DNA from: Candidatus Minusculum obligatum
Lineage (GTDB): Bacteria; Patescibacteriota; Minisyncoccia; Phycocordibacterales; Phycocordibacteraceae
Assembly (NCBI GenBank): GCA_045401155.1
Contig: CP174360.1
Location: 159,035-223,034 of the forward strand
DNA length: 64,000 bases
Direction: 5' to 3'
A model generated the notes under the pieces. The model ran no database searches and was not told where the DNA came from. It saw nothing but the letters and a program-made list of their open reading frames with translations. A program made the position numbers and the translations under genes. Of the stretch, positions 1-64,000 are shown piece after piece. The number at the start of each line of letters is the position of its first letter. Positions within the stretch are counted from its first letter, which is position 1.

Positions 1-1
1 A

Positions 2-1735
2 CACAAACCACACAAACCATACACCACATGGTTCCTTCTAGGATCTCTTGGATTTTTCGTACTTGCAGTAATCGTTTCAGCAATCCTAATCCTCCAGGGA
101 GGACGAACCGTATCTCCAAAGAATATTCAGCTAGATGTAGAGCTGCCACCTGCGATTGCATCAGGGGAGAGTATTAAGATTGAAGCAAAGGTAAAAAATA
201 CAAATCCTGTAAGCCTTCCATTTGCAGAACTTACCGCTACCTTCCCAGAGGGAACACGTGAAGCAGATGACGTAAGTAAAGAATTACAATACAAAACCAT
301 TTCTCTTGGACCACTAAAACCAGGACAAGAAAAAGATCTTCTACTTGAAGGTGTGCTTTTTGGAGTTGAAGGAGAGGAAAAGGAAATTAAACTGCGTCTT
401 GAATTTAGACCAGAGAACTCAAACGCTATTGTGGTAAAAGAGGAAACCTATCCAATTATTATTAGTAGCGCACCACTTGCGGTAGTCCTTGCCGCACCTG
501 AAGAAGTGGCGCCAGGTGAGCGCTTCACGACAACCATCACGGTACAAACAAACTCAGAAGAATCAGTACCAGATGCGACACTTCTGCTCGAATACCCATT
601 TGGCTACTCTGTACGCGATGCATCTCCAACAGCTGACCTTGCAAATAACGTATGGAATCTAGGAACCCTAAAGCCTGGAGAGAAGAAAGAAATAACCGTA
701 ACAGGAGATATCACCGGAAACTCTGGAGATGAGCGATACATCCGCGCATACATTGGAACAGATCTCTCACCTGGAGGAGGATCTCTTGGTCTTATTTACA
801 TGGAGCAGGATGTGAAAGTGGCGCTCGTAGATAGCCAATTAGCAATCTCACTATCTCTCGATGGAAACGCAAACGACACATATACCGCACAAGCAGGGGA
901 TGATATCACCGCACGTCTAACCTGGAAGAATAATCTTGATTCACAAATCTTCGATGGAGAAATCACCATTGCATTTACAGGAGATGCCATCGACACTAAT
1001 AGAATCTCAATTAGTCGAGGATTCTACCAAGCACAAAACAATACAATCGTATTTAATCGAGACACAAACTCAGAACTACAAACGATTGATCCAGATGAGC
1101 GGGGAACTATTACCTTCACCATCCCAATTAAACAAACCGCAGACCTGCAAAGCCTACGCAACCCATCTCTTTCAATTGTAGGAACGATTGCAGGAAGGGA
1201 AGTCGGAAGTGGGTCACCATCTATCATTTCAAATAAGACAGAGCGAGAAGTACAAGTGGCCTCAGCACTAAGTCTAAACAGTACGCTCACCAGAACAATC
1301 GGAGCCTTTAGTAATATCGGACCATGGCCTCCGGTGCAGGGACAAACAACCACATACACACTGACCCTTGTTGCAAATAACACGACAAATACTGTCGCAA
1401 ACGCGCAGGTGCGATTTGTGCTGCCATCGTATGCAACATACACACAAGCAAAATCACCTCTATCTGCAAATGTAAGCTATGACGAGCGAACAGGAGAAGT
1501 AATCTGGAGTATCGGCGAGATTGCCTCACACAGTCAGAAATCTGTAGCACTACAAATTGGTATCACCCCAAATCAATCACAAGTAGGACAAACACCACAG
1601 GTAGTGGGGCAGCAAATTCTTGAAGGATTTGATCGATTCATACAAAATACCGTGCAAACGGTAGGGACATCAAAAAATACTGCAATTACTGATGATCCAG
1701 CATATACTGGAGATAAAGGCGCAGTTGCAAACTAA
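2..1735 (+). CDS. 5'-truncated membrane-anchored surface protein: N-terminal TM helix (FLLGSLGFFVLAVIVSAILIL) followed by repeated beta-sandwich (DUF11/CARDB-like) segments
   Basis: The reading frame is open from the window edge with no in-window start; the ORF track only picks it up at an internal Met at 353. Repeated '...LG.LKPGE.K.ITVTG...' units and a stop at 1733-1735. Confidence 0.5.
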   Translation, partial: HKPHKPYTTWFLLGSLGFFVLAVIVSAILILQGGRTVSPKNIQLDVELPPAIASGESIKIEAKVKNTNPVSLPFAELTATFPEGTREADDVSKELQYKTISLGPLKPGQEKDLLLEGVLFGVEGEEKEIKLRLEFRPENSNAIVVKEETYPIIISSAPLAVVLAAPEEVAPGERFTTTITVQTNSEESVPDATLLLEYPFGYSVRDASPTADLANNVWNLGTLKPGEKKEITVTGDITGNSGDERYIRAYIGTDLSPGGGSLGLIYMEQDVKVALVDSQLAISLSLDGNANDTYTAQAGDDITARLTWKNNLDSQIFDGEITIAFTGDAIDTNRISISRGFYQAQNNTIVFNRDTNSELQTIDPDERGTITFTIPIKQTADLQSLRNPSLSIVGTIAGREVGSGSPSIISNKTEREVQVASALSLNSTLTRTIGAFSNIGPWPPVQGQTTTYTLTLVANNTTNTVANAQVRFVLPSYATYTQAKSPLSANVSYDERTGEVIWSIGEIASHSQKSVALQIGITPNQSQVGQTPQVVGQQILEGFDRFIQNTVQTVGTSKNTAITDDPAYTGDKGAVAN

Positions 1736-1736
1736 T

Positions 1737-3092
1737 ATGGCAGACCACGAGGTAACACTAGAAGAGATTGTATCTCTCGCAAAAAGACGCGGATTTATTT
1801 TCCCTGGATCTGAGATCTACGGGGGACTAGCTGGTACCTGGGACTACGGGCCACATGGCGTAACGCTAAAGAACAACATCAAGCGAATGTGGTGGAAGCG
1901 CTTTGTAGATGATCGGGAAGATATCTATGGGGTAGATGCTGCAATCTTGATGAATGAAAAGGTGTGGGAAGCGTCAGGACACGTGGCTGGATTCTCTGAT
2001 CCACTCGTAGAAGATTTAAAAACAAAGAAGCGATACCGCGCAGACCATCTCCTTGAAGAGGCAAACATCAATCCTGCAGGAATGGACCTTGAAGAGATGA
2101 CCAAGGCAATCAAAGAGAACAATATTCTTTCTCCAGATAAGAATGAACTCTCAGAGGTACGGCAATTTAATATGATGTTTAAGACTGAGGTAGGAGCACT
2201 CGGAGGACAGTACTCATACCTGCGACCCGAAACCGCTCAAGGTATTTTTGTAAACTTCAAAAATGTAGTGGATTCAATGCAGCCAAAGATGCCATTTGGT
2301 ATCGCGCAAATTGGAAAAGCATTTCGTAATGAAATTACACCTCGAGAATTCATCTTCCGTGTACGAGAGATGGAGCAGATGGAGATTGAGTACTTCGTAC
2401 ATCCAGATGAATGGGAGAAGAGCTTTAATCATTTCCTAAATCAACTACGTGAGTGGATGGAAGATATTGGACTTACCAAAGGTCGCGTACATGAGGTGGA
2501 CATCGCAGAGGAAGATCGTGCGCACTATTCAAGTAAGACTATTGATATTGAATTTGATTTCCCATTTGGACAGCGAGAACTATACGGTCTTGCATACCGT
2601 ACTGACTACGATCTTAAAAAACACGCAGAGCATTCAGGAGCTAAACTTCAATATCGAGATGACGTAAAAGGAGAAGTATTCACGCCACACGTAATCGAGC
2701 CATCTCTTGGTCTTGATCGAACATTTCTTGCAATTCTTACCTCTGCATATACAAAGGACACCGTAGGTGGGGAAGAGCGCGCATACCTAAAGCTTAAAAA
2801 AGATCTCGCGCCTGTACGTGTGATGGTCTCACCACTTCTAAAGAACAAGCCAGAGCTACAAGAGAAAGCTCGAGAAGTGTTTTCAATGCTTAAGAAGGAA
2901 TTTGGAAACGTAATGTATGACGATAACGGAAATATTGGAAAGCGATACCGTCGACAAGATGAAATTGGAACGCCGTATTGTGTGACCATTGATTTTGAAA
3001 CCCTAGAAGGGCAAGGCGTAACCGTACGAGATCGAGATACCGCAGAACAAGAGCGTGTAGATATAGACGATCTTATTTCAAAACTCTCATGA
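1737..3092 (+). CDS. glyQS: glycine--tRNA ligase (class II, dimeric GlyQS type)
   Basis: MADHEVTLEEIVSLAKRRGFIFPGSEIYGGLAGTWDYGPHGV and class II motifs. Start is likely at 1737 (MADHEV); the track start at 1692 overlaps the upstream gene. Confidence 0.9.
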   Translation: MADHEVTLEEIVSLAKRRGFIFPGSEIYGGLAGTWDYGPHGVTLKNNIKRMWWKRFVDDREDIYGVDAAILMNEKVWEASGHVAGFSDPLVEDLKTKKRYRADHLLEEANINPAGMDLEEMTKAIKENNILSPDKNELSEVRQFNMMFKTEVGALGGQYSYLRPETAQGIFVNFKNVVDSMQPKMPFGIAQIGKAFRNEITPREFIFRVREMEQMEIEYFVHPDEWEKSFNHFLNQLREWMEDIGLTKGRVHEVDIAEEDRAHYSSKTIDIEFDFPFGQRELYGLAYRTDYDLKKHAEHSGAKLQYRDDVKGEVFTPHVIEPSLGLDRTFLAILTSAYTKDTVGGEERAYLKLKKDLAPVRVMVSPLLKNKPELQEKAREVFSMLKKEFGNVMYDDNGNIGKRYRRQDEIGTPYCVTIDFETLEGQGVTVRDRDTAEQERVDIDDLISKLS

Positions 3093-3104
3093 TAGTATAG
3101 GGGC

Positions 3105-4154
3105 ATGAAAAACACCCCTATTAACATTTCAATCACTACAGGAGCAGTCATCAAGATCCTCCTTATTCTTGTGGGAGCATATACGCTCTACATTTTGCGT
3201 GATCTAGCGCTCCTGGTTATCACCGCTATTGTATTGGCCTCAGCTGTTGAGCCAGGTGTCGATTTCTTTAGACGACGACTACGCGTACATCGCGTAATAG
3301 CGGTGCTATTTACATACCTATTGGTATTTGGATCTATATTTGGAGCCATTTACTACTTCTTGCCACCGGTACTCGATGAGGCACAGTCATTTATTGGACT
3401 GTTGCCGCAATACCTTGAGACTATCCAGCTTCCAACTTCAATTGGAAACCCTGGATTTATTGCAGCTGAAACCACAAGCGCTAAGACAAGTATTCTAGAT
3501 TCACTTCTTGCATTACAATCTTCATTTGCTGATACCGGAGAGGGAATTGTGCGCCTGCTTGCCACAGTCTTTGGAGGTATCTTCTCACTTATTCTTACGA
3601 TTGTACTTTCATTCTACTTTGCGGTACGAGATACCGGTATTGATGACTTCCTAAAGCTTATTACACCCGTAAAGCATCAAGAATATGTGCTTGGACTATG
3701 GCGACGATCTCAAAAGAAGATTGGACTATGGATGCAAGGACAGCTCATGCTCTCACTCATTATTGGAATCTTGCTCTACCTCGGACTTACAATCCTTGGC
3801 GTGCCGTACGCACTCTTGCTCGCAGTCTTTGCTGCAGTGCTTGAGCTTATTCCTGTATTTGGGTCTATCATCGCTGCGATCCCAGGAGTTATTGTGGCGC
3901 TTGTAGATGGAGGACCAACACTCGCACTTATTGTTGCCGCACTCTTCTTGATCGTAAACCAATTCCAAGGAAACCTTATCTATCCTTTGGTGGTGAAGAA
4001 GGTGATCGGCGTACCACCACTACTTGTGATTCTCGCACTTATTGCAGGAGGACAATTGGCAGGATTTATTGGGGTAATCCTCTCAGTACCTATCGCAGCC
4101 GGAATCCAAGAACTCGTACACGACTTCCAGCAAAAGCGAAAAAGCTCCTCGTGA
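3105..4154 (+). CDS. AI-2E family transporter (UPF0118/PerM-like permease)
   Basis: Multi-TM protein with the family-typical N-terminal 'LVITAIVLASAVEP' and C-terminal 'PLLVILALIAGGQLAGFIGVILSVPIAA' segments. Confidence 0.7.
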   Translation: MKNTPINISITTGAVIKILLILVGAYTLYILRDLALLVITAIVLASAVEPGVDFFRRRLRVHRVIAVLFTYLLVFGSIFGAIYYFLPPVLDEAQSFIGLLPQYLETIQLPTSIGNPGFIAAETTSAKTSILDSLLALQSSFADTGEGIVRLLATVFGGIFSLILTIVLSFYFAVRDTGIDDFLKLITPVKHQEYVLGLWRRSQKKIGLWMQGQLMLSLIIGILLYLGLTILGVPYALLLAVFAAVLELIPVFGSIIAAIPGVIVALVDGGPTLALIVAALFLIVNQFQGNLIYPLVVKKVIGVPPLLVILALIAGGQLAGFIGVILSVPIAAGIQELVHDFQQKRKSSS

Positions 4155-4205
4155 TTGACTTTTTGTAAATTCATTGTACTTTGATGCTAGGAAAGGGGGT
4201 GCAAC

Positions 4206-4541
4206 ATGGAGCACTCATTTGAGTTATTTTTTGCCCTTTGTATAGGGCATGCCGTCGTCGATTACGGACTGAGCACCGAGTATGTTGCCCTCGGCAAATC
4301 ACACAAGAACCCCGTGGGTAAAGGTGTGTGGCCGTGGGTTCTGCTCGCACACTCGCTCATGCATGCCGGCGTAGTGTATACCATCACCGGGTACTGGATC
4401 CTGGCGGTGGGAGAGCTTCTGCTGCATGCGATCACGGATTACCTGAAGTCCGACGGCAAAATCAACTATCACGTTGATCAATCAATCCACTATCTCACAA
4501 AAGGTCTCTGGGTCTACATGACCCTCTATGTCCTCTCGTGA
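4206..4541 (+). CDS. small His-rich membrane protein (DUF3307-like); GC-rich orphan cassette C1
   Basis: 111 aa with 3-4 TM helices and conserved His/Asp motifs (GHAVVDY, LAHSLMHAG, LLHAITDYL). Upstream 'ggaaagggggtgcaacATG' is a ribosome-binding site. Codon usage is GC3-rich (ctg/gcc/ggc), unlike neighbouring genes. Confidence 0.5.
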   Translation: MEHSFELFFALCIGHAVVDYGLSTEYVALGKSHKNPVGKGVWPWVLLAHSLMHAGVVYTITGYWILAVGELLLHAITDYLKSDGKINYHVDQSIHYLTKGLWVYMTLYVLS

Positions 4542-4608
4542 AAACCAGATGGAGGGAGCGGAGCAGCAATGCTTCGCTTTTCTTTTTAATAATGCTACGC
4601 TCAAGGGG

Positions 4609-6030
4609 ATGGCAAATCGCTACATAACAACTACACTTCCGTACGTAAACGCAGATCCACATGTGGGATTTGGACTTGAAATCGTACAAGCAGACTTCCT
4701 CGCTCGGTACTGGAGACTAACTGGAGAAGATGTATTTTTCACAACCGGAACAGATGAGCACGGACAAAAAATCTTCCAAAAAGCACAAGAAGAGGGGAAA
4801 GACGTACAAGCGTACGTAGATCATTACGCCAATGAGTTTAAAAAGCTAAAGGAGGCACTCAATCTTTCAAATGACGCATTTATCCGCACAACAGATGAAA
4901 AGCACATTAATGCTGCACAAGAAATCTGGAAGCGCTGCGAAGCAAATGGAGATATTTATAAAAAGAAGTACAAGGGACTCTACTGTGTAGGAGATGAGGC
5001 ATTTCTAAAAGAAAATGAATTGGTAGATGGAAAGTGTCCAAACCATCCAACAATGGATCCAGTTGAAATTGAAGAAGAAAACTATTTCTTTAAGTTTAGT
5101 AATTACCAAGACAAGCTACTGAAGTATCTTGAGAATGAAGAGGTAATCATTCCAGACTGGCGTCGTAAAGAGGCAATTGAGTTTGTAAAAAATGGTCTTG
5201 AAGACTTTTCTATCTCTCGTGAAAAAGAACGGCTCTCTTGGGGCGTGCCCGTACCTGGAGATGACTCACAAGTAATGTACGTATGGTTTGATGCGCTTAC
5301 CAACTACATCTCGACACTAGATTGGCCAGAAGGAGAACACTTTAAAAAGTACTGGGAGAATGCGCATGTACTACAAGTAGCAGGGAAGGATCAGGTACGA
5401 TTCCAATCACTTATCTTCCAAGCGATGCTCCTGTCAGCTAATGTAAAGAATACTGATCAAGTCTTTTACCATGGCTTCATTACCTCAAATGGACAGAAGA
5501 TGAGTAAGTCTATTGGAAACGTAATCTCTCCATATGAGCTTATCGAAAAATACGGAACCGATGCTACGCGGTACCTGCTTCTTCGACATGTGCATCCTGT
5601 AGATGATTCAGACATTACGTGGGAGAAACTAGATGAGTGGTATACCGCTAACTTGGTAAATGGAATTGGAAATCTAACCGCCCGCATCACCAAGCTTGCA
5701 GAAACACACCTAGAAGGGCCAATTGAAAAACCAGACGCAGAAACATTCCCAAGTGAGTACACATCTGCAATCGATAACTTTAAATTTAATGAAGCACTCG
5801 ATTACATCTTTAAACGAGTGGGAGATCTCGATAAGCGAATCACAGATGAAGAGCCATTTAAGGTAGTAAAGACAGATCTAGAAAAGGGAAGAGAGTTAAT
5901 TAAGGAATATATGGAGGAACTTTATGTAATTGGACGACTGCTCAATCCAGTTATGCCTGAAAGCTCAAATATAATTAAAGAGTCAGTACTCAAGAACACA
6001 AAACCAGAAGGACTCTTCCAACGCCTTTAG
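4609..6030 (+). CDS. metG: methionine--tRNA ligase
   Basis: PYVNADPHVGF (HIGH-type) and KMSKSIGN (KMSKS) motifs. Likely start is MANRYITT at 4609; the track ORF starts upstream at 4528. Confidence 0.9.
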   Translation: MANRYITTTLPYVNADPHVGFGLEIVQADFLARYWRLTGEDVFFTTGTDEHGQKIFQKAQEEGKDVQAYVDHYANEFKKLKEALNLSNDAFIRTTDEKHINAAQEIWKRCEANGDIYKKKYKGLYCVGDEAFLKENELVDGKCPNHPTMDPVEIEEENYFFKFSNYQDKLLKYLENEEVIIPDWRRKEAIEFVKNGLEDFSISREKERLSWGVPVPGDDSQVMYVWFDALTNYISTLDWPEGEHFKKYWENAHVLQVAGKDQVRFQSLIFQAMLLSANVKNTDQVFYHGFITSNGQKMSKSIGNVISPYELIEKYGTDATRYLLLRHVHPVDDSDITWEKLDEWYTANLVNGIGNLTARITKLAETHLEGPIEKPDAETFPSEYTSAIDNFKFNEALDYIFKRVGDLDKRITDEEPFKVVKTDLEKGRELIKEYMEELYVIGRLLNPVMPESSNIIKESVLKNTKPEGLFQRL

Positions 6031-6031
6031 T

Positions 6032-6136
6032 ATGCAAAACAAAACCACAATCATAATCCTTGTAGTACTCGCAATACTTTTTGCATGGATTGAACTATCT
6101 GTGGGACTTTTTAGTACTCCGTGGGCAGGGTCATAA
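6032..6136 (+). CDS. possible 34-aa single-TM micro-protein translationally coupled to metG
   Basis: ATG lies 2 nt after the metG stop and encodes MQNKTTIIILVVLAILFAWIELSVGLFSTPWAGS; a terminator hairpin follows. Confidence 0.25.
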   Translation: MQNKTTIIILVVLAILFAWIELSVGLFSTPWAGS

Positions 6137-6181
6137 TATGAAATAGAAGACCGCCTACGGAAGCGCTCTTCCATAGGCGGT

Positions 6182-6478
6182 TTAGGCGAAGGTGTACCCC
6201 TCCCATTGAACATCACCGCAATTTTTGCAGGTATGGGCCTTTACGTCGTTCATACATTCACCGCCGTGTCCCCACGTGTAGCCGCAGGTGTCACATGTGT
6301 GAAAGTGATGTTCCAAAAATGCTTGATTGTGTTCGTGATGCTCGCGAAGCATCTGTTCGAACGTCTCAATCATCTCTTGAACTTGCCGCTCTCTTTGCCG
6401 GCGCAGGTAACGCCTTCGTACATATGAGAGAAGTAGGCAAAGAGCGCCGCCAAGTAGCGCTGAAAACAGCAGTCCCAT
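6182..6478 (-). CDS. small membrane-anchored protein with C-terminal Cys/His-rich zinc-ribbon-like motif (CDTCGYTWGHGGEC...HTCKNCGD); GC-rich orphan cassette C2
   Basis: N-terminal TM helix plus CxxC...CxxC. The minus-strand leader has the ribosome-binding site 'gaagagggacacaccATG', a TTGACA-18-TATAGT promoter and a downstream hairpin at 6150-6180. Confidence 0.45.
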   Translation of the reverse strand: MGLLFSALLGGALCLLLSYVRRRYLRRQRERQVQEMIETFEQMLREHHEHNQAFLEHHFHTCDTCGYTWGHGGECMNDVKAHTCKNCGDVQWEGYTFA

Positions 6479-6579
6479 GGTGTGTCCCTCTTCAGATTGA
6501 AAGTTCTATAGGCTCTTTTAACTATACAACATAAACTAATCAAGTGTCAATTTATACTTGATTATGCTACAGTCCACCT

Positions 6580-7350
6580 ATGAAATACATCGACACACAC
6601 TGCCATCTCCAATTTGACGCATACGATGAAGATCGAGAGGAAATCATCAGTCAAATGAAAGAAAACGACATCCATGCCATTACCGTGGGTGTAGATTTTA
6701 ATTCCTCAAAGCAAGCAATCGAACTTGCACAAAAACATAATCATATCTACGCAACGGTAGGAATGCACCCATGCTATGTGGCAAAAGAAGAATTTGATAA
6801 GGAAGCATTTCTAGAAATTACTAAAGACAATACTGTGGTTGCAATAGGAGAGTGCGGACTCGATTACTTCCGAGAAGAAGACAAAAACGTACAAAAACTC
6901 CAAAAAGAAGTATTCATACAGCAGGTAGAGATTGCACAGGAGCTTCAAAAACCCCTAATGATCCACGGACGCCCAAGCAAAGGAGCATACGATGCATATG
7001 AAGACATCATCAAAATCCTTAAAGACTACAACGTAACCGGAAATATTCACTTTTTCGTAGGAAGCAGTGAGATTCGGGATCAATTTGAAGAATTAGGATT
7101 TACAGTATCAGTAACAGGCGTAATCACCTTCACGGATGACTATAACGACATGGTAACGGCTGCAAAACAAGATTTTCTCCTCGCAGAGACTGATTCTCCA
7201 TATGTTGCGCCAAAACCACATAGGGGAGAGCGAAACTCAGCGTTAAACGTGGTGCACGTATACAAGAAAATAGCGGATCTTTGGGAAATGGAGGAGGAAG
7301 AAGCGCAAAAAATCCTCACGGCTAATACAAGGCGTATTTTTGGCCTATAG
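6580..7350 (+). CDS. tatD: TatD-family metal-dependent hydrolase/DNase
   Basis: MKYIDTHCHLQFDAYDEDREEI... and the TatD HxH, GECGLDY and ETDSPY motifs. Confidence 0.85.
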   Translation: MKYIDTHCHLQFDAYDEDREEIISQMKENDIHAITVGVDFNSSKQAIELAQKHNHIYATVGMHPCYVAKEEFDKEAFLEITKDNTVVAIGECGLDYFREEDKNVQKLQKEVFIQQVEIAQELQKPLMIHGRPSKGAYDAYEDIIKILKDYNVTGNIHFFVGSSEIRDQFEELGFTVSVTGVITFTDDYNDMVTAAKQDFLLAETDSPYVAPKPHRGERNSALNVVHVYKKIADLWEMEEEEAQKILTANTRRIFGL

Positions 7351-7391
7351 CATTGCACAGCCACCCCCTATGTGCTAATGTGCTCCCACAT

Positions 7392-7853
7392 ATGGCAGAT
7401 ACTGAAGCAGTACAGAACGACGAGATCTCAGTGTATGAGGCGGCATTTCATATTGATGCAAACCTTTCAGAAACTGAGGTAAAGAAAACCTTTGATGGAG
7501 TAAAGGAGGTGGTAGCAAATGCAGGGGGAACACTTATCGCTGAGGCACTTCCTGAGCGTATGAATCTTGCATACACTATCTCATCTATTACTGAGGGAGT
7601 ACGACGAGACCACAATAGTGCACACTTTGCGTGGGTTGCGTACGAACTTTCTCCTGAAAAGGCAGAAGCGGTACAGGAAGAATTGCAAAGCAATAAAGCT
7701 ATTATCCGTCACCTTATTACTACAACTACAAAAGAAGAGGCTCTCTATGCACAAGACCGTGCAGCAGAGAAAATGTCTGTAGCAAAGGCTCCTGAGTCTG
7801 AGGAGGTTTCAGATGAAGAGCTTGATGAGGTGCTAGAGGAAACAACCGCGTAG
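7392..7853 (+). CDS. rpsF: 30S ribosomal protein S6 with acidic C-terminal tail
   Basis: S6-like core (YEAAFHID...GTLIAEALPERMNLAYTI) sitting in the classic rpsF-ssb-rpsR arrangement. Confidence 0.8.
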   Translation: MADTEAVQNDEISVYEAAFHIDANLSETEVKKTFDGVKEVVANAGGTLIAEALPERMNLAYTISSITEGVRRDHNSAHFAWVAYELSPEKAEAVQEELQSNKAIIRHLITTTTKEEALYAQDRAAEKMSVAKAPESEEVSDEELDEVLEETTA

Positions 7854-7854
7854 T

Positions 7855-8292
7855 ATGTACATCAACAAGGCACTTATTTACGGAAACCTAACACGAGACC
7901 CTGAGGTAAAGGCACTTCCTTCAGGATCTCAGGTTGCATCATTCTCAGTTGCAACAAACCGAACCTACAAGGATCAGAACGGACAGCAGCAGGATGCAGT
8001 GGAGTACCACAACATCACTATGTTTGGCCGACAGGCTGAAGTTGCAGGTCAGTATCTAAAGAAAGGACGTCCTGTATTTATTGAGGGGCGCCTTCAGACT
8101 CGCAATTGGGAGAAAGATGGTGTAAAACACTATCGAACTGAAATTGTTGCAGACCGATTCCAATTTGGACCATCTGCACGAGGAGGAGAGGGAGCGCCTG
8201 CTGCAAACCCAGCAGATGAGCAGCCAGCTCCATCAGGAGATGCAATCCAGTACCCAGATGAAGACATTAATCCGGAAGATATTCCATTTTAA
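7855..8292 (+). CDS. ssb: single-stranded DNA-binding protein
   Basis: OB-fold signature (LIYGNLTRDPEVKALPSGSQVASFSVATNRTYKD) and the C-terminal acidic tail ending DIPF. Confidence 0.9.
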   Translation: MYINKALIYGNLTRDPEVKALPSGSQVASFSVATNRTYKDQNGQQQDAVEYHNITMFGRQAEVAGQYLKKGRPVFIEGRLQTRNWEKDGVKHYRTEIVADRFQFGPSARGGEGAPAANPADEQPAPSGDAIQYPDEDINPEDIPF

Positions 8293-8302
8293 TAATTGAG
8301 AT

Positions 8303-8503
8303 ATGGACGACGAGAAAAAGACAATGGATACACCACGATTTGTGGACTACAAGGATACAGACTACCTAAAGCAGTTTGTGAATCCACACGCACGTATCAA
8401 TAACCGACGACGTACACGAGTATCTGCACGCCGACAGCGAGAAATCACTCAAGCTATCAAGCGCGCACGATTCATGGCACTGATGCCGTACATCGCTCGA
8501 TAA
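8303..8503 (+). CDS. rpsR: 30S ribosomal protein S18
   Basis: NPHARINNRRRTRVSARRQREITQAIKRARFMALMPY. Confidence 0.9.
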   Translation: MDDEKKTMDTPRFVDYKDTDYLKQFVNPHARINNRRRTRVSARRQREITQAIKRARFMALMPYIAR

Positions 8504-8506
8504 TAA

Positions 8507-8531
8507 AAAGCACCCGGAAGGGTGTTTTTTA
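8507..8531 (+). terminator. rho-independent terminator after rpsR
   Basis: cacccggaagggtg hairpin followed by TTTTTT. Confidence 0.7.
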
Positions 8532-8566
8532 AAACAGAAACGCCCAGCGGACGTTTCCGCTAGGCG

Positions 8567-8773
8567 TTAGGGGTAAAAATCAAGGCTGATCCCGCTGAAG
8601 TAAAAGTCACACACGTTGGTTTTGGGTGAGATAATCTTGTGCCCAACCAAAACAAACGGCATAACAACCAAAGCTGCAAGAATTGCAACAATGATAACCG
8701 CAACCATGAGGATGCCGATGCACAGCAGGAAAAAGTAGCCTATGGTTTTCAGAAGATCTACAAATAGCTTCAT
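8567..8773 (-). CDS. small hydrophobic membrane protein (about 68 aa)
   Basis: MKLFVDLLKTIGYFFLLCIGILMVAVIIVAILAALVVMPFVLVGH... preceded on the minus strand by the ribosome-binding site 'aaaggagtattctgATG'. A 13-bp hairpin (8530-8560) follows its stop. Confidence 0.35.
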   Translation of the reverse strand: MKLFVDLLKTIGYFFLLCIGILMVAVIIVAILAALVVMPFVLVGHKIISPKTNVCDFYFSGISLDFYP

Positions 8774-9142
8774 CAGAATACTCCTTTCCCAATTCAGAAG
8801 ATAATACAAATAAAAAATAAGCGCAATGCGCTTATAAGGTGTCTTGGAGATGAGGCTGTGCACGCAGCCTCATCTCCATATGTCTGGAAAGATATTCATC
8901 AGACTGACGATGGGAACATAACTCCACCGGGCTGGCTGAATCTTGTTGCAAGAGGCTCAAATGAGCAGTGGCGCCCCTCAGGGCGCCGCCTAGTACGCTG
9001 CTCCGACAAGATCTCTTTATTGAAGCGGGCGGAATAACTTCTTTAACTTGATGATTGCCGGAAATCATCAAGTTTTGACCTGAGACCAAACCGTCCCTGA
9101 CCAATGTGCGTACCAGGCTCTGCGAGAGAGTATATAGTAACT

Positions 9143-9718
9143 CTACGCTTTATCAACCCGCTCCACGTACTCACCATTCTCTGTATTGATACGCAGTACG
9201 TCTCCCTCATTGATAAATAGGGGAGTTGTAACAACCGCGCCACCTTCAAGTACCACTTGCTTAGAACCACCCTGCGCAGTATTTCCGCGAACTGCAGGTG
9301 GCGCCTCAACTACCTCAAGCTCAACCTTAATTGGAATACGAATAGAAATAATTTCATCCTCAAAGGTAACCGCCTCAACAGATTCATTCTCCTTAAGCCA
9401 CTTCACCTTATCTGCCACAGAGTCCTCAGGTAGGGTAAAGCGATCACCCTTATCTCCTGCGCTATGGAACCAGCTTTCACCACGATTGGTATATAGGTAC
9501 ACTACTTCTTTTACAGAAATATCAGCTTCTTCTGCCTTGTCGCTTGCATGAAAGGCATTCTCAATAACGCGCCCAGAGATAAGGTGCTTGAGCTTTACTT
9601 GGTTTTGCGGCTTGCGCTGCTGCTTACGTGCTACGTGAGAGGAAATAACCTCATACGGCTCTCCATTAAATACAATTACTTTCTTTGGAGTAATCTCGTT
9701 ATACGCTAGTGTTGCCAT
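9143..9718 (-). CDS. efp: elongation factor P
   Basis: MATLAYNEITPKKVIVFNGEPYEVISSHVARKQQRKPQNQVKLKHLISGRV is the typical EF-P N-terminus. Confidence 0.9.
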   Translation of the reverse strand: MATLAYNEITPKKVIVFNGEPYEVISSHVARKQQRKPQNQVKLKHLISGRVIENAFHASDKAEEADISVKEVVYLYTNRGESWFHSAGDKGDRFTLPEDSVADKVKWLKENESVEAVTFEDEIISIRIPIKVELEVVEAPPAVRGNTAQGGSKQVVLEGGAVVTTPLFINEGDVLRINTENGEYVERVDKA

Positions 9719-9719
9719 A

Positions 9720-10760
9720 CTACTGTTTCTCTAACTCTGCTCGGATTTTCTTAAGAATCTCATTGGTCACCGGCTTATTTTCCTTTAGGAATGTGCGTGC
9801 TGCATCGTACCCACGTCCAAGAGAATCTTCGCCATACTTATAAAATGCACCATTTTTCTGAAGTACGTCGTACTTCTCTCCAAGGGCAAGGATCTCTCCC
9901 TCTCTTGAGATACCTTCGTTATATAGGAGATCAAACTCCGTATTTTTAAATGGAGCTGCCACTTTATTTTTCACCACCTTTACGCGTACACGCCCTCCAA
10001 CCACTTCTTCTCCTTTCTTGATCTGCGCAATACGACGAATATCTAGACGCACTGAGGTATAGAACTTAAGCGCACGCCCTCCAGGAGTTGTCTCTGGATT
10101 ACCAAACATAACCCCAATTTGCATACGAATCTGGTTAATAAAGATAACCGTTGTTTTACTGCGAGAAACCGCAGCCGTAAGCTTACGAAGCGCCTGGCTC
10201 ATAAGACGAGCCTGCTTTCCAACATGGGTCTGTCCCATATCTCCCTCAATCTCATCCTTTGGCGTAAGGGCTGCCACTGAGTCAACAACGATAATATCTA
10301 CGCTATTACTTCTAACCAAGCTCTCTACAATCTCAAGAGCTTGTTCTCCTGTATCTGGCTGGGAAATAATAAGATCGTCGAGCTTAACCCCAATACGCTT
10401 TGCGTACTCTGGATCCAGCGCGTGCTCTGCATCAATAAAAGCGGCAACACCTCCAGCTTTTTGTGCTTCTGCAATAGCGTGCAGGGTAAGGGTTGTCTTA
10501 CCTGAACTCTCAGGTCCATAAATCTCTACGATACGTCCACGAGGAAGTCCGCCGATGCCGAGTGCGGCATCTAGTCCAATGGATCCGGTAGGGATAGAAT
10601 CAATCTTCTTTGGCTTTACACTTCCAAAGGTCATCACTGATTCCTCCCCAAACTTTGCTTGGATTTCCTTTAGAGCTGCATCAACCTTGGAATTCTTCTC
10701 CTCCTTCGCTTCCGCCTTGGTTGGTTTCTTCTCTGCTGCTGGTTTCTTCTTCGCTGGCAT
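9720..10760 (-). CDS. recA: recombinase RecA with Lys-rich N-terminal extension
   Basis: [51 protein letters not shown] (Walker A, L1/L2). Likely start is MPAKKKP at 10760. Confidence 0.9.
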
Positions 10761-11112
10761 ACTCTGGTACGTAAATAGAAATAATTTCTTCTGTAGAACG
10801 CTCAAATCGATCGCGTGCTTGTATAGTCATTATAGTATGGCCAGGAGTCACGTACAAACGCTCAGAAAAGTTCCCATTTTGCTCTGGAGCAACCACCATG
10901 CCATTGATTGAGAAGTACGCATTTCGCTCCACAGTGCCCTCAAGGGTAATAAATCCCTCATCTATAGAGCTATATATCCTATCCTCATAGAGCGTAATTT
11001 GGGGGCCATAGAGGATACCTTTTGCTCGGGTGAAGCCAAATATAAGGACAAAGACAATAAATATAGAAAACAGTCCAAAAAGCACCCGTGTATCTAGGAA
11101 TCCGCGCTGCAT
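10681..11112 (-). CDS. hypothetical membrane-anchored protein (N-terminal TM helix)
   Basis: 143-aa ORF with a TM helix ([18 protein letters not shown]). Its 3' end overlaps the recA 5' end by about 80 nt in another frame. Confidence 0.35.
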
Positions 11113-11138
11113 AGGGGACAGTATAGCAAAATGCTACT

Positions 11139-11777
11139 ATGTCCCTAATGCAAAAGACGCTTCTACTTATAGGACCCGGAGAATACTTTGGCGCAGCGCT
11201 CATAAAAGCTTTTAATAATGCTAACTACCAAATAGCTGTTATCACAGGAAGGGAAGAAACGATACAAAAGCTACAACAAGCAACAGGCATAGAGATGCGC
11301 CATAAGATAGCTGACATCACAAATGCAGAAGATCTCAGGGCACAAACAAAAGAACTCTGTGAAGAAGTGAAGAATATCACCTGTCTCATCTACAATCCTA
11401 AGATGAGCCCAAAGGGAACAGGACTTGAGATCTCTCAAGAAGTATTTGAAAAAACACTCTCTGTAAATGTGGGAGGACTACTTACAATCGTACAAGAAGC
11501 ACTCCCGTACCTAGAAGGAGGGAGCGTGCTGGTAACTGGTGGCGGGTACAAAGACACACCTGATCCTGATAAATTTGCGCTCTCAGTAGGGAAAATGGCC
11601 CTCCACGGAGCATATACAACACTCGCACCAGTACTAAAAGAAAAGAATGTAGTAATGGGAACGGTGATTATAGATGGTGCTGTACGAGAAGACTCATCTA
11701 TTACGCCAGATATGGTTGCAAAGGCATTTCTAACAATGGCAGAAGAAAATAAAGGAGGGGAAGTATATATACGATAA
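11139..11777 (+). CDS. NAD(P)-binding Rossmann-fold oxidoreductase (short-chain dehydrogenase/reductase-like)
   Basis: N-terminal LLLIGPGEYFGAALIKAF glycine-rich dinucleotide-binding motif and a VTGGGY motif. Confidence 0.55.
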   Translation: MSLMQKTLLLIGPGEYFGAALIKAFNNANYQIAVITGREETIQKLQQATGIEMRHKIADITNAEDLRAQTKELCEEVKNITCLIYNPKMSPKGTGLEISQEVFEKTLSVNVGGLLTIVQEALPYLEGGSVLVTGGGYKDTPDPDKFALSVGKMALHGAYTTLAPVLKEKNVVMGTVIIDGAVREDSSITPDMVAKAFLTMAEENKGGEVYIR

Positions 11778-11786
11778 AACAAAAAC

Positions 11787-11822
11787 CGCCCAACAGGAGC
11801 CGGGCGGCTTCTGTTGGGCGGC
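11787..11822. terminator. bidirectional hairpin terminator between convergent genes
   Basis: ccgcccaacag...ctgttgggcgg 11-bp stem. Confidence 0.6.
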
Positions 11823-11834
11823 GAAATGAAATGA

Positions 11835-12248
11835 TCAGGGCGCTTCGTCTTCAGTAAGATCGATTTTCAGACGTTGGAACGTACGTGCCTTCGTCTTGTT
11901 GTCGAACTTGTTGATACCGTAGAACGACATGTCATCGTTGTAGTAGAAGGTGACGTGCCATTCATGGAAGTCGATGCTGCTCTTGGACTCAAGTGGCAGC
12001 CAGCCGTTCTCGTCAGTGTGCTTGAGCACAATGACGCCACAGATGGCATCCTCGTCGCTGCCGATCTGGACCCCAATATTCATCGTATCGTTGCTGTCCA
12101 CGAAGGACCTTTGCAGCTTCAGATGTCCGTGTCCCAAGTCTTGGAGCTCGCCAACGCTATGCTTCAGGGCGCGGGCTACCTGCCAGAAATGGTAGATACC
12201 GACGGCAGTGCCGAGTCCGATCGTATTTTCATTCAAGGTGCTTTTCAT
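11835..12248 (-). CDS. hypothetical 137-aa protein; GC-rich orphan cassette C3
   Basis: About 56% GC against about 46% in the flanks. Ribosome-binding site is 'aaaggggaaagaaaaATG', and it has its own promoter and operator. No homology recognised. Confidence 0.5.
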   Translation of the reverse strand: MKSTLNENTIGLGTAVGIYHFWQVARALKHSVGELQDLGHGHLKLQRSFVDSNDTMNIGVQIGSDEDAICGVIVLKHTDENGWLPLESKSSIDFHEWHVTFYYNDDMSFYGINKFDNKTKARTFQRLKIDLTEDEAP

Positions 12249-12323
12249 TTTTCTTTCCCCTTTTGGAAACGGAACCGCTTGATTGCGACACCGACCACAC
12301 CATTAGTGGATTTACTAACAAAA

Positions 12324-12352
12324 ATAGTACATAAAATGTACTATTTTGTCAA
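12324..12352 (-). promoter_or_regulatory. sigma70-like promoter (TTGACA-17-TACTAT) with a perfect 7-3-7 palindrome (agtacat-aaa-atgtact) overlapping the spacer and -10
   Basis: Read directly from the minus strand. Located between the ftsK stop and the C3 start. Confidence 0.55.
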
Positions 12353-12363
12353 GTATCTATTAC

Positions 12364-14511
12364 TTACCGTTCTTCCTCGTATTCCTCATCCTCATACCCG
12401 TCATCCGCGCCGCGGGTTAAGACTTCTCTAGGTTTTGAGCCATCTGCAGGGCCAATAACACCCTTATCTTCTAAGATATCCATAAGGCGAGCAGCACGAG
12501 CATATCCAACACGTAGCTTGCGCTGTAGATATGATGTAGAGGCTTTTCCAGCTGCTTCTACGCAGGCTTTTGCCTCTCCGTATAGTTCATCCTCATCTTC
12601 ATCATCATCGATGCTCATCATAGCGTCATTTCCTTCATGAGAGCCATTTCCAGATGGTGCTGCAAAATCAATATTTGAAGTATCACCTGCATTGTGTTTC
12701 TTGATGTAAGCCACAACCTTCTTCACCTCAGACTCTGAGATAAACGCAGTCTGTAGACGAATCGGCTTACTCATATCTCCTGATAGGAAGAGCATGTCTC
12801 CAGCTCCAAGAAGCTTTTCAGCTCCTCCCATATCAAGAATCGTCTTAGAGTCGATCTGACTTGCCACCTGCAGTGCCATTCGAGAGGGAACATTGGCCTT
12901 AATAAGTCCGGTCACCACATTTACCGATGGGCGCTGCGTTGAAAGTACCAAGTGGATACCAACGGCACGACTCATCTGTGCAAGACGCACAATGCCTGCC
13001 TCAAGCTCTCGAGGATATGCTTGCATGATGTCGGCAAGCTCATCTACCACCACTACAATGTATGGCATGGTCTCTGCATCCTCCTTCTCCTTAGCAACCT
13101 CATGGTATGAGTTGATATCGCGACATCCAACCTGCTCAAGTACGTTGTACCGTCGATCCATCTCCTTAGCGGCCCACTTAAGGGCAAGAATAGCTTTCTT
13201 AGGATCGGTGATCACTGGTGTAAGAAGGTGAGGGATACCGTTATATAGCGTCAGCTCCACACGCTTCGGGTCAACCATAATAAAGCGCATCTCATCTGGA
13301 CCATTTCGATATAGAAGGGAAGCGATCAAAGTATGAATCGCTACAGACTTTCCTGAGCCAGTTGCTCCGGCAATAAGGCCGTGTGGCATCTTGGCAACGT
13401 TTACGTAGTGCGGCTCTCCGGTAATATCCCGTCCCACAGCAGAGAGTAGGGGCTTGTCACTGCTCTTCCACTGAGAAGAAGTAAGAAGTCCTGCAAGACC
13501 AACCATGGCCTTAGAGGTATTTGGCACCTCAATACCAACCAAGCTCTTTCCAGGAATTGGAGCTTCAATACGTACAGGGTGTGCTGCAAGGGCAAGCTCA
13601 AGGTTATTTTGAAGTGAAAGAATCTTAGATAGACGAACACCCTCAGCAGGCTTAATCGCGTAGCGCGTCACGGTAGGGCCGATGGATACCTCATCCATCT
13701 CTACATCAATACCAAAGTTTGAGAAGGTGCGCTTGATCAAATTAGCGTTGGCTTTGATATCTCCCACACCTGGCTTTCCTTTATCCTTTCCAAGTAGATC
13801 TACAGGAGGTGCGTTATACGCTCCGAAGGTCTTGATGGTTGGATCTTCATCACTCTCTCCATCGCCATCATTATCGGTAAACACATTTACCGATGGTTCC
13901 TTCTCTTCTTCCTCATCTTCTTCTACCTCTTCCTCTTCTTCCTCAAATTCATCTTCCTCCTCCTCATCATCCCCATACGCTTCTACGTGCACATCTTTTT
14001 CTTTCTTTCCAAAGAAAGATGACATCTTGAAAGAGGGAAGTGAGTTATCAAAACTAAACTCAAACCGAAATAGGAGAATGGCACCAATAAGAGAAAAGGC
14101 GATCAAAAATAGCGTTGCTCCTGCAACTCCAAAAAGAGATGCCAAACCTCCTGAGATAAGAGACCCAACCAATCCACTATCTAGTGGCGTAAGTGCAATA
14201 AGAGATAACAGCGATGCAATTAAGAGCACGCCTCCTACAGAACTTCCAATAGGAATCTCTTCCTTCCATGAAGTGAAGAGTAATGCTCCTAAAGATAGAA
14301 ATGCCAGGGGAATGAGAATGTACCCATGTCCCAACAGTGTTGTTCCTAATCCATATACTGCCTCTCCTGCAGGTCCTGCGGCCCCTATCGCTGCAATTGC
14401 GAAAAACCCTCCTACTGCTAATGAAGCAATTGCAAATACAATGGGTGGAATTACTGATCCAAACTCACGCTCATCTTTGCGTGGTCGTCCTCTCTTACGT
14501 TTACGCGCCAT
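12364..14511 (-). CDS. ftsK: DNA translocase FtsK/SpoIIIE
   Basis: N-terminal TM region, an acidic Glu/Asp linker, a motor domain with GATGSGKSVAIHTLIASLL, and a C-terminal gamma winged helix (SYLQRKLRVGYARAARLMDILE). Confidence 0.9.
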   Translation of the reverse strand: MARKRKRGRPRKDEREFGSVIPPIVFAIASLAVGGFFAIAAIGAAGPAGEAVYGLGTTLLGHGYILIPLAFLSLGALLFTSWKEEIPIGSSVGGVLLIASLLSLIALTPLDSGLVGSLISGGLASLFGVAGATLFLIAFSLIGAILLFRFEFSFDNSLPSFKMSSFFGKKEKDVHVEAYGDDEEEEDEFEEEEEEVEEDEEEEKEPSVNVFTDNDGDGESDEDPTIKTFGAYNAPPVDLLGKDKGKPGVGDIKANANLIKRTFSNFGIDVEMDEVSIGPTVTRYAIKPAEGVRLSKILSLQNNLELALAAHPVRIEAPIPGKSLVGIEVPNTSKAMVGLAGLLTSSQWKSSDKPLLSAVGRDITGEPHYVNVAKMPHGLIAGATGSGKSVAIHTLIASLLYRNGPDEMRFIMVDPKRVELTLYNGIPHLLTPVITDPKKAILALKWAAKEMDRRYNVLEQVGCRDINSYHEVAKEKEDAETMPYIVVVVDELADIMQAYPRELEAGIVRLAQMSRAVGIHLVLSTQRPSVNVVTGLIKANVPSRMALQVASQIDSKTILDMGGAEKLLGAGDMLFLSGDMSKPIRLQTAFISESEVKKVVAYIKKHNAGDTSNIDFAAPSGNGSHEGNDAMMSIDDDEDEDELYGEAKACVEAAGKASTSYLQRKLRVGYARAARLMDILEDKGVIGPADGSKPREVLTRGADDGYEDEEYEEER

Positions 14512-14617
14512 ATACAAAAACCATTGTAGCACGGGGATTTTTAGGGCATAGCAACTAAAGATGCGCAAGTTGCATACGACATGTAGGACACGTATACTAC
14601 GCTATAAGACAGTCTAA

Positions 14618-15331
14618 ATGACTGATACAATCATGTCTTATAGTAACGAAATATCAGTAAAAGACATTCAAAAGAAAGGCATTAATGTCCTTGATAACTC
14701 CATTGTTACTAACGTTTTCCTAAAAGACTACAAAAAGGCATACAACTATAAAAAAGCAGAAAAACTTTCTCTTGCCGTGCACGTCGTGCTCGCACATGTA
14801 GAAGATAAAAAGGGAGTGACCGATATCCTAAGCGAGCGATCTCTCACGCTCGTACGAGAGATACTCCACAGCCAAACAATCCAAACTCCAAGTAAAACTA
14901 TTTTGGAAATTATTTCTCTCATTCAGGTAGGGGAGACAACTGGAGTTTTGGCAACTAAAAATGCAGAACTTTTGGCACGTGAGTATCACTTTTTGCTAAG
15001 TAATATCTGTGAGCAAAAACCACAGAGCATTGATTTAGATACTGAGGTGGAAGTAGAGGAAACACCTGCTCCTAAGAAGGTATTCATTCGAACAGCGCCA
15101 TCTACTACACAATCTCAAGATAAAGGACATAAAGGACATCCTGCAGATCGTAAAGGACATGTGCTTGAAATAATTAAAAATAATGGAAATGTGGGCATCA
15201 AAGACATTGCAAAAGAGGTAACTGATTGCAGTGAGAAAACAATCCAACGAATCCTAAATACATTGATTGAAGAAGGGCGTGTAAAGAAGGAGGGGGAGCG
15301 TCGCTGGAGCACGTATCACTACGTTTCGTAG
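14618..15331 (+). CDS. hypothetical protein with C-terminal winged-helix DNA-binding domain (putative transcriptional regulator)
   Basis: C-terminal 'IKDIAKEVTDCSEKTIQRILNTLIEEGRVKKEGERRWSTY' resembles a DeoR/MarR-type winged helix-turn-helix (wHTH). Confidence 0.45.
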   Translation: MTDTIMSYSNEISVKDIQKKGINVLDNSIVTNVFLKDYKKAYNYKKAEKLSLAVHVVLAHVEDKKGVTDILSERSLTLVREILHSQTIQTPSKTILEIISLIQVGETTGVLATKNAELLAREYHFLLSNICEQKPQSIDLDTEVEVEETPAPKKVFIRTAPSTTQSQDKGHKGHPADRKGHVLEIIKNNGNVGIKDIAKEVTDCSEKTIQRILNTLIEEGRVKKEGERRWSTYHYVS

Positions 15332-15899
15332 AGACTCAAAATCTATTGACTTTCTACCTAATTCCCGTAGTATTTGATCCGTGGAAAGGAGCGCATACTA
15401 TTGCAACTAAAAGGCCAGAAATGGCCTCTTTGTGCAATGACCGGTGCACTCATTTTATCCACATTGATTTTTGCTTGTTTTTTGTTCTGAACCGGTATAC
15501 TTGCCCTTAGGACTGCGTGAGTAGTATCTGAGCGAATAAGTAAACGGAACAACGGCAAGCAGGACCGTACGTTGACAACTTCATATTCTGAAAATGCTTA
15601 TCGTGTGTGAACACGACGGGTTTTATCCCTACGTAAACTACGTAGGGAGTTGTTAACGTTACTAACAAACGGCAGTCAATGTGAGATACGGATTCCATGG
15701 AAGACAAGACAGCATGTCAGATTAAATCTTGCCAGCTGTTCTATGTAGTGCGCGGTCGACGTGTACTACCTAGAATAGTGTTGAAACTATTTTTAGGTTC
15801 ACCCTAAAAATATCGACATTGATTAAAAAACCGAAAGCGCCGATGGCTCGGCACTTTCAAAAACTATAAGCTTATAAATTTTAAGGACGCAATCGATAT

Positions 15900-18800
15900 A
15901 TGAGTCGTATGACAAATAAAATCGCTGCAGGTGTTCTTTCAGTAGGAATGCTTTTTGCGCTTGTTGCACCTATGAGTGCGCACGCAGCTCTTACTGAAGC
16001 CCAGATCCAGTCAATTCTTTCACTCCTAAATTCATTTGGAGCGGACGCTGCGACTATCTCAAACGTTGACGCATCTCTTCGCGGAAATGCACCAACAGGA
16101 GGGAACACAGGATCAGGTTCATCTGCATCAGTATGTCCGTATACTTGGACTCGATCACTTACAGTGGGAGATTCAGGAGCGGATGTTATGGCACTACAAA
16201 AATTCCTAAACTCAGATTCAGCAACTATGATTGCTGCTTCAGGAGTTGGGTCAGCCGGAAGTGAGTCAGATTACTTTGGTTCACTTACTGCGGCTGCAGT
16301 AGCAAAATTCCAGAACAAGTATGCTTCAGAGGTACTTGCACCAGTTGGACTTTCAGCTGGAACAGGATTCTTTGGATCATCAACACGTGCAAAGGCTAAC
16401 GCTCTTTGTGTGTCTGGAAACAACAATGGAGGAAATAACGGAGGAGGAACTGCACCAGTTACTGGAGCAGGGCTTTCAGTAGCACTTGCTGCTGACTCAC
16501 CAAATAACGTGGCCCTAGTACAGGGACAGGGAATTGGAGAGCTTGCGAAGTTCACCTTCACAAACAACAACTCAGCTTCAATGAATGTAAATAGCCTTAC
16601 ATTCAACCGAATCGGAGTTTCAACAGACTCTACTCTTGGGGACGTATTCCTATTTATGGGAGGAGAGCGACTAACGGATGCAGCAGCTGTGTCAAACTCA
16701 CAGTTCTCATTCCAGAACTCAGCAGGAATCTTCACAGTTCCAGCTGGTTCATCAGTAACTATCTCTGTTCGAGCAAACATCGCAGCTTCAACTGCGGGAC
16801 AGCAGGTAGGAACTTCACTTGTTTCAGTAGGAGCAAGCGGAGCACTTAATTCAGGAGTTTCATTCCCAATCGTTGGAGGAGTGCATGGAATTGCTGCAGG
16901 AACACTTGCAACAATGACATTCCAGACTTACAACGGACCAGACGGGGATGCTAACTTCACACCAGCTGATAATACAGAGGTGTGGGAGAACTCAGTTGTT
17001 ATTGGAACACGAGACGTATACCTACACTCTCTAACTATCAAGAATGAGGGAAGCGCAGATCCTAGCGACTTCGCTAACCTTATGCTTTACGTTGATGGAG
17101 TACAGTACGGAAGTACACTTGCTTCACTAAACGCAAGCGACAAGGCAGTATTCGACCTATCTTCAAGCCCACTAAAGCTTAAGACAGGAACACGAACATT
17201 CCGTGTACTTGCAGACGTAATTGGTGGATCAGGAGAGACATTTGACTTTGAGGTTGATAAGACAGCTGACGTTCTAGCTATTGACTCAGAACTTACTCAG
17301 GCTGTTACACCAACTCTTACAGCTACAAGTGGATCAGCAAACACTATTGACTCAGCTGCACTTTCAATTGCAAAGGCAGCTACATCACGAACTGACAACG
17401 TTGCAGTTGATGCAACAAACGTGAAGTGGGCAACCTTCGAGTTCCGCGCTTCAGGTGAGAACGTGAAGATTGAGGCAATTACAGTTGATGCTGATACATC
17501 AGTTGCAGGAGGACTTGATAACGGTAAGGTATTCCTTAACGGAGCTCAGGTTGGATCAACACGAGACATTGCAGAGGCTGGAACTGAGTTCACATTTGGT
17601 TCAAGCATGATCCTTTCAAAGGGAGAGACTGCAATCGTTGAGATCTACGCAGACGCAAAGACAACAACAGCTGCAACTATTGCTGCAGCAGAAACTGTTG
17701 ATGTTGGAGTATCTGTAACTGCATCAGACACAGAGGGAATGAACTCAGGAAATGCTATTGCAGCTTCAATCTCAGAGGTTGAAGGAAATAGCATCACAAT
17801 CGCAAGTTCATCAGTTTCAGCAAGTAAGTTCTCTGGTTATTCAGACCAGACAATGATCGCTGGAACAAACAACGCGCGACTTGGATCATTCACACTTTCA
17901 GGTGCCTCAACAGAGGACACAAACATCAGTCAGATTACTGTTACGCTTTCATCAGCGGAGGCAGCAACAATCACTAACCTGATGTTGAAAGACCGATCAA
18001 CAGGAGCACAGCTTGGTGTAACTAAGACAACTCCTGGAACAAGTAACAGCTACAGTGTGAACTTCACACTTCCAGAGTCAGGAACAAAGACTATCGATCT
18101 TATTGGAAACATTAAGACAGGGTCAAACGCTGGATCATGGAATGCTGTTGTTAGCGGAACAGGGTCAGGAGTAGAGACTGGATCAACAGTAACTATTTCT
18201 TCAACAACCCTACAGACAATTACTATCGGTTCAGGTTCTCTATCAGCTTCAGTAGGAGCAGGAGATCCTAACGCAGATAACGTTGTAGCAGGACAAAGTG
18301 CCGTACACGTTGGTCAGTTCAACTTTGCAGCTGCAAACAGTCCATATACTGTTCGTGAGCTTCAGGTGAAGATTCCTAACGGAGCTTCAACTTCAATCTC
18401 AAACGTGACATTGAAGTACACCAACTCAAACGGTGCTGTAGAGGAGAAGAGCCAAGCTCTTGTAACAGGAGCTGGAGCAGGAACTGCTTCATTTACTGGA
18501 CTTGACTTCTACATCCCAGCTGATGATGACCGAAATGTTGACGTATACGTAAGCATTCCAACAATCGCATCTGGAGCTGTAGCTGGAGCTGCTATCTCAG
18601 CTGACCTTGCATACAATGCAGGATTCAAGGCAACAGATGCAGCCGGAACAACTTCAACTTCAATTGGCTCAGCAGATATTTCTGCAAACGGAACATTCTA
18701 CGTTCGAAAGTCAGTTCCTACATTTGGAGCTGCAAGCAAGCCAACATCAGTACCTGCAGCGGGACAGGCTCTATACGAGTTCACTATCTCAGCTGATTCA

Positions 18801-19247
18801 GCAGGAGCTGTTGAGTGGAAGCAGCTTACATTCACTGTGGCAACACAGAGCACAACATTGACAGGATTCTACCTACGTCAGAAGGGACAATCTACAAACA
18901 TCAATGATGCGAATGTAGACGCTAACGGAAGCGGAAACGTAGTAATCTACGCAGGAACATCAACAAACAGTGACGTTGAGCAGATTGCTGCTGGAGCATC
19001 AAAGACTTACCAGTTGTATGCAACAACTCTAAGTGGATGGGCATCAGGAGACTCAATCAACATCAACATTACTGAGGACACATTTGTAGCTGCAGTAGCA
19101 GGTGCAAATGGTCTTCTGTCTGAAAACAACTTCGTATGGAGTGATCGCTCAGCAACGAGCCACACTACTGCGACAGCAGACTGGACAAACAGTTACCTAC
19201 TTGACGACCTAACAGGAGGAGACGCTGTATCATACAGCCAGTCATAA
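15900..19247 (+). CDS. 1115-aa secreted surface protein: signal peptide, N-terminal peptidoglycan-binding (PG_binding_1-like) domain, then long Thr/Ser/Ala/Gly-rich Ig-like repeat region
   Basis: Signal peptide MSRMTNKIAAGVLSVGMLFALVAPMSAHA, then DSGADVMALQKFLN...FGSLTAAAVAKFQNKYA, followed by low-complexity beta-rich repeats. Confidence 0.7.
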   Translation: MSRMTNKIAAGVLSVGMLFALVAPMSAHAALTEAQIQSILSLLNSFGADAATISNVDASLRGNAPTGGNTGSGSSASVCPYTWTRSLTVGDSGADVMALQKFLNSDSATMIAASGVGSAGSESDYFGSLTAAAVAKFQNKYASEVLAPVGLSAGTGFFGSSTRAKANALCVSGNNNGGNNGGGTAPVTGAGLSVALAADSPNNVALVQGQGIGELAKFTFTNNNSASMNVNSLTFNRIGVSTDSTLGDVFLFMGGERLTDAAAVSNSQFSFQNSAGIFTVPAGSSVTISVRANIAASTAGQQVGTSLVSVGASGALNSGVSFPIVGGVHGIAAGTLATMTFQTYNGPDGDANFTPADNTEVWENSVVIGTRDVYLHSLTIKNEGSADPSDFANLMLYVDGVQYGSTLASLNASDKAVFDLSSSPLKLKTGTRTFRVLADVIGGSGETFDFEVDKTADVLAIDSELTQAVTPTLTATSGSANTIDSAALSIAKAATSRTDNVAVDATNVKWATFEFRASGENVKIEAITVDADTSVAGGLDNGKVFLNGAQVGSTRDIAEAGTEFTFGSSMILSKGETAIVEIYADAKTTTAATIAAAETVDVGVSVTASDTEGMNSGNAIAASISEVEGNSITIASSSVSASKFSGYSDQTMIAGTNNARLGSFTLSGASTEDTNISQITVTLSSAEAATITNLMLKDRSTGAQLGVTKTTPGTSNSYSVNFTLPESGTKTIDLIGNIKTGSNAGSWNAVVSGTGSGVETGSTVTISSTTLQTITIGSGSLSASVGAGDPNADNVVAGQSAVHVGQFNFAAANSPYTVRELQVKIPNGASTSISNVTLKYTNSNGAVEEKSQALVTGAGAGTASFTGLDFYIPADDDRNVDVYVSIPTIASGAVAGAAISADLAYNAGFKATDAAGTTSTSIGSADISANGTFYVRKSVPTFGAASKPTSVPAAGQALYEFTISADSAGAVEWKQLTFTVATQSTTLTGFYLRQKGQSTNINDANVDANGSGNVVIYAGTSTNSDVEQIAAGASKTYQLYATTLSGWASGDSININITEDTFVAAVAGANGLLSENNFVWSDRSATSHTTATADWTNSYLLDDLTGGDAVSYSQS

Positions 19248-19280
19248 TCCACGTTAGTAACTCTGTAAGTTAACTAAAAC

Positions 19281-19308
19281 AAAAAACCGCCCTCGGGCGG
19301 TTTTTTGT
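19281..19308 (+). terminator. rho-independent terminator
   Basis: aaaaaaccgccctcgggcggtttttt. Confidence 0.8.
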
Positions 19309-19396
19309 TATGCATACGTTATACATATGTTGTACACATAGTTATGCACAATAGAATGCTATAACTATAGTAATTACAACGATTAGATAACGAATT

Positions 19397-20590
19397 ATGA
19401 AAGCAGCACAGATAGGAGGAATTCTTGTTATTGGCCTTTTATTCGCAGGAGCATATGCGCTTGCAGAAACATTCCCAGCAGGTACAGCACAGTCAGCGCA
19501 AAGTACCTCATACAATGCGGGAACACCTGTAAATCAAAATGATCCAAACATAAGTTATTTTGCAGGCAGTGTCGGTATTGGTGACCCAGACCCAACATCT
19601 CCACTCTCTGTGTATGGAGACTCGCTTATTCTAAAGCAGGCGCCTCTTATTGTAGAGCGTGCGTACAATGACATTGCAAGTAATCAGCCATTTGCAGTTA
19701 TTCTAAAAAATGAAGGAGAGCTTGATGGGGGAAAGGACTATCAAAACGAGACACATCTTGCGCTTCAGGCAGGAGTTGAAGAAAATCATCGACGATACAT
19801 CAACTGGCTTGATCATGAAGGAAACTTTGATTGGCGTATGGGATCAAATGCAGGACAAACATTTATCCTCTTTGATAACGTAGATGGTATCCATCGACTT
19901 ACAATGCGTAATGCCACACACTTTGGAGGAGAGACATGGATTGGAAGCGCTGGAGAGGGGGCGTTTAAAATCAACTACCACCCTGCAAACTTCCAAGGTA
20001 CAGGAGGAGTTGAGATTTGGTCCGGAGGGGCCGCAGAAGAGAATACAAAAGCATTCGAATTTGCGCCAAGTATAGATTCATTTAGAGCATATAATGACTC
20101 TGGGAATGTGACATTTAATCTAGAAACAGATACAGGATTCCTGGGTCTTGGAGAAAAAACAAATCCAAGTTACTTCATTGATGTTGAGAGCCGTTCTCTA
20201 AACAATCTTATGCGATGGTCTGTACCAACTCAAACTTTTGACGCACGTGCTCGATCTTGGGTTTATGAGACTCTTGTCACAGGTAACGATTCTCAATTTT
20301 TGATTATTGATAAAGATAACTCTAATAGTCGAGCAGTCCTTGAATTGAAAGGAAATGCCGGAAAAAAAGATGTGCTTTATGCTGCAAGTGCAGGGTATAT
20401 CGGAATTGGAACTAGTGCACCAGAGGGAACACTACACGTAACATCTCCAAATAAGAACGTAATTATTTGGGACACAAGTTCTACAGTAGCAGGAGCGTGT
20501 ATTAAGATAAAAGATCGTGATGGAAAGGGGTATACGTACATGACCACACTAGACGGTGAAGTAGAATTCTCAACAAACTCTTGCGAATAA
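19397..20590 (+). CDS. secreted protein with tail-fibre-like 'GIGxxxP...L.V' motifs and C-terminal Cys pair
   Basis: Signal peptide, then SVGIGDPDPTSPLSVYG and YIGIGTSAPEGTLHVTS motifs, ending C...C. Confidence 0.5.
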   Translation: MKAAQIGGILVIGLLFAGAYALAETFPAGTAQSAQSTSYNAGTPVNQNDPNISYFAGSVGIGDPDPTSPLSVYGDSLILKQAPLIVERAYNDIASNQPFAVILKNEGELDGGKDYQNETHLALQAGVEENHRRYINWLDHEGNFDWRMGSNAGQTFILFDNVDGIHRLTMRNATHFGGETWIGSAGEGAFKINYHPANFQGTGGVEIWSGGAAEENTKAFEFAPSIDSFRAYNDSGNVTFNLETDTGFLGLGEKTNPSYFIDVESRSLNNLMRWSVPTQTFDARARSWVYETLVTGNDSQFLIIDKDNSNSRAVLELKGNAGKKDVLYAASAGYIGIGTSAPEGTLHVTSPNKNVIIWDTSSTVAGACIKIKDRDGKGYTYMTTLDGEVEFSTNSCE

Positions 20591-20593
20591 ACA

Positions 20594-20620
20594 AAAAACC
20601 GCCCTTAAGGCGGTTTTTTA
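20594..20620 (+). terminator. rho-independent terminator
   Basis: aaaaaaccgcccttaaggcggtttttta. Confidence 0.8.
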
Positions 20621-20644
20621 TTAGATATGCTATCCTTTTTGCAT

Positions 20645-21235
20645 ATGAAAAAGCTTGGAATTTCTGCAGGAGTACTAACTGCAATTATCGTTGGTGTGGT
20701 TGTGGCGCTGTCTGTAGGGCATAAAAATGATATGGAGGCATTTGCACTTGTTGCAGGAGAGCGGCCTTCTTGGAATTTTGAAGGAACACATGAGGCAAGT
20801 GAGCAGCTGACGCTTCAGGTTGAAAATGAAATTGATCGACTTAAAGGTCTTCTTGGTACAGGAGAGTTCCCGGACTATGACATCTATGTGGGAATTGCAG
20901 GCCAGTATGAATTGCTTGGAGAAGGGAAGAAGTCATACGAGTATCTTCAAAAAGCGATTGTAGAGAATGAAGCGCGATCTCTTGCGTACTCAAACATGGG
21001 AACGTTGCTTGGAAAGCTTGGTGCAAAAGAGTCTGCAAAGATTGCGTACGAGATGGCACTTGATCGAGATGATACGGTGACAAATCGTATTAACTACATT
21101 CAGCACCTTGAGCAGTACTATACAGATGACCTAGATCTTGTAGAAAGTGCGCATACATTTGCGCTTGAGAAATTCCCAAATAGCGAAGTTCTACAACAGC
21201 GCTACGAATCATTCAAGAAGCTTCATGATCGATAA
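20645..21235 (+). CDS. membrane-anchored tetratricopeptide-repeat (TPR) protein
   Basis: N-terminal TM helix (MKKLGISAGVLTAIIVGVVVAL) followed by TPR-like helices. Confidence 0.5.
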   Translation: MKKLGISAGVLTAIIVGVVVALSVGHKNDMEAFALVAGERPSWNFEGTHEASEQLTLQVENEIDRLKGLLGTGEFPDYDIYVGIAGQYELLGEGKKSYEYLQKAIVENEARSLAYSNMGTLLGKLGAKESAKIAYEMALDRDDTVTNRINYIQHLEQYYTDDLDLVESAHTFALEKFPNSEVLQQRYESFKKLHDR

Positions 21236-23414
21236 GATAAAAAATTGGGCCCTACTTGCACCAGCTCTCATACCGTTGGTGTACCTTGATATATTCTTTT
21301 TCCCACTTGTAGCACCAAAGGCATTTTTCTTCAGAATTGCCGTAACCGTATTGCTTCTTGCCGTAACCTGCCTCGCATATAACGGCAAAGGACTATATAT
21401 AAAACGTCTTCTGAACTGGTGGACACTAATACCAGGAGCACTACTGCTTGTAGCGTACACCACGTCTATATTTGGTGTAGATTTTTACCACAGTTTCTGG
21501 TCTGTATTTGATCGCAGTAGTGGACTTGTCGCACTTACGTATATGGTTGGGTACTTCTACCTGCTTCTCCTTACAATCTCAAAGGATTTTATTTTTAAAT
21601 TCTTTTCTCTAACCGCAGGAGTTGCAAGTGTTGCAGGAGTGTACGCAATACTACAGTGGGTAGGAGATATTGGAAGTTTTCATATTCCAGGCCTCCTTGA
21701 TCCACAAGGAGGTCGTATCGGTGCAACTATTGGGAACGCTGCATTTTTGGCGGGGTACTTGGGACTTACATTTTTTATAACACTTATCACTGCATATAGA
21801 AGTACGCGACATGAGCAATGGTGGTACGCAGGTGCGCTTATTCAACTTATTGCAATTATTTTGACCGCAACACGAGGAACTATTTTGGCGCTGCTTGCCA
21901 TGCTTGGCGTTGCACTTGTATACGCGGCAATACAAAAAGAGGGAAAGGTTCGTCGATACGCACAAATAGGAATTGTAAGTGGAATTATTCTCTTTGCTGG
22001 ATTTATTGGATTTAGAATGCAGCTGCAACAAGTTCCATTTGAGCCAATACAGCGCATAGCAAGTATTGGCGTGGAGGATGCAACCACTGCAAGTCGACTA
22101 TTTGTATGGGAGAACATGCTTTCGTATGGACTTGCAAAGCCCTTTACAGGATATGGTTCAGAGCATATCGATTATGTATTTGATCAATTTTACAATGCAC
22201 AAGATATTGTTGAGCAGTGGTTTGACCGATCTCACAATCTTTATCTAGATTACTTCATACAGTATGGAGTTCTGGGTCTTATTTTGTTCGTGCTCTTTAT
22301 CGCAGCACTTTTCCGCGTAGGATTGCGTACTAGGAAAGAGGATTTGTTTATTGGAAACATGCTTCTTTTATTAGTTGGAACGTATGTGCTTCAGAGTGTA
22401 TTTGTGTTTGATACCATCAATACGCTTGTTGTGCTTATTCCTCTCTTTGCTATTGGATTTATAAAAGAAGAAGATGCTCTTGAGGTGGGCGCGTTTAATA
22501 AAATTGGACTTACGATAGTCACCATTATTGCTGTGCCTGGTCTATATTTCACAGTATTTCTTCCAGCATACGCAAACTTAGAGCTTGGAAAGAGCTATAT
22601 GCATCATGTTGTAGATGCGCAAAAATATAAGGAGCACTTTGACCGAGGGTTCTCTCTAGATACATACGCAAACCTAGAGTTTGGATATCAGGCATATGCA
22701 ATGTATACAGACCGTCAGCAGTATATGCTCTCAGGGGAAGATAAAAACATTGCGTATCAAGTTGCATACAATGCACTAGAGAAAAATACACAAAAGTATC
22801 CATACGATGCACGAACATTTGTATACCTAGGACACGTACTTGAGGCTCGGCCAGAAGGTGTTGCGTATTCTCCCGAGGAAAATCTAGAAATACTACAAAC
22901 AGCACAAAGTCTCTCTCCTGACAGAAGTCAGCCATACTACATGATGGCAAATTTCTATATTGAGCGAGGAAATGTTTCTTCAGGAACTGAGCGAGAAAAT
23001 TATTATCAAGCTGCAATTGATATAGTGATTGCGTACCGAGATCGAGCTCCAGAAATTGCAGAGCCATATCTTGTTCTTGCAGAATTATATCGCGTAACAG
23101 GAAACACCTCTCTTTCTCAAGAGGCATTTGAAACAGGAATTAATTTATACAAGGGAGACACCCAAGATGCGCGCCGCATAGCGGGACGTCTGCTTGCGCA
23201 GAATAAAATTAGTGAGGCACGACCGTATCTAGAGACCGTGTACCGTCAGTCACCGCATGATTATGTTGCGATATTCGACCTTGCGAAAGTTCGTTTTATT
23301 GAGGGGGATATAGAAGGTTCGGTTGAGCTTGTGGAGCTGGTACAATTAAAACAACCAGAGTTGCTTGATACAGACCCACTTTTCTTACAGCAGCTTATTA
23401 ATATACTGCAGTAG
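21225..23414 (+). CDS. O-antigen ligase/polymerase (Wzy_C)-family polytopic membrane protein with C-terminal TPR domain
   Basis: Many TM helices; TATRGTILALL...WENMLSYGLAKPFTGYGSEHIDYV...RSHNLYLDYFIQYGVLGL matches the O-antigen ligase core. C-terminal TPR helices. Confidence 0.7.
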   Translation: MIDKIKNWALLAPALIPLVYLDIFFFPLVAPKAFFFRIAVTVLLLAVTCLAYNGKGLYIKRLLNWWTLIPGALLLVAYTTSIFGVDFYHSFWSVFDRSSGLVALTYMVGYFYLLLLTISKDFIFKFFSLTAGVASVAGVYAILQWVGDIGSFHIPGLLDPQGGRIGATIGNAAFLAGYLGLTFFITLITAYRSTRHEQWWYAGALIQLIAIILTATRGTILALLAMLGVALVYAAIQKEGKVRRYAQIGIVSGIILFAGFIGFRMQLQQVPFEPIQRIASIGVEDATTASRLFVWENMLSYGLAKPFTGYGSEHIDYVFDQFYNAQDIVEQWFDRSHNLYLDYFIQYGVLGLILFVLFIAALFRVGLRTRKEDLFIGNMLLLLVGTYVLQSVFVFDTINTLVVLIPLFAIGFIKEEDALEVGAFNKIGLTIVTIIAVPGLYFTVFLPAYANLELGKSYMHHVVDAQKYKEHFDRGFSLDTYANLEFGYQAYAMYTDRQQYMLSGEDKNIAYQVAYNALEKNTQKYPYDARTFVYLGHVLEARPEGVAYSPEENLEILQTAQSLSPDRSQPYYMMANFYIERGNVSSGTERENYYQAAIDIVIAYRDRAPEIAEPYLVLAELYRVTGNTSLSQEAFETGINLYKGDTQDARRIAGRLLAQNKISEARPYLETVYRQSPHDYVAIFDLAKVRFIEGDIEGSVELVELVQLKQPELLDTDPLFLQQLINILQ

Positions 23415-23673
23415 TATGAACATATTTAACGCACATTTTTTTAAATTTCTTGGAGGGTTTTTGGCAATTATTTTTGCATCACTACTCCTCTTCTTTTTGG
23501 TGGGGAATGGAGCGTAGATCTTGCTAGAGACAAGTCTTTATAGTATGGTATTTCTCATACGGACCGAAGACAGTGGGCAATTGTAAGACCTACCGAGGCA
23601 ATGCACTGTATATATGCAGGCATCTCTCAATGGTCCCGAAAGGGATCTTTTTCGTTCCGTATACGAAATTATT

Positions 23674-24168
23674 ATGGCAATCACACGAGAAAAAAAGAGT
23701 GAAATTCTCGCAAAGCTTTCAAGCATTCTAAGCAGCGCTACATCAGTAGTGTTCGTTGGGTTTAAGGGTATCACTGGTGGAGACACTACAGCGATGCGTC
23801 GAGAACTCAAGGGAGAAGGAGTACATTACTTTGTTGCAAAGAAGCGTCTTGTAAAGAAAGCAATTGCTGATACAGGTGTATCTGGAAATATTCCAGAGCT
23901 TGAAGGGGAGCTTGCGATTGCATACACTGAGGGTGAAGATACTACTGCACCTGCGCGTCTTATTCATGAGAACGCAAAGAAGCATGAGGGTCTATCTATC
24001 CTTGGAGGTGTGTTTGAGTCAGCGCTTGCAGATGCTGCAAAGATGACTGAGATTGCAACTATTCCACCTACACCGGTGCTTCGAGGCATGTTCGTGAACG
24101 TGATTAATTCACCAATTCAAGGATTTGCTGTTGCGCTTAAGGCTATTGCAGATAAGAAAGGCGAGTAA
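23674..24168 (+). CDS. rplJ: 50S ribosomal protein L10
   Basis: MAITREKKSEILAKLSSILSSATSVVFVGFKGITGGDTTAMRRELK. Confidence 0.9.
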   Translation: MAITREKKSEILAKLSSILSSATSVVFVGFKGITGGDTTAMRRELKGEGVHYFVAKKRLVKKAIADTGVSGNIPELEGELAIAYTEGEDTTAPARLIHENAKKHEGLSILGGVFESALADAAKMTEIATIPPTPVLRGMFVNVINSPIQGFAVALKAIADKKGE

Positions 24169-24186
24169 ATTTAATTAATTACTATT

Positions 24187-24675
24187 ATGTCAGACGAAGA
24201 TAAGAAGGTTGAGGAGGCTACCGAGGCACCTGCTGCTGAGGAAGCTGCTCCCGCCGAAGAGGCTAAGAAGGAGGCTCCAGCTGAGGAGGCAACTGAAGAG
24301 GTTGAGGTTCCTGCGGAGTTTAAGGATCTTGTAGAAAAGATCGAGAAGATGACCGTACTTGAGCTTAATGAGCTTGTGAAAGTTCTTGAGAAGAAGTTTG
24401 GTGTTTCTGCTGTTGCAGTTGCGGCCGCTGGTCCTGCTGCTGGGGGAGACGCTGGAGCTGAAGCAAGTGAGGTTAACGTAGAGCTAACTGCTGCTGGAGA
24501 TCAGAAGATTCAGGTTATTAAGGCAGTTAAGGAGGCGCTAGGTCTTGGACTTAAGGAGGCAAAGGATCTCGTAGATGGAGCTCCTGTAATGCTTAAGGAG
24601 AAGATGAAGAAGGAGGAAGCTGAAGAGCTAAAGGCTAAAATTACTGAGGCTGGAGGTTCAGTTGAGTTTAAGTAA
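24187..24675 (+). CDS. rplL: 50S ribosomal protein L7/L12 with about 40-aa acidic Ala/Glu-rich N-terminal extension
   Basis: [31 protein letters not shown]...[23 protein letters not shown]. Confidence 0.9.
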
Positions 24676-24698
24676 ACTTAACACCACTTTCTATAATA

Positions 24699-24728
24699 AA
24701 AGACCCGCACATGCGGGTCTTTTATTTA
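24699..24728. terminator. bidirectional rho-independent terminator
   Basis: aaagacccgcacatgcgggtctttt with A- and T-tracts on both sides. Confidence 0.8.
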
Positions 24729-25145
24729 TTTTCTTTTTAGATTTTTGAGGAAGATGATAAGAGCGCTTGTGATAAAAAAGAATATCCCGAACCATTTAGA
24801 AAAAGTAATACTGTCTGGAATAAACGGCCAGAGAGTCCTTGAGTTGTTTGAAACAGTAAAGATTATTATTCCAACAGGAACAATAAAAATAGTAAACCTG
24901 TAAAGCCAAAAACGAATAGTCTCTTTAGTTGAAAAGAGTAAAAGAATTACGATAGGGAGAAGATAGGTTGAGAAGTTTTTCAGTGCCCAAGCTATACTGG
25001 TCGGTTTTCCTCCACATATTTTTTCTTCTCCTATAAACCCAGCTTCCCAAGGACATATGCCTGTTAAATCAAAAACATTTAAAATTAAATATCCGATACC
25101 ATAAAATACAAAAGGGGAAAGAAGAATTAATAATTTTAGTTTCAT
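24726..25145 (-). CDS. hypothetical polytopic membrane protein (AT-rich island)
   Basis: About 140 aa with 4 TM helices. Start is likely MKLKLLILLSP, which overlaps the upstream gene's stop. Confidence 0.45.
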   Translation of the reverse strand: MKLKLLILLSPFVFYGIGYLILNVFDLTGICPWEAGFIGEEKICGGKPTSIAWALKNFSTYLLPIVILLLFSTKETIRFWLYRFTIFIVPVGIIIFTVSNNSRTLWPFIPDSITFSKWFGIFFFITSALIIFLKNLKRK

Positions 25146-25149
25146 ATTT

Positions 25150-27660
25150 CTATTGTAGATGCTCTGCAAGTGCAGACCAAGTGTTTGCTGTGTCTTTTGT
25201 TATATATCTTTCTTTTAGAAACTCCACAATTCTCTTTATTTGTGCAATGTAGTTTGCTTTTTCTTCTGCGCTCTCAGTATTTTCAAGGAGTTCAAAATAC
25301 TGTTCGATTGCAGATTTAAGTTGTGGGCGAATCTCTAATTGAAGCATTTTGCTTCTGAGTTCCGGACGAATGCTTTCAGAACTTTCGTTGGGAGAAAAAG
25401 TGTAGTCAATTACGTTGTCGTTATTAATATCTAGAAATAAGTCTCCCAAAGAATTTTCTTCAAAGGATACTTTTGCAATAGCAGATTCTTTTGTTGGTAT
25501 GTTTTTAAATCGTTCTATTTCTATAATTTCTCCTTTGCTATTTGTTTCTGAAAGAGCAAGGTCAAAAGATCCGGTGTCGATTCCGGTTACCTCTACGTTG
25601 TAGTCGTCTTTTGGTAAAAATACGTACTTTGCTTCTCCGATAAATTTGACGAAACTGTCTGGGATATTTTCAATTATTCTGAAGAGATCGGAGCCGGAAT
25701 CGTAGTTAATCTCTGTAATATTCCCTGATTCATCTGTAACAGAAATGATTACGGGGGAATAAACGCTAAAGATATTAAACAAAGAACTTTTTTCTTTAGA
25801 ATACTCCTCTCTTGTTTTTGAGACAAAGCCTGAAGAAGGTTCGCTCTTGTTAAAGATATTTTTAATTGTTTGAAGGGCTTCTTTTTCTGCTAGAAGTCCA
25901 TCATGCTTTACAACTTTTCCAGTGACATCCTCTAACGTTTCTAAGTTAAAATAATACGTTTTGCCCACGCCACTCTCGCTTGCTTCAGCAATTACAGTGG
26001 AGTCACCTCCTTGTGTTGTAACTGGTCTGTACCAAAGTTTTTGTCTCGGCCTTGGTGTTAATGATCCAAGGCTAAATAATTCAAATTCAACTCCAGTTGA
26101 ATATTTATATTTACTTACAGTTTCATTACCAACTCCAATTATTTGAGTAAGCTCAACTCTTTCTGGGGGAGTCCAGGCATCTATTTTTACGTGAGTGTTT
26201 TTTGTCTTTTCTAAAAGATTTGCATTTAAAACCGCTGGAGCATTCAGATCACTTTCTGATGGTGTAATTCTAAGATTTGCGGGGTCAGTAAGAAACGTTA
26301 CAAATTCGGCGTACGAATCAATAGCATCACCAAATATATCTTGATATTTGTTTGAAAGAGCAGATGAGTCAAACTCTATTATTGGCTCATTGTTTTCTAT
26401 AAACCTTTGGGAGGGGAGTAGGGAGTAAGCGCCCAGACTATTTAAGCTTAATGATCTACTGACATCTTTCCTTTTTACAAGGCCGAGGCCAAGTTGTTGG
26501 TCGTGTCCGTGCAGAATTGCCCCAACTGCGCTTGGTGTTCCAAATTGAGGCGAGCCAACAAGAATAATTTTATCTATCAAGTTTTCTTTTCCTTGCTCTT
26601 CCAGCCGAATCATTAAGGCTTTTGCAAGAAGCCCTCCATTTGAGTGCGCGACAATATGAACTTTTCCTGTTGGGTTGTTAGAAAGGTGCTCAACAAGATC
26701 TATAAGTTTTACATTTTCTCCAGAGGTATAATTGGTTCCGTTATCTAAGATTTCAAAAACGTCATACCTCCAGTCGTATGAGTATGCTATAAGTGGAGCA
26801 TTACAATTCATATCACTATTGCCAGGAATATCTCGCACAAAAGAAGAGCCAAATATTCCCGAACAATTAAAAAAGTCTTTTAATGGTTTGTATATATCAA
26901 TATTTAATCCTTGTGCTGAAAAGGTAAAAAGCGCTTCCCCGACAGTAATAGTATTAATACTTTTTCCTCTAGCATCTAGCTCAAGCTCTCGCATCTTCTC
27001 TCCCGCAAACCCATCCCAAACCTTTTCTTCTTTATGATATAGACGACTTCCAAATATTCCTGGAAGAAAAATAATGGGCGTATCAGTAGGAGGGTTTTCG
27101 GGCAATGCTAAAGGGAGTATCTCAACTCCCTTTATAGAAAACGCAAAGTCAGATGCGGCATCCGTAGTGCCTTGTATGGTGCAGTCAGAGTCTCTTGCTA
27201 TAGAATGACAAGCTCCTTCAGGATACGTGTTTTCTGTGGTTGCTCCAAGCATTGGTCCAACACCTCCTCCAAAATGGTCAAAAAGGAGAAAGTAATATTT
27301 TTCTGGATCAAAGTCATAAGAGAACTCATATTCTTGTTTTTGAAATGCGGGACTCGTGGTGCTGATGCCAACGTATTGTCCAAGCAATATCTTTTCACAT
27401 GACGGACTATATTTAGGAGAGTCATCAATGTTGTCACAAGCAACAAGATTTGTGTTAAGGATTTTTGTTCCTAAGCTTAATCCTGTCACATACAGCTCAA
27501 GACTTGTTCCTGTTCCAGAAATGCGGGTGCCTAACTCCTGGATAGTATTTCCTGTCACTCGAATTTCTTTTAGCGTACTTATGTTTTCCGGCACATGTCC
27601 AATATCCGCTTGAGAGATAAGCGGAAGCATGCAAAGTGCAGCTAAAAGTATGCTCCTCAT
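25150..27660 (-). CDS. secreted alpha/beta-hydrolase (lipase/acyltransferase, LCAT/PGAP1-like fold) with long C-terminal extension
   Basis: Signal peptide MRSILLAALCMLPLISQA; IIFLPGIFGSRLYH...; nucleophile elbow HIVAHSNGGLLA (GxSxG). Encoded in a roughly 36% GC segment. Confidence 0.6.
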   Translation of the reverse strand: MRSILLAALCMLPLISQADIGHVPENISTLKEIRVTGNTIQELGTRISGTGTSLELYVTGLSLGTKILNTNLVACDNIDDSPKYSPSCEKILLGQYVGISTTSPAFQKQEYEFSYDFDPEKYYFLLFDHFGGGVGPMLGATTENTYPEGACHSIARDSDCTIQGTTDAASDFAFSIKGVEILPLALPENPPTDTPIIFLPGIFGSRLYHKEEKVWDGFAGEKMRELELDARGKSINTITVGEALFTFSAQGLNIDIYKPLKDFFNCSGIFGSSFVRDIPGNSDMNCNAPLIAYSYDWRYDVFEILDNGTNYTSGENVKLIDLVEHLSNNPTGKVHIVAHSNGGLLAKALMIRLEEQGKENLIDKIILVGSPQFGTPSAVGAILHGHDQQLGLGLVKRKDVSRSLSLNSLGAYSLLPSQRFIENNEPIIEFDSSALSNKYQDIFGDAIDSYAEFVTFLTDPANLRITPSESDLNAPAVLNANLLEKTKNTHVKIDAWTPPERVELTQIIGVGNETVSKYKYSTGVEFELFSLGSLTPRPRQKLWYRPVTTQGGDSTVIAEASESGVGKTYYFNLETLEDVTGKVVKHDGLLAEKEALQTIKNIFNKSEPSSGFVSKTREEYSKEKSSLFNIFSVYSPVIISVTDESGNITEINYDSGSDLFRIIENIPDSFVKFIGEAKYVFLPKDDYNVEVTGIDTGSFDLALSETNSKGEIIEIERFKNIPTKESAIAKVSFEENSLGDLFLDINNDNVIDYTFSPNESSESIRPELRSKMLQLEIRPQLKSAIEQYFELLENTESAEEKANYIAQIKRIVEFLKERYITKDTANTWSALAEHLQ

Positions 27661-27739
27661 TACGTCTTATTTTAACATTTTGATGCCTCAAAATATGTTT
27701 GTTGCGTTCCGATATGTAGCAGCGTAGAATAGGGGAGAT

Positions 27740-28315
27740 ATGGATGTTTTGGCGAAGCTGTTCGGAAGTAGCGCGAGAGTGAAAATATTGCGACTAATAC
27801 TTTTTAATAAAGACGTAAAGTTTACGGTTAAGGAAGCCTCATACCGTTCTAAAGTTACAAAAGACTCTGCCCGAAAAGAGCTTGAACTTTTTTCTCGTAT
27901 TAAATTAGTGAGGAAACAAAAGAAGGGGAGAGAGACGGTATATTTTGCCAATCAAAATTTTGAGCACTTTGAGCAACTCAAGGCTTTCTTTAGAAGGACC
28001 ACTGAACTTAAGCACTCTGATGTAACTAAATCTATAAAAGGATGTGGGGTTATTAAGTTGCTTGTGTTAAGCGGAACACTTACAGATACAACTGAGTCTT
28101 CAATTGATCTTCTGGTGGTGGGAGACCGATTGATTACCCCAAAGCTTGAGCGAACAATACGGACGCTTGAAGCCGAGCTTGGGCAGGAGCTTACATACGC
28201 AACATTTTCTACACAAGATTTTAACTATCGTTTAGGAGTATATGATCGACTTCTTCGAGATGTTTTAGAGTACCCGCACATCACGCTTATCGATAAAATT
28301 GGGACAGAGCGCTAA
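27740..28315 (+). CDS. winged-helix plus minimal nucleotidyltransferase-like domain protein
   Basis: N-terminal wHTH (ARVKILRLIL...) and C-terminal 'LSGTLTDTTESSIDLLVVGD', which resembles the Pol-beta NTase GS...D.D motif. Confidence 0.45.
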   Translation: MDVLAKLFGSSARVKILRLILFNKDVKFTVKEASYRSKVTKDSARKELELFSRIKLVRKQKKGRETVYFANQNFEHFEQLKAFFRRTTELKHSDVTKSIKGCGVIKLLVLSGTLTDTTESSIDLLVVGDRLITPKLERTIRTLEAELGQELTYATFSTQDFNYRLGVYDRLLRDVLEYPHITLIDKIGTER

Positions 28316-28435
28316 TCCACAAAGAAAATATCCCTCAATCACCTCGGTGCTACAATTAATATGTGCCTAACCCAATTGGGACACAAATCAGAATGATTAT
28401 CAGGTAAGCTCGTATACGGGCATTTTGGCATAGCT

Positions 28436-29119
28436 ATGCTTATTGAAACTTGGACACAGGTACTCAACGATTCATTTCAAAATCTTTTCTATGGATTAGT
28501 TGAGTTTATTCCAAATCTGATAGTAGCAATCCTTATTTTTGTTGTTGGATGGCTTATCGGAGCTGGTCTTGCACGCATCGTTGCGCAACTTGTTAACTCA
28601 CTTAAAGTTAACAACGCGCTTCGATCTGCGGGAATTGACAATCTTACAAAACGGGCAGGAGTAGATCTTGATGCCGGAGAATTTCTTGGAGCACTTGTAA
28701 AGTGGTTCTTCATTGTAGTTTTTCTAGTTGCATCTTTGGATGTGCTTGGGCTCACAGAAGTAAACGCATTCTTGCGTGACGTGGTACTTGGATATTTGCC
28801 GCAAGTAATTGTTGCAGTACTTGTACTACTTATCGCTGCAGTAGTTGCAGACATGGCACAAAATATTGTGACCGCATCAGCACGTGCAGCGCACATGCGA
28901 AGCGCAGCATTTTTAGGAACAATTACTCGTTGGAGTATTTGGGTGTTTGCAATTCTTGCAGCACTTGATCACCTACAGGTTGCATCAGCATTTGTGCAAA
29001 CGCTCTTCACCGGTATCGTGGTGGCAGTATCGCTTGCCGTTGGTCTTGCGTTTGGTCTTGGAGGACAGGACGCAGCAGCTCGATATATCGATCAGGCCAA
29101 GAAGAATATGGAAGACTAG
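28436..29119 (+). CDS. membrane protein with conserved-TM-helix (MscS-related 'TM_helix'-like) repeats
   Basis: Repeated amphipathic TM segments (LIVAILIFVVGWLIGAGLARIVAQLV...). Confidence 0.45.
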   Translation: MLIETWTQVLNDSFQNLFYGLVEFIPNLIVAILIFVVGWLIGAGLARIVAQLVNSLKVNNALRSAGIDNLTKRAGVDLDAGEFLGALVKWFFIVVFLVASLDVLGLTEVNAFLRDVVLGYLPQVIVAVLVLLIAAVVADMAQNIVTASARAAHMRSAAFLGTITRWSIWVFAILAALDHLQVASAFVQTLFTGIVVAVSLAVGLAFGLGGQDAAARYIDQAKKNMED

Positions 29120-29138
29120 GGAAACCTGTTTTTCTAAA

Positions 29139-29168
29139 TAAAAAACTCCTTCTCGGGAGTTTTTTATT
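29139..29168 (+). terminator. rho-independent terminator
   Basis: aaaaaactccttctcgggagttttttatt. Confidence 0.75.
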
Positions 29169-29231
29169 TGCAATATATATCAAACGGTGTCAAGTATTAA
29201 GCCATTTTTTACACGCTTGAATATTAGGGTG

Positions 29232-29261
29232 TTGACTTATATATAAGGCTTCGTGTATACT
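29232..29261 (+). promoter_or_regulatory. candidate 23S-5S rRNA promoter (TTGACT-18-TATACT)
   Basis: Read from sequence. Shares the 'TTGACT...GTGTATA' pattern with the 16S promoter. Confidence 0.5.
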
Positions 29262-30020
29262 CCTGGCTACGTGATTAGTGATAAAAAAACGACCAGATAA
29301 AGGAAAGCGGATCAACCGCGCATTAATGCGTACCGCTTCCTGCTGAAGCGGATTTTTTATTCCAGAAAGAGAGTCACGCATGATGTTTGAAAATTGAATA
29401 GAAGAGCGAATGCATTTCATCAGCAATAATTCATAAAAGTTATTGTGGTTACCAGATCTCCTTTTTGGAGACTGTAAGAGTATATGGGGGATGCCTTGGC
29501 TCAAACGAGCGATGAAGGACGTGGAAGTCTGCGATAAGCTTCGGGGAGATGACAAACAATCTTTGATCCGGAGATTTCCGAATGGGGGAACCCAATCAAT
29601 TGTTATTGATTACTTATTGGGTCGCACCAATAAGAGCGAACCTGGGGAACTGAAACATCTAAGTACCCAGAGGAATAGAAAGCAACAGGGACTATTTTCT
29701 GTCTGGTTCCTTTTAGGATTCGGATAGAGGGTAGTCTTGCGATTTCCTTAGTAGCGGCGAGCGAAACGGAAGAAGCCCAAACCGGATACTTCGGTATCCG
29801 GGGTTGTACGGCAAAGGTGCTGCACTTGTGTAGGAAGAGTTACCAAGTGTGAATATAGAAAAAGTATCTGGGAAGATACACCATAGAGGGTAATAGTCCC
29901 GTATTCGAAATATTCACACCTCTTTCGCCTTTGTTCGTGAGTAGCTCGAGACATGAATAGCTCGAGTGAATCTGGGAGGACTAACTCCTAAGGCTAAATA
30001 TCGTTTGAGACCGATAGTGA

Positions 30021-30054
<34 letters not shown>

Positions 30055-30621
30055 GAGAGGGGAGTGAAATAGAACTGAAACCATATACTTACAAACAGTT
30101 GGAGGGGTACTTGTACCCTGACAGCGTGCCTATTGAAGAATGAGCCGGCGAGTGTATATGTGCTGCAAGCTAAGTCCGTAATGGGACGGAGCTTTAGGGA
30201 AACCGAGTGTGAATAGCGCGTTAGTAGTATGTATACGACCCGAAACTAAGTGAGCTTGCCATGGGCAGGGTGAACACGTGTGAAAACACGTGGGAGGCCC
30301 GCACCGGTTGGTCGTTTAATGCCATCGGATGACCTGTGGTAGGGAGTGAAAAGCTAATCGAACTTAGTAATAGCTGGTTCTCTCCGAAACAGCTTTAGGG
30401 TTGGCGTCGCGTGTTCCCTTCGGGGGTAGAGCACTGGAAGGACTAAATAGGGGGAAACCTCGTTAGTCCTATCAAACTCCGAATACCGAAGATTAATAAC
30501 GCGGCAGTTAGACTGCGGGGAGAAGCTCCGTTGGTCGAAAGGGGAACAGCCCAGATCGCCAGTTAAGGCCCCTAAATTAGTGCTCAGTGTAACTTAAGGA
30601 AGTGAGGATCCTCCGACAATG

Positions 30622-30672
<51 letters not shown>

Positions 30673-30740
30673 TCATCAAGGGTCCTTGCGCCGCAAATGA
30701 TCGGGACTTAAGCACTATGCCGAAACTGCGGGTTCGCGGA

Positions 30741-30919
30741 TTTCATTCAGGAAATGTTCTTTGTTTATTGAGGGGTGTTGGCCGAGCGGTTAAAGGCAGC
30801 GGGCTCGTCAGCCCGTGAGTTGGGAATCGTATGTCCCAGTACAACTCATCGCAGGTTCGAATCCTGTACACCCTGCCAATAAACTTTTTGACAATCTTCG
30901 GATTGTCTCCTGAATGAAA
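30741..30919 (+). other. intervening sequence inserted in 23S helix 45, closed by a perfect 12-bp inverted repeat (tttcattcagga / tcctgaatgaaa) and containing a tRNA-like element
   Basis: Alignment to the E. coli helix-45 region shows about 180 extra nt between 'ggttcgcgga' and 'tccgtgagcgg'. The flanks are perfectly complementary, and an inner 7-bp stem gtttatt/aataaac also brackets the tRNA-like core. Confidence 0.7.
30772..30878 (+). tRNA. class-II tRNA(Ser)-like element with encoded CCA, embedded in the 23S helix-45 insertion; anticodon loop is 6 nt (TCGTCA), so possibly a non-decoding pseudo-tRNA
   Basis: Acceptor GGGGTGT/ACACCCT, D arm TGGCCGAGCGGTTAAAGGCA (matches bacterial tRNA-Ser), anticodon stem CGGGC/GCCCG, a roughly 35-nt variable hairpin (GAGTTG...CAACTC), T arm GCAGG-TTCGAAT-CCTGT, discriminator G and CCA. 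Confidence 0.45.
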
Positions 30920-31631
30920 TCCGTGAGCGGTAGGAGAGCGTTCTGTTCGCGATGAAGGTAAAGGGGTGACCCATACTGGAGCGTACAGAAGTGAGAATGC
31001 CGGCACGAGTAACCGCAATGCGAGTGAGAGCCTCGCACACCGAAAGACCAAGGTTTCCGCAGCTACGATGATCAGCTGCGGGTTAGTCGGGCCTAAGGGG
31101 ATGACGAAAGTCGCACCCGATGGACACATGGTTAATATTCCATGACTGCATTACTATGCGATGGGGGGACGGATTGTTGTACACATTGCCCATTATTGGA
31201 TTTGGGTCGATGCTATGAGGGCTGCTTTTAGGTAAATCCGGAAGCGTATAGTCCAAGTAGAGTCGCAATGTTTTGGTTTCGGCCAGAATAGAGAATGTGG
31301 AGCACGGTTCCCAGAAAAGCCTCTAAGCATAATAGTAATGTATCCGTACCGCAATCCAACACAGGTGGTCAGGGCGAGTAGCCCAAGGTGAACGAGTGAT
31401 GGGTCCTCAAGGAACTCGGCAAAAAAGCGACCGTAACTTCGGGATAAGGTCTGCCCCTGCTTCTTCGGAGGTGGGGGCCGCAGCGAAAGTTTCTCTGGCG
31501 ACTGTTTATCAAAAACACAGCTCCCTGCGAACTCGTAAGAGTATGTATAGGGGGTGACGCCTGACCAATGCCAGAAGGTTAAGCACGGATGGTACATTTC
31601 TTCGGATTTGTGCTGGGCTGTGTAAGCCCTG

Positions 31632-31670
<39 letters not shown>

Positions 31671-32378
31671 TAATTCCTTGTCGGGTAAGTTCCGACGTGC
31701 ACGAATGGCGTAACGACTGGAGAACTGTCTCGAGGACTTGCTCGGTGAAAATGCAATCCCGGTAAAGATGCCGGGTAGATGTGGAAAGACAGAAAGACCC
31801 CAGAAGCTTTACTACAGCTTCGTATTGGGGCTGCGTGACATGTGCGTAGCATAGGTGGGAGACTTTGAAGCATTCCTTTTGGGGAATGTGGAGTCGTCAG
31901 TGAAATACCACTCTCATGTTGTTCAGTCTCTAACCCTTAGGGAAACCCTAAAGGGACAGTGCGTGGTGGGTAGTTTGAGTGGGGCGCTCTCCTCCTAAAA
32001 AGTAACGGAGGAGTCTATTAAGGTCAGCTAGGCGCGAATGGACACCGTGCCGATAGTGTAATGGCAAAAGCTGGCTTGACTGTGAGGGGTACGTCCCGAG
32101 CAGGTGCGAAAGCAGAGCATAGTGATCCGACTGTACGCATTAGATGCGGCAGGAGCTCAACGGATAAAAGCTACTCTGGGGATAACAGGCTAGTCGCGCC
32201 CAAGCGTCCATAGCGACGGCGCGGTTCGGCACCTCGATGTCGGCTCATCTTATCCTGGGGCTGGAGAAGGTCCCAAGGGTTTGGCTGTTCGCCAATTAAA
32301 AAGATACGCGAGCTGGGTTCAAACCGTCGTGAGACAGGTTGGTTCTCTATCTTCCACATCCGTCGATTCTTGCAGAGA

Positions 32379-32411
<33 letters not shown>

Positions 32412-32469
32412 AACCTCTGGTCTATCGGCTGTCACGCCAGTGGCACTGCCGAGTAGCTATGTTCGGAAT

Positions 32470-32502
<33 letters not shown>

Positions 32503-32710
32503 AACTCTAAGATTAGGAATCATTAAGACCCCTAGGAGATGACTAGGTTGATAGGCTCTACGTAGAAGTACAGTGATGTATTGAGCGGAGGAGTACTAAT
32601 TCGTCGTCGTCTCCAACAAGGAAGTCTGGATGACACAATATCTTTGAAGCTTTTGCTGATGAAATGTATTCGCTTTTCTTTCAATGAAATAAAAAACAAC
32701 GTGTTTTTTG

Positions 32711-32818
32711 TGTTGGTGATATGGCAAGGTGGAAACACCTGTTCTCATTCCGAACACAGAAGTTAAGCGCCTTCGCGCCGATGGTACTCGAAAGGGGAGA
32801 GTAGGTCGTCGCCAACAC
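32711..32818 (+). rRNA. rrf: 5S ribosomal RNA (about 108 nt)
   Basis: CCGAACACAGAAGTTAAGCGCC..CGCGCCGATGGTACT...GAGAGTAGG; the 5' gtgttggtg pairs with the 3' cgccaacac. Confidence 0.85.
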
Positions 32819-32830
32819 AAAGAACATGTT

Positions 32831-32868
32831 AAAGAAAGACCTGAATGTATATTCAGGTCTTTCTTTTT
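32831..32868 (+). terminator. rho-independent terminator of the 23S-5S unit
   Basis: aaagaaagacctgaat-gtat-attcaggtctttcttttt. Confidence 0.75.
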
Positions 32869-32883
32869 GGTATACTCAATGCA

Positions 32884-33627
32884 ATGAAATGGGCGCTTAA
32901 AAGACAGGTGTTTGTTATTGGAATTGTTGTTTTAATTATTGCAGTATTTGTTGGAATTTTAGGTTTTGTTTTTGTGTCAAATCCATCCACGTGTTTTGAT
33001 GGAGAACAAAATGGAACTGAAACAGGTGTAGATTGTGGAGGGGGTTGTGAGTTAGTCTGTTCATTTGAGGCGAGTGCTCCAGTTGTCCTTTTTACTCAAT
33101 ACGTTGACTCTTCAGAAAGAGGTGACGTAGTTGCTCATATTAGAAACATAAATAAAGGTATTGATATTCGTTCTGCAGCATACACAATTGAAGTCTTCAC
33201 TTCACAAGGTGATTTGCTTGCTATAAAAAAAGGAAGTATTGATATTCCAAGTCAGAGTACACAAAGTGTCTTTGTTAAAAATATTACCCCGAGTATATCA
33301 ATGGGTGCGAGAGCGTTTTTAACCATCACGGACCAATATTTTTATAGGGCAAAAAGCATTCCAGCTGCAACAATAGAATCTTTTTCTTGGAGTAATTTAA
33401 ACACTTCACCAACACTACGTGCAGTAGTGAAAGGTGATCTTGAAGAAGATCAGCGAAGACTTCCAGTAACTGCAACTGTGTTTAACGACACAAACAAAGT
33501 TTTGGCTGTATCAGAAACAAATATCCCTGTCCTCGAACATAATTCACAAGAAGAAATTATTTTTACGTGGCAAAAATCATTTTCTGAAAATCCAGCACGT
33601 GTAGTATTTACATTTAAGGCGCAGTAG
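32884..33627 (+). CDS. hypothetical membrane-anchored extracytoplasmic protein (Cys-rich N-proximal segment)
   Basis: Start is likely MKWALKRQ after the rRNA terminator. TM helix then 'CFDGEQNGTETGVDCGGGCELVC'. Confidence 0.45.
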   Translation: MKWALKRQVFVIGIVVLIIAVFVGILGFVFVSNPSTCFDGEQNGTETGVDCGGGCELVCSFEASAPVVLFTQYVDSSERGDVVAHIRNINKGIDIRSAAYTIEVFTSQGDLLAIKKGSIDIPSQSTQSVFVKNITPSISMGARAFLTITDQYFYRAKSIPAATIESFSWSNLNTSPTLRAVVKGDLEEDQRRLPVTATVFNDTNKVLAVSETNIPVLEHNSQEEIIFTWQKSFSENPARVVFTFKAQ

Positions 33628-33628
33628 T

Positions 33629-34762
33629 ATGGGTGTCCTGGGATCAAAAATATCGTCTCTTTTTCAAAAGCATGATCCACTTTTGCTTCTTTCGGTGCTT
33701 TTCATCTCTGCAGCAGGCCTTATTACAATGAATAACTTTGCTATAGACAGCACGTTTTTTGACCGGCAGCTTATATGGGTTTTGGTGGGCGCGCTCGTAT
33801 ATATTTTTATATCAAGCATTGATGTCCGCTTCTTAAGAAGAACAACAAGCATTGTATCTCTGTATACAGCGTCAATTTTTCTATTGCTGCTCGTTTTCTT
33901 TATTGCTGACCCGATTCAAGGTGCAAAAAGCTGGTTCATTTTAGGTCCAATTGCATTTCAACCTTCTGACCCAATTAAACTTGTTGTCATTGCACTGCTT
34001 GCAAAATATTTCTCAAGAAGACATGTGGAAATTGCAAACTTTAGACATATTTTTCTTTCAGGTGCGTACGTTGCTATAATCTTTCTCCTTGTTCTTATTC
34101 AGCCAGACTTTGGTACTGCAATAATTATTTTTCTCACATGGCTTTTAATGGTGCTTGTTTCAGGTATTAGTAAAAAACACCTTGCTCTAGTGTTTGGTAT
34201 TGGGGCACTTGCCGCACTAAGTATGTGGCTGTTTGTTTTTGAAGAGTATCAACGAGATCGAATTGTTACATTCTTACATCCACGTACTGATATTCAGGGT
34301 GCAGGATATAACGCATATCAGTCTCAAGTTGCTGTTGGTTCAGGTCAGTTGTTTGGCAAGGGTATTGGGTATGGAACACAAAGTAAGCTCCAGTTTTTAC
34401 CAGAATACGAAACTGATTTTATTTTTGCAGCGTTTGCTGAGGAGTGGGGTTTTGTTGGAGTATTAATACTTCTGATTTTATACGCAATTATTATTTTTAG
34501 ACTTATTGCTTTTGCATGGCGTGCGCCAACAAACTTTGAAGCTTTCTTTACTATGGGTGTCGCCGCATTATTTATGAGCCATATTGCAATTCATGCAGGA
34601 ATGAATGTGGGTCTGCTTCCTGTCACAGGAACTACAATTCCATTTATGAGCTATGGAGGTTCTCATTTAATGACAGAGTTTCTGGCTCTTGGGTTAATTG
34701 CATCCATGCGACAGTATTCACGAGGTGCACATCGTAGAGATCTTGCTCAAGAAGTTTTATAA
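33629..34762 (+). CDS. ftsW: SEDS-family peptidoglycan glycosyltransferase (FtsW/RodA)
   Basis: QPDFGTAIIIFLTWLLMV, YETDFIFAAFAEEWGFVGV and IPFMSYGGSHLM motifs. Confidence 0.85.
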   Translation: MGVLGSKISSLFQKHDPLLLLSVLFISAAGLITMNNFAIDSTFFDRQLIWVLVGALVYIFISSIDVRFLRRTTSIVSLYTASIFLLLLVFFIADPIQGAKSWFILGPIAFQPSDPIKLVVIALLAKYFSRRHVEIANFRHIFLSGAYVAIIFLLVLIQPDFGTAIIIFLTWLLMVLVSGISKKHLALVFGIGALAALSMWLFVFEEYQRDRIVTFLHPRTDIQGAGYNAYQSQVAVGSGQLFGKGIGYGTQSKLQFLPEYETDFIFAAFAEEWGFVGVLILLILYAIIIFRLIAFAWRAPTNFEAFFTMGVAALFMSHIAIHAGMNVGLLPVTGTTIPFMSYGGSHLMTEFLALGLIASMRQYSRGAHRRDLAQEVL

Positions 34763-35874
34763 ATATTTTGAGTATCACTGATCATTGTATCAAGTGAAAA
34801 CTTTTCTTTAGTATGCAATTGAAGTGCCAAGGAAAGCTCTTTTTGTTTATGAACATCTTTTAAGAGTATTGAAAGTGCTGTACTAAGAACATTGCTGCTA
34901 TTTGGAGGAACAAGTAATCCTGTTTTATTGTGCTCTATGACTTCAGGGATTCCACCAACTCGAGTCGCAATAACTGGAAGGTTTGCCATGCCAGCCTCTA
35001 TAAGTACGTACCCAAGTGCTTCAGTGCGAGAGGGGAGAACAAAAATATCAGCAGCTTTTAAGTATGCTGCCGCGTTTTCAACAAAACCAACCAAGTGTAC
35101 ATTTTTGTGTAGGTTGTAAGTATCAATTAGTTTTTCTAATCTCCATCGCTCATCTCCCTCGCCAATGACAACATAATGTGGGAGTTCTTCAGAAGTTTCT
35201 TTTAGTGCTGTAAGGGCTGAAAGCATCACGTCAATGCCCTTGCTGTCATGAAGTTCAGCAATGGTTAGGATCCATGTTTTTTTCTGTATTTTTTTTAATG
35301 ATGGTTGAATTTCTGCAAGCTCTTTTCTTGATTCTTCTTTTGTAAGAAAGTTTATTGGTGCGATACCGTTTGGTATAACTGCCACCTTTTGTACAAAGGG
35401 CCAATGTCGTATTGGCTTTCGAAGTGCTTCTGAAACAAGAATTGTTTTGTGTGCCAGCAGCATTGTTGTAAAGTATGCAGCTTTGAAAATTATCTTAAAT
35501 AAAAAGTTACGACGTTCATTAAATGCCCAGCCGTGTACGGTAAAGATAACTTTTTTGCCACGAAGACGGGCTGCCAATGCAGCAATGCCTGCTTTTGAGC
35601 TGTTTACATGAACAATGTCTGGTTCAAATTCATCAATAATTTTTAAAATTCCTTTATATGCACGCAATTCTTGAAAAAAACCAAGATCACGAGTTAATCC
35701 TTCGATGTGATATTGAGGAATATTTAAAGATTTTAATTTTTCAGAAAGTTCACCTGTTGGCCCATACGCGACTGCAACTATGATGCCTTGTGCATTCAAA
35801 GAACGTGCCACGTCATATACATATTTTGTTGCACCTCCCCAAGTTCCTTTTGTTATAACGAGTAAAACTTTCAT
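34747..35874 (-). CDS. GT4-family glycosyltransferase
   Basis: LPSRTEALGYVLIEAGMANLPVIATRVGGIPEVIEHNKTGLLV (EX7E motif). Start is likely MKVLLVITKG. Confidence 0.8.
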   Translation of the reverse strand: MKVLLVITKGTWGGATKYVYDVARSLNAQGIIVAVAYGPTGELSEKLKSLNIPQYHIEGLTRDLGFFQELRAYKGILKIIDEFEPDIVHVNSSKAGIAALAARLRGKKVIFTVHGWAFNERRNFLFKIIFKAAYFTTMLLAHKTILVSEALRKPIRHWPFVQKVAVIPNGIAPINFLTKEESRKELAEIQPSLKKIQKKTWILTIAELHDSKGIDVMLSALTALKETSEELPHYVVIGEGDERWRLEKLIDTYNLHKNVHLVGFVENAAAYLKAADIFVLPSRTEALGYVLIEAGMANLPVIATRVGGIPEVIEHNKTGLLVPPNSSNVLSTALSILLKDVHKQKELSLALQLHTKEKFSLDTMISDTQNIYKTS

Positions 35875-35923
35875 ATTTGACCAATCTTTAAAAAGTGGCT
35901 TATTTATTGTATTATACAGCATT

Positions 35924-37309
35924 ATGCACACTCTTAGAAACGAATGGCTTGTGTTGCTGCTAGGCGATTTATTTGCACTTACGTTTGCTCTTTTTATGAC
36001 GCTTGTAGTGCGCTATCAGAGTATTCCAAGTGAGAATCTTTTAACGCTACACCTTATTCCATTTTCATTGTTGTTTGTTCTTTCTGTTGCCATATTTTTC
36101 ATTGCAGGACTCTATGATCGCCAAACTCTTTTTACAAAAGCAGAAATTCCAACAACAATTTTCTTTTCACAGCTTGCAAATGTAGTGCTTGCCGCACTGC
36201 TATTCTTCTTCGTCCCTATTTTTACTATCGCGCCCAAAACAAACCTTATTATTTACCTTGTAATTTCTACACTTTTTATTATTGCGTGGCGTATTGTGTT
36301 GGCTCCACTGTTGCAGTCAAAAGATAAGTGCGAAACAGCACTCATTATTGGAGATTCTCCTGAGGCTCAAGAGTTGATACAGGAAGTAAATGCAAATGAT
36401 CGATATGGGTTTACGTGTTTGTCACCAATAAAAATTGCAGATGGGGAAACTGTAGGGGCTTTGGTGGATTCAGTCGCAAAACGTCTCGCAAATGATGCCC
36501 CAACGGTTCTTATTGCAAATCCAAGTGATGATAGATTAAAGCCGCTGCTACCACATCTTTTTGGGTATGTGTTTGCAAATCAAAAAGTGACATTTGTAAA
36601 CTTCAATGAGATGTACGAAAGCATCTTTGAGCGAGTAGCGCTTTCTTCATTAAATCCAGAGTGGTACCTAGAGTACGCGTCACGGCCACCTCAAATTGCG
36701 TATGACGCCTTAAAGCGACTCATCGATATTTTAGGCGGTCTTTGTATTGGAATTGTGTTGCTTGCACTTGCTCCGTTCATTTGGGCGTGTATGCATCTTG
36801 AGGGGAAGGGGTCATTCTTTATTTCTCAAAAACGAATGGGAAAGTACACCAAACCAATGAGTATCTATAAGATTAGAACTATGACTAAAGTCGAGGATGG
36901 GGCGTGGATTGGAGAGACTGAGAACAAGGTGACAAAGGTTGGCGAAGTTTTGCGCCGCACAAGCATTGATGAACTGCCTCAAGTGCTTGCCGTCCTTTCA
37001 GGAAAGCTTTCTCTTATAGGTCCACGTTCTGACATGAGCGGTCTCGCAGAGCGTCTTCAAGAATCTATTCCATATTACAGTGTTCGATATACCGTAACGC
37101 CAGGTATTACCGGATGGGCACAGACTCACCAGCGCTATGCGCCTGGACAAATTAATCCTCAATCTATTGAAGATTCTCGAGTTCGGCTTCAGTATGATCT
37201 ATACTATGTGAAGCATCGGTCACTTTTGCTTGATATTTCAATTGCATTACGTACCATAAAAACATTGCTAACGAGACTATTTCCTATTCGAATAAAGAAA
37301 CATGCATAA
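35924..37309 (+). CDS. polyprenyl-phosphate sugar-1-phosphate transferase (WbaP/exopolysaccharide 'bacterial sugar transferase' family)
   Basis: N-terminal TM helices, then FFISQKRMGKYTKPMSIYKIRTM and DELPQVLAVLSGKLSLIGPRS. Confidence 0.8.
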   Translation: MHTLRNEWLVLLLGDLFALTFALFMTLVVRYQSIPSENLLTLHLIPFSLLFVLSVAIFFIAGLYDRQTLFTKAEIPTTIFFSQLANVVLAALLFFFVPIFTIAPKTNLIIYLVISTLFIIAWRIVLAPLLQSKDKCETALIIGDSPEAQELIQEVNANDRYGFTCLSPIKIADGETVGALVDSVAKRLANDAPTVLIANPSDDRLKPLLPHLFGYVFANQKVTFVNFNEMYESIFERVALSSLNPEWYLEYASRPPQIAYDALKRLIDILGGLCIGIVLLALAPFIWACMHLEGKGSFFISQKRMGKYTKPMSIYKIRTMTKVEDGAWIGETENKVTKVGEVLRRTSIDELPQVLAVLSGKLSLIGPRSDMSGLAERLQESIPYYSVRYTVTPGITGWAQTHQRYAPGQINPQSIEDSRVRLQYDLYYVKHRSLLLDISIALRTIKTLLTRLFPIRIKKHA

Positions 37310-38351
37310 AGAAACTATTTTACTTACAGGAGCATCTGGATACGTTGGCGCAATGCTTGTCGACCAATGGAGCAAACGTGAAGATGTGGAGGAAATCATT
37401 GCGCTTGATATGGTTCCTCCAGAAGACTTTGTAAAAAATGCCCCTAAAACAACATGGATTTGCGCAAACACTTCAGATGATTCTTGGAAAGATGAGGTAA
37501 GGAAAAAGAATCCTACTGTTGTTGTTCATGCAGCATGGCAAATTAGAAATCTATATTGGCATCCGAAACGGCAGTGGAAATGGAACGTAAAGGGTTCGGA
37601 AAATATTTTTAGTTTCGCATTTGAGACTCCTTCAGTAAAACGACTCGTATACTTTAGTAGCGCTTCTATTTTTGGAGCGGATCCAAAAAATGAGATCAAT
37701 AATACTTTTGACACAGAAGCACCGCTTCGAGATGAGGTTTACTTATACGCAAAAGAGAAGCGAATTGCAGAAGAGAGGCTTCGGGATATGGCAAAAGATA
37801 AAAGAAGTGACCTGCAAATTTCAATTGTTCGCCCCGCAGCAATCTCAGGACCACGTGGACGATATGGACGTATTCGATTTGGTCTTCAGTCAGCACTTTC
37901 AGGCAAGTTAAAAGGAAGTTTTGTGTACAACATTGTAAGTGTTTTAACTTCATTCATTCCTGCAACGAAGAAGTGGTGTCGACAGTTTATTCACGAAGAT
38001 GACATTACAGATATTGTAACGATTCTTACGTTTAACGGCACAAAAGAAGATGTCGCACTTTTCAACCTTACGCCTCCAGGCGAAGTTGTACTTCCAGAAG
38101 ATATGGGAGAGGCAACAAAAAAGAAAGTTATATTACTGCCTCCATTTATTATTCGCACTGTATTTTTCTTTATGCGCCATCTTACCTTTGGAAAGGTTCC
38201 AACTGCCGCAGGGGCGTGGAGATTCTATTGTTATCCAATTGTGATGGACGGGTCTAAGGTTACAAAAGAGCTCGGGCATACATATGCGTATTCCTCAAAA
38301 GAAGCATTTACAACAACAAAAGGACGATACGCTCACGTTGTTCCAGAGTAG
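37302..38351 (+). CDS. NAD-dependent epimerase/dehydratase family protein
   Basis: ILLTGASGYVGAMLV Rossmann motif and a YxxxK segment. Confidence 0.7.
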   Translation: MHKETILLTGASGYVGAMLVDQWSKREDVEEIIALDMVPPEDFVKNAPKTTWICANTSDDSWKDEVRKKNPTVVVHAAWQIRNLYWHPKRQWKWNVKGSENIFSFAFETPSVKRLVYFSSASIFGADPKNEINNTFDTEAPLRDEVYLYAKEKRIAEERLRDMAKDKRSDLQISIVRPAAISGPRGRYGRIRFGLQSALSGKLKGSFVYNIVSVLTSFIPATKKWCRQFIHEDDITDIVTILTFNGTKEDVALFNLTPPGEVVLPEDMGEATKKKVILLPPFIIRTVFFFMRHLTFGKVPTAAGAWRFYCYPIVMDGSKVTKELGHTYAYSSKEAFTTTKGRYAHVVPE

Positions 38352-38353
38352 TT

Positions 38354-39145
38354 ATGAAAATAGATGGAAAAAAAATTGCAGCTCTATTAGAGGGAGAGAT
38401 TAGAAGTGCCATAGATGCGTGTGATAAAAAACTCACGCTAGGGATTTTTATGATTGCACCTACAAAAGAAACAGAATCTTTTGTTCGTATTAAAAAGAAA
38501 AAGGCGGGGGAGCTTGGAGTCGATGTACACGAAGTGCTTTTAGACAAGAATGTTTCTGAGGAGCAGGCGCTCTCTGAATTTATAAAGCTTACATCTGTGT
38601 GTGATGGGGTTGTGCTACAGCAACCAATTCCAAATAACTTTTCTTTGAAGAAGTTTTATGAAGTCTTGCCAGTAGAAAAAGATATTGATGCCCTTACTGA
38701 GGGTGCGCCATATTTATCTCCCGTTGCAGGCGCTCTTGATGAAATCTTTTCTTTTTACAAAATCTCTTTAGAAGAGAAGCGGGCTGTTGTTATCGGGTCA
38801 GGTAAATTAGTGGGTCTGCCTGCGTCTGCTTTGCTGAAAGATGGAGGTGCAGAGGTTTCGGTTATGACAAAAGAAACAGGTATTAATGTAGATCTCTTAA
38901 GGAATGCAGACATTATTGTTTCTGGAGCTGGACGCCCTGGTTTGCTTACAAAAGATATGGTCAGTAAAGATTCGATTATCATTGATGCAGGCACAAGTGA
39001 GTCTAGGGGCGCAATTGTTGGGGATGTAGATCCTGAATGTTATGAGTACGCTGCGCTTGTGAGTCCTGTGCCAGGTGGGGTGGGGCCAATTACAGTGATG
39101 TATTTATTCAAGAATCTTTTTAAGAGCGCAAGTTGTGCTTTGTAG
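38354..39145 (+). CDS. folD: bifunctional methylenetetrahydrofolate dehydrogenase/cyclohydrolase
   Basis: VVIGSGKLVGLPASALL...SGAGRPGLL...VSPVPGGVGPITV. Confidence 0.85.
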   Translation: MKIDGKKIAALLEGEIRSAIDACDKKLTLGIFMIAPTKETESFVRIKKKKAGELGVDVHEVLLDKNVSEEQALSEFIKLTSVCDGVVLQQPIPNNFSLKKFYEVLPVEKDIDALTEGAPYLSPVAGALDEIFSFYKISLEEKRAVVIGSGKLVGLPASALLKDGGAEVSVMTKETGINVDLLRNADIIVSGAGRPGLLTKDMVSKDSIIIDAGTSESRGAIVGDVDPECYEYAALVSPVPGGVGPITVMYLFKNLFKSASCAL

Positions 39146-39171
39146 CACCTTTTGCTAACGTTAGGGCACAT

Positions 39172-40482
39172 ATGATTACTCGAGTCCTTGCAGCACTTAT
39201 GCTCATCGCTGGTATTTCTGCCAGCGTGTTTGTGTTTATGAGTGAGCGTGATGGCGGACCGCTACCACTTTCTTTTGGTCTTGATTTGGCTGGAGGGACA
39301 CATCTTGTCTATAAGGCAGACACAAGCGATCTTGCAGAGGTTGAGCGAAAGGAATCTCTCGTGTCACTTCGTGAGGTGATCGAGCGAAGAACTAATCTCT
39401 TTGGTGTTGCAGAGCCACTTGTACAGATTGAGGAGAGTAGTTTTGTTGCGACAGAACGCGAAGATCGTCTTATTGTAGAGCTTCCAGGTGTCACAGATCT
39501 TTCTGAAGCTGTGCGTGTTATTGGAGAGACACCACTTCTTGAATTCCGTATTGAGGATGAGACAAAGATTCTTGAGGAACTTCCTGAGGATCGGTATGCC
39601 GCAATTGGATTAACAGGCCGCTTTGTGCAAAGTGCAGAGCTTGTATTTGCAGGAGGAACTCAAGGAGGTCTTTCAAATGAGCCTATTGTGCTCGTGCATT
39701 TTAATCAGGAAGGGGCGGATCTTTTTGAGGATGTGACGAGAGAAAATGTAGGGAAGCAACTTGCTATTTTTCTTGATGGGACAGTAATATCAGCACCCGT
39801 TATCCGTGAGGCTATTGCAGGAGGGACGGCACAGATTGCAGGAGGATTTACACCAGAGGAAGCACGGTCACTTGTTCGTGATCTAAATTTCGGTGCGCTC
39901 CCAGTTCCAATCGAGCTTATCTCAACACAAAGTATTGGACCATCTCTTGGCCATGCCATTCTTGAAGACGGTGCGCTTGCAGGAGGATTTGGACTTCTTA
40001 TCATCGGAATCTTTATGGTGGCATGGTACCGGCTTCCAGGGCTTGTGGCATCTCTTGCGCTCATCTTCTATATTGCATTCATGCTTTTGGTGATGAAGCT
40101 TATTCCAATCACGCTTACAGCTGCAGGTATCGCAGGACTCATTCTTTCTCTTGGAATGGCGGTGGATGCAAATGTGCTTATCTTTGAGCGTATGGGAGAA
40201 GAGCTTAAGAAGGGTAAGGGGGTGCGAGAGTCATTGCGTGATGGATTCTCTCGAGCATGGCTTCCTATTCGAGACGGAAATATTTCATCTCTTATTGCGG
40301 CGGTGATTCTCTTCTGGTTTGGAACTTCAATCATTGAAGGATTTGCACTTGTGTTTGCACTCGGAGTACTTCTTTCAATGTTCTCTGCAATTACCATCAC
40401 ACGACTTGTGTTGCTTGCGATTGCACCTGAAGAAGGCGGAAAGGTTTCTCGATTTTTATTTTCTAGCGGTATAAAACTCTAA
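39172..40482 (+). CDS. secD: protein translocase subunit SecD
   Basis: LDLAGGTHLVYKAD..., a periplasmic domain, and a C-terminal 6-TM region (GLILSLGMAVDANVLIFER). Confidence 0.85.
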   Translation: MITRVLAALMLIAGISASVFVFMSERDGGPLPLSFGLDLAGGTHLVYKADTSDLAEVERKESLVSLREVIERRTNLFGVAEPLVQIEESSFVATEREDRLIVELPGVTDLSEAVRVIGETPLLEFRIEDETKILEELPEDRYAAIGLTGRFVQSAELVFAGGTQGGLSNEPIVLVHFNQEGADLFEDVTRENVGKQLAIFLDGTVISAPVIREAIAGGTAQIAGGFTPEEARSLVRDLNFGALPVPIELISTQSIGPSLGHAILEDGALAGGFGLLIIGIFMVAWYRLPGLVASLALIFYIAFMLLVMKLIPITLTAAGIAGLILSLGMAVDANVLIFERMGEELKKGKGVRESLRDGFSRAWLPIRDGNISSLIAAVILFWFGTSIIEGFALVFALGVLLSMFSAITITRLVLLAIAPEEGGKVSRFLFSSGIKL

Positions 40483-40483
40483 T

Positions 40484-41386
40484 ATGTTTGTCGTACACTA
40501 CAGAGCAATTTTCTTAAGTCTTGGTGCAGTTATTCTTGCTGCAGCACTTGGGGCAATTCTATTTCTAGGACTTAAGCCGTCTATTGATTTTGCAGGAGGA
40601 ACACTTCTTGAGATCTCATATACACAAGAGGCACCAGAGCAGCAAGTGATTCAAGAAAAGGTTGAGAATCTTGCAATTGGGTCATATTCAGTACGAAAGA
40701 CAGATGCAGATGGGTACATCATTCGTACGCGTGATCTAAATCAGGAAGAGCTTGATGCGCTTACGGCACTGCTTTCTATTGAGGAGAATGCAGTGTCTGT
40801 TGATCGTGTGACAACTATTGGGCCAACACTTGGAAGTGAGCTTACACGCAAGGCCTTCTTCGCACTCGCGGCTCTTTCAGTAGTGATTGTACTGTATGTA
40901 GCGTACGTATTCCGTCGTGTGAGTAAGCCGGTACCATCTATTTTCTATGGATTTATCGTGGTACTCGCACTGCTGCATGACATTATTATTCCGACTGGGT
41001 TTGTGGCGATCATGGGGCACTTCTTTGGTGTTGAGGTGGACGCGCTTTTCGTAGTTGCACTTCTTGCGATTCTTGGATATTCCGTGAATGACACGATTGT
41101 GGTATTTGATCGCATTCGAGAGAACCTTGCTATAAACACAGAGCGTAATGTAAAAGAGGCTTTTGATATTGTGGTAGGAAAGAGTCTAAAGCAGACATAC
41201 ATGCGGTCTATTAATACGTCAGTAACAACCGCACTTGCACTTCTTGCACTATTTTTCTTGGGAGCTGCAGTGACCGAGAATTTCGCGCTCACACTGCTTG
41301 TAGGAGTTGTAGCAGGAACCTATTCATCTATTTTCCTTGCGGCGCCGCTGCTGGTGTTTGTACAGAAGAAATTCTTTAGGAAGTAA
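40484..41386 (+). CDS. secF: protein translocase subunit SecF
   Basis: IDFAGGTLLEISY..., GYSVNDTIVVFDRIREN. Confidence 0.85.
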   Translation: MFVVHYRAIFLSLGAVILAAALGAILFLGLKPSIDFAGGTLLEISYTQEAPEQQVIQEKVENLAIGSYSVRKTDADGYIIRTRDLNQEELDALTALLSIEENAVSVDRVTTIGPTLGSELTRKAFFALAALSVVIVLYVAYVFRRVSKPVPSIFYGFIVVLALLHDIIIPTGFVAIMGHFFGVEVDALFVVALLAILGYSVNDTIVVFDRIRENLAINTERNVKEAFDIVVGKSLKQTYMRSINTSVTTALALLALFFLGAAVTENFALTLLVGVVAGTYSSIFLAAPLLVFVQKKFFRK

Positions 41387-41388
41387 GT

Positions 41389-41946
41389 ATGTTAATTGGA
41401 CTCACAGGCTCATTTGGTGCAGGAAAAGGAGCGGTTGTTGAGTACCTCAAAGAAAAAGGTTTTGCGCACTATTCTGCTCGTGCGTACATTGTTGAGAAGT
41501 TGAATGAAGAAGGAAAGGAAGTGAATAGAGATTCCATGATTGCTATGGGCAACACTCTTCGAGAGAAGTATGGCCCCGGGCATGTACTCGAGACGCTCAT
41601 AGAACGAGCTAATAACGCATCTGAAAATGTGGTTGTAGAGAGTCTTCGGGCAGTAGCGGAGGTGCACGCGGTACGTGCGGCAGGAGGTTTTATTCTTGGA
41701 GTTGATGCAGATCCAAAGGTTCGGTATGAGCGTGCGTACTTACGAGGTTCTGAAACGGACAATGTTTCTTTTGAGGAATGGAAACAGCAAGAAGATATAG
41801 AAAATAATACAGAAGATCCCACAAAGCAGAATATACAAGGTGCGCTCGCGCTTTCAGATGTGGTGGTTATGAATGATGGTTCCTTTGAAGACCTGTACAA
41901 ACAGGTTGATGCAGCGCTTTTATCTTTTTCAAAGAAAGAGGATTGA
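41389..41946 (+). CDS. P-loop nucleotide kinase (dephospho-CoA kinase / dNMP-kinase-like)
   Basis: LIGLTGSFGAGKGAV Walker A at the N-terminus and a conserved Arg-rich lid segment. Confidence 0.5.
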   Translation: MLIGLTGSFGAGKGAVVEYLKEKGFAHYSARAYIVEKLNEEGKEVNRDSMIAMGNTLREKYGPGHVLETLIERANNASENVVVESLRAVAEVHAVRAAGGFILGVDADPKVRYERAYLRGSETDNVSFEEWKQQEDIENNTEDPTKQNIQGALALSDVVVMNDGSFEDLYKQVDAALLSFSKKED

Positions 41947-42076
41947 CATATTTTTTCATAGGAGTACGGTAAATATATGATTACGAACGTTTCGTTTGTC
42001 ATTACATCAATTACAGTCCTTCTGAAGGGCTGGGACCTTGGTGTGTGATAGCGAAATTTCTCTCCACAAACCAAAG

Positions 42077-42104
42077 TCCCGCCCACAAAGGCGGGATTTT
42101 TGTT
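42077..42104 (+). terminator. rho-independent terminator
   Basis: tcccgcccacaaaggcgggatttttgtt. Confidence 0.7.
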
Positions 42105-42155
42105 CGGGAGAGTTGTAGTCAAGGATTGATCTTTTAAAAACGAAAGGGAATACAG

Positions 42156-42515
42156 ATGACTATAACTGCAGACGATGCTGTTGGGTGCGCTTTTGCGCGT
42201 CCTACAGAATCAGCGACAATGACTTCGCATTGCGAAAGTGTCGTGCTCCTTGGAGGTTCGCTTCCTAATAAGGGGCAGAAAGCAATAGAGCGTGCGTACC
42301 GTCGGTTGCCGGAAGAGTGGCGCGCGTACAAGAAAAAGCACCCGCTTCTTCTTCAAGCGATCGATGCGATTCTGGGTTACTCAGAGACGGCCCGCAGTCG
42401 GGCGCTCAAGCACGGTTCACTTGGTGATCTTACCCCGAATATTCCAGCTGATCTTTGCTATCTGGGTCGTTTCCCAGACAGCAAGCTTCAGGAGATCAAA
42501 AAAGCGATCTCTTGA
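42156..42515 (+). CDS. hypothetical 119-aa protein; GC-rich orphan cassette C4
   Basis: About 55% GC. Ribosome-binding site is 'cgaaagggaatacagATG'. Bracketed by a terminator at 42077-42104 and a hairpin at 42525-42551. Confidence 0.45.
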   Translation: MTITADDAVGCAFARPTESATMTSHCESVVLLGGSLPNKGQKAIERAYRRLPEEWRAYKKKHPLLLQAIDAILGYSETARSRALKHGSLGDLTPNIPADLCYLGRFPDSKLQEIKKAIS

Positions 42516-42729
42516 AATGAAAATGCCGCCCTTGGTTTATCCTCGGGCGGCTTTCCACATCATTTAGGGCAATAAAAACACATAAGCGAGAGCGCTTTGT
42601 GAACAGAATATTTAGTTGTCTTCTTCGCTTCTTGGCAAAGCTTTGACGGCTTTCTCCACTATACGAGTTTGTATATTTTCTGCAAGAAAAAAAGTGGATA
42701 GGGAATAGAATTTTAATACTGTCTACGCC

Positions 42730-42757
42730 TTGACTCGGGAGTGTATATCCGTATAAT
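42730..42757 (+). promoter_or_regulatory. candidate 16S rRNA promoter (TTGACT-16-TATAAT)
   Basis: ccTTGACTcgggagtgtatatccgTATAATgg, about 150 nt upstream of the mature 16S 5' end. Confidence 0.55.
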
Positions 42758-42904
42758 GGCCCCACTGTCTAGAAAGGCAGTTTTTGATTGATTTTTGAAA
42801 CACGAGTCTAGTCCATTGGAGCTACCAAGTGACTAGATCATAGAGTACGTAATGATCACTGAGTTAAGTGGAATGAAATATATTTTCTTTCGTTCCGCCT
42901 ATTC

Positions 42905-44362
<1,458 letters not shown>

Positions 44363-44550
44363 GTGGACTTCTTGTACTTTGTACAAGTACGGCGATCATC
44401 TGTTTTACAGATGTGGACATGGCACTCATCCAGAAATGGTGCCCGGCGTACCTACAGTCGGAAGTAGGTCGTTGTGTTGTCGAATTCGCAACATAACGTG
44501 AATAGGCGGAACGAATGAGTATATATTTCAGATTTACGTACACTATGAGC

Positions 44551-44580
44551 AAAAAACACCACAGTCGTGGTGTTTTTTGT
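44551..44580 (+). terminator. rho-independent terminator after 16S
   Basis: aaaaaacaccacagtcgtggtgtttttt. Confidence 0.75.
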
Positions 44581-44594
44581 TTGATTTCAATATG

Positions 44595-44622
44595 TTGCAT
44601 TTTGTTGTTTTTATGGTATAAT
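44595..44622 (+). promoter_or_regulatory. consensus-like promoter (TTGCAT-16-TATAAT) for cassette C5
   Basis: ttgcattttgttgtttttatggtataat. Confidence 0.5.
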
Positions 44623-44659
44623 ACTTTTAGTAGGAATAGCACAGAAAGGGGAATTAAGT

Positions 44660-44944
44660 ATGTGCGCGTATCCTGCAGAATATCCAGTTGACCCTATTGC
44701 ACAGCTCCGCAAGGAGATGGGCACGGGCGGCTGGAGACATCGTTTGGTCCGAGTGTTTCGCACACGGGTCAGGCAGTTCTTCACAACCTGCGAGCTTTTC
44801 TTTGCTCGCAAGAAAAAGAGTTCGTATGTGGCAGACCCCATTGCCGCATTTGATCACGAGTATGCAAGGACAATCGAAGTTCTGTGCTGGGCATATGCCT
44901 GGTATTGTCTTACCGTGATCTTCCACGCGATTCTTCTTCTATAG
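44660..44944 (+). CDS. hypothetical 94-aa protein (C-terminal hydrophobic segment); GC-rich orphan cassette C5
   Basis: Ribosome-binding site is 'aaaggggaattaagtATG'. GC3-rich codons. Tandem hairpin terminators at 44951-44980 and 44989-45012. Confidence 0.45.
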   Translation: MCAYPAEYPVDPIAQLRKEMGTGGWRHRLVRVFRTRVRQFFTTCELFFARKKKSSYVADPIAAFDHEYARTIEVLCWAYAWYCLTVIFHAILLL

Positions 44945-45283
44945 AAACAGGCCCCGGTGCAGTGATGCACGGGGCTTTTCTAATGCAAAGGCCCCGAAAG
45001 TAATCGGGGCCTTGATTGCCACTTCAGCGATTGAAGTTGCGCTGGAATAGTGATCCGTGCACACCTTCGTCTGCGACGATTCGGTCGCGAAGCTTTTCCA
45101 TTCGAGCTTCGAAGTTGTGCACGCGGCCAGGCGCTTTTTCTCCGCTCTTGGTTACTGAGCGTGGCGGTTTATTCAGGCGGTTTTGGTTTTGCCCTTTACA
45201 CAAAGGGTCCCCCTTTCTTTTGAATGAACAGTGACAATATATTCAAAATACTCTTCTTTATTTACTCCGTCAATCTTTAGGGT

Positions 45284-46561
45284 ATGCTGGTGTATATGTT
45301 TTCAGGGAAGAGAGTTACGGTTATGGGACTTGGGCTTTTGGGGCGCGGTGTTGGAGATGCCGCGTATTTGGCAGAGCAGGGTGCTGAGGTTTTAGTGACA
45401 GATCTAAAGAGTAAAGAGGAGCTTCAGGTTTCTGTAGATAAACTTTCTCATTTTTCTAATATTTCTTTTGTGCTTGGAGAGCACCGTCTAGAAGATTTTG
45501 AAGATAAAGATTTTATATTGAAGGGGAATGGCGTACCGCTTCAAAATAAATATATTGAACATGCACAGAGCAGTGGTGTGCCTATTGAGATGAGCGGTGC
45601 ACTTTTCCATGCGTATGCTGGTATTCCCATGATCGGTGTTACCGGTACTCGGGGGAAAAGCACGATTACTGAGCTTATTCATCACGTACTCGGGAGTAGA
45701 TCATTGCTTGGTGGGAATATTCGAGGTGTTTCTAATTTACAGCTTTTAAAAGAAGTTGAAGGGAAGGAAGTCGCAACTTTTGAGTTGGATAGCTGGCAGC
45801 TGCAGGGCTTTGGGTATAGAAAGATTTCTCCGCAGGTTGCGGTGTTTAGTAACTTCATGGAGGATCATCTTAATTACTATGGAGATATGGATACGTACTT
45901 CATGGATAAGGCGCAGATTTTTCTACATCAAAAAGAGGATGGTGTTTTGATTGTTGGAGAGGGTGTAGAGGACCGCATAAAAGAGTATCGAAGTGACTAC
46001 ATTGTTGCGAAAAAAGAAGATGTAGATTTTTCTTGGGTACCGGGATTAGTTGGAGAGCACAATCATGAAAATGTTGCATGCGCGTATCATGCGCTCAAGA
46101 TGCACGGACTTTCTGATGAAGAAATTAAAAAGGGATTTTTAAGCTTTGCGCCGGTTGAGGGGAGGCTACAGTTTGTTGGTGAGTATAGAGGCGTAAAAGT
46201 TTTTAATGACAATAATGCAACGACGCCAACTGCTACTGCTGCAGGAATTGCCGCATTGAAAGGAGAGGGGAGGTTGATTGCCATTATTGGCGGAGCAGAT
46301 AAAGGGTTAGATGTGTCTCCACTTGTAGATGTTTTGGGAAGTGTAGATCATGTAATCCTGCTTGCAGGTTCTGGGACAGAGAAATTGGGAATAGGTGGTG
46401 AGATGTTTGATGATATAGAAAAAGCACTTGCGTCTGCATTTTCTATTGCAGAAGAATGTGACACTATTTTATTTTCACCAGGATTTGCATCCTTTGGAAT
46501 GTTCCAAAATGAGTATGAGCGTAACGATGCGTTTATGCAGGCGCTGTCTCATTTTGAATAA
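45284..46561 (+). CDS. murD: UDP-N-acetylmuramoyl-L-alanine--D-glutamate ligase
   Basis: KRVTVMGLGLLGRGVGDAAYLAEQGAEV...IGVTGTRGKSTITELI. Start may be the internal Met at 45296. Confidence 0.85.
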   Translation: MLVYMFSGKRVTVMGLGLLGRGVGDAAYLAEQGAEVLVTDLKSKEELQVSVDKLSHFSNISFVLGEHRLEDFEDKDFILKGNGVPLQNKYIEHAQSSGVPIEMSGALFHAYAGIPMIGVTGTRGKSTITELIHHVLGSRSLLGGNIRGVSNLQLLKEVEGKEVATFELDSWQLQGFGYRKISPQVAVFSNFMEDHLNYYGDMDTYFMDKAQIFLHQKEDGVLIVGEGVEDRIKEYRSDYIVAKKEDVDFSWVPGLVGEHNHENVACAYHALKMHGLSDEEIKKGFLSFAPVEGRLQFVGEYRGVKVFNDNNATTPTATAAGIAALKGEGRLIAIIGGADKGLDVSPLVDVLGSVDHVILLAGSGTEKLGIGGEMFDDIEKALASAFSIAEECDTILFSPGFASFGMFQNEYERNDAFMQALSHFE

Positions 46562-46787
46562 ATAAAAGGCGCTTCTTACAGCGCATACGAATTCGTTGTT
46601 TATTTTTGTGTCGTCGCAGTTTATCTGCGAGGGTCGATTGGTATCGATTGTATCTTTTTGATTGTCGCTCTCTGGTTGCTCCTTTGTGGCACATAGCTTG
46701 GCAGGCGTGTGTTATCTAGTAAGCATATACACTATAGCGAAGTTTTAGGAGTGTGGTAAAGGTGGTTTTGCACAAAAGAGAATTTCA

Positions 46788-46816
46788 TTGCTCTATTGCT
46801 TGGTATTTGCTAGTAT
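46788..46816 (+). promoter_or_regulatory. candidate promoter (TTGCTC-17-TAGTAT) 15 nt upstream of tRNA-Ile
   Basis: Read from sequence. Confidence 0.45.
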
Positions 46817-46831
46817 GGCGTCTACGCATAT

Positions 46832-46904
46832 GCGCGCATAGCTCAGTTGGCTAGAGCATTCGACTGATACTCGAAAGGTCCTAGGTTCGAATCCTAGTGC
46901 GCGC
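46832..46904 (+). tRNA. tRNA-Ile (anticodon GAT); CCA not encoded
   Basis: Acceptor GCGCGCA/TGCGCGC, D arm GCTC-AGTTGGCTA-GAGC, anticodon arm TTCGA-CTGATAC-TCGAA, T arm CTAGG-TTCGAAT-CCTAG, discriminator A. Confidence 0.9.
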
Positions 46905-47038
46905 ACAAAAAGGTATATTGCATTACATATGAAAGATCGTTTTTGGTTCAAGAGAATGTATTTCGGTATTGGTTGGGTACCAGCAACATGGCAGGGAGGT
47001 AAGAGATAGCAGCAAAAGAACACACACTTATATACAAG

Positions 47039-47063
47039 AACGCTCGGAAACGGGCGTTTTTGT
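47039..47063 (+). terminator. rho-independent terminator after tRNA-Ile
   Basis: aacgctcg-gaaa-cgggcgtt followed by TTTG. Confidence 0.6.
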
Positions 47064-47113
47064 ATTGGTTGCGTGTAATAATAAGTGCACCATGAGCATT
47101 TTGTTCTTTTTGT

Positions 47114-50100
47114 ATGAAATTTAGATTTCTCACAAGTGCAACAGTTCCCATTTGGTATAAAACAGCACTTGTTGCTATACCTATTTTTATATTTTTATGG
47201 AGTGTATTTCTCACGCCTTTTTTGACAGCGCTTCCAAAAGATTTCTCATACGAAGCAGACATTAGCTCAGTAGATAATTTTTATGATGAGACTATCGGGG
47301 AGTATTTAGGGGAGGAGTACTCTGTAACGACGTTTTCATATAATGCAGAACGAAGCTTGAGCGGCGTTCTTGATATTACACATACATTTAATGTGCGCAC
47401 CCAGGCCGGGGAGCCAATTTTTTCTGTTGAGAGAATGTACGGTATCGACAGGTTCACGCAGGAACATGTTTCAGGGTTTGGTGATGCAGACAGGTATGGA
47501 TACTTGTTTGCGCCAAAGTTTTTAGATGAAAGTAAGGAGTTTACCTATTGGCATATTAATTATGATGCGCCTGCACAAATGGAGTTTGTGGCAGTGGAGA
47601 AGATACTGGGTCTTGAAGTGCTTCGATATCATTCATCATATGAGGGAGAGTGGATTGATCAAACTGAGAATCTTGCCTATTTACCGGGGGTTCCTGAGGA
47701 GCGTGGTGTTGTAGTAGAGCCAGAGCTTACCATATGGGTGGAGCCCGTATCTGGGCACTTAGTTAAGTATGAAGATGAGACTATCGCATATTACTATGAT
47801 CAGGAAACAAAGGAAAAAATAGTCCCATGGAACAGGTTCAGCAACACACTAACAGAGCAGAGTGTGCGAACACATGTTGCCAGTGCACAAGATGCAAAGA
47901 CAAAAAATCTGTTTTATGTATGGTACGTGCCATTGCTTCTTGGGCTGCTCTGGGCAGGGCTCATTGTTTTTGGGAAGACTGTTATCTCAGAGTTTGTTCA
48001 AAAATACATACACTCAAAAGTAATTATTCCTATAGCTGGAGGGTTTCTTATGCTCTCAGCGGGAGTTGTTTTGGTTGATTGGGCGTTACAGCTTGGTGCC
48101 GTATTTCAAATATTTTCAAGTGGAGCAGGGATGAATCCACTTACCGCGCTTACATTTTTTATTATAGGACTTGCGCTAGTTTTTCTTTCGCAAAAGAAGA
48201 TGAAGATTGTGTTTGTGCTAACGGGAGGTGTTATCTTCATCCCTATTTTAAATGTACTTAGTCTTACAAACACCATTCCTATAGATGTTGACCTCATTCT
48301 CTTTAGGGATGCAATTGAGAGTGCGGGAGTACTTTCGCGGATGTCCTGGTTTACAACCATCAACTTTATTTTTCTAGGAATATCAGGACTCGCGTTGCAA
48401 GATTTTCCGCGTCGCATAAAACAATTTTTTTCATTTTTGCCGTTTGGAACACTTGCCGCAGCATTGCTTGCAATTGTTGGATACATAGCAAAAGACCTTG
48501 CACTCCTAGAGTTAATTGTCTTTTCTGGTGTAGGACTAAACACCGCAATTTTGTTTATTGTTGTTTCTATTGTGGCTCTATATATTTACGGATTCCGTAT
48601 TTCTCGAACATCAGGACTTTTGTTTAGTGTATTTTTCACCACATTATTTATTTCTACAATAATGTATTCCTACGTAGTGTCGATTAGTGCACAAAAGCTT
48701 GATGTGCTTTTTTCTGTAGAAACTGCTGCGGTACAAGATACGATTCGAGATAGGTTGAGTATTTATGCAAACACACTCGCAGGTGGTGTAGGTCTCTTTA
48801 ATGCTTCAAATGCAGTAAGTAGAGAGGAGTGGCGTGCATATGTTGAGGCAATTTCAGTGCAAGAAAATTATCCTGGTATCCAGGGTGTTGGGTATGCTGT
48901 TGTGGTAGAAGATGAGCAGGCGCTTATAGAGGAGGTGCGAAACGAAGGCTTCCCTGAGTTTAGTGTGTATCCAGAAAGCGATGAAGAGTTGCGCACAAGC
49001 ATCATTTATCTTGAGCCATTTGATTTTAGAAACCAGCGTGCTTTTGGGTACGACATGTTTTCAGAACAAAATCGTAGACTCGCTATGCAGCGCGCCCGAG
49101 ACTCAGGGCTTCCAAAGATTTCTGATAAGATTACTCTCTTGCAAGAGACAGAGAGTGATGTACAGGCGGGGTTCTTGATGTACTTGCCAGTATACAAAAA
49201 GGGAGACACTCCAATTGATTCTATTGATAGTCGAAGGGCGGGTATTGAAGGATTTGTATACGCTCCGTTCCGTATGAATGACTTTATGGGGGGTATGCAA
49301 AATACGTTTGATAACGAACTTGCCTTTCGCATGTTTAGTGGAACAGAAGCAGACATTGATCAATTATTATATGCTCAAAATGGATCTGCATTTACGGGTG
49401 TCGGAGGAGATGAGGGGGTGTATTCAACAGTCTTTTATGCTGCAGGGCAACCGTGGCTAATTCAGTTTAAGCAACTCCCGTTCTTTGGAGAAGGTGTACG
49501 CGACACAATCTTGCCTCCGTTTATTGCGGCCGTTGGTATCATTGTGAGTTTGCTTGCAACTTTGATTTTATATGCACTTCTTTCTTCTCGAGAGCGTGCA
49601 CTCGCGTATGCAGAGCGTATTACGCAAAACCTAAAGTTGAGTAAGGATCAACTTCTTGAGGCAAAGACACAAACAGAAGCGCTTCTTGGAAGTATTGGAG
49701 AAGGTGTGGTTGCGGTATCTATGACCGGGGAAATCATGTTCGTAAATGATTATGTAGAAAATTTCTTTGGTCGCAAAGGAGAGGAATTTAAAGGGCAGAA
49801 ACTCTTTGATGTAGTTGATGTTGCAGATGAAAATGGGAAAGAAGTTCCTCTTGAGTCATGGTCTGTATATCGTGCGATAAAAACAAAGAAGCGAGTGGTT
49901 GAAACACGGCATATGGTGCGCCTAGATGGAGGTGAGTTTAAGCCTGTGTCTATTACAACAAGCCCAATCATTGTAAATGACAAACCAGTTGGTGCGGTTG
50001 CCGTGTTCCGTGACATTACACAAGAGCGTGCGATAGACCGAGCAAAAAGTGAGTTTGTATCCCTTGCGTCACATCAGTTGCGCACACCACTTTCTGCCAT

Positions 50101-50791
50101 TAATTGGTACGCTGAGATGTTGATGGACGGAGATGCTGGAAAGATCACGAAAAAACAAAGTGAATATTTGGATGAAATATATAAAGGCAATCAGCGAATG
50201 ATTGATTTGGTAAATGCATTGCTAAATGTTTCTCGCATTGAGTTAGGTACATTTTCTGTAGAGCCAGAGGAAATGAATGTAAATGACATTGTAAATGACG
50301 TACTAAAAGAAATAAAAACTTCAGTTGATGAGCGTGACATTCATCTCTCAGTCGGCACAAAGAAGCTTGCAACCATGGTTGCTGACCCGCAACTTGTTCG
50401 CATGGTGGTAACTAACCTGCTTACAAATGCGGTGAAGTACACCCCTGAGGGCGGTGAAGTTACGGTGCGCACAGACATGGTGTCTTCTGGAGAAGAGGTG
50501 CACGGCAAAAAGGCTAAAGAAGAATCAGTGCTTCTTTCTGTTTCAGATACGGGATATGGAATTCCAGAGAATCAAAAAAAAGAAATATTTAAAAAACTCT
50601 TCCGTGCAGATAATGTACAGCGCCGAGACACAAAGGGTACGGGTCTGGGACTATATATTGCAAAGTCAATTGTAGACTTAGCGCAAGGAGAGATTTGGTT
50701 TGATTCTGTAGAAGATAAAGGAACAACATTCTATGTATTGCTTCCTATACACGGCATGGAAAAGAAAGAGGGAAGTAAGCGTATTTCCTAA
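47114..50791 (+). CDS. multi-domain sensor histidine kinase: extracytoplasmic N-terminal domain, polytopic TM region, CHASE-like domain, PAS, HisKA, HATPase_c
   Basis: CHASE-like segment (LSIYANTLAGGVGLF...AFGYDMFSEQNRRLAMQRARDSG), PAS (LLGSIGEGVVAVSMTGEIMFVN), H-box (SEFVSLASHQLRTPLSAI), N/G boxes (LLTNAVKYT, DTGYGIP, GTGLGLYIAKSIV). Confidence 0.85.
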   Translation: MKFRFLTSATVPIWYKTALVAIPIFIFLWSVFLTPFLTALPKDFSYEADISSVDNFYDETIGEYLGEEYSVTTFSYNAERSLSGVLDITHTFNVRTQAGEPIFSVERMYGIDRFTQEHVSGFGDADRYGYLFAPKFLDESKEFTYWHINYDAPAQMEFVAVEKILGLEVLRYHSSYEGEWIDQTENLAYLPGVPEERGVVVEPELTIWVEPVSGHLVKYEDETIAYYYDQETKEKIVPWNRFSNTLTEQSVRTHVASAQDAKTKNLFYVWYVPLLLGLLWAGLIVFGKTVISEFVQKYIHSKVIIPIAGGFLMLSAGVVLVDWALQLGAVFQIFSSGAGMNPLTALTFFIIGLALVFLSQKKMKIVFVLTGGVIFIPILNVLSLTNTIPIDVDLILFRDAIESAGVLSRMSWFTTINFIFLGISGLALQDFPRRIKQFFSFLPFGTLAAALLAIVGYIAKDLALLELIVFSGVGLNTAILFIVVSIVALYIYGFRISRTSGLLFSVFFTTLFISTIMYSYVVSISAQKLDVLFSVETAAVQDTIRDRLSIYANTLAGGVGLFNASNAVSREEWRAYVEAISVQENYPGIQGVGYAVVVEDEQALIEEVRNEGFPEFSVYPESDEELRTSIIYLEPFDFRNQRAFGYDMFSEQNRRLAMQRARDSGLPKISDKITLLQETESDVQAGFLMYLPVYKKGDTPIDSIDSRRAGIEGFVYAPFRMNDFMGGMQNTFDNELAFRMFSGTEADIDQLLYAQNGSAFTGVGGDEGVYSTVFYAAGQPWLIQFKQLPFFGEGVRDTILPPFIAAVGIIVSLLATLILYALLSSRERALAYAERITQNLKLSKDQLLEAKTQTEALLGSIGEGVVAVSMTGEIMFVNDYVENFFGRKGEEFKGQKLFDVVDVADENGKEVPLESWSVYRAIKTKKRVVETRHMVRLDGGEFKPVSITTSPIIVNDKPVGAVAVFRDITQERAIDRAKSEFVSLASHQLRTPLSAINWYAEMLMDGDAGKITKKQSEYLDEIYKGNQRMIDLVNALLNVSRIELGTFSVEPEEMNVNDIVNDVLKEIKTSVDERDIHLSVGTKKLATMVADPQLVRMVVTNLLTNAVKYTPEGGEVTVRTDMVSSGEEVHGKKAKEESVLLSVSDTGYGIPENQKKEIFKKLFRADNVQRRDTKGTGLGLYIAKSIVDLAQGEIWFDSVEDKGTTFYVLLPIHGMEKKEGSKRIS

Positions 50792-50807
50792 GGTATAGTG
50801 TAGATAT

Positions 50808-51188
50808 ATGAAGAAAACAATACTTGTTGTAGAAGATGAATTTCCACTTCTGGATGCTATTACGGAAATGCTTGAAAAGAAGGGGTACGCTGTTGCTTCA
50901 GCACGAAGCGCCAAAGAGGTATTTGAGCTTCTAGAAGATCTCCCAGGACTTGCAGCAGTATGGCTTGATCACTACATTCTAGGAAGAGAGAATGGGCTTG
51001 ATATTGTTGCACGGATGAAGCAAGAGCCTAGTTGGAAAAACATTCCAATATTTGTAGTCTCAAATACTGCCACAGACGATAAGGTTACTTCGTATATACA
51101 GCTTGGTGTAGAGAAGTTTTATGTAAAATCAGAGGCAAAGATTCACGATATTATTGAAGAAATTCACACAGTGATTAACTCAGCGTAG
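50808..51188 (+). CDS. stand-alone response-regulator receiver (CheY-like) protein 1
   Basis: ILVVEDE...AVWLDHYI...K; receiver domain only. Confidence 0.8.
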   Translation: MKKTILVVEDEFPLLDAITEMLEKKGYAVASARSAKEVFELLEDLPGLAAVWLDHYILGRENGLDIVARMKQEPSWKNIPIFVVSNTATDDKVTSYIQLGVEKFYVKSEAKIHDIIEEIHTVINSA

Positions 51189-51190
51189 CT

Positions 51191-51553
51191 ATGAAAATTC
51201 TTATTGTAGAAGACGAGACACCACTTTTAGAAGCACTTTCTACAAAGTTGTCTGGTGCGGGGCATGATATATGTATCGCAAAAGATGGTGTAGAGGGAGT
51301 TACGACAGCGTTTTCAGAGCGTCCAGATATTGTATTGCTCGACATTAAGATGCCAAGAAAAGATGGACTTCAAATGCTTAAAGAGCTTCGAGAAGGTGAG
51401 TGGGGTAAGGAGGTAAGAGTGATTGTTCTTACCAACTTAAACGATCCAGAGCATATTGCAGACATGCTTGAGGCAGGAGCAAATGAGTATTTGGTGAAGA
51501 CAGAGTGGAAATTAAATGAGCTGTTGGATCATCTTGTAGAGAAGGTTTCTTAA
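51191..51553 (+). CDS. stand-alone response-regulator receiver (CheY-like) protein 2
   Basis: ILIVEDE...IVLLDIKMPRKDGLQML. Confidence 0.85.
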   Translation: MKILIVEDETPLLEALSTKLSGAGHDICIAKDGVEGVTTAFSERPDIVLLDIKMPRKDGLQMLKELREGEWGKEVRVIVLTNLNDPEHIADMLEAGANEYLVKTEWKLNELLDHLVEKVS

Positions 51554-51597
51554 CAGGGCGCAACAAGAGCGTCTCTTTTTAAAGCTATACTAGACAT

Positions 51598-51966
51598 ATG
51601 GATGCAAAGAAAAAAATTCTGATCGCAGAAGATGAGAAACCTTTGGCAGAAGCACTTTCTACAAAGTTGTCTAATGCGGGGTATGAGGTAGATGTTGCAG
51701 GAGATGGAAGTGTTGCATGTGAGCGCATGAACAATGGTGCATATGATATGGCTATAGTAGATCTTGTAATGCCTGAGAAAGATGGATTTGCAGTACTCGA
51801 AGAAATGAAAGAAAAAGGGATTACAACACCAATTATTGTTGTATCAAACTTAGCACAAGAGGTAGATAAGGAGCGTGCCCTGGCGCTTGGCGCAGAGGCT
51901 TATTTTGTAAAATCAAACACGCCACTTTCTCAGCTTGTTGAGGAGGTAAAAAAGCGTGTTTCCTAA
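51598..51966 (+). CDS. stand-alone response-regulator receiver (CheY-like) protein 3
   Basis: ILIAEDE...MAIVDLVMPEKDGFAVL. Confidence 0.85.
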   Translation: MDAKKKILIAEDEKPLAEALSTKLSNAGYEVDVAGDGSVACERMNNGAYDMAIVDLVMPEKDGFAVLEEMKEKGITTPIIVVSNLAQEVDKERALALGAEAYFVKSNTPLSQLVEEVKKRVS

Positions 51967-51972
51967 CACCAC

Positions 51973-53622
51973 ATGAAAGGAGCACCGCAGTACTCTCTAG
52001 AAGAGGCGCAAAGTATTTTTGTTAATGGAGGGTATGTGTCTCCAGAGAATTTTGCATTGGTAGAAAAAGAGGCGGATGTGGTGGGCGCATTAGTGCGTAA
52101 AAATATTTTAACTCCTGACCTCGTGGGACAAGCAATTGCTGAACATGCAGCTGTAAATTACGCAGACATTAATTCAAATGGTGTCGCGCACGGTTGGCAT
52201 GAGAAAATTTCTGAAGAAGATGCACGCGTATATCGTTTTGTAATTTTTTCTGTAGCGCCGAAAAAGCGTCATGTTATTGCCGCAACTGATACATTAAAAA
52301 ACCGCACAGAAATTGTTACGTCTGTAAAGAAGGGATATCCAGGGCATACCATTGAGGTTGCATATGGACTTACTTCAGATATTGATAATGCATTTAAGGT
52401 GTATCAAAAGCCATTGCAAAGTCGTTTAAAAGAGATTCTTTCTCAAGAGTCTAAGCGTGTATCAACGAGTCTTGATGAAATTTTAAAGGAGGCGCTTGAT
52501 CGCAATGTGTCAGATATTCATTTTGAGCCTCGAAAGGAGAAGGTCTCTATTCGTTTTCGTATTGACGGTGTGCTTTCTATAGTCGGAGAGGTTTCAGACG
52601 AGTACTACAAGAGTATGGTCAACCGTATTAAGATCTTGGCGGGGCTTCGTATTGACGAGCATACTAAAACACAAGATGGATCAATTCGTACAGCAGACGC
52701 GGCGGGAGATCCGGTTGACCTTCGTGTATCTGTGGCACCAACTATTTCAGGAGAAAAAGTGGTGATTCGTGTGCTTTCTAAGTACACCGAGCGCAGTTAT
52801 CTTGAAGATCTTGGTTTTACTGAGAAGCAGGCTGCTGTAATTATGGCTGCTGCAGAGAATCCGCTTGGATTTATTGTGGTATCAGGCCCCACTGGGTCAG
52901 GTAAGACAACAACGCTTCATACACTACTTTCCGCAATTGCATCTCCAGAGATAAATATTACGACAATTGAGGATCCGGTTGAGTATCGCCTTAAGGATGC
53001 GAATCAGATTCAGGTAAATGAAGCGCAAGGCATAACTTTTGCAAAAGGGCTTCGCTCTATTGTGCGTCAGGACCCAGATGTGATTTTGGTAGGAGAGGTT
53101 CGGGATATTGAGACTGCAGAAATTAGTATTAATGCAGCACTTACCGGACACCGTGTGTTTACCACATTCCACGCAAGTAGTGCGTCTATTACGATTCCAC
53201 GACTTCTTGATATGGGTGTAGAGGAATTTCTTCTAAGCTCTACGCTTTCTGTGGTGGTGGGACAGCGACTAGTGCGTAAGCTTTGTTCTGAGTGTCGCTT
53301 TAGTTACCAGGTGCCGCTTAAAGATATTCCGATTGAAAAGCCGAATAGATTCTTTTTTGCAAAACAAACACTCTATGATGCAAAAGGGTGTGCGGCATGT
53401 GGTGGTACGGGGTATCGAGGGCGTATTGCAGTTGCTGAAGTATTGCAAGTTTCAGATGGACTTCGGAATTTAATATTACAAAAAGCAGATGCAGGTGCGC
53501 TTGAGAGCCAAGCTATACAAGATGGTATGGATACCATGTTCATTTCAGGTATTGAGAAGGTGAAGAGAGGAGAAACATCTCTTGCTGAGCTTCTGCGTGT
53601 GGTAACGCCTCCAGATGCGTAG
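51973..53622 (+). CDS. pilB: type IV pilus assembly ATPase PilB (GspE family)
   Basis: N-terminal GspE_N-like domain, Walker A GPTGSGKTTTLHTLL, and a CxxC...CxxC tetracysteine. Confidence 0.9.
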   Translation: MKGAPQYSLEEAQSIFVNGGYVSPENFALVEKEADVVGALVRKNILTPDLVGQAIAEHAAVNYADINSNGVAHGWHEKISEEDARVYRFVIFSVAPKKRHVIAATDTLKNRTEIVTSVKKGYPGHTIEVAYGLTSDIDNAFKVYQKPLQSRLKEILSQESKRVSTSLDEILKEALDRNVSDIHFEPRKEKVSIRFRIDGVLSIVGEVSDEYYKSMVNRIKILAGLRIDEHTKTQDGSIRTADAAGDPVDLRVSVAPTISGEKVVIRVLSKYTERSYLEDLGFTEKQAAVIMAAAENPLGFIVVSGPTGSGKTTTLHTLLSAIASPEINITTIEDPVEYRLKDANQIQVNEAQGITFAKGLRSIVRQDPDVILVGEVRDIETAEISINAALTGHRVFTTFHASSASITIPRLLDMGVEEFLLSSTLSVVVGQRLVRKLCSECRFSYQVPLKDIPIEKPNRFFFAKQTLYDAKGCAACGGTGYRGRIAVAEVLQVSDGLRNLILQKADAGALESQAIQDGMDTMFISGIEKVKRGETSLAELLRVVTPPDA

Positions 53623-54721
53623 TATGAAAAAAGCTTCTTCAGAGAAAAAGAGAATTATTGCGAGTCTTAAAAATGCTGGCCTACAAGATGCGGTGTACTT
53701 ATTTTTTGATGAGCTTACAGCACTCATGCGTGCAGGAATTACAGTTACAAGAGCTGTGGGAAGCATTAAAGAATCTACACCTTCAAGGCGACTGCGTAAG
53801 ATTCTTGGGAGAGTGGAACAGTCACTTATTGAGGGAGCAACATTATCTGAAGCGCTTTCAGCTGAGTACATCATTAATCCACGTATCAAGACGCTGCTTG
53901 ATGTAGGAGAGCGTTCAGGAAATTTAATTGCAAATCTTGAAGCCATTACACTTCAAAATGAAAAGGAGGTGCTCTTTCGTGGGGCGGTACGATCTTCTCT
54001 GTTGTATGTGGTGATTGTAATGACCGTGTCTCTTGGAGTTGGTATTGCAACCCCATGGATCATTTTGCCGCAGCTAACGGCATTCTTTAGCACCTTTGAT
54101 GCAGATCTTCCTGGCATTACATTATTCTTGATTGGTACCGGGCAATTCTTCACAGATTATGGAGTGTTTGTATTTCCGGCACTCGCAGTGTTTCTTATTC
54201 TTATTTTGTACTTTCTTTTCTCATTCCCAAAGACACGATTTATTGGGCACTCAGTTCTTTTCCATCTACCACTTTCGCACCGCCTGATTAAGGAGGCAGA
54301 GATTGCACGCTTTAGTTATCTGCTTGGTACGCAGCTTCGTGCGGGCATTTCGATTATGGATGCACTTGAGGTGATGCCATCTACAACAACATATGCAAAC
54401 TACAGAAGATTTTATATGACGGTATTAGATCGGGTGAAGGAAGGGTATTCGTTTTCAGAGGCGGTGCTATATGCGGATCCAAAGAAAAAGTTATTGAGCA
54501 GTAGCGTGGTACAGCTTGTCTCAGCAGGGGAGCAATCAGGATCTCTTTCAGATATGTTGCTGAAGGTTGGGGAGACATATGAGAATCGTGTGCAGCAAAC
54601 TGCTAAGAGTATTCCAACATTGCTTGAGCCAATTATGTTGGTGCTTGTGGGGGCGATTGTGGCAGTGATTGCGCTCGGGGTCGTGCTGCCGGTTTACAAT
54701 CTTTCAGAAATTATAAAGTAG
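53615..54721 (+). CDS. pilC: type IV pilus inner-membrane platform protein PilC (GspF family)
   Basis: Two GspF repeats and 3 TM helices; the C-terminus 'LLEPIMLVLVGAIVAVIALGVVLPVYNL' is typical. Confidence 0.85.
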   Translation: MRSMKKASSEKKRIIASLKNAGLQDAVYLFFDELTALMRAGITVTRAVGSIKESTPSRRLRKILGRVEQSLIEGATLSEALSAEYIINPRIKTLLDVGERSGNLIANLEAITLQNEKEVLFRGAVRSSLLYVVIVMTVSLGVGIATPWIILPQLTAFFSTFDADLPGITLFLIGTGQFFTDYGVFVFPALAVFLILILYFLFSFPKTRFIGHSVLFHLPLSHRLIKEAEIARFSYLLGTQLRAGISIMDALEVMPSTTTYANYRRFYMTVLDRVKEGYSFSEAVLYADPKKKLLSSSVVQLVSAGEQSGSLSDMLLKVGETYENRVQQTAKSIPTLLEPIMLVLVGAIVAVIALGVVLPVYNLSEIIK

Positions 54722-54722
54722 T

Positions 54723-55499
54723 ATGCGCGGGTTCTTGCTCATAGAAGGAGTCATTGCTGCTGCACTGACACTTTTAATTAGTGCTGCGATTGCAGGGGTG
54801 TATGTGAGCACAAGTAAGGTGCATGAGGAGGAGATTGTAGATGCGGCACTTCTATCTTCTGCAGAAGCCGGTCTCTCTATTGCACGCAGTATTAGAGACT
54901 TAGATTCAGAGAATTTTCCTATAGGCACATTTGGTGTTGCGAGTACTACAGGGTCGTGGAGCTTTTCAGGAAGTTCTGATGTGAGTAATGGTATTAGTCG
55001 CAGTGTGGTGGTGAGCAGTGTAGATGAAAATACGTTCAAGGTTATTTCAACTGCTAGTAGTGGAAGCAGGAGTAAGAGTTTGAGTACATATTTTTCACGT
55101 TGGCGTGAGGAGGTTGTAAGTGAGGGCACGCTTGTGCTTGATGTAAGTGCTGCGTCTGTTGGTGGTTCAAAAAATGCAGTGCTTTCAGGTATTACGATTG
55201 AAAATACAGGAGGTGCAGAGGTTGAGATTGATACGGCAGTTATTACGTGGACGGGGAATCGTCGTGTAAGTTCAGTTACGATTGATGGGGTAGATTTCTG
55301 GACTGCAGGGGGAGTGGGTTCTCCAAATGGAAATCAAACAAGCGGTACTGTACTTGATGGCACAGATATTGCGATAGCTGCGGGAGATACCGTGCCAATG
55401 GCCGTCACCTTTAATAATAAAGTAAGCGGAGAGACGTTTAGTGTCACACTTAATTTAGTTGGTGGAGGAAGTGTTAGTTCAGGAAGTTTTACACCATGA
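54723..55499 (+). CDS. type IV pilin/pseudopilin-like protein (class III signal: MRG|FLLIE)
   Basis: Prepilin cleavage motif G-F-x-x-x-E followed by a hydrophobic helix; Ser/Thr/Gly-rich globular part. Confidence 0.65.
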   Translation: MRGFLLIEGVIAAALTLLISAAIAGVYVSTSKVHEEEIVDAALLSSAEAGLSIARSIRDLDSENFPIGTFGVASTTGSWSFSGSSDVSNGISRSVVVSSVDENTFKVISTASSGSRSKSLSTYFSRWREEVVSEGTLVLDVSAASVGGSKNAVLSGITIENTGGAEVEIDTAVITWTGNRRVSSVTIDGVDFWTAGGVGSPNGNQTSGTVLDGTDIAIAAGDTVPMAVTFNNKVSGETFSVTLNLVGGGSVSSGSFTP

Positions 55500-55927
55500 G
55501 TAGAGGATTCACATTAATTGAACTTATTGTTTACATTGCACTGATGAGCATTGTCTTTGGCGCACTTGCGAGTTTAGTGGTGTCAGGGAATCGTGGGGTT
55601 ACAGGTCGTGAGCAGGTAGATGATGTGTACGTAGCGCAGGCTCGTATTATGAAGAGTATTAGAGATGACGTAGATGATAGTTCTAGTGTGAGTGCTCCAG
55701 GAGGTAATTTGCAGCTTGCTACAAGTGGTGGGTCTGTCACGTACACGGTTGCAGGAGGAGAGTTTCGCAGAGGTGCAGATGTGATCTCACCTCCAAGTGT
55801 TGTGGTGTCTGATTTTTCTGCGGAGGTATTTAATAGCAAGGGAGTGTCTGTATCGATGAGGCTTACGCACGTAGATGATAGTGAGGAGGTTCTATATATA
55901 GAGAATGCATTTGTATTGTATGAATAA
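55496..55927 (+). CDS. type IV pilin (prepilin motif MSRG|FTLIELIVYIALMSIV)
   Basis: Canonical GFTLIE N-terminus. Confidence 0.7.
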   Translation: MSRGFTLIELIVYIALMSIVFGALASLVVSGNRGVTGREQVDDVYVAQARIMKSIRDDVDDSSSVSAPGGNLQLATSGGSVTYTVAGGEFRRGADVISPPSVVVSDFSAEVFNSKGVSVSMRLTHVDDSEEVLYIENAFVLYE

Positions 55928-56279
55928 AGGATTTACCACAACCTTCATATTAGTTATCGTCATGGCATTTACGTTAGCGGGAGTGCTCGCGGTTGCGACG
56001 CGTACAGTCTCAGTACTTAAGTACGATCGGGTTGTAAGTACTAGAGCTCAGGCGGTATTCTCAGCGCATGCTTGTGCTGAGGCGGGATTGCTTTCGGTTA
56101 GAGATGGCGGAAGTACATCAGGGAGCATAAGTGATGGTGCTATTTCTTGTTCATATAATGTAAGCGGTACTACAGTTGCCGCTACAGGGGCTGCAGGCGG
56201 TGTTTCAAAAAGCGTAAGTGTTTCTTTTGTCGAAGGGAATCCGCTCAGCGTAAGCTCATTTACAGGTCTTAAGTGGTAG
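55920..56279 (+). CDS. minor pilin-like protein (MNKGFTTTFILVIV...; lacks Glu5)
   Basis: Pilin-like hydrophobic N-terminus at a pilin-cluster position. Confidence 0.4.
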   Translation: MNKGFTTTFILVIVMAFTLAGVLAVATRTVSVLKYDRVVSTRAQAVFSAHACAEAGLLSVRDGGSTSGSISDGAISCSYNVSGTTVAATGAAGGVSKSVSVSFVEGNPLSVSSFTGLKW

Positions 56280-56289
56280 AATTATACAT

Positions 56290-56358
56290 ATGCGAACACT
56301 CATGATTCTTCTCATTATTGTTGCGTTTGCGGCGGCGGTGTATTTGTTGCTGTACTAG
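56290..56358 (+). CDS. possible 22-aa hydrophobic micro-protein (MRTLMILLIIVAFAAAVYLLLY)
   Basis: Short ORF between the last pilin-like gene and murC. Purely sequence-derived. Confidence 0.2.
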   Translation: MRTLMILLIIVAFAAAVYLLLY

Positions 56359-56391
56359 AGTAATTTTTATTTTTCTATACACTTGGGGTAT

Positions 56392-57672
56392 ATGGATGGT
56401 TTTAAGAAAGTATATTTTGTTGGTATTGGAGGAGCCGGCATGTCTGCGCTTGCGGGACTTCTTTCGCAAAAGGGTGTTTTAGTATTTGGATCAGATAGGG
56501 AGAAGGGAAAGAATACAGATCTTCTAGAAGAGAAAGGAGTTACGGTGTTTGAAGGACATGATGCAGATAATGTCCCAGAGGATATTGATCTGTTGGTGTA
56601 TTCAGATGCGGTCCCAGAGGATAATGTGGAGCGTGTAAAAGCACGGGAGCTTGGGGTTACAGAGCTTTCGTACTTTGGTGCACTGGGTGAAGTTTCAAAA
56701 GAATATAAAACCATTGCAATTGCAGGTACGCATGGGAAGACTACAACAACCGCCATGCTTGCAGGCATGCTCTCTCACATAGATCCAACGGTAATTGTTG
56801 GAAGCATCATGAAAGAGACGGGCACAAATGTTGTTCTTGGGAAGAGTGCATATTTGTTAGTTGAGGCATGCGAGTACAATGATCATTTCCTAAACCTTTC
56901 TCCCACAGTATTGGCAATTACAAATATTGAGTTAGATCACACGGATTATTTTAAAGACATTGAACAGCTACTTGGTTCATATAAAAAACTTATCGCAAAG
57001 CTTCCGAAAGATGGCGCGCTTATTTTAAATACGGGAGGTGTATACGAGCAGAAGCTTATAAAAGATGCTCCATGTGAGGTGATTGATTATAAGGATATTG
57101 AAGTGCCAGAGCTCCTTGTTCCGGGTGCGTTTAATAAAGAAAATGCAAAAGTTGCACTTGCAACAGCAGATACACTAGATAAAAATCACGCACTACATGC
57201 ACAGAAGCTTTCTGAATTTACAGGTACCTGGCGTCGCTTTGAGTTTAAGGGAAAGACTCATAGTGGTGCGCTTGTGTATGATGATTACGCGCACCATCCA
57301 ACCGCAATAGAAAAGACGATTGTCGCTGCAAAAGAATCATATCCAGGGAAGAAGATTGTGGTGTTTTTCCACCCGCATCTGTACTCGCGTACGCGTGATT
57401 TCATGAAGGGATTTGCGCAAAGTCTTTCATTTGCAGATGAGGCCTTTATTGCACCAATCTTTCCAGCACGTGAAGAATTTGATGACGTTACAACAAATGC
57501 AAAGCTTGTAGAGGAAATTAAAAAAGCAGGAGGAAGTGCATCTGTTTTGGAAGGAAAAGAAATGCTGCAAAGTGTTATTGAAGAATTTGATGCAGATACG
57601 CTTATCTTTACGATGGGGGCGGGAGATATGTATACATGGATTCCTTCATATATATCCACGAATTTTGGGTAG
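56392..57672 (+). CDS. murC: UDP-N-acetylmuramate--L-alanine ligase
   Basis: KKVYFVGIGGAGMSALAGLL...IAIAGTHGKTTTTAML. Confidence 0.85.
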   Translation: MDGFKKVYFVGIGGAGMSALAGLLSQKGVLVFGSDREKGKNTDLLEEKGVTVFEGHDADNVPEDIDLLVYSDAVPEDNVERVKARELGVTELSYFGALGEVSKEYKTIAIAGTHGKTTTTAMLAGMLSHIDPTVIVGSIMKETGTNVVLGKSAYLLVEACEYNDHFLNLSPTVLAITNIELDHTDYFKDIEQLLGSYKKLIAKLPKDGALILNTGGVYEQKLIKDAPCEVIDYKDIEVPELLVPGAFNKENAKVALATADTLDKNHALHAQKLSEFTGTWRRFEFKGKTHSGALVYDDYAHHPTAIEKTIVAAKESYPGKKIVVFFHPHLYSRTRDFMKGFAQSLSFADEAFIAPIFPAREEFDDVTTNAKLVEEIKKAGGSASVLEGKEMLQSVIEEFDADTLIFTMGAGDMYTWIPSYISTNFG

Positions 57673-57710
57673 AGAGTAAAAATAGCGCTTATAAGCAAGG
57701 TACACTGTAG

Positions 57711-58229
57711 GTGATGAGAGAACTACAGCTTCTTGCAGTTGCTACATTCTTTGCCCTTATTGTTGGAGGAGGCCTATTTCTTTTGGTAAGTGGTGGTCTT
57801 TCAGATATTGGGTCTACATATAGGCCACAGTTTAAGACGGTTGCAAGTAGTGTTTCAGGTCCAACTGATGTGCTTACGTCTCGTAAGAACTATGTGTTTC
57901 GAGAGCAAGAAGACTTTGTTGCATTTTGGGAGCTTATATATGGAAATGATCCTGCTGCAACACGTCCTCCGGTTATTGCATTTGCACGGGATCATGCGAT
58001 TGCGGTTGTGGCGGGGGTTAAAAATACGGGAGGGTATGAAATTTATGTGCGTGATGTTATTGAAACTCCAGAAGAGCGTATTGTGGAGGTTGTTATGCGT
58101 TCTCCAGGAGAAGGGTGTCAGGTGACTGAAGCATTTACAAACCCATTCCAAATTATTTCAGTAAAGAAGACCGACAAGCCGCTTCGGGCAGTTGAGATTA
58201 AAGAGGAGTATAGTTGCGGAGTTCAGTAG
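57711..58229 (+). CDS. membrane-anchored PrcB_C-like domain protein
   Basis: N-terminal TM helix; 'VAGVKNTGGYEIYVRDVIE...IVEVVMRSPGEG' resembles the PrcB C-terminal domain. Confidence 0.4.
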   Translation: MMRELQLLAVATFFALIVGGGLFLLVSGGLSDIGSTYRPQFKTVASSVSGPTDVLTSRKNYVFREQEDFVAFWELIYGNDPAATRPPVIAFARDHAIAVVAGVKNTGGYEIYVRDVIETPEERIVEVVMRSPGEGCQVTEAFTNPFQIISVKKTDKPLRAVEIKEEYSCGVQ

Positions 58230-58248
58230 TTTTCTATAGGTTGTAAGT

Positions 58249-58923
58249 ATGGGAACGCTCTATGTTATTGCTACCCCAATTGGGAACCTGCACGATATAA
58301 GCGCACGGGCTATTTCTGTACTTAAAGAGGTGTATGTCATTGCCGCAGAGGATACACGGGTGAGTAAGAGGTTGCTTATGGAGTATGGGGTTAGTACACC
58401 GATGATCTCATACCATGCGCAAAGTAAAGACAGCGCACGAGATGGTATTGTGAAGCGCCTTGCAGAAGGAAATGATGTGGCGCTTATTACAGATGCCGGG
58501 ACTCCTGGCATTTCAGATCCTGGTACTGAGCTTGTACGCTTTGCACGGGATGCAGGTTTTTCAGTAGTTACGGTTCCAGGGCCGTCTGCATTAACTGCAG
58601 CACTTTCAATTGCCGGCATTCCTACAAATCAATTTACGTTCTTGGGATTCTTGCCGCACAAGAAGGGAAGAGAAACATTGTTTAAAGAGATTAGTGAGAG
58701 TGATCGGACTATGGTGTTTTATGAGTCTCCGCACAGGATTATGAAAACACTTCTTCGATTGTCTGAATTGCTCGGAGAAGATAAAAGAATTTCTATATTT
58801 CGAGAGCTTACAAAGATACATGAGGAGGTAGTCGAGGGTTCAGCTGCCGAAGTACTTCAGTATTTTGTAGAGAATGAAGAGCATATCCGAGGGGAATTTG
58901 TTGTCGCCGTTTCAAGCAAATAG
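58249..58923 (+). CDS. rsmI: 16S rRNA (cytidine1402-2'-O)-methyltransferase RsmI (tetrapyrrole-methylase fold)
   Basis: MGTLYVIATPIGNLHDISARAISVLKEVYVIAAEDTRVSKRLL. Confidence 0.85.
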   Translation: MGTLYVIATPIGNLHDISARAISVLKEVYVIAAEDTRVSKRLLMEYGVSTPMISYHAQSKDSARDGIVKRLAEGNDVALITDAGTPGISDPGTELVRFARDAGFSVVTVPGPSALTAALSIAGIPTNQFTFLGFLPHKKGRETLFKEISESDRTMVFYESPHRIMKTLLRLSELLGEDKRISIFRELTKIHEEVVEGSAAEVLQYFVENEEHIRGEFVVAVSSK

Positions 58924-58936
58924 TATAGTAGGGGTA

Positions 58937-59128
58937 ATGTATAGAACACTTCTTATTATTCTAATTGTCGCAATTATTCTGGTACCGTTTTCGGGTATTC
59001 CAGGGGGTGCGGAAGATATTTTGATGCAGGTACTTGCCGCTGTAGTACTTGCGCTTGTATTGCTCTTGCCTAAAAAAATGCAAAAGCAGGAGAAGGAAGT
59101 TGTAGCTGAAGAGACATATGGTGCGTAG
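58937..59128 (+). CDS. small hydrophobic membrane protein (63 aa)
   Basis: MYRTLLIILIVAIILVPFSGIPGG...; low confidence. Confidence 0.3.
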   Translation: MYRTLLIILIVAIILVPFSGIPGGAEDILMQVLAAVVLALVLLLPKKMQKQEKEVVAEETYGA

Positions 59129-60341
59129 TGCGAGTATTTTTGTAGGTGTTGCGCTTGCTGGTGGTGCACTCGTACTTCTTCCTTCTCAAGATTTTTTATA
59201 TGAGAGAGTTGGAGATGTTGGAGTTGAAGTAAAAGAAGAGGTAAAGCTTCCAGAGGTGGAGCATCTTAAGACTCCTGAGTCAGTAAAGATGGTGTATATG
59301 AGTGCGTGTGCTGCTGGGAGCAATACGTTCCGCAAGCACTTCAAGGAGCTTGTTTCTACGACAGAGTTAAATAGCGTCATGATCGACGTGAAGGATTTTA
59401 GTGGGACCATTGCCTTCCAGGCTCAAGATGAAAGACTGGATCAAGATGATGCGCCAGGGTGTTTTGTGTCGGATATGAAGGAGCTCGTTGCTGAGTTTAA
59501 GGAAATGGGCATCTATACTATTGCACGCATTACAGTCTTCCAAGATCCATACTATGCACCGCGACATCCTGAACAGGCGGTGCAAAAAGAAAGTGATAAG
59601 TCAGTGTGGCATGATTATAAAGGGCTTTCATTTGTGGATGTAGGAGCACGTGAGTACTGGGACTACATCGTGACGCTTTCTGAAGAGACGTATGCACTTG
59701 GGTTTGATGAGCTTAACTTTGATTACATTCGATATCCGTCTGATGGGGACATGAAGGATATTTATTATCCAATCACAAATGCGCAAGTTGAGGCAGATCC
59801 GGACTATGGGAAGGCGCACGAACTTAAGAAATTCTTCGCGTATCTTTCATCATCTCTTCCAGAGGGAGCGGTTACATCAGCAGATCTTTTTGGCATGACG
59901 ACGACTAATACAGATGATCTAAATATTGGACAGGTTATGGAGTACGCATATCCGTACTTTGATTACATTGCGCCAATGACATACCCGTCACATTATCCAT
60001 CTGGATTTTATGGAATTGCCAATCCAAATGATCACGTGTATGACGTGATGAAGATTTCTTTAGATAAAGCAGTAGAGCGATTTGAGAGTACGAGTACGAT
60101 TGTGCCATTTGATGATTCTCTTGCAATTGCCTCTACTACACCGCAGGCATACACCAAAGAAGTATTCGATACAGATAAGATTCGTCCTTGGATTCAGGAT
60201 TTTGATTATGGAGGAACGTATGGACCAGATAAGGTGCGTGCACAAATTCAAGCAGTATACGATGCGGGGCTTGATTCATGGATGCTGTGGGATCCAAGTA
60301 ATTGGTACACGAAGGAAGCACTACTTTCTTCAGATATATGA
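59118..60341 (+). CDS. membrane-anchored putative glycoside hydrolase-like TIM-barrel protein (DUF4015/GHL-like)
   Basis: N-terminal TM helix; MIDVKDFSGTIAF...GIYTIARITVFQD...ELNFDYIRYP pattern. Confidence 0.5.
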   Translation: MVRSASIFVGVALAGGALVLLPSQDFLYERVGDVGVEVKEEVKLPEVEHLKTPESVKMVYMSACAAGSNTFRKHFKELVSTTELNSVMIDVKDFSGTIAFQAQDERLDQDDAPGCFVSDMKELVAEFKEMGIYTIARITVFQDPYYAPRHPEQAVQKESDKSVWHDYKGLSFVDVGAREYWDYIVTLSEETYALGFDELNFDYIRYPSDGDMKDIYYPITNAQVEADPDYGKAHELKKFFAYLSSSLPEGAVTSADLFGMTTTNTDDLNIGQVMEYAYPYFDYIAPMTYPSHYPSGFYGIANPNDHVYDVMKISLDKAVERFESTSTIVPFDDSLAIASTTPQAYTKEVFDTDKIRPWIQDFDYGGTYGPDKVRAQIQAVYDAGLDSWMLWDPSNWYTKEALLSSDI

Positions 60342-60577
60342 AATTAAAGCTTAAAAAAATTCTTTCCATTCTCATCCCCATACTGTTTTTGGGAATGGCA
60401 CTTTCGTATCTCTTTTTTGAATTTTCTCTTTCTAAAGACTCGCAGGCGCTAAAGGAAGAGTGTACTACTCGCATGGTTCAGGCAGAAGAAAATGGAGAGG
60501 AGTTTTCATACAATCATTGTGTAAATGAACAAGAGTTGTTTATTCGATCAAACCTAAAGTTTCTTTTTGGAGATTAG
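60338..60577 (+). CDS. small membrane-anchored protein
   Basis: The ATGA overlap with the upstream stop suggests translational coupling. MKLKLKKILSILIPILFLGMALSYLFF. Confidence 0.3.
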   Translation: MKLKLKKILSILIPILFLGMALSYLFFEFSLSKDSQALKEECTTRMVQAEENGEEFSYNHCVNEQELFIRSNLKFLFGD

Positions 60578-60621
60578 TCTCGTTTCTGTCCAAGTTTGTG
60601 TAATTAGAACAGTAAAAGAAT

Positions 60622-62226
60622 GTGTATACTGTATGTATGAGTGAGAACCTTGATAAGGTGACCTATTTTGGTGCTGCAGATGCGCGTGGAAGAAACACGC
60701 CTTTTGGTATTCGTAAGGGAGACCGGACGCGGCACATGTACGTGATTGGGAAGACGGGTATGGGTAAGAGTACCTTGCTTGAGAACCTTGCCATTCAGGA
60801 TATTAATAATGGAGAAGGGTTGGCATTTATTGATCCGCACGGCTCTACTGCAGAGACGCTTTTAGATTATATTCCAGAGCACCGCGTAAAGGATGTGGTG
60901 TATTTTGCGCCGTTTGATTTGGATAACCCTATTGCCTTCAATGTGATGGAGGATGTTGGATACGATAAGCGACACTTGGTGGTAAGTGGACTTATGTCTA
61001 CCTTCAAGAAGATTTGGGTGGATGCGTGGAGTGCGCGAATGGAGTACATTTTGACCAACACACTTTTGGCGCTTCTTGAGTATCCGGGAGCAACACTTTT
61101 GGGAGTGAATCGTATGTACGTAGATAAGGACTATCGTAATGATGTGATCGCACATATTACCGATCCTGTAGTAAAAGACTTTTGGACAAAAGAGTTTGCA
61201 GGGTATACCGATCGATTTACACAAGAGGCAACACCTGCGATTCAAAACAAGGTGGGCCAGTTTACAAGTAACCCAGTGATTAGAAATATCATTGGGCAGC
61301 CAGTATCTTCTTTTGATATTAGAAAGATTATGGATGAGAAGAAGATTCTTATCGTAAACCTTTCAAAGGGGCAGGTAGGAGATACGAATGCGCAGCTTCT
61401 CGGATCTATGCTTACGACGCGTATTTATCTTGCGGCGATGAGTCGTGCAGACTTACGTAAGTCAGAGTTGCAAAAGCTTCCAAACTTTTATTTCTATGTG
61501 GACGAGTTCCAAAACTTTGCCAATGAGACCTTTGCAGAGATTCTCTCTGAGGCACGTAAGTACAAACTTAATCTTATTATCGCGCACCAATACATTGAGC
61601 AGATGGAAGAGGAGGTTAAAAATGCGGTATTTGGAAACGTGGGTACGACCGTCTCTTTTCGTGTAGGTCCGTTTGACGCAGAGGTGCTCGAGGCCATTTT
61701 CCAACCAAGCTTCACCAAAGAAGATTTGGTGAACCTGGGACAGTACCAGATTTATCTAACCCTTATGATCAATGGGGTTGGTAGCCAGCCATTTTCTGCA
61801 ATGACCATTCCGCCAATTGAAATGCCAGATGTGACATATCGAGAGGAGGTAATTGCAAACTCTAAGAAAACATACGGAAAGGAGCGTAAGGGGATTGAGG
61901 AGGCAATCTTTGCAGCACTTTCTCCATTGCAGCCTGCAGGAAAAGCAATGCAGGAAGAGAAGAAAAAGCCGAAGAAGCAAAATAATAATAATACTAAGAA
62001 ACAGAATCCTCCAAAGAAGCAAGAAAAGAATTCAGGAGAGCTTCGAGATATTTTAAAGAAGGTAGCAGGTAAGGAAGAGAAGAAAAAAGAAATGCCGAAG
62101 CAAGAAAACAGTGCTCTAAAGGAGGCGCTTAAGAAAGCAGAGGTTAGAGAGACTCCAAAGACTGAAGCTAAGACAAATGAAGTTCCTGAAGAGGTACTGA
62201 AACAAATTATTGCTGATGATTCGTAG
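60622..62226 (+). CDS. FtsK/HerA/TraG-superfamily P-loop ATPase (AAA_10/DUF87-like) with Lys-rich C-terminal tail
   Basis: Walker A VIGKTGMGKSTLLENL followed by FIDPHGS (the DPHGE/DPKG motif of HerA/VirD4/VirB4-type ATPases). C-terminal KKKPKKQNNNNTKKQNPPKKQEK. Confidence 0.6.
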   Translation: MYTVCMSENLDKVTYFGAADARGRNTPFGIRKGDRTRHMYVIGKTGMGKSTLLENLAIQDINNGEGLAFIDPHGSTAETLLDYIPEHRVKDVVYFAPFDLDNPIAFNVMEDVGYDKRHLVVSGLMSTFKKIWVDAWSARMEYILTNTLLALLEYPGATLLGVNRMYVDKDYRNDVIAHITDPVVKDFWTKEFAGYTDRFTQEATPAIQNKVGQFTSNPVIRNIIGQPVSSFDIRKIMDEKKILIVNLSKGQVGDTNAQLLGSMLTTRIYLAAMSRADLRKSELQKLPNFYFYVDEFQNFANETFAEILSEARKYKLNLIIAHQYIEQMEEEVKNAVFGNVGTTVSFRVGPFDAEVLEAIFQPSFTKEDLVNLGQYQIYLTLMINGVGSQPFSAMTIPPIEMPDVTYREEVIANSKKTYGKERKGIEEAIFAALSPLQPAGKAMQEEKKKPKKQNNNNTKKQNPPKKQEKNSGELRDILKKVAGKEEKKKEMPKQENSALKEALKKAEVRETPKTEAKTNEVPEEVLKQIIADDS

Positions 62227-63406
62227 CCTTCTTTTATTTTGTATCTTTCCGCATCTTGCGTTTGCAGGAGTCTATATAAGTGAGGTTGCATGGATGGGAG
62301 ATGGTGAGAGTGCAAATAATGAGTGGATAGAGTTATATAGTAGTGAGTCAGTTGATCTTGGTGGGTGGAGCCTCTCTGCATTAGATGGCACGCCAAGCAT
62401 TTCATTAGAGGGCACCATAGATGGTGCTTTTGTTATATATCGTGGGACTAACTACTCTGGTGCACTAGAAAATAGTGGAGAAGTGCTTATTCTTTCAGAT
62501 GCTTCTGGTGCAGAAATAGATAGAGTAGATGGAGGTGATGGGTGGAGTATCGGGGGAGACAATGACTCAAAAGAAACTGCTCAGTTTATAGATGGGTCAT
62601 GGATTACAGCTTCTCCTACACCAGGCTCTGTTTCTTTTGCAGAAGAAACGGTTGTAGAGAGTGTTTCTAGTGCTGGTGGCTCTACGTATACTCCGGCACA
62701 TTTAGTTATTGATATTCCAGATGTGATTGAGGTTGTTGCAGGAGATGATCATATATTTGAGGTTGGTGTAGGGAATAGTGAGGGTGCTACGTACACGGGA
62801 GCCTTGGTGTCGTGGAATTTTGGAGACGGAAGCAGTCTTTCGGGGAATAAGATATATCATCGCTATCCGTATGCGGGGGAGTACGTGGCATATGTGCATG
62901 TGCGGTATGGAAATGAAGAGTTTTCTAAAAAAGTTTTGGTGGTGGTGCGGGATGCAGATATTTCATTTTCAGTAGTAGATCAAGATAAGGTGGAGATTAT
63001 AAATGGAGATGATACAGAATTAGATATTTCACATTGGAGGATTACAGACGGCTCTAATGTGTTTATGTTCCCAGCGCATAGTTATGTAGGGAATGAGAGT
63101 TCTGTGTTTATCTCATCTGCCGTGGCAGGATTTAATTTTGGAGAGGATACAGTACTTACGTATCCAAATGGAGAGGAGGTCTTGAGGACTGAAGAAGAGG
63201 TCATAGTTTCTCCGCAGGTTGTATATGTTCCTGCTCCTGTAGTGGAAGAGGTTTTAGTAGAAGAAGATGAGGCACCTCTACTACCTGCGGCAGCAGTTGT
63301 TGCAGATGAAGCTGCAGGAGGGTTGTCGATATGGGTGTATGCCTGGGTGCTGGTAGTTTTGCTGGCGGGCGGAAGTATCGTATATGTGCGAAAGGCGCGG
63401 GCCTGA
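62210..63406 (+). CDS. secreted lamin-tail-domain (LTD) protein with C-terminal TM anchor
   Basis: Signal peptide; 'VYISEVAWMGDGESANNEWIELYSSESVDLGGWSLS' is an LTD signature. C-terminal hydrophobic helix plus RKARA. Confidence 0.65.
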   Translation: MLMIRSLLLFCIFPHLAFAGVYISEVAWMGDGESANNEWIELYSSESVDLGGWSLSALDGTPSISLEGTIDGAFVIYRGTNYSGALENSGEVLILSDASGAEIDRVDGGDGWSIGGDNDSKETAQFIDGSWITASPTPGSVSFAEETVVESVSSAGGSTYTPAHLVIDIPDVIEVVAGDDHIFEVGVGNSEGATYTGALVSWNFGDGSSLSGNKIYHRYPYAGEYVAYVHVRYGNEEFSKKVLVVVRDADISFSVVDQDKVEIINGDDTELDISHWRITDGSNVFMFPAHSYVGNESSVFISSAVAGFNFGEDTVLTYPNGEEVLRTEEEVIVSPQVVYVPAPVVEEVLVEEDEAPLLPAAAVVADEAAGGLSIWVYAWVLVVLLAGGSIVYVRKARA

Positions 63407-63420
63407 GATTAGGTCCGCGC
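63395..63420. terminator. bidirectional hairpin terminator between convergent genes
   Basis: gcgcgggcc-tgagatta-ggtccgcgc. Confidence 0.55.
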
Positions 63421-63431
63421 CTTCACGCTGT

Positions 63432-63755
63432 TTATCCGAACAGCGGACGGTCGATTGCTCTCAAAAAGAGTGCAATTATGGATGCAGCAAATGTAAGACC
63501 GACACCGATGCCGACAAGCATTACGGCAAAGGCTGGATATGTGATGGTCAGAACCCACACACATATGCCAGCAAATGCTGAGCTGAGGCATACGCTGATC
63601 CAGTCAAATTTTGTCATCCATTTGTACGAAATCATGTACAGGACTGCAGTTGTGGTTGTCGCCGTAGGGCTCACCGCGGGCCAGAGAATGAGAGTTGTGA
63701 TTGCATAGACGCCCGCAAGGGCGAGCAAGCACAAAACAACGATTACATTTTTCAT
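63432..63755 (-). CDS. hypothetical polytopic membrane protein
   Basis: 107 aa with 3 predicted TM helices. Confidence 0.45.
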   Translation of the reverse strand: MKNVIVVLCLLALAGVYAITTLILWPAVSPTATTTTAVLYMISYKWMTKFDWISVCLSSAFAGICVWVLTITYPAFAVMLVGIGVGLTFAASIIALFLRAIDRPLFG

Positions 63756-63828
63756 GACAGCCTCCTCTAATGCTCAAGGTACGTGATTATTGTGCATATA
63801 GCAATACATAGTAGTATCTTTTATATAT

Positions 63829-64000
63829 ATGGCTAAATTAGCAGCGGTTACAGGCGGAGCAGGGTTTATTGGTTCACATTTGTGTGAGCGTCTTGTCTCT
63901 GAAGGATACAAGGTTATCTCTCTAGATAATTACTTTACAGGCTCAAAAGAGAATCATGTGGAGGGTGTTGAGTATCGGGAGGGGCACACAAAAGATATCG
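63829..64000 (+). CDS. NAD-dependent epimerase/dehydratase (UDP-sugar decarboxylase/4,6-dehydratase-like), 3'-truncated by window end
   Basis: [43 protein letters not shown]. Confidence 0.7.

Follow-up and report, generated by a model that had tools for sequence, protein, structure and literature searches.

Those Patescibacteria (CPR bacteria) that have been brought into culture live attached to other microbes, a way of life in which type IV pili have a central part (PMC6744442, PMC9894109, PMC11623550). How these bacteria decide when to deploy their pili is a question that the searchable literature does not address. The locus described here raises it directly. In a 64-kb stretch of the genome of Candidatus Minusculum obligatum (hereafter, the window), three genes for receiver-only proteins lie between the gene for a sensor kinase and the genes for a pilus motor. 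What would three receivers without an output domain do in such a position? This locus and its relatives suggest a simple and testable answer, in which a classical two-component kinase signals to a receiver-only protein encoded beside the motor, and this protein to the pilus motor itself.

Organization of the locus

The nine genes, encoding the kinase, three receivers (REC1, REC2, and REC3), PilB, PilC, and three pilin-like proteins, span positions 47114-56279 of the window. They are separated by 16, 2, 44, 6, -8, 1, -4, and -23 nt, and this tight or overlapping spacing indicates a single operon. The first-pass annotation had described three receiver-only genes between a CHASE-PAS kinase and pilB-pilC-pilins, and all of these open reading frames were confirmed in position and size (Table 1). 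The locus is not an assembly artefact, since an independent assembly (L001) has the identical nine-gene order between murD and murC; variants of it are found in four further contigs.

Table 1. Features of the kinase-receiver-pilus operon. Positions are those of the window; residues are those of the kinase.
Feature	Position (nt)	Residues (aa)	Strand	Basis or remark
Sensor histidine kinase, 1225 aa	47114-50791		+	Pfam, hydropathy
Kinase, TM1		~19-37	+	Hydropathy
Kinase, extracytoplasmic PorA/DUF3068-like domain	47396-47974	95-287	+	
Kinase, ~8 TM segments (7TM region)		269-524	+	Hydropathy
Kinase, extracytoplasmic CHASE domain	48812-49372	567-753	+	
Kinase, TM after CHASE		804-822	+	Hydropathy
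Kinase, PAS domain		854-970	+	
Kinase, HisKA domain with His987	50042-50245		+	
Kinase, HATPase_c domain	50384-50749		+	
REC1 (R1 type), receiver-only, 126 aa	50808-51188		+	Response_reg 54.1 bits
REC2 (R2 type), receiver-only, 120 aa	51191-51553		+	Response_reg 82.2 bits
AAAG-(G/C)TATACT motif	51581-51591		+	Ends 6 nt before REC3 start codon
REC3 (R3 type), receiver-only, 122 aa	51598-51966		+	Response_reg 80.2 bits
PilB/GspE-type extension ATPase, 549 aa	51973-53622		+	T2SSE (PF00437) 387 bits
PilC/GspF-type platform protein, 368 aa	53615-54721		+	Pfam T2SSF 139.7 bits, two repeats
Pilin-like, 258 aa, N-terminus MRG/FLLIEG	54723-55499		+	p2 counterpart, jackhmmer orthology
Pilin-like, 143 aa, N-terminus MSRG/FTLIEL	55496-55927		+	p3 (~172 aa) counterpart; N_methyl 29.5 bits
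Pilin-like, 124 aa, N-terminus ..MNKG/FTTTF, no Glu5	55905-56279		+	p4 (~132 aa) counterpart

The earlier description of a locus without a CheA-type kinase, PilT, or PilM/N/O is borne out within the 64-kb window, where neither these genes nor pilD or a prepilin beyond the three of the operon are found. A complete type IVa pilus set would add pilT, pilM/N/O, pilD, and a major pilin to pilB and pilC, and these additional genes are found neither in the operon nor in the window. Likewise, the CheA-type kinase, CheW, and MCP that accompany receivers of the CheY, PilG, and PilH type are missing within the 64 kb, and no chemosensory Chp system was found here or in the related loci examined.

Two features between REC2 and REC3 were considered as regulatory elements. 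An intrinsic terminator (hairpin at 51556-51574) was rejected, given a folding z-score of 0.34 and the lack of conservation of the hairpin. The AAAG-(G/C)TATACT motif just upstream of REC3 is kept in the window, L001, L002, and L003, irrespective of the receiver gene in front of it (REC1 or REC2), and is degenerate in L005. It is possibly an internal promoter (-10-like) or a translation signal for the REC3-pilB unit.

Three receivers with intact active sites

Response_reg (PF00072) is the sole Pfam domain of REC1, REC2, and REC3, and all three score above the Pfam gathering threshold of 30.2 bits. The active site of a receiver comprises five residues: an acidic pair, the acceptor Asp, a Ser/Thr, and a Lys (PMC12632262). 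These are present in REC1 (E9-D10, acceptor D54 at codon 50967-50969, S85, K107), REC2 (E7-D8, acceptor D51 at codon 51341-51343, T81, K103), and REC3 (E11-D12, acceptor D55 at codon 51760-51762, S83, K105). Among 76 R1, 22 R2, and 58 R3 distinct ortholog sequences, the Asp and the Lys are invariant, a Ser or Thr is found without exception, and only one complete sequence departs from the acidic pair. Pseudo-receivers characteristically lose the phosphorylation residues (PMC12632262); judged by these residues, REC1-3 are true receivers.

The periphery of the active site is less usual. Both REC1 and REC3 have Asn at the position following the conserved Ser/Thr (T+1) and Ser at the position following the Lys (K+1). 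Ala or Gly occupies T+1 in 74% of receivers (PMC12632262), and an Asn there may slow or restrict phosphorylation, which makes this subfamily of interest for receiver kinetics. The divergent DHYILGRENG loop noted earlier in REC1 is real and a conserved trait of REC1 orthologs; it corresponds to the beta3-alpha3 loop (D54-HYILGRENG), and has no Pro at D+4.

The AlphaFold2 model of REC3 (pLDDT 93.8) has the (beta-alpha)5 fold with an E-H x5 topology, and superimposes on solved receivers, including RR468 and members of the OmpR family, with TM scores of 0.89-0.92. All 97 REC3 homologs are 118-138 aa long. Searches of Pfam and NCBIfam revealed no output or DNA-binding domain in REC1-3, and no DNA-binding output was found in any locus examined. 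The receivers, being without a further domain, do not fit a control of the PilS-PilR type, which involves an AAA+ sigma-54 activator and a DNA-binding regulator. REC3 is publicly annotated as a 'response regulator transcription factor', a name that is an over-annotation. The description as 'CheY-like' holds for the architecture only: by sequence and fold, the nearest proteins are RR468 and receivers of the OmpR/PhoB family, and in the PDB, RR468, YycF, and PhoB-type receivers are the best relatives. Among the best 25 NCBIfam matches of each protein, the lone CheY model was CheY_Halo, which matched REC2 with 50.3 bits against a cut-off of 200. Public labels for these receivers such as 'transcription factors' or 'chemotaxis proteins' are corrected by these results.

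Three ancient types with different partners

REC1-3 share only 24-41% pairwise identity and each falls into a separate orthologous type, so that they are 'paralogous' in the broad sense alone. The local tandem amplification suggested by their arrangement is contradicted by the antiquity of the three types and by their different fixed partners, the kinase for REC1 and pilB for REC3; a recent tandem duplication of one receiver was rejected on the same separation into orthologous types.

REC1-type receivers directly follow a kinase in 39 of 48 loci. In a mirror-tree analysis of 16 non-independent loci, the distances of kinase and R1 were highly correlated (rho 0.90, partial 0.88), whereas those of R3 and the kinase were not (0.23, partial 0.02); the R3 distances instead tracked those of the PilB N-domain (0.55) and PilC (0.50). 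REC1 is thus best read as the kinase-coupled receiver. The lack of co-evolution between REC3 and the adjacent kinase suggests that this kinase may not be the main phosphodonor of REC3. Cassettes of kinase and REC1, in some cases with an extra receiver, also occur away from any pilB, beside ychF, ftsH, gdh, and MFS genes, which implies a role for REC1 that does not require a pilus locus. A search for another recurring neighbor of these pilB-free cassettes returned housekeeping genes only.

REC2 is an optional third receiver. In the strict sense it is found only in the window, L001, and L003/L004, and in the close relative L002 it is deleted, with its last ~22 nt remaining, which points to a recent loss. 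Its alpha1 helix is identical to that of REC3 at 10 of 13 positions. An '85-aa ORF' in L002 was considered as a decaying receiver and rejected, as it is an intact REC3 gene split by a 10-N scaffold gap.

A conserved pair of REC3 and pilB

In a sample of loci anchored on R1, 13 of 18 receiver chains that end with REC3 continue into pilB, and none of 17 chains that lack REC3 does so. The reverse test, starting from REC3, returned the pairing with pilB in 3 of 3. Of 38 distinct receivers located directly upstream of pilB, 37 are of the R3 type, with a median gap of 25 nt. The pair is found in the whole close clade and with all four of the nearest outgroup PilBs. Among the matches listed, 9 of 58 background PilB loci, a set that includes none of the close clade, carry it as well; eight of these belong to the PilB lineage of the window and the ninth (L056) lies just outside. 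The pairing persists despite a shuffled genomic context, different sensor types, and a kinase gene that may be upstream, downstream, or absent. In its minimal form (L088, L171, and L172), the locus consists of REC3, pilB, pilC, pilins, and one small kinase, with no other receiver, and in L086, L169, and L170 the pair has no kinase within 8-10 kb. No fusion of a receiver to PilB was found among the 97 REC3 homologs or in any open reading frame of ~170 loci.

From these gene orders, REC3 and pilB are a fixed gene pair over a deep divergence. The operon of the window is thereby seen, on comparative grounds, as the elaborated form of a receiver-plus-pilus-motor module that is widespread in Patescibacteria rather than specific to this genome; the sampling implies a few hundred related loci. 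The module is apparently new, and no earlier description of it was found in the searchable literature. The proposal of the first-pass annotation, in which a sensor kinase is functionally connected with a reduced PilB-PilC pilus, gains support, since the deep conservation of the receiver-pilus linkage argues for a functional connection.

The sensor kinase

The kinase matches PorA-like (PF11271), CHASE (PF03924, 201.5 bits), PAS, HisKA, and HATPase_c in Pfam. Its CHASE domain lies between transmembrane segments, and a HisKA/HATPase transmitter follows in which the H box (His987) is intact, the arrangement of CHASE-domain sensor kinases. The boxes N, G1, F, and G2 are also present. The best NCBIfam matches (PnpS, WalK, and PhoR) are partial and all below cut-off. 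Pfam finds neither a receiver nor an Hpt domain in this protein. The kinases of 10 related loci are likewise all of the HisKA type, and different sensor domains (CHASE, dCache, GAF, HAMP) are found over a constant PAS-HisKA-HATPase core, as would be expected of a reusable signaling cassette.

The pilus motor and the pilins

PilB has the hallmarks of the T2SSE superfamily: the T2SSE domain, Walker A (G305PTGSGKT), the Asp box/Walker B (D367PDVILVGE), the His box (TGH391), and the tetracysteine motif (C438SEC...C473AAC). It scores below the equivalog cut-offs both for type IV-A PilB (TIGR02538, 428 against 675.65) and for GspE (TIGR02533, 430.3 against 630.25). The PilBs linked to receivers form one Patescibacterial lineage, apart from the pilB-pilT-pilC systems, and the PilB of the window belongs to this distinct lineage. 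Its N-domain (aa ~5-163) remains below the Pfam threshold, and the missing PF05157 match in the close clade had raised the possibility of a novel docking domain. This candidate was rejected, as hhalign aligned the region to the N-domains of canonical Patescibacterial PilBs with 100% probability and 34% identity, identifying it as an ordinary, diverged MshEN/T2SSE_N domain.

The pilin-like genes are counterparts of the minor pilins p2-p4 only; p1 and p5 of the fuller module are missing, and the cluster of the window holds no major pilin. The canonical signal with Gly/Phe at the cleavage site and Glu at position 5 is found in the first two, and the third, which lacks this Glu, is a non-canonical minor pilin. 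The 258-aa protein is shortened relative to the p2 proteins of related loci, which reach 470-2009 aa and carry LVIVD, lectin, or pentaxin domains. Some related loci adjoin comEC, dprA, or recX, a weak contextual hint of DNA uptake.

A proposed branched circuit and its alternatives

The reading favored here, with moderate confidence, is a branched circuit of the two-component kind, with PilB/PilC as the presumed target of phosphorylated REC3 and with REC1 and REC2 as sink, competitor, or side outputs. It would be assembled from two evolutionary modules. One module would consist of the membrane kinase, with its two extracytoplasmic domains (PorA-like and CHASE), and its cognate REC1; the other would bring together REC3, the motor proteins PilB (ATPase) and PilC (platform), and the minor pilins. 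Upon an outside signal, the HisKA kinase would autophosphorylate on His987 and the phosphoryl group would pass to the receiver-only proteins. Phosphorylated REC3 would bind the PilB/PilC motor and alter its activity, and pilus assembly would start or stop. REC1, and REC2 where present, would take phosphoryl from the same kinase as a sink, competitor, feedback, or side output, setting gain and timing. The output would be post-translational, with no transcription factor involved, and the receiver-motor module would probably switch pilus assembly on and off directly at the protein level, for attachment or DNA uptake. The circuit is favored by the conserved gene pairs, the receiver fold, and the complete active sites, by a domain content that includes no Hpt, CheA, or DNA-binding part, and by a kinase that co-evolves separately with REC1. 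Against it count the ordinary PilB N-domain, which offers no special docking module, the lack of receiver-PilB fusions, the pilB-free cassettes, the Asn at T+1, and the independence of REC3 from the adjacent kinase in the distance data. With no major pilin, pilD, pilT, or pilM/N/O in the window, the making of a filament would also depend on genes outside it.

The separation of REC3 from the kinase in the distance data can also be read in other ways. The receivers could be phosphate sinks or kinetic buffers only, with the real output of the kinase elsewhere (another regulator, or REC1 acting on a non-pilus target) and the adjacency to pilB reflecting co-transcription. The pilB-free kinase-REC1 cassettes and the failure of REC3 distances to track the kinase agree with this, but if REC3 were only a sink, it should have remained beside the kinase like REC1, whereas it stays with the ATPase through changes of context, kinase position, and sensor type, which makes this explanation unlikely. 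That REC3 tracks PilB and PilC instead of the kinase would also fit a phosphorylation-independent structural or assembly subunit, such as a PilB-PilC adaptor, in a machine without PilM/N/O, the kinase serving REC1 and REC2 only. The loci with REC3-pilB and no kinase nearby, the absence of pilM/N/O from the module, and the Asn at T+1 with a residue other than Pro at K+1, compatible with a role weighted towards conformation, point in this direction. Against it, 58 REC3 sequences keep, with little or no variation, the five phosphorylation residues that pseudo-receivers tend to lose, and in minimal loci one kinase alone accompanies REC3; a purely structural REC3 is considered quite improbable.

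A phosphorelay was one of the two arrangements suggested in the first-pass annotation; in a multistep form it would lead from the kinase to REC1, then through an unrecognised His-phosphotransfer protein, or back via the kinase, to REC3. Several receivers do stand in series between kinase and target, and bifunctional HisKA kinases are able to shuttle phosphate between receivers. A His-Asp-His-Asp relay nevertheless has no visible parts here: neither an Hpt protein nor a hybrid kinase is found in the operon, in the rest of the window, or among the 10 kinases of related loci, all genes of the operon are accounted for, and many loci contain REC3 and a kinase only, so that such a relay is very unlikely. 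Finally, a receiver-only protein might control the pilus genes through an unseen partner, be it a sigma/anti-sigma switch or a DNA-binding protein whose gene lies elsewhere. The conserved motif upstream of REC3 and the public name of this protein could be quoted in favor, yet that name is an over-annotation, none of the receivers has a DNA-binding domain, and no candidate partner recurs in the loci; there is very little to be expected from a transcriptional output of this kind.

The branched circuit can be extended, tentatively, to the whole group. Across Patescibacteria, the REC3 family, with Asn at T+1 and a residue other than Pro after the catalytic Lys, might be the phospho-switch of a pilus motor without PilT and PilM/N/O, and with it the principal sensory-motor circuit of such reduced cells. 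Sensors outside the cell that can replace one another (CHASE, dCache, and others) might then trigger extension within seconds for host contact or DNA capture, and the multi-receiver versions would add sink or antagonist logic. The defined proteins (kinase core, REC1-3, and PilB) and point mutants such as D55A/E lend themselves to phosphotransfer and binding assays, and the CHASE and dCache inputs could help to identify the host or environmental cues.

Comparison with known systems

Close functional precedents are found in Xanthomonas. The receiver-only EmvR of X. oryzae pv. oryzicola binds PilB, lowers its ATPase activity, and also binds the HisKA kinase ColS, which has a second regulator in a 'one-to-two' branch (PMC11973254); DrdR of X. 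campestris binds PilB and PilT (PMC13507683). The binding and the change in ATPase activity seen there would have their counterpart here in REC3 and PilB. In contrast to the receiver gene joined to pilB in the operon, emvR and drdR are orphans not encoded with the pilus operon, and their hosts are diderms whose T4aP is complete, PilT included, and subject to PilZ/FimX/c-di-GMP control. In the EmvR branch, the second regulator is a DNA-binding protein, whereas all outputs here are receiver-only, and the receivers of the window belong to a different sequence family, with Asn at T+1 and a residue other than Pro at K+1.

PilG and PilH of the Pseudomonas Chp system, and PixG and PixH of Tax1 in Synechocystis, represent pairs of receivers served by one kinase, where the phosphorylated form of one acts on PilB and the other antagonizes it by competing for phosphate (PMC11181946; bioRxiv 10.1101/2021.06.11.447907). 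PixG binds PilB1 only when phosphorylated, and is counteracted by PixH (PMC11181946). This resembles the roles proposed for REC3 on one side and REC1/REC2 on the other. However, Chp and Tax1 use a CheA-type kinase, MCP, and CheW, PixG has a PATAN output, and these systems steer polarity and the direction of twitching; none of these parts is found in the locus of the window.

By sequence, the closest solved relative of REC1 and REC3, also among the top fold matches, is RR468 of the HK853-RR468 pair from Thermotoga maritima (PDB 3dge, 4ja2, and others). Like REC1-3, it stands alone and is encoded together with a PAS/HisKA kinase, but it has no known link to a pilus and shows the usual receiver signature instead of the T+1 Asn and non-Pro K+1.

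The pilus genes themselves recall the comG operon of Firmicutes (comGA-GB-GC...GG), with an ATPase, a platform protein, and a run of small pilins, and no pilM/N/O, pilT, or secretin. Both proteins fall below the respective equivalog cut-offs (ComGA NF041000, 255.3 against 300; ComGB NF041012, 106.4 against 240), and PilB keeps an MshEN-type N-domain outside the ComGA model, whose 267 positions match aa 169-435 only. The control of ComG is transcriptional, through ComK/ComX, and not exerted by receivers encoded in the operon, as proposed here. The loci related to the window also carry, unlike ComG, a large pilin-like protein with lectin or propeller domains.

Within the Patescibacteria, T4P-1 and T4P-2 of the Saccharibacteria TM7x are pili for host binding and twitching, with several systems in one tiny genome (PMC11623550). 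Their loci include pilM/N/O, and the first also pilT and pilD, in contrast to the window, and no response regulator or kinase is mentioned for them in that work (PMC11623550). In the PilB tree, the receiver-linked PilBs and those of T4P-1 and T4P-2 lie on different branches.

The operon and its setting

The kinase, receiver, pilB, pilC and pilin-like ORFs listed in the first-pass annotation are all present, and successive junctions of 16, 2, 44, 6, -8, 1, -4 and -23 nt point to a single operon. An assembly error, raised there as a possible source of the arrangement, is dismissed because independent assemblies repeat the gene order. The absence of CheA, pilT and pilM/N/O beside the operon is likewise upheld and extends to all 64 kb, where neither pilD nor any prepilin gene beyond those of the operon is found. 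The genomic setting is that of a typical reduced CPR genome: housekeeping genes around the operon encode Mur ligases, SecDF, RecA, FtsK, aminoacyl-tRNA synthetases and ribosomal proteins, the window holds one tRNA gene in total, and the 16S gene is unlinked from 23S-5S. Related loci on other contigs are denoted L001 to L172 (Table).

Table. Locations of the features discussed, in nucleotides of the window or of the related locus (L) named, or in amino acids (aa).
Feature	Sequence	Position	Length	Remark
Kinase-receiver-pilus operon	window	47114-56279		
REC1, REC2, REC3	window	50808-51188, 51191-51553, 51598-51966		
PorA-like domain PF11271	kinase	aa 95-287		Pfam
CHASE domain	kinase	aa 567-753		Pfam, 201 bits
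AAAG-(G/C)TATACT motif	window	51581-51591		ends 6 nt before REC3 start codon
Pilin-like p1	fuller module		~145 aa	
Pilin-like p2	fuller module		470-2009 aa	often LVIVD propeller, H-type lectin or pentaxin domains
Pilin-like p3	fuller module		~172 aa	
Pilin-like p4	fuller module		~132 aa	without Glu5
Pilin-like p5	fuller module		~160 aa	canonical AGFTLLEV N-terminus
Split sensor	L005	4123-8534		
Split sensor	L116	1606-5986		
Split sensor	L003	4789-8806		
comEC/dprA/recX neighbourhood	L088	3000-4430		
comEC/dprA/recX neighbourhood	L169	18478-19566		
comEC/dprA/recX neighbourhood	L086	5814-6428		
Truncated PilB-like ORF	L094	429-1388	319 aa	
23S-5S genes	window	29464-32817		23S, 29464-32619
Insertion in 23S	window	30745-30920	~176 nt	after model position 1218; core 30772-30879
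16S gene	window	42904-44363		
tRNA-Ile(GAU)	window	46832-46906		
VirD4/TraG/TrwB-like and lamin-tail/PKD pair	window	60622-63406		
Same pair	L001	16136-18986		
Same pair	L002	15935 onward		
ORF	window	15900-19247	1115 aa	
ORF	window	19397-20590	397 aa	

Three receiver types

Response_reg is the sole Pfam match of REC1, REC2 and REC3 (54, 82 and 80 bits), and the predicted structure of REC3 is a textbook (beta-alpha)5 fold (pLDDT 93.8). Local amplification does not account for the three, as pairwise identities are 24-41% (REC2 against REC3, 41% overall) and a tree that includes the receivers of related loci places each in a separate orthologous group; by their sequences they are three old types. 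Thermotoga RR468 and the receiver domains of the OmpR/PhoB family are their closest relatives in sequence and fold, rather than chemotaxis CheY, PilG or PilH. The REC3 type is the receiver directly upstream of pilB and occurs in the window, in L001 (same nine-gene order), L002, L003, L005 and the Saccharibacteria loci L006-L008. The divergent loop first seen in REC1 proves to be a trait of its type, which carries a WLD(H/Y)Y loop, follows the kinase and is likewise conserved out to L006 and L007. In the strict sense, the REC2 type is limited to the window, L001 and L003/L004. L002, whose PilB is 77% identical, has REC1 and REC3 only, with the last ~22 nt of REC2 still in the spacer, and REC2 was therefore deleted recently. 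Two receivers are likewise present in L005, so that their number varies around a REC1 and REC3 core.

The main kinase-docking surface of receivers is the alpha1 helix, of which 10 of 13 residues are identical between REC2 and REC3 of the window (ETPLLEALSTKLS against EKPLAEALSTKLS); this would fit competition of the two for one phosphodonor. A missing phospho-acceptor had been named as a possible flaw, yet all three receivers have the Asp (D54, D51 and D55) and, besides it, the E-D pair, Ser/Thr and Lys. The acceptor Asp and the Lys show no exception among 156 orthologs, essentially all of which keep the Ser/Thr and the acidic pair as well; judged by published criteria (PMC12632262), the three proteins classify as true receivers. 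In all three types (the window's own, 50808-51966, and some 150 orthologs from L001-L172) T+1 is nearly invariantly Asn and the residue after the catalytic Lys is never Pro, whereas non-CPR receivers in the same alignments carry Ala or Thr at T+1 and Lys-Pro. T+1 is Ala or Gly in 74% of receivers (PMC12632262). Together, the two features may mark out a subfamily of receivers whose kinetics are distinctive. In REC1 types, moreover, D+1 is Tyr or His and the Pro usual at D+4 is missing. Since the T+1, K+1, D+1 and D+4 positions affect active-site access, reaction kinetics and conformational equilibria (PMC12632262), a difference in phosphorylation kinetics between REC1 and REC3 is plausible.

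REC3 (P0121) and its homologs bear the public names 'response regulator transcription factor', 'DNA-binding response OmpR family regulator' and 'CheY-like chemotaxis protein'. These names are generic, and the proteins so named have neither a DNA-binding domain nor a chemotaxis context. The AAAG-(G/C)TATACT motif upstream of REC3 is kept in L001, L002 and L003, whichever receiver precedes, and is degenerate in L005; it may act in translation or as a promoter inside the operon that serves the REC3-pilB unit.

The sensor kinase

Besides its PorA-like and CHASE domains, the 1225-aa kinase matches PAS, HisKA and HATPase_c in Pfam. Its hydropathy fits about ten transmembrane segments, a predicted topology with the PAS-HisKA-HATPase transmitter in the cytoplasm and both the PorA-like and CHASE domains on the extracellular side. 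All of the H, N, G1, F and G2 boxes are intact, and the predicted phospho-acceptor is His987. Related kinases keep the PAS-HisKA-HATPase core and differ in their input domains (HAMP only, dCache and HAMP, GAF, CHASE, or PorA-like, 7TM and CHASE). The sensor is split in some relatives, either into a PorA-like, 7TM and CHASE gene (890-919 aa) followed by a PAS-HisKA-HATPase gene (535-578 aa), or into a CHASE-PAS protein and, after it, a dCache-HAMP-PAS kinase. The split is probably real and not a frameshift, because it is identical in two independent contigs.

Two modules across related loci

All loci with close PilB orthologs (59-92% identity) combine one or more sensors, two or three receivers, pilB-pilC and three pilins, in at least three genomic contexts and with fused or split sensors or an added dCache kinase. 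In a background set of 58 PilB loci from species-representative genomes, a stand-alone receiver lies directly upstream of pilB in nine, eight of which belong to a single PilB lineage with the window, the ninth (L056) falling just outside it. The nearest outgroup PilBs (~48% identity) have a receiver upstream in 4/4 cases; in pilB-pilT-pilC loci whose upstream sequence is readable, the count is 0/6.

A REC1-specific alignment probed against metagenomes gave 71 non-redundant loci, with a kinase directly upstream of REC1 in 39 of the 48 informative ones. Receiver chains ending in a REC3-type gene lead straight to pilB in 13/18 loci, those without REC3 in 0/17, and three-receiver chains reaching pilB arise independently (L134, L150, L165, L166). 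The reverse search started from three REC3 homologs selected only for a long contig, and in all three pilB-pilC-pilins lie 3-22 nt downstream. Altogether, 37 of 38 distinct pilB-adjacent receivers are of the REC3 type (median gap, 25 nt). HK-REC1 cassettes (HK, sensor histidine kinase) away from pilB are followed by unrelated housekeeping genes. Some REC3-pilB loci are kinase-less, and in L088, L171 and L172 the cluster closes with one small PAS/HisKA kinase and has no other receiver, which is the minimal circuit. In L094, an ORF with MshEN and only the first ~140 T2SSE positions lies directly upstream of a REC1-REC pair and may be a decayed or rearranged module.

Pairwise distance matrices were compared over the 16 loci with all components, a small sample with non-independent pairs. 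The kinase core correlates with REC1 at rho 0.90 (0.88 with the PilC signal removed), while REC3 against the kinase gives 0.23 (partial, 0.02), and REC3 reaches 0.55 with the PilB N-domain and 0.50 with PilC. Despite the sample size and non-independence, the two receivers, though equally short, differ strongly, and the comparison separates two evolutionary modules.

The pilus machinery

PilB is an extension-type ATPase, and its T2SSE domain carries the Walker A, Asp and His boxes and the tetracysteine motif. Its N-domain is an ordinary, diverged MshEN/T2SSE_N (hhalign probability 100%), and the protein scores below every curated equivalog threshold for PilB, GspE and ComGA. PilC has two T2SSF repeats. 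Two of the three pilin-like genes downstream carry a canonical G|F...E5 signal and one lacks Glu5; they are counterparts of a shortened p2, p3 and p4 of the fuller, five-gene module of other Patescibacteria. With p1 and p5 missing, the operon encodes the motor, the platform and what is probably a priming or tip set; pilD and a major pilin would have to be supplied from elsewhere.

The lectin and propeller p2 proteins of related loci hint at adhesion. The gene order is similar to that of the ComG-type DNA-uptake pilus, and so are the occasional neighbours comEC, dprA and recX, which in three loci unrelated to one another lie a few kb at most from the REC3-pilB module. These neighbours are a weak hint of a role in DNA uptake.

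Proposed circuit and alternatives

Proteins made of a receiver only necessarily act through protein contacts, and PilB (with PilC) is the sole partner that REC3 keeps through all rearrangements. For these reasons, and given known precedents, a branched two-component circuit is favoured, to which we give slightly better than an even chance. The kinase would phosphorylate REC1, its tight cognate partner, as well as REC3 and REC2; phosphorylated REC3 would gate the PilB/PilC motor, and REC1 and REC2 would serve as sink, competitor or side outputs. As precedents, EmvR, which has a HisKA kinase as a second contact, binds PilB and reduces the activity of this ATPase (PMC11973254), DrdR binds PilB and PilT (PMC13507683), and in Synechocystis PixG binds PilB1 only when phosphorylated and is counteracted by PixH (PMC11181946). 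The EmvR paper ascribes analogous roles to PilG and PilH of Pseudomonas (PMC11973254).

The weak co-evolution of REC3 with the kinase and the kinase-less REC3-pilB loci keep two other readings alive, namely that REC3 may be a structural subunit of the machinery or that the receivers may be mere sinks. The phosphorelay of the first-pass annotation lacks supporting parts, as neither the window kinase nor those compared from related loci contain a receiver or Hpt domain. Transcriptional output is likewise without supporting parts.

All the domains, and the principle of PilB control by a receiver-only regulator, are already known. Open-access papers and bioRxiv yielded no response regulator linked to pilB in CPR/Patescibacteria: a detailed study of Saccharibacteria pili (PMC11623550) mentions no response regulator or kinase, a CPR protein-family survey mentions neither, and a groundwater study reports CheY-like genes enriched in sediment-attached ultra-small genomes and nothing further on the point. 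What appears to be new is the lineage-wide, operon-level coupling in Patescibacteria, the two-module architecture with one to three receivers, and the receiver subfamily signature.

Other features of the window

The order of the rRNA genes is unusual, with 23S-5S about 10 kb upstream of 16S and cell-envelope and SecDF genes in between. The usual place of tRNA-Ile(GAU) is the 16S-23S spacer; here it lies 2.5 kb downstream of 16S, past murD. The 23S insertion holds a tRNA-like cloverleaf that scores 42 bits with the Rfam tRNA model (gathering score, 29) but is not called by ARAGORN. Its parts are an acceptor stem of 7 bp, a D arm, an 'anticodon' arm in which 7 bp close a loop of 4 nt, a long variable arm and a T arm (GGUUCGAAUCC), and the G-CCA tail is encoded. 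The element may be a degenerate tRNA embedded in the gene, or it may signal processing by RNase P/Z and so lead to fragmentation of the 23S rRNA.

At 4 kb downstream of the pilus operon, the gene of a VirD4/TraG/TrwB-like coupling-protein ATPase (534 aa) precedes that of a surface protein with lamin-tail and PKD domains, and both are kept there in L001 and L002. The pair may be a DNA-transfer or DNA-uptake component; no other T4SS parts are seen in the genome. Two large ORFs upstream of an O-antigen-ligase/TPR protein match nothing in Pfam at E <= 1e-4.

What the first reader, a model, noticed from the sequence alone, without database searches (positions are those of the whole stretch)
60622..63406. 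HerA/TraG-superfamily ATPase with polylysine tail paired with a secreted lamin-tail-domain protein
The ATPase (Walker A GKTGMGKST plus DPHGS) ends in a KKKPKKQNNNNTKKQNPPKKQEK tail that suggests nucleic-acid binding. Its stop overlaps the start of a signal-peptide LTD protein with a C-terminal membrane anchor. LTD domains frequently accompany extracellular nucleases and DNA-handling surface proteins. Together with the nearby type IV pilus locus, this may be part of a DNA-uptake or secretion apparatus.
Basis: partly seen in the sequence, partly recalled or inferred. Interest (0 to 1): 0.5.

Follow-up and report, generated by a model that had tools for sequence, protein, structure and literature searches.

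The report
Orphan coupling-type ATPase with surface partner
A very highly conserved motor protein of the kind that normally feeds DNA into bacterial conjugation machines sits alone in this tiny-celled bacterium's chromosome, coupled to a cell-surface protein whose outer head is a known DNA-receptor domain in related genomes, so the pair may be a DNA-uptake module.

Summary

The lysine-rich tail is not the conserved feature. Family-wide there is a 98-510 aa disordered linker ending in a short conserved terminal peptide (here NEVPEEVLKQIIADDS).

The partner (62216-63406, 11-nt overlap) has a signal peptide, LTD, PKD, a second LTD, a linker and a C-terminal anchor. An orthologous gene follows the ATPase in 58 of 73 loci, and the reverse look-ups agree.

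In 18 of 68 loci the LTD head is replaced by a ComEA-type DNA-binding domain, needing at least 6 switches. This is the best clue to DNA handling.

No T4SS, relaxase, competence or pilus genes are linked; the window's pilus locus has no match in 80 loci. The partner is absent in about 20% of loci.

Best reading (about 0.4): an exapted coupling ATPase plus a modular surface receptor for DNA uptake, using a channel encoded elsewhere. The literature counts these orphan ATPases but assigns no function.

The parts
60637..62226 (+). Gene for a TMD-less VirD4/TrwB-class coupling-type ATPase (529 aa; the longest ORF starts at GTG 60622)
60748..60774 (+). Walker A / P-loop GKTGMGKST
   Evidence: Invariant in 48 homologues; coordinates.
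60961..61335 (+). All-alpha insertion (residues 109-233) within the nucleotide-binding domain, at the position of the TrwB all-alpha domain
61486..61518 (+). Walker B region FYFYVDEFQNF
   Evidence: D289 and E290 are invariant; coordinates.
61921..62175 (+). Disordered K/E/P/N-rich linker (residues 429-513), including the basic patch KAMQEEKKKPKK (61942-61977) and the K-rich run 61960-62028
   Evidence: pLDDT below 50 over residues 432-515. Length is 98-317 aa in 79 relatives and up to 510 aa in library representatives. The 'ARMKKKP'-like patch is conserved at its start.
62176..62223 (+). Conserved C-terminal peptide NEVPEEVLKQIIADDS (family consensus PFEVPEExLRxVLKG), a predicted short helix and candidate docking motif
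   Evidence: Conserved at the extreme C-terminus whatever the linker length. A helix is modelled at residues 518-526.
62216..63406 (+). Gene for the surface partner (396 aa); its start overlaps the ATPase stop by 11 nt
   Evidence: 100% identical to P0121, 'PKD domain-containing protein [Patescibacteria group bacterium UBA2103]'.
62216..62269 (+). Signal-peptide-like N-terminus MIRSLLLFCIFPHLAFAG
   Evidence: Hydrophobic segment. The same feature is present in all partner orthologues. No dedicated signal-peptide predictor was run.
62270..62620 (+). N-terminal LTD 'head' (beta-sandwich, residues about 19-135)
   Evidence: Pfam LTD 56.8 bits. The model has pLDDT above 85 here. This position is occupied by a ComEA-type HhH domain or an Ig-like domain in other loci.
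62693..62950 (+). PKD domain (residues about 160-245)
   Evidence: PKD_4 29.7 bits and PKD 25.4 bits. Found in 38 of 38 orthologues. Model.
62960..63190 (+). Second LTD-like beta-sandwich (residues about 249-325)
   Evidence: Second LTD stretch in Pfam. Weak LTD matches at the same position in orthologues. Model.
63191..63316 (+). Acidic V/E/P/A-rich disordered linker
   Evidence: pLDDT below 50 over residues 339-368; sequence.
63317..63403 (+). C-terminal TM anchor (residues 368-391) plus a five-residue cytoplasmic tail RKARA
   Evidence: Hydropathy; helix 372-395 in the model.
58937..59128 (+). Small two-TM protein 'c5' (63 aa) between rsmI and the ATPase block; a candidate membrane tether for the TMD-less ATPase (speculative)
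   Evidence: An HMM of the family finds it upstream of the ATPase in 71 of 72 loci with more than 700 nt of upstream sequence. It is within 150 nt of the ATPase in 36 of them, and it stays with the ATPase where rsmI is not adjacent. There is precedent for TMD-less T4CPs working with small membrane proteins (PMC7434980).

Best explanation
Shown. The first gene encodes a soluble member of the type IV coupling protein (VirD4/TrwB) branch of the HerA/FtsK ATPases. It has a RecA-like nucleotide-binding domain with an inserted all-alpha domain, and it lacks the N-terminal membrane anchor. The core is followed by a long disordered linker that ends in a short conserved peptide. The gene is a chromosomal, vertically inherited, very slowly evolving core gene of Paceibacteria-type Patescibacteria and is not part of a conjugative element. 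In most of these genomes it is translationally coupled to a Sec-exported, C-terminally anchored surface protein. That protein has a constant stalk (PKD, LTD-like domain, linker, TM) and an exchangeable outer head: LTD here, a ComEA-type helix-hairpin-helix DNA-binding domain in many relatives, and an Ig-like domain in a few.

Inferred. The pair is a two-sided DNA-uptake module. The surface protein captures extracellular double-stranded DNA at the cell surface, as ComEA does. The ATPase ring is held at the membrane by its terminal peptide, and perhaps by the small two-TM protein encoded upstream. It pulls the DNA strand into the cytoplasm through a channel encoded elsewhere (ComEC or the unlinked Patescibacteria T4SS), doing the job that ComFA does in Firmicutes. 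Identity and architecture: confidence about 0.9. Functional coupling of the two genes: about 0.6. DNA uptake specifically: about 0.4.

For: Core-gene behaviour. There are at least 8000 close homologues and 5,843 50%-identity clusters at E<=1e-30. The ATPase core is 74-92% identical (median 77%) in genomes where MurC is 47% and RsmI 53%. The flanks are conserved housekeeping genes: murD, murC, rsmI, c5, DUF4015 or a PBP5-like gene upstream, and epimerase and GT genes downstream.

Coupling to the partner. The partner follows the ATPase in 58 of 73 loci, with gaps mostly from -50 to +19 nt and an 11-nt overlap here. Partner homologues at 29-33% identity sit next to the ATPase in all three reverse look-ups, covering four loci.

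DNA link. HHH_3 is found in 15 of 38 partners, up to 75.6 bits. NCBIfam's ComEA HhH model TIGR00426 scores above its cut-off in 3 of 5 partners tested. At least 6 LTD/HhH head switches are needed on the ATPase tree. T4CPs bind DNA and act as its translocation motor in conjugation (PMC7434980).

A gap that this would fill. Canonical ComEA is annotated in only 31% of CPR genomes, and CPR ComEC lacks the nuclease domain (PMC6744442). The CPR com core is listed as ComEC, DprA and ComFC, with no ComFA motor (PMC10633639). The function of the orphan Patescibacteria T4CPs is explicitly open (PMC12102498).
Against: No ComEC, ComFC, DprA, VirB4, VirB6 or relaxase gene lies within 8 kb in 80 loci or within this 64-kb window.

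The partner is missing in about 20% of loci (15 of 73), with roughly 10 gains or losses on the tree. The ATPase's strongly conserved role therefore cannot depend on the partner.

The window's own partner has an LTD head, whose DNA-binding ability is unproven (PMC6085458). Some heads are Ig-like, and the whole protein looks like a generic Ig-array adhesin or S-layer-type protein by fold.

The partner has only 0-5 cytoplasmic residues in most loci, so direct contact with the ATPase is unlikely.

T4CP C-terminal domains are typically acidic and recruit protein adaptors. Here the tail is mildly basic, and its ligand is unknown.

Conserved gene order in these genomes is high overall, so adjacency alone is weaker evidence than it would be in other bacteria.

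The 80 loci were selected by similarity to the ATPase, which may inflate the contrast in conservation.
Confidence: 0.4

Rival explanations
1. The ATPase is the genuine coupling protein of the unlinked, chromosomal Patescibacteria T4SS, which is usually near dnaA. It recruits protein or DNA substrates for delivery to, or extraction from, a host cell. The co-transcribed surface protein is an adhesin or contact sensor whose variable head recognises host-surface ligands.
For: T4CP family membership. Patescibacteria T4SS clusters usually lack a nearby T4CP, and 5,713 T4CP homologues are found elsewhere in the genomes (PMC12102498). A long C-terminal extension with a docking motif is a known T4CP theme, as in DotL and TraD. 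The partner's fold resembles adhesins, phage Hoc and S-layer Ig arrays. It evolves fast, at about 30% identity, and swaps heads, as host-contact proteins do.
Against: In S. epibionticum the T4SS is essential but the t4cp homologue is not, and the authors saw no recognisable coupling protein in the T4SS cluster. The ComEA-type HhH heads are DNA binders, not adhesins. The ATPase core is far more conserved than is usual for substrate-recruiting T4CPs. No T4SS gene is linked in 80 loci.
Confidence: 0.25
2. The two genes are co-transcribed but functionally independent. The ATPase has a cytoplasmic housekeeping role, for example remodelling or translocating chromosomal DNA or another polymer. The LTD-PKD protein is simply an envelope protein that belongs with the downstream cell-wall and glycosyltransferase cluster.
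For: The partner has been lost repeatedly (15 of 73 loci, about 10 events) while the ATPase is retained and nearly invariant. The whole neighbourhood consists of envelope biogenesis genes: MurC/D, MurI, a YkuD-PBP5 fusion, DUF4015, an epimerase and GT1/GT2 enzymes. The membrane-anchored long-form relatives (DUF8128 plus the same core) lie in a different housekeeping context next to RuvX and have no such partner. The partner has almost no cytoplasmic portion.
Against: Start/stop overlaps or gaps of a few nucleotides persist across lineages in which the partner has diverged to about 30% identity. The linkage is reciprocal. A DNA-binding head next to a DNA-translocase-type motor would be a coincidence under this reading.
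Confidence: 0.2
3. The ATPase acts like FtsK/SpoIIIE in chromosome segregation or cell division, which would explain its position beside mur genes.
For: It belongs to the same superfamily. It sits near murC, murD and peptidoglycan genes. It is very highly conserved. Its layout of globular core, disordered linker and terminal peptide resembles that of division proteins such as FtsZ (an analogy from general knowledge).
Confidence: 0.07
4. It is a HerA-type anti-phage defence module, with an ATPase and an effector or sensor.
For: PADLOC gives mad8 at 49 bits and weak HerA hits. The fold resembles HerA-DUF4297, HerA-Sir2 and DptH defence ATPases.
Against: There is no nuclease, Sir2 or other effector partner. 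The partner is a secreted Ig-array protein with no PADLOC match. The gene is a single-copy core gene in a fixed housekeeping context and is 74-92% identical across diverged genomes, which is the opposite of the patchy, island-borne pattern of defence genes.
Confidence: 0.03

Closest known systems
VirD4/TrwB-type type IV coupling proteins (TrwB of R388, PDB 1e9r; VirD4; Cagbeta; DotL)
   Different: It has no N-terminal two-helix membrane domain. It has no linked VirB4 or MPF genes and no relaxase. It is a chromosomal core gene with extreme sequence conservation. Its tail is mildly basic with a terminal peptide, rather than the acidic C-terminal domain described for T4CPs.
'T4CP lacking TMD' subfamily (TraJ of pIP501 with the small membrane protein TraI)
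   Same: A soluble coupling protein that is thought to work through a small, separately encoded membrane protein (PMC7434980). Here a conserved 63-80 aa two-TM protein (c5) lies upstream in 71 of 72 loci.
   Different: TraJ and TraI sit inside a conjugative tra operon with a relaxase and MPF genes. The module here sits among housekeeping genes. Any c5-ATPase interaction is untested, and c5 is also tightly linked to rsmI.
ComEA / ComFA of the Gram-positive competence machinery
   Same: Functional analogy: a membrane-anchored extracellular DNA receptor plus a cytoplasmic ATP-driven DNA motor. The HhH heads of many orthologous partners match NCBIfam's ComEA HhH model.
   Different: The ATPase is not a DEAD-box helicase like ComFA; no such Pfam match was found. 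The receptor has the reverse topology (N-terminal head, C-terminal anchor) and PKD/LTD stalk domains. The copy in this window has an LTD head, not HhH. No comEC or comF genes are linked.
HerA (HerA-NurA and HerA-type defence ATPases)
   Different: There is no HAS-barrel N-terminal domain; only about 35 residues precede Walker A. DUF87 scores below its Pfam cut-off, 21.3 against 23.2. There is no NurA or effector partner.
Long-form Patescibacteria relatives (TM + DUF8128/PF26449 + the same core)
   Same: The ATPase core is about 46-56% identical (median 49%). They are also chromosomal and also away from T4SS genes.
   Different: They carry an N-terminal TM helix and a domain of about 350 aa that is absent here and is not encoded separately nearby. 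Their synteny is different (IleRS, SecG, L9, RuvX, ATPase), and they have no LTD/HhH partner.
LTD-containing secreted nucleases such as ExeM of Shewanella
   Same: A signal peptide, an N-terminal LTD and a C-terminal hydrophobic anchor on a surface-exposed protein that deals with extracellular DNA (PMC6085458).
   Different: The partner has no nuclease domain. The role of the LTD in ExeM is itself unresolved.

Membership tests
Type IV coupling protein (VirD4/TrwB/TraG) | Profile match to the family models above curated thresholds | tested here: met
   PF02534 31.5 bits (cut-off 20.1), PF10412 31.2 (20.5), PF12696 27.7 (22). The NCBIfam full-length TraD models match only locally and fall far below their cut-offs.
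Type IV coupling protein (VirD4/TrwB/TraG) | RecA-like NBD with conserved Walker A and B motifs | tested here: met
   GKTGMGKST and VDEFQNF are invariant in 48 sequences. The fold matches TrwB, VirB4 and DotL.
Type IV coupling protein (VirD4/TrwB/TraG) | All-alpha domain inserted between the Walker motifs | tested here: met
   Helical insertion at residues 109-233 in the model. The TrwB_AAD_bind match and 343 residues aligned to TrwB. This rests on a predicted structure.
Type IV coupling protein (VirD4/TrwB/TraG) | N-terminal transmembrane domain (two helices) | tested here: not met
   No hydrophobic segment; Walker A begins at residue 38. This places it in the recognised 'T4CP lacking TMD' subtype.
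Type IV coupling protein (VirD4/TrwB/TraG) | Genetic association with a T4SS (VirB4 etc.) and/or a relaxase | tested here: not met
   None within 8 kb on either side in 80 loci, nor among the large proteins of the 64-kb window that were scanned. The rest of the genome could not be examined.
Type IV coupling protein (VirD4/TrwB/TraG) | Hexameric ring and DNA-dependent ATPase activity | not testable with these tools
   Needs multimer modelling or biochemistry.
HerA (DUF87 helicase) | HAS-barrel N-terminal domain and a DUF87 profile match above threshold | tested here: not met
   DUF87 21.3 bits, below the 23.2 cut-off. Only two short strands precede the P-loop.
FtsK/SpoIIIE | FtsK_SpoIIIE motor profile and gamma domain | tested here: not met
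Lamin tail domain (LTD) proteins | PF00932 match above threshold | tested here: met
   56.8 bits against a 34.3 cut-off, in two stretches. Beta-sandwich in the model.
PKD domain proteins | PF18911 / PF00801 match above threshold | tested here: met
   PKD_4 29.7 bits (cut-off 27) and PKD 25.4 (23.5). Found in 38 of 38 orthologues.
ComEA (DNA receptor of competence) | Helix-hairpin-helix DNA-binding region (HHH_3 / TIGR00426) | tested here: not met
   Absent from the window's partner. Present at the equivalent position in orthologous partners: HHH_3 in 15 of 38, and TIGR00426 above its cut-off in 3 of 5. The full-length ComEA model TIGR01259 falls far below its cut-off in all of them.
ComFA (competence DNA motor) | DEAD-box / helicase C domains | tested here: not met
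   No such Pfam families among the ATPase's matches. Any equivalence would be functional, not by homology.
HerA-type anti-phage defence systems | ATPase plus a cognate effector in a defence-island context | tested here: not met
   PADLOC gives mad8 at 49 bits and weak HerA matches for the ATPase, and nothing for the partner. The context is housekeeping genes.

The most novel reading that the evidence does not exclude
Patescibacteria of the Paceibacteria type have turned a conjugative coupling protein into the cytoplasmic motor of a chromosomally encoded DNA-import system that is under strong purifying selection. A modular, C-terminally anchored receptor (ComEA-HhH, LTD or Ig head on a PKD/LTD stalk) acts as the extracellular DNA catcher, and a disordered tether with a terminal peptide (plus perhaps the small two-TM protein c5) couples the motor to the channel. 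This would supply the missing ComFA-like motor and the missing ComEA in most CPR genomes, and it would give a function to the roughly 5,700 'orphan' T4CP homologues reported in the phylum.
Probability: 0.25. Interest if true: 0.8.

Novelty: new variant of a known kind. Interest (0 to 1): 0.6.

Why it matters
Patescibacteria (CPR) make up a large share of bacterial diversity. They cannot make nucleotides, and they are thought to depend on material taken from other cells. Two gaps are stated explicitly in the literature. One is what the thousands of coupling-protein homologues encoded away from any T4SS do (PMC12102498). The other is how DNA is bound and driven inward when canonical ComEA is rare and ComFA is not part of the conserved com set (PMC6744442, PMC10633639).

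This locus offers a concrete, testable candidate for both. It is a near-invariant coupling-type motor, operonically tied to a surface protein whose head is interchangeably an LTD or a bona fide ComEA DNA-binding domain. The head swapping also provides indirect evidence on what bacterial LTDs bind. The layout of core, disordered tether and terminal peptide gives a handle (a 16-residue peptide) for finding the motor's partner.

Even if the DNA-uptake reading is wrong, the gene's conservation, which is higher than that of MurC and RsmI in the same genomes, marks it as an important protein of unknown function in these organisms.

Tried and rejected
1. Pilus link. The window's PilB, PilC and three pseudopilins (51973-56279) have no match within 8 kb of the ATPase in 80 loci, so this adjacency is specific to this genome.

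2. A 79-aa single-TM ORF directly upstream (60338-60577, ATGA-coupled to DUF4015). It has no significant tblastn match in any locus, even in the closest relatives, so I dropped it as a partner.

3. My first synteny count under-counted the partner, because a greedy longest-ORF filter discarded partner ORFs whose upstream extension overlapped the ATPase. The apparent 1.1-1.6 kb 'gaps' encode full-length partners. The count was redone with tblastn.

4. FtsK substitute. Rejected, because a complete FtsK is in the window.

5. Defence system. Rejected on context.

6. Free-standing homologue of the long-form N-terminal domain (DUF8128). None was found in the window or the loci.

7. Poly-K tail as the conserved DNA-binding element. 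Not conserved.

8. The promoter and terminator scan of 58200-64000 gave fewer promoter-like sites than shuffled sequence and no informative terminator.

9. The exact-match contig look-up for P0001 found nothing on record, and the AFDB50 fold library was unavailable.

10. The fold search of the partner gave only generic Ig-array matches and says nothing about ligand.

11. Co-variation between the ATPase terminal-peptide class and the partner or c5 tails follows phylogeny and cannot be separated from shared ancestry.
Full report
OBSERVATION

Both ORFs exist as described. The ATPase's longest ORF is 60622-62226. Its probable start is ATG 60637, which gives the 529-aa protein that is 100% identical to a public MAG protein, P0001, named 'type IV secretory system conjugative DNA transfer family protein' and found on a 578,798-bp contig. 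Walker A (GKTGMGKST, 60748-60774), the IDPHGS motif after it, and Walker B (VDEFQNF, within 61486-61518) are present. All are invariant in 48 homologues.

The K-rich stretch KKKPKKQNNNNTKKQNPPKKQEK is at 61960-62028. The partner's true start is ATG 62216 (MIRSLL..., as in its closest orthologue), so it overlaps the ATPase stop codon by 11 nt. It is 100% identical to P0121, 'PKD domain-containing protein [Patescibacteria group bacterium UBA2103]'. It has a signal-like N-terminus, LTD (56.8 bits against a 34.3 cut-off), PKD_4 (29.7 against 27) and a C-terminal TM at residues 368-391 followed by RKARA.

WHAT THE ATPASE IS

Three type IV coupling protein (T4CP) Pfam families score above their gathering thresholds: T4SS-DNA_transf, TrwB_AAD_bind and TraG-D_C. 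DUF87/HerA is below threshold, and FtsK_SpoIIIE does not match at all.

The model has an eight-helix insertion (residues 109-233) between the Walker motifs, where TrwB has its all-alpha domain. There is no transmembrane segment. The protein is therefore a member of the recognised 'T4CP lacking TMD' architectural subtype (PMC7434980).

The window also encodes a complete FtsK at 12364-14568 on the minus strand, so the ATPase is not a replacement for FtsK. The large proteins of the window that I scanned include no VirB4.

THE TAIL

I aligned 79 ATPases from related loci. The core (residues 1 to about 395) is nearly invariant. The region after residue about 425 varies from 98 to 317 aa, with K+R 0.18, D+E 0.14 and a median net charge of +7. 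Poly-lysine is a feature of this lineage only.

Two things are conserved in the tail. One is an 'ARMKKKP'-like basic patch at its start (here KAMQEEKKKPKK). The other is a peptide at the extreme C-terminus: PFEVPEExLRxVLKG in most sequences, and NEVPEEVLKQIIADDS here. This peptide persists in relatives whose linker is about 440 aa long.

Across 150 library representatives, several lineage-specific terminal motif classes recur: EVPEDVLRxVL, Phi-x-PG(Q/E)-x-Phi-x-F, ERSPF and FEEPII. The architecture is a globular core, a disordered tether and a docking peptide. T4CP C-terminal domains are described as acidic adaptor-binding regions, whereas this tail is mildly basic.

HOW WIDESPREAD AND HOW CONSERVED

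A word-indexed search returned at least 8000 hits. The top 120 are 61-85% identical over the full length, and all those that carry a name are Patescibacteria, Paceibacteria or Kaiserbacteria, apart from one labelled Bacillota that may be mis-binned. An exhaustive HMMER search of 1.84 billion cluster representatives found 21,856 hits at E<=1e-3 and 5,843 at E<=1e-30.

Within the same 80 genomes, the ATPase core is 74-92% identical to the window's copy (median 77%). MurC is 47%, RsmI 53%, DUF4015 48% and the partner 30%. One caveat: the loci were chosen by ATPase similarity, which biases this comparison somewhat.

About a third of the complete representatives belong to a second architecture at about 49% core identity. 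It has an N-terminal TM helix plus a domain of about 350 aa (PF26449/DUF8128) in front of the same core. These long forms lie in a different conserved context (IleRS, holin-like protein, SecG, SBP, L9, RuvX, ATPase, then PGK and SSB further on). They have no LTD partner and no T4SS genes nearby. No free-standing DUF8128 homologue exists in the window or in the loci.

THE LINKAGE

In 80 genome loci the order is murD/murC, rsmI, a small two-TM protein (c5), then optionally DUF4015, an unannotated protein of about 370 aa, or a YkuD-PBP5 fusion, then the ATPase, the partner, and an epimerase with GT1 glycosyltransferases.

After I corrected an ORF-calling artefact, a partner-family gene lies directly downstream on the same strand in 58 of 73 loci that have enough sequence. 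The gaps are mostly from -50 to +19 nt.

In the reverse direction, three partner homologues at only 29-33% identity, found with the partner as the query, all sit immediately after a T4CP-like ATPase of 663-870 aa, in four loci. Those ATPases have cores 70-73% identical to the window's.

None of the window's pilus proteins has a match in any of the loci. No competence, T4SS or relaxase gene appears among the recurrent neighbours.

THE PARTNER IS MODULAR

All 38 aligned partners have a PKD domain and 37 match LTD. At the N-terminus, 15 carry HHH_3 (up to 75.6 bits) and 4 carry an Ig-like (FlgD_ig) domain instead of the LTD head. NCBIfam's curated ComEA HhH-repeat model (TIGR00426, cut-off 53.1) scores 66.7, 71.1 and 58.5 in three of five HhH-headed partners, and 51.0 and 41.3 in the other two.

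Among 68 classified loci the head is LTD in 29 (plus the window), HhH in 18 and Ig-like in 5, and the partner is absent in 14-15. On a rough NJ tree of the ATPase cores, at least 6 LTD/HhH switches and about 10 presence/absence changes are required.

The window's partner model (pLDDT 83.5) shows three beta-sandwich domains, a disordered acidic linker and a terminal TM helix. Its structural neighbours are generic Ig arrays such as phage Hoc, the GhpA grappling hook and S-layer proteins.

MECHANISM

The following points are shown:
- It is a TMD-less T4CP-class ATPase, inherited vertically and under very strong purifying selection.
- It is translationally coupled in most genomes to a surface-anchored protein with an exchangeable head, and that head is often a ComEA-type DNA-binding domain.

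The following points are inferred:
- The surface protein captures extracellular DNA.
- The ATPase acts as the cytoplasmic translocation motor, held at the membrane through its terminal peptide and perhaps through c5.
- The channel (ComEC or the unlinked T4SS) is encoded elsewhere.

This reading fits three statements in the literature. Canonical ComEA is annotated in only 31% of CPR genomes, and CPR ComEC lacks its nuclease domain (PMC6744442). The conserved CPR com set is ComEC, DprA and ComFC, without ComFA (PMC10633639). And 5,713 VirD4-like T4CP homologues occur in 2,918 Patescibacteria genomes, only 148 of them near virB4, with exaptation 'not ruled out' (PMC12102498).

Several things weigh against it. 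No channel gene is linked. The partner is dispensable in about 20% of genomes. The window's own head is an LTD, whose function in bacteria is unresolved (PMC6085458). The partner has almost no cytoplasmic portion. I put the DNA-uptake reading at about 0.4.

The rivals are as follows:
- A true coupling protein for the unlinked T4SS, with an adhesin partner: 0.25.
- Functionally independent neighbours: 0.2.
- An FtsK-like role: 0.07.
- A defence system: 0.03.

NOVELTY

The existence of orphan T4CP homologues in Patescibacteria has been published, but only as counts. In the papers I could search I found no description of the following:
- The short, TMD-less form with a disordered tether and a terminal peptide.
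- Its conservation, which is above that of housekeeping enzymes.
- Its operon with a modular LTD / ComEA-HhH / PKD surface protein.
- The conserved upstream two-TM protein.

The word 'lamin' does not occur in either PMC12102498 or PMC6744442. I rate the finding as a new variant of a known kind.

Noticed in passing
window 58937-59128 (+); family 'c5' in L001-L080: A conserved small (63-105 aa) two-TM protein lies directly after rsmI and upstream of the ATPase in 71 of 72 loci with enough sequence. Its cytoplasmic tail ends in clade-specific motifs ('..ISPI', 'GNGERGTDSFVETTEPLF'). It could be the membrane tether of the TMD-less ATPase, or it could simply be an rsmI-linked gene.
   Followed up: partly
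partner orthologues, e.g. L019:4002-5177, L034:8742-9905, L028:5456-6862: Many partners end exactly at a conserved '(K/R)SPWTLGxLGVxxLAGGAFILL' segment with no cytoplasmic residues at all. This looks like a C-terminal sorting or anchoring signal rather than an ordinary TM anchor. It matched no NCBIfam sorting-signal model in the five proteins scanned.
   Followed up: no
window 29464-32817 and 42904-44363: The rRNA genes are unlinked and in an unusual order. 23S (29464-32619) and 5S (32712-32817) come first, and 16S (42904-44363) lies about 10 kb downstream on the same strand with protein-coding genes between them. The 23S is about 230 nt longer than the Rfam model.
   Followed up: no
window 30772-30875 (+): Rfam reports a tRNA-like match (42 bits, 104 nt) inside the 23S rRNA gene, which ARAGORN did not call. 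It may lie within an insertion in the 23S.
   Followed up: no
window 47114-56279 (+): A 1225-aa sensor kinase (PorA-like N-terminal region, then CHASE, PAS, HisKA and HATPase domains) is followed by three tandem ORFs of about 120 aa that look like receiver-domain proteins. Next come the PilB-like (549 aa) and PilC-like (368 aa) ORFs and three pseudopilin-like ORFs, all on one strand, which suggests a pilus locus under two-component control. Only the kinase was checked against Pfam; the other identities are read from the translations.
   Followed up: no
P0302, P0315 and others; loci L085-L087: A long-form relative (TM + DUF8128/PF26449 + the same ATPase core) sits in a fixed position after ruvX, in genomes with contigs up to 1.4 Mb. 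The N-terminal domain has no known function.
   Followed up: partly
P0464, P0475, P0504, P0507: Some short-form family members (one is labelled Portnoybacteria) carry PF23477, and one is named a 'CxxC-x17-CxxC' zinc-ribbon domain protein by its source. This is another variant of the family alongside the disordered tail with a terminal peptide. I did not check where in the protein the domain lies.
   Followed up: no
window 63432-63755 (-): A 107-aa hydrophobic, probably multi-TM ORF lies on the opposite strand right after the partner. It has no match in the 80 loci, where an epimerase and glycosyltransferase cluster follows instead. The window ends at 64000, so the downstream context here is unknown.
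   Followed up: no
window 15900-19247 (+) and 19397-20590 (+): Two ORFs (1115 aa and 397 aa), each with a hydrophobic, signal-like N-terminus, have no Pfam match at all.
   Followed up: no
record titles of L004, L008, L009 and others: Many of the third-party-assembled MAGs that carry this Paceibacteria-type locus are titled 'uncultured Candidatus Saccharibacteria bacterium'. Given their near-identical synteny with Kaiserbacteria and Paceibacterota records, these labels may be a taxonomy-mapping artefact.
   Followed up: no
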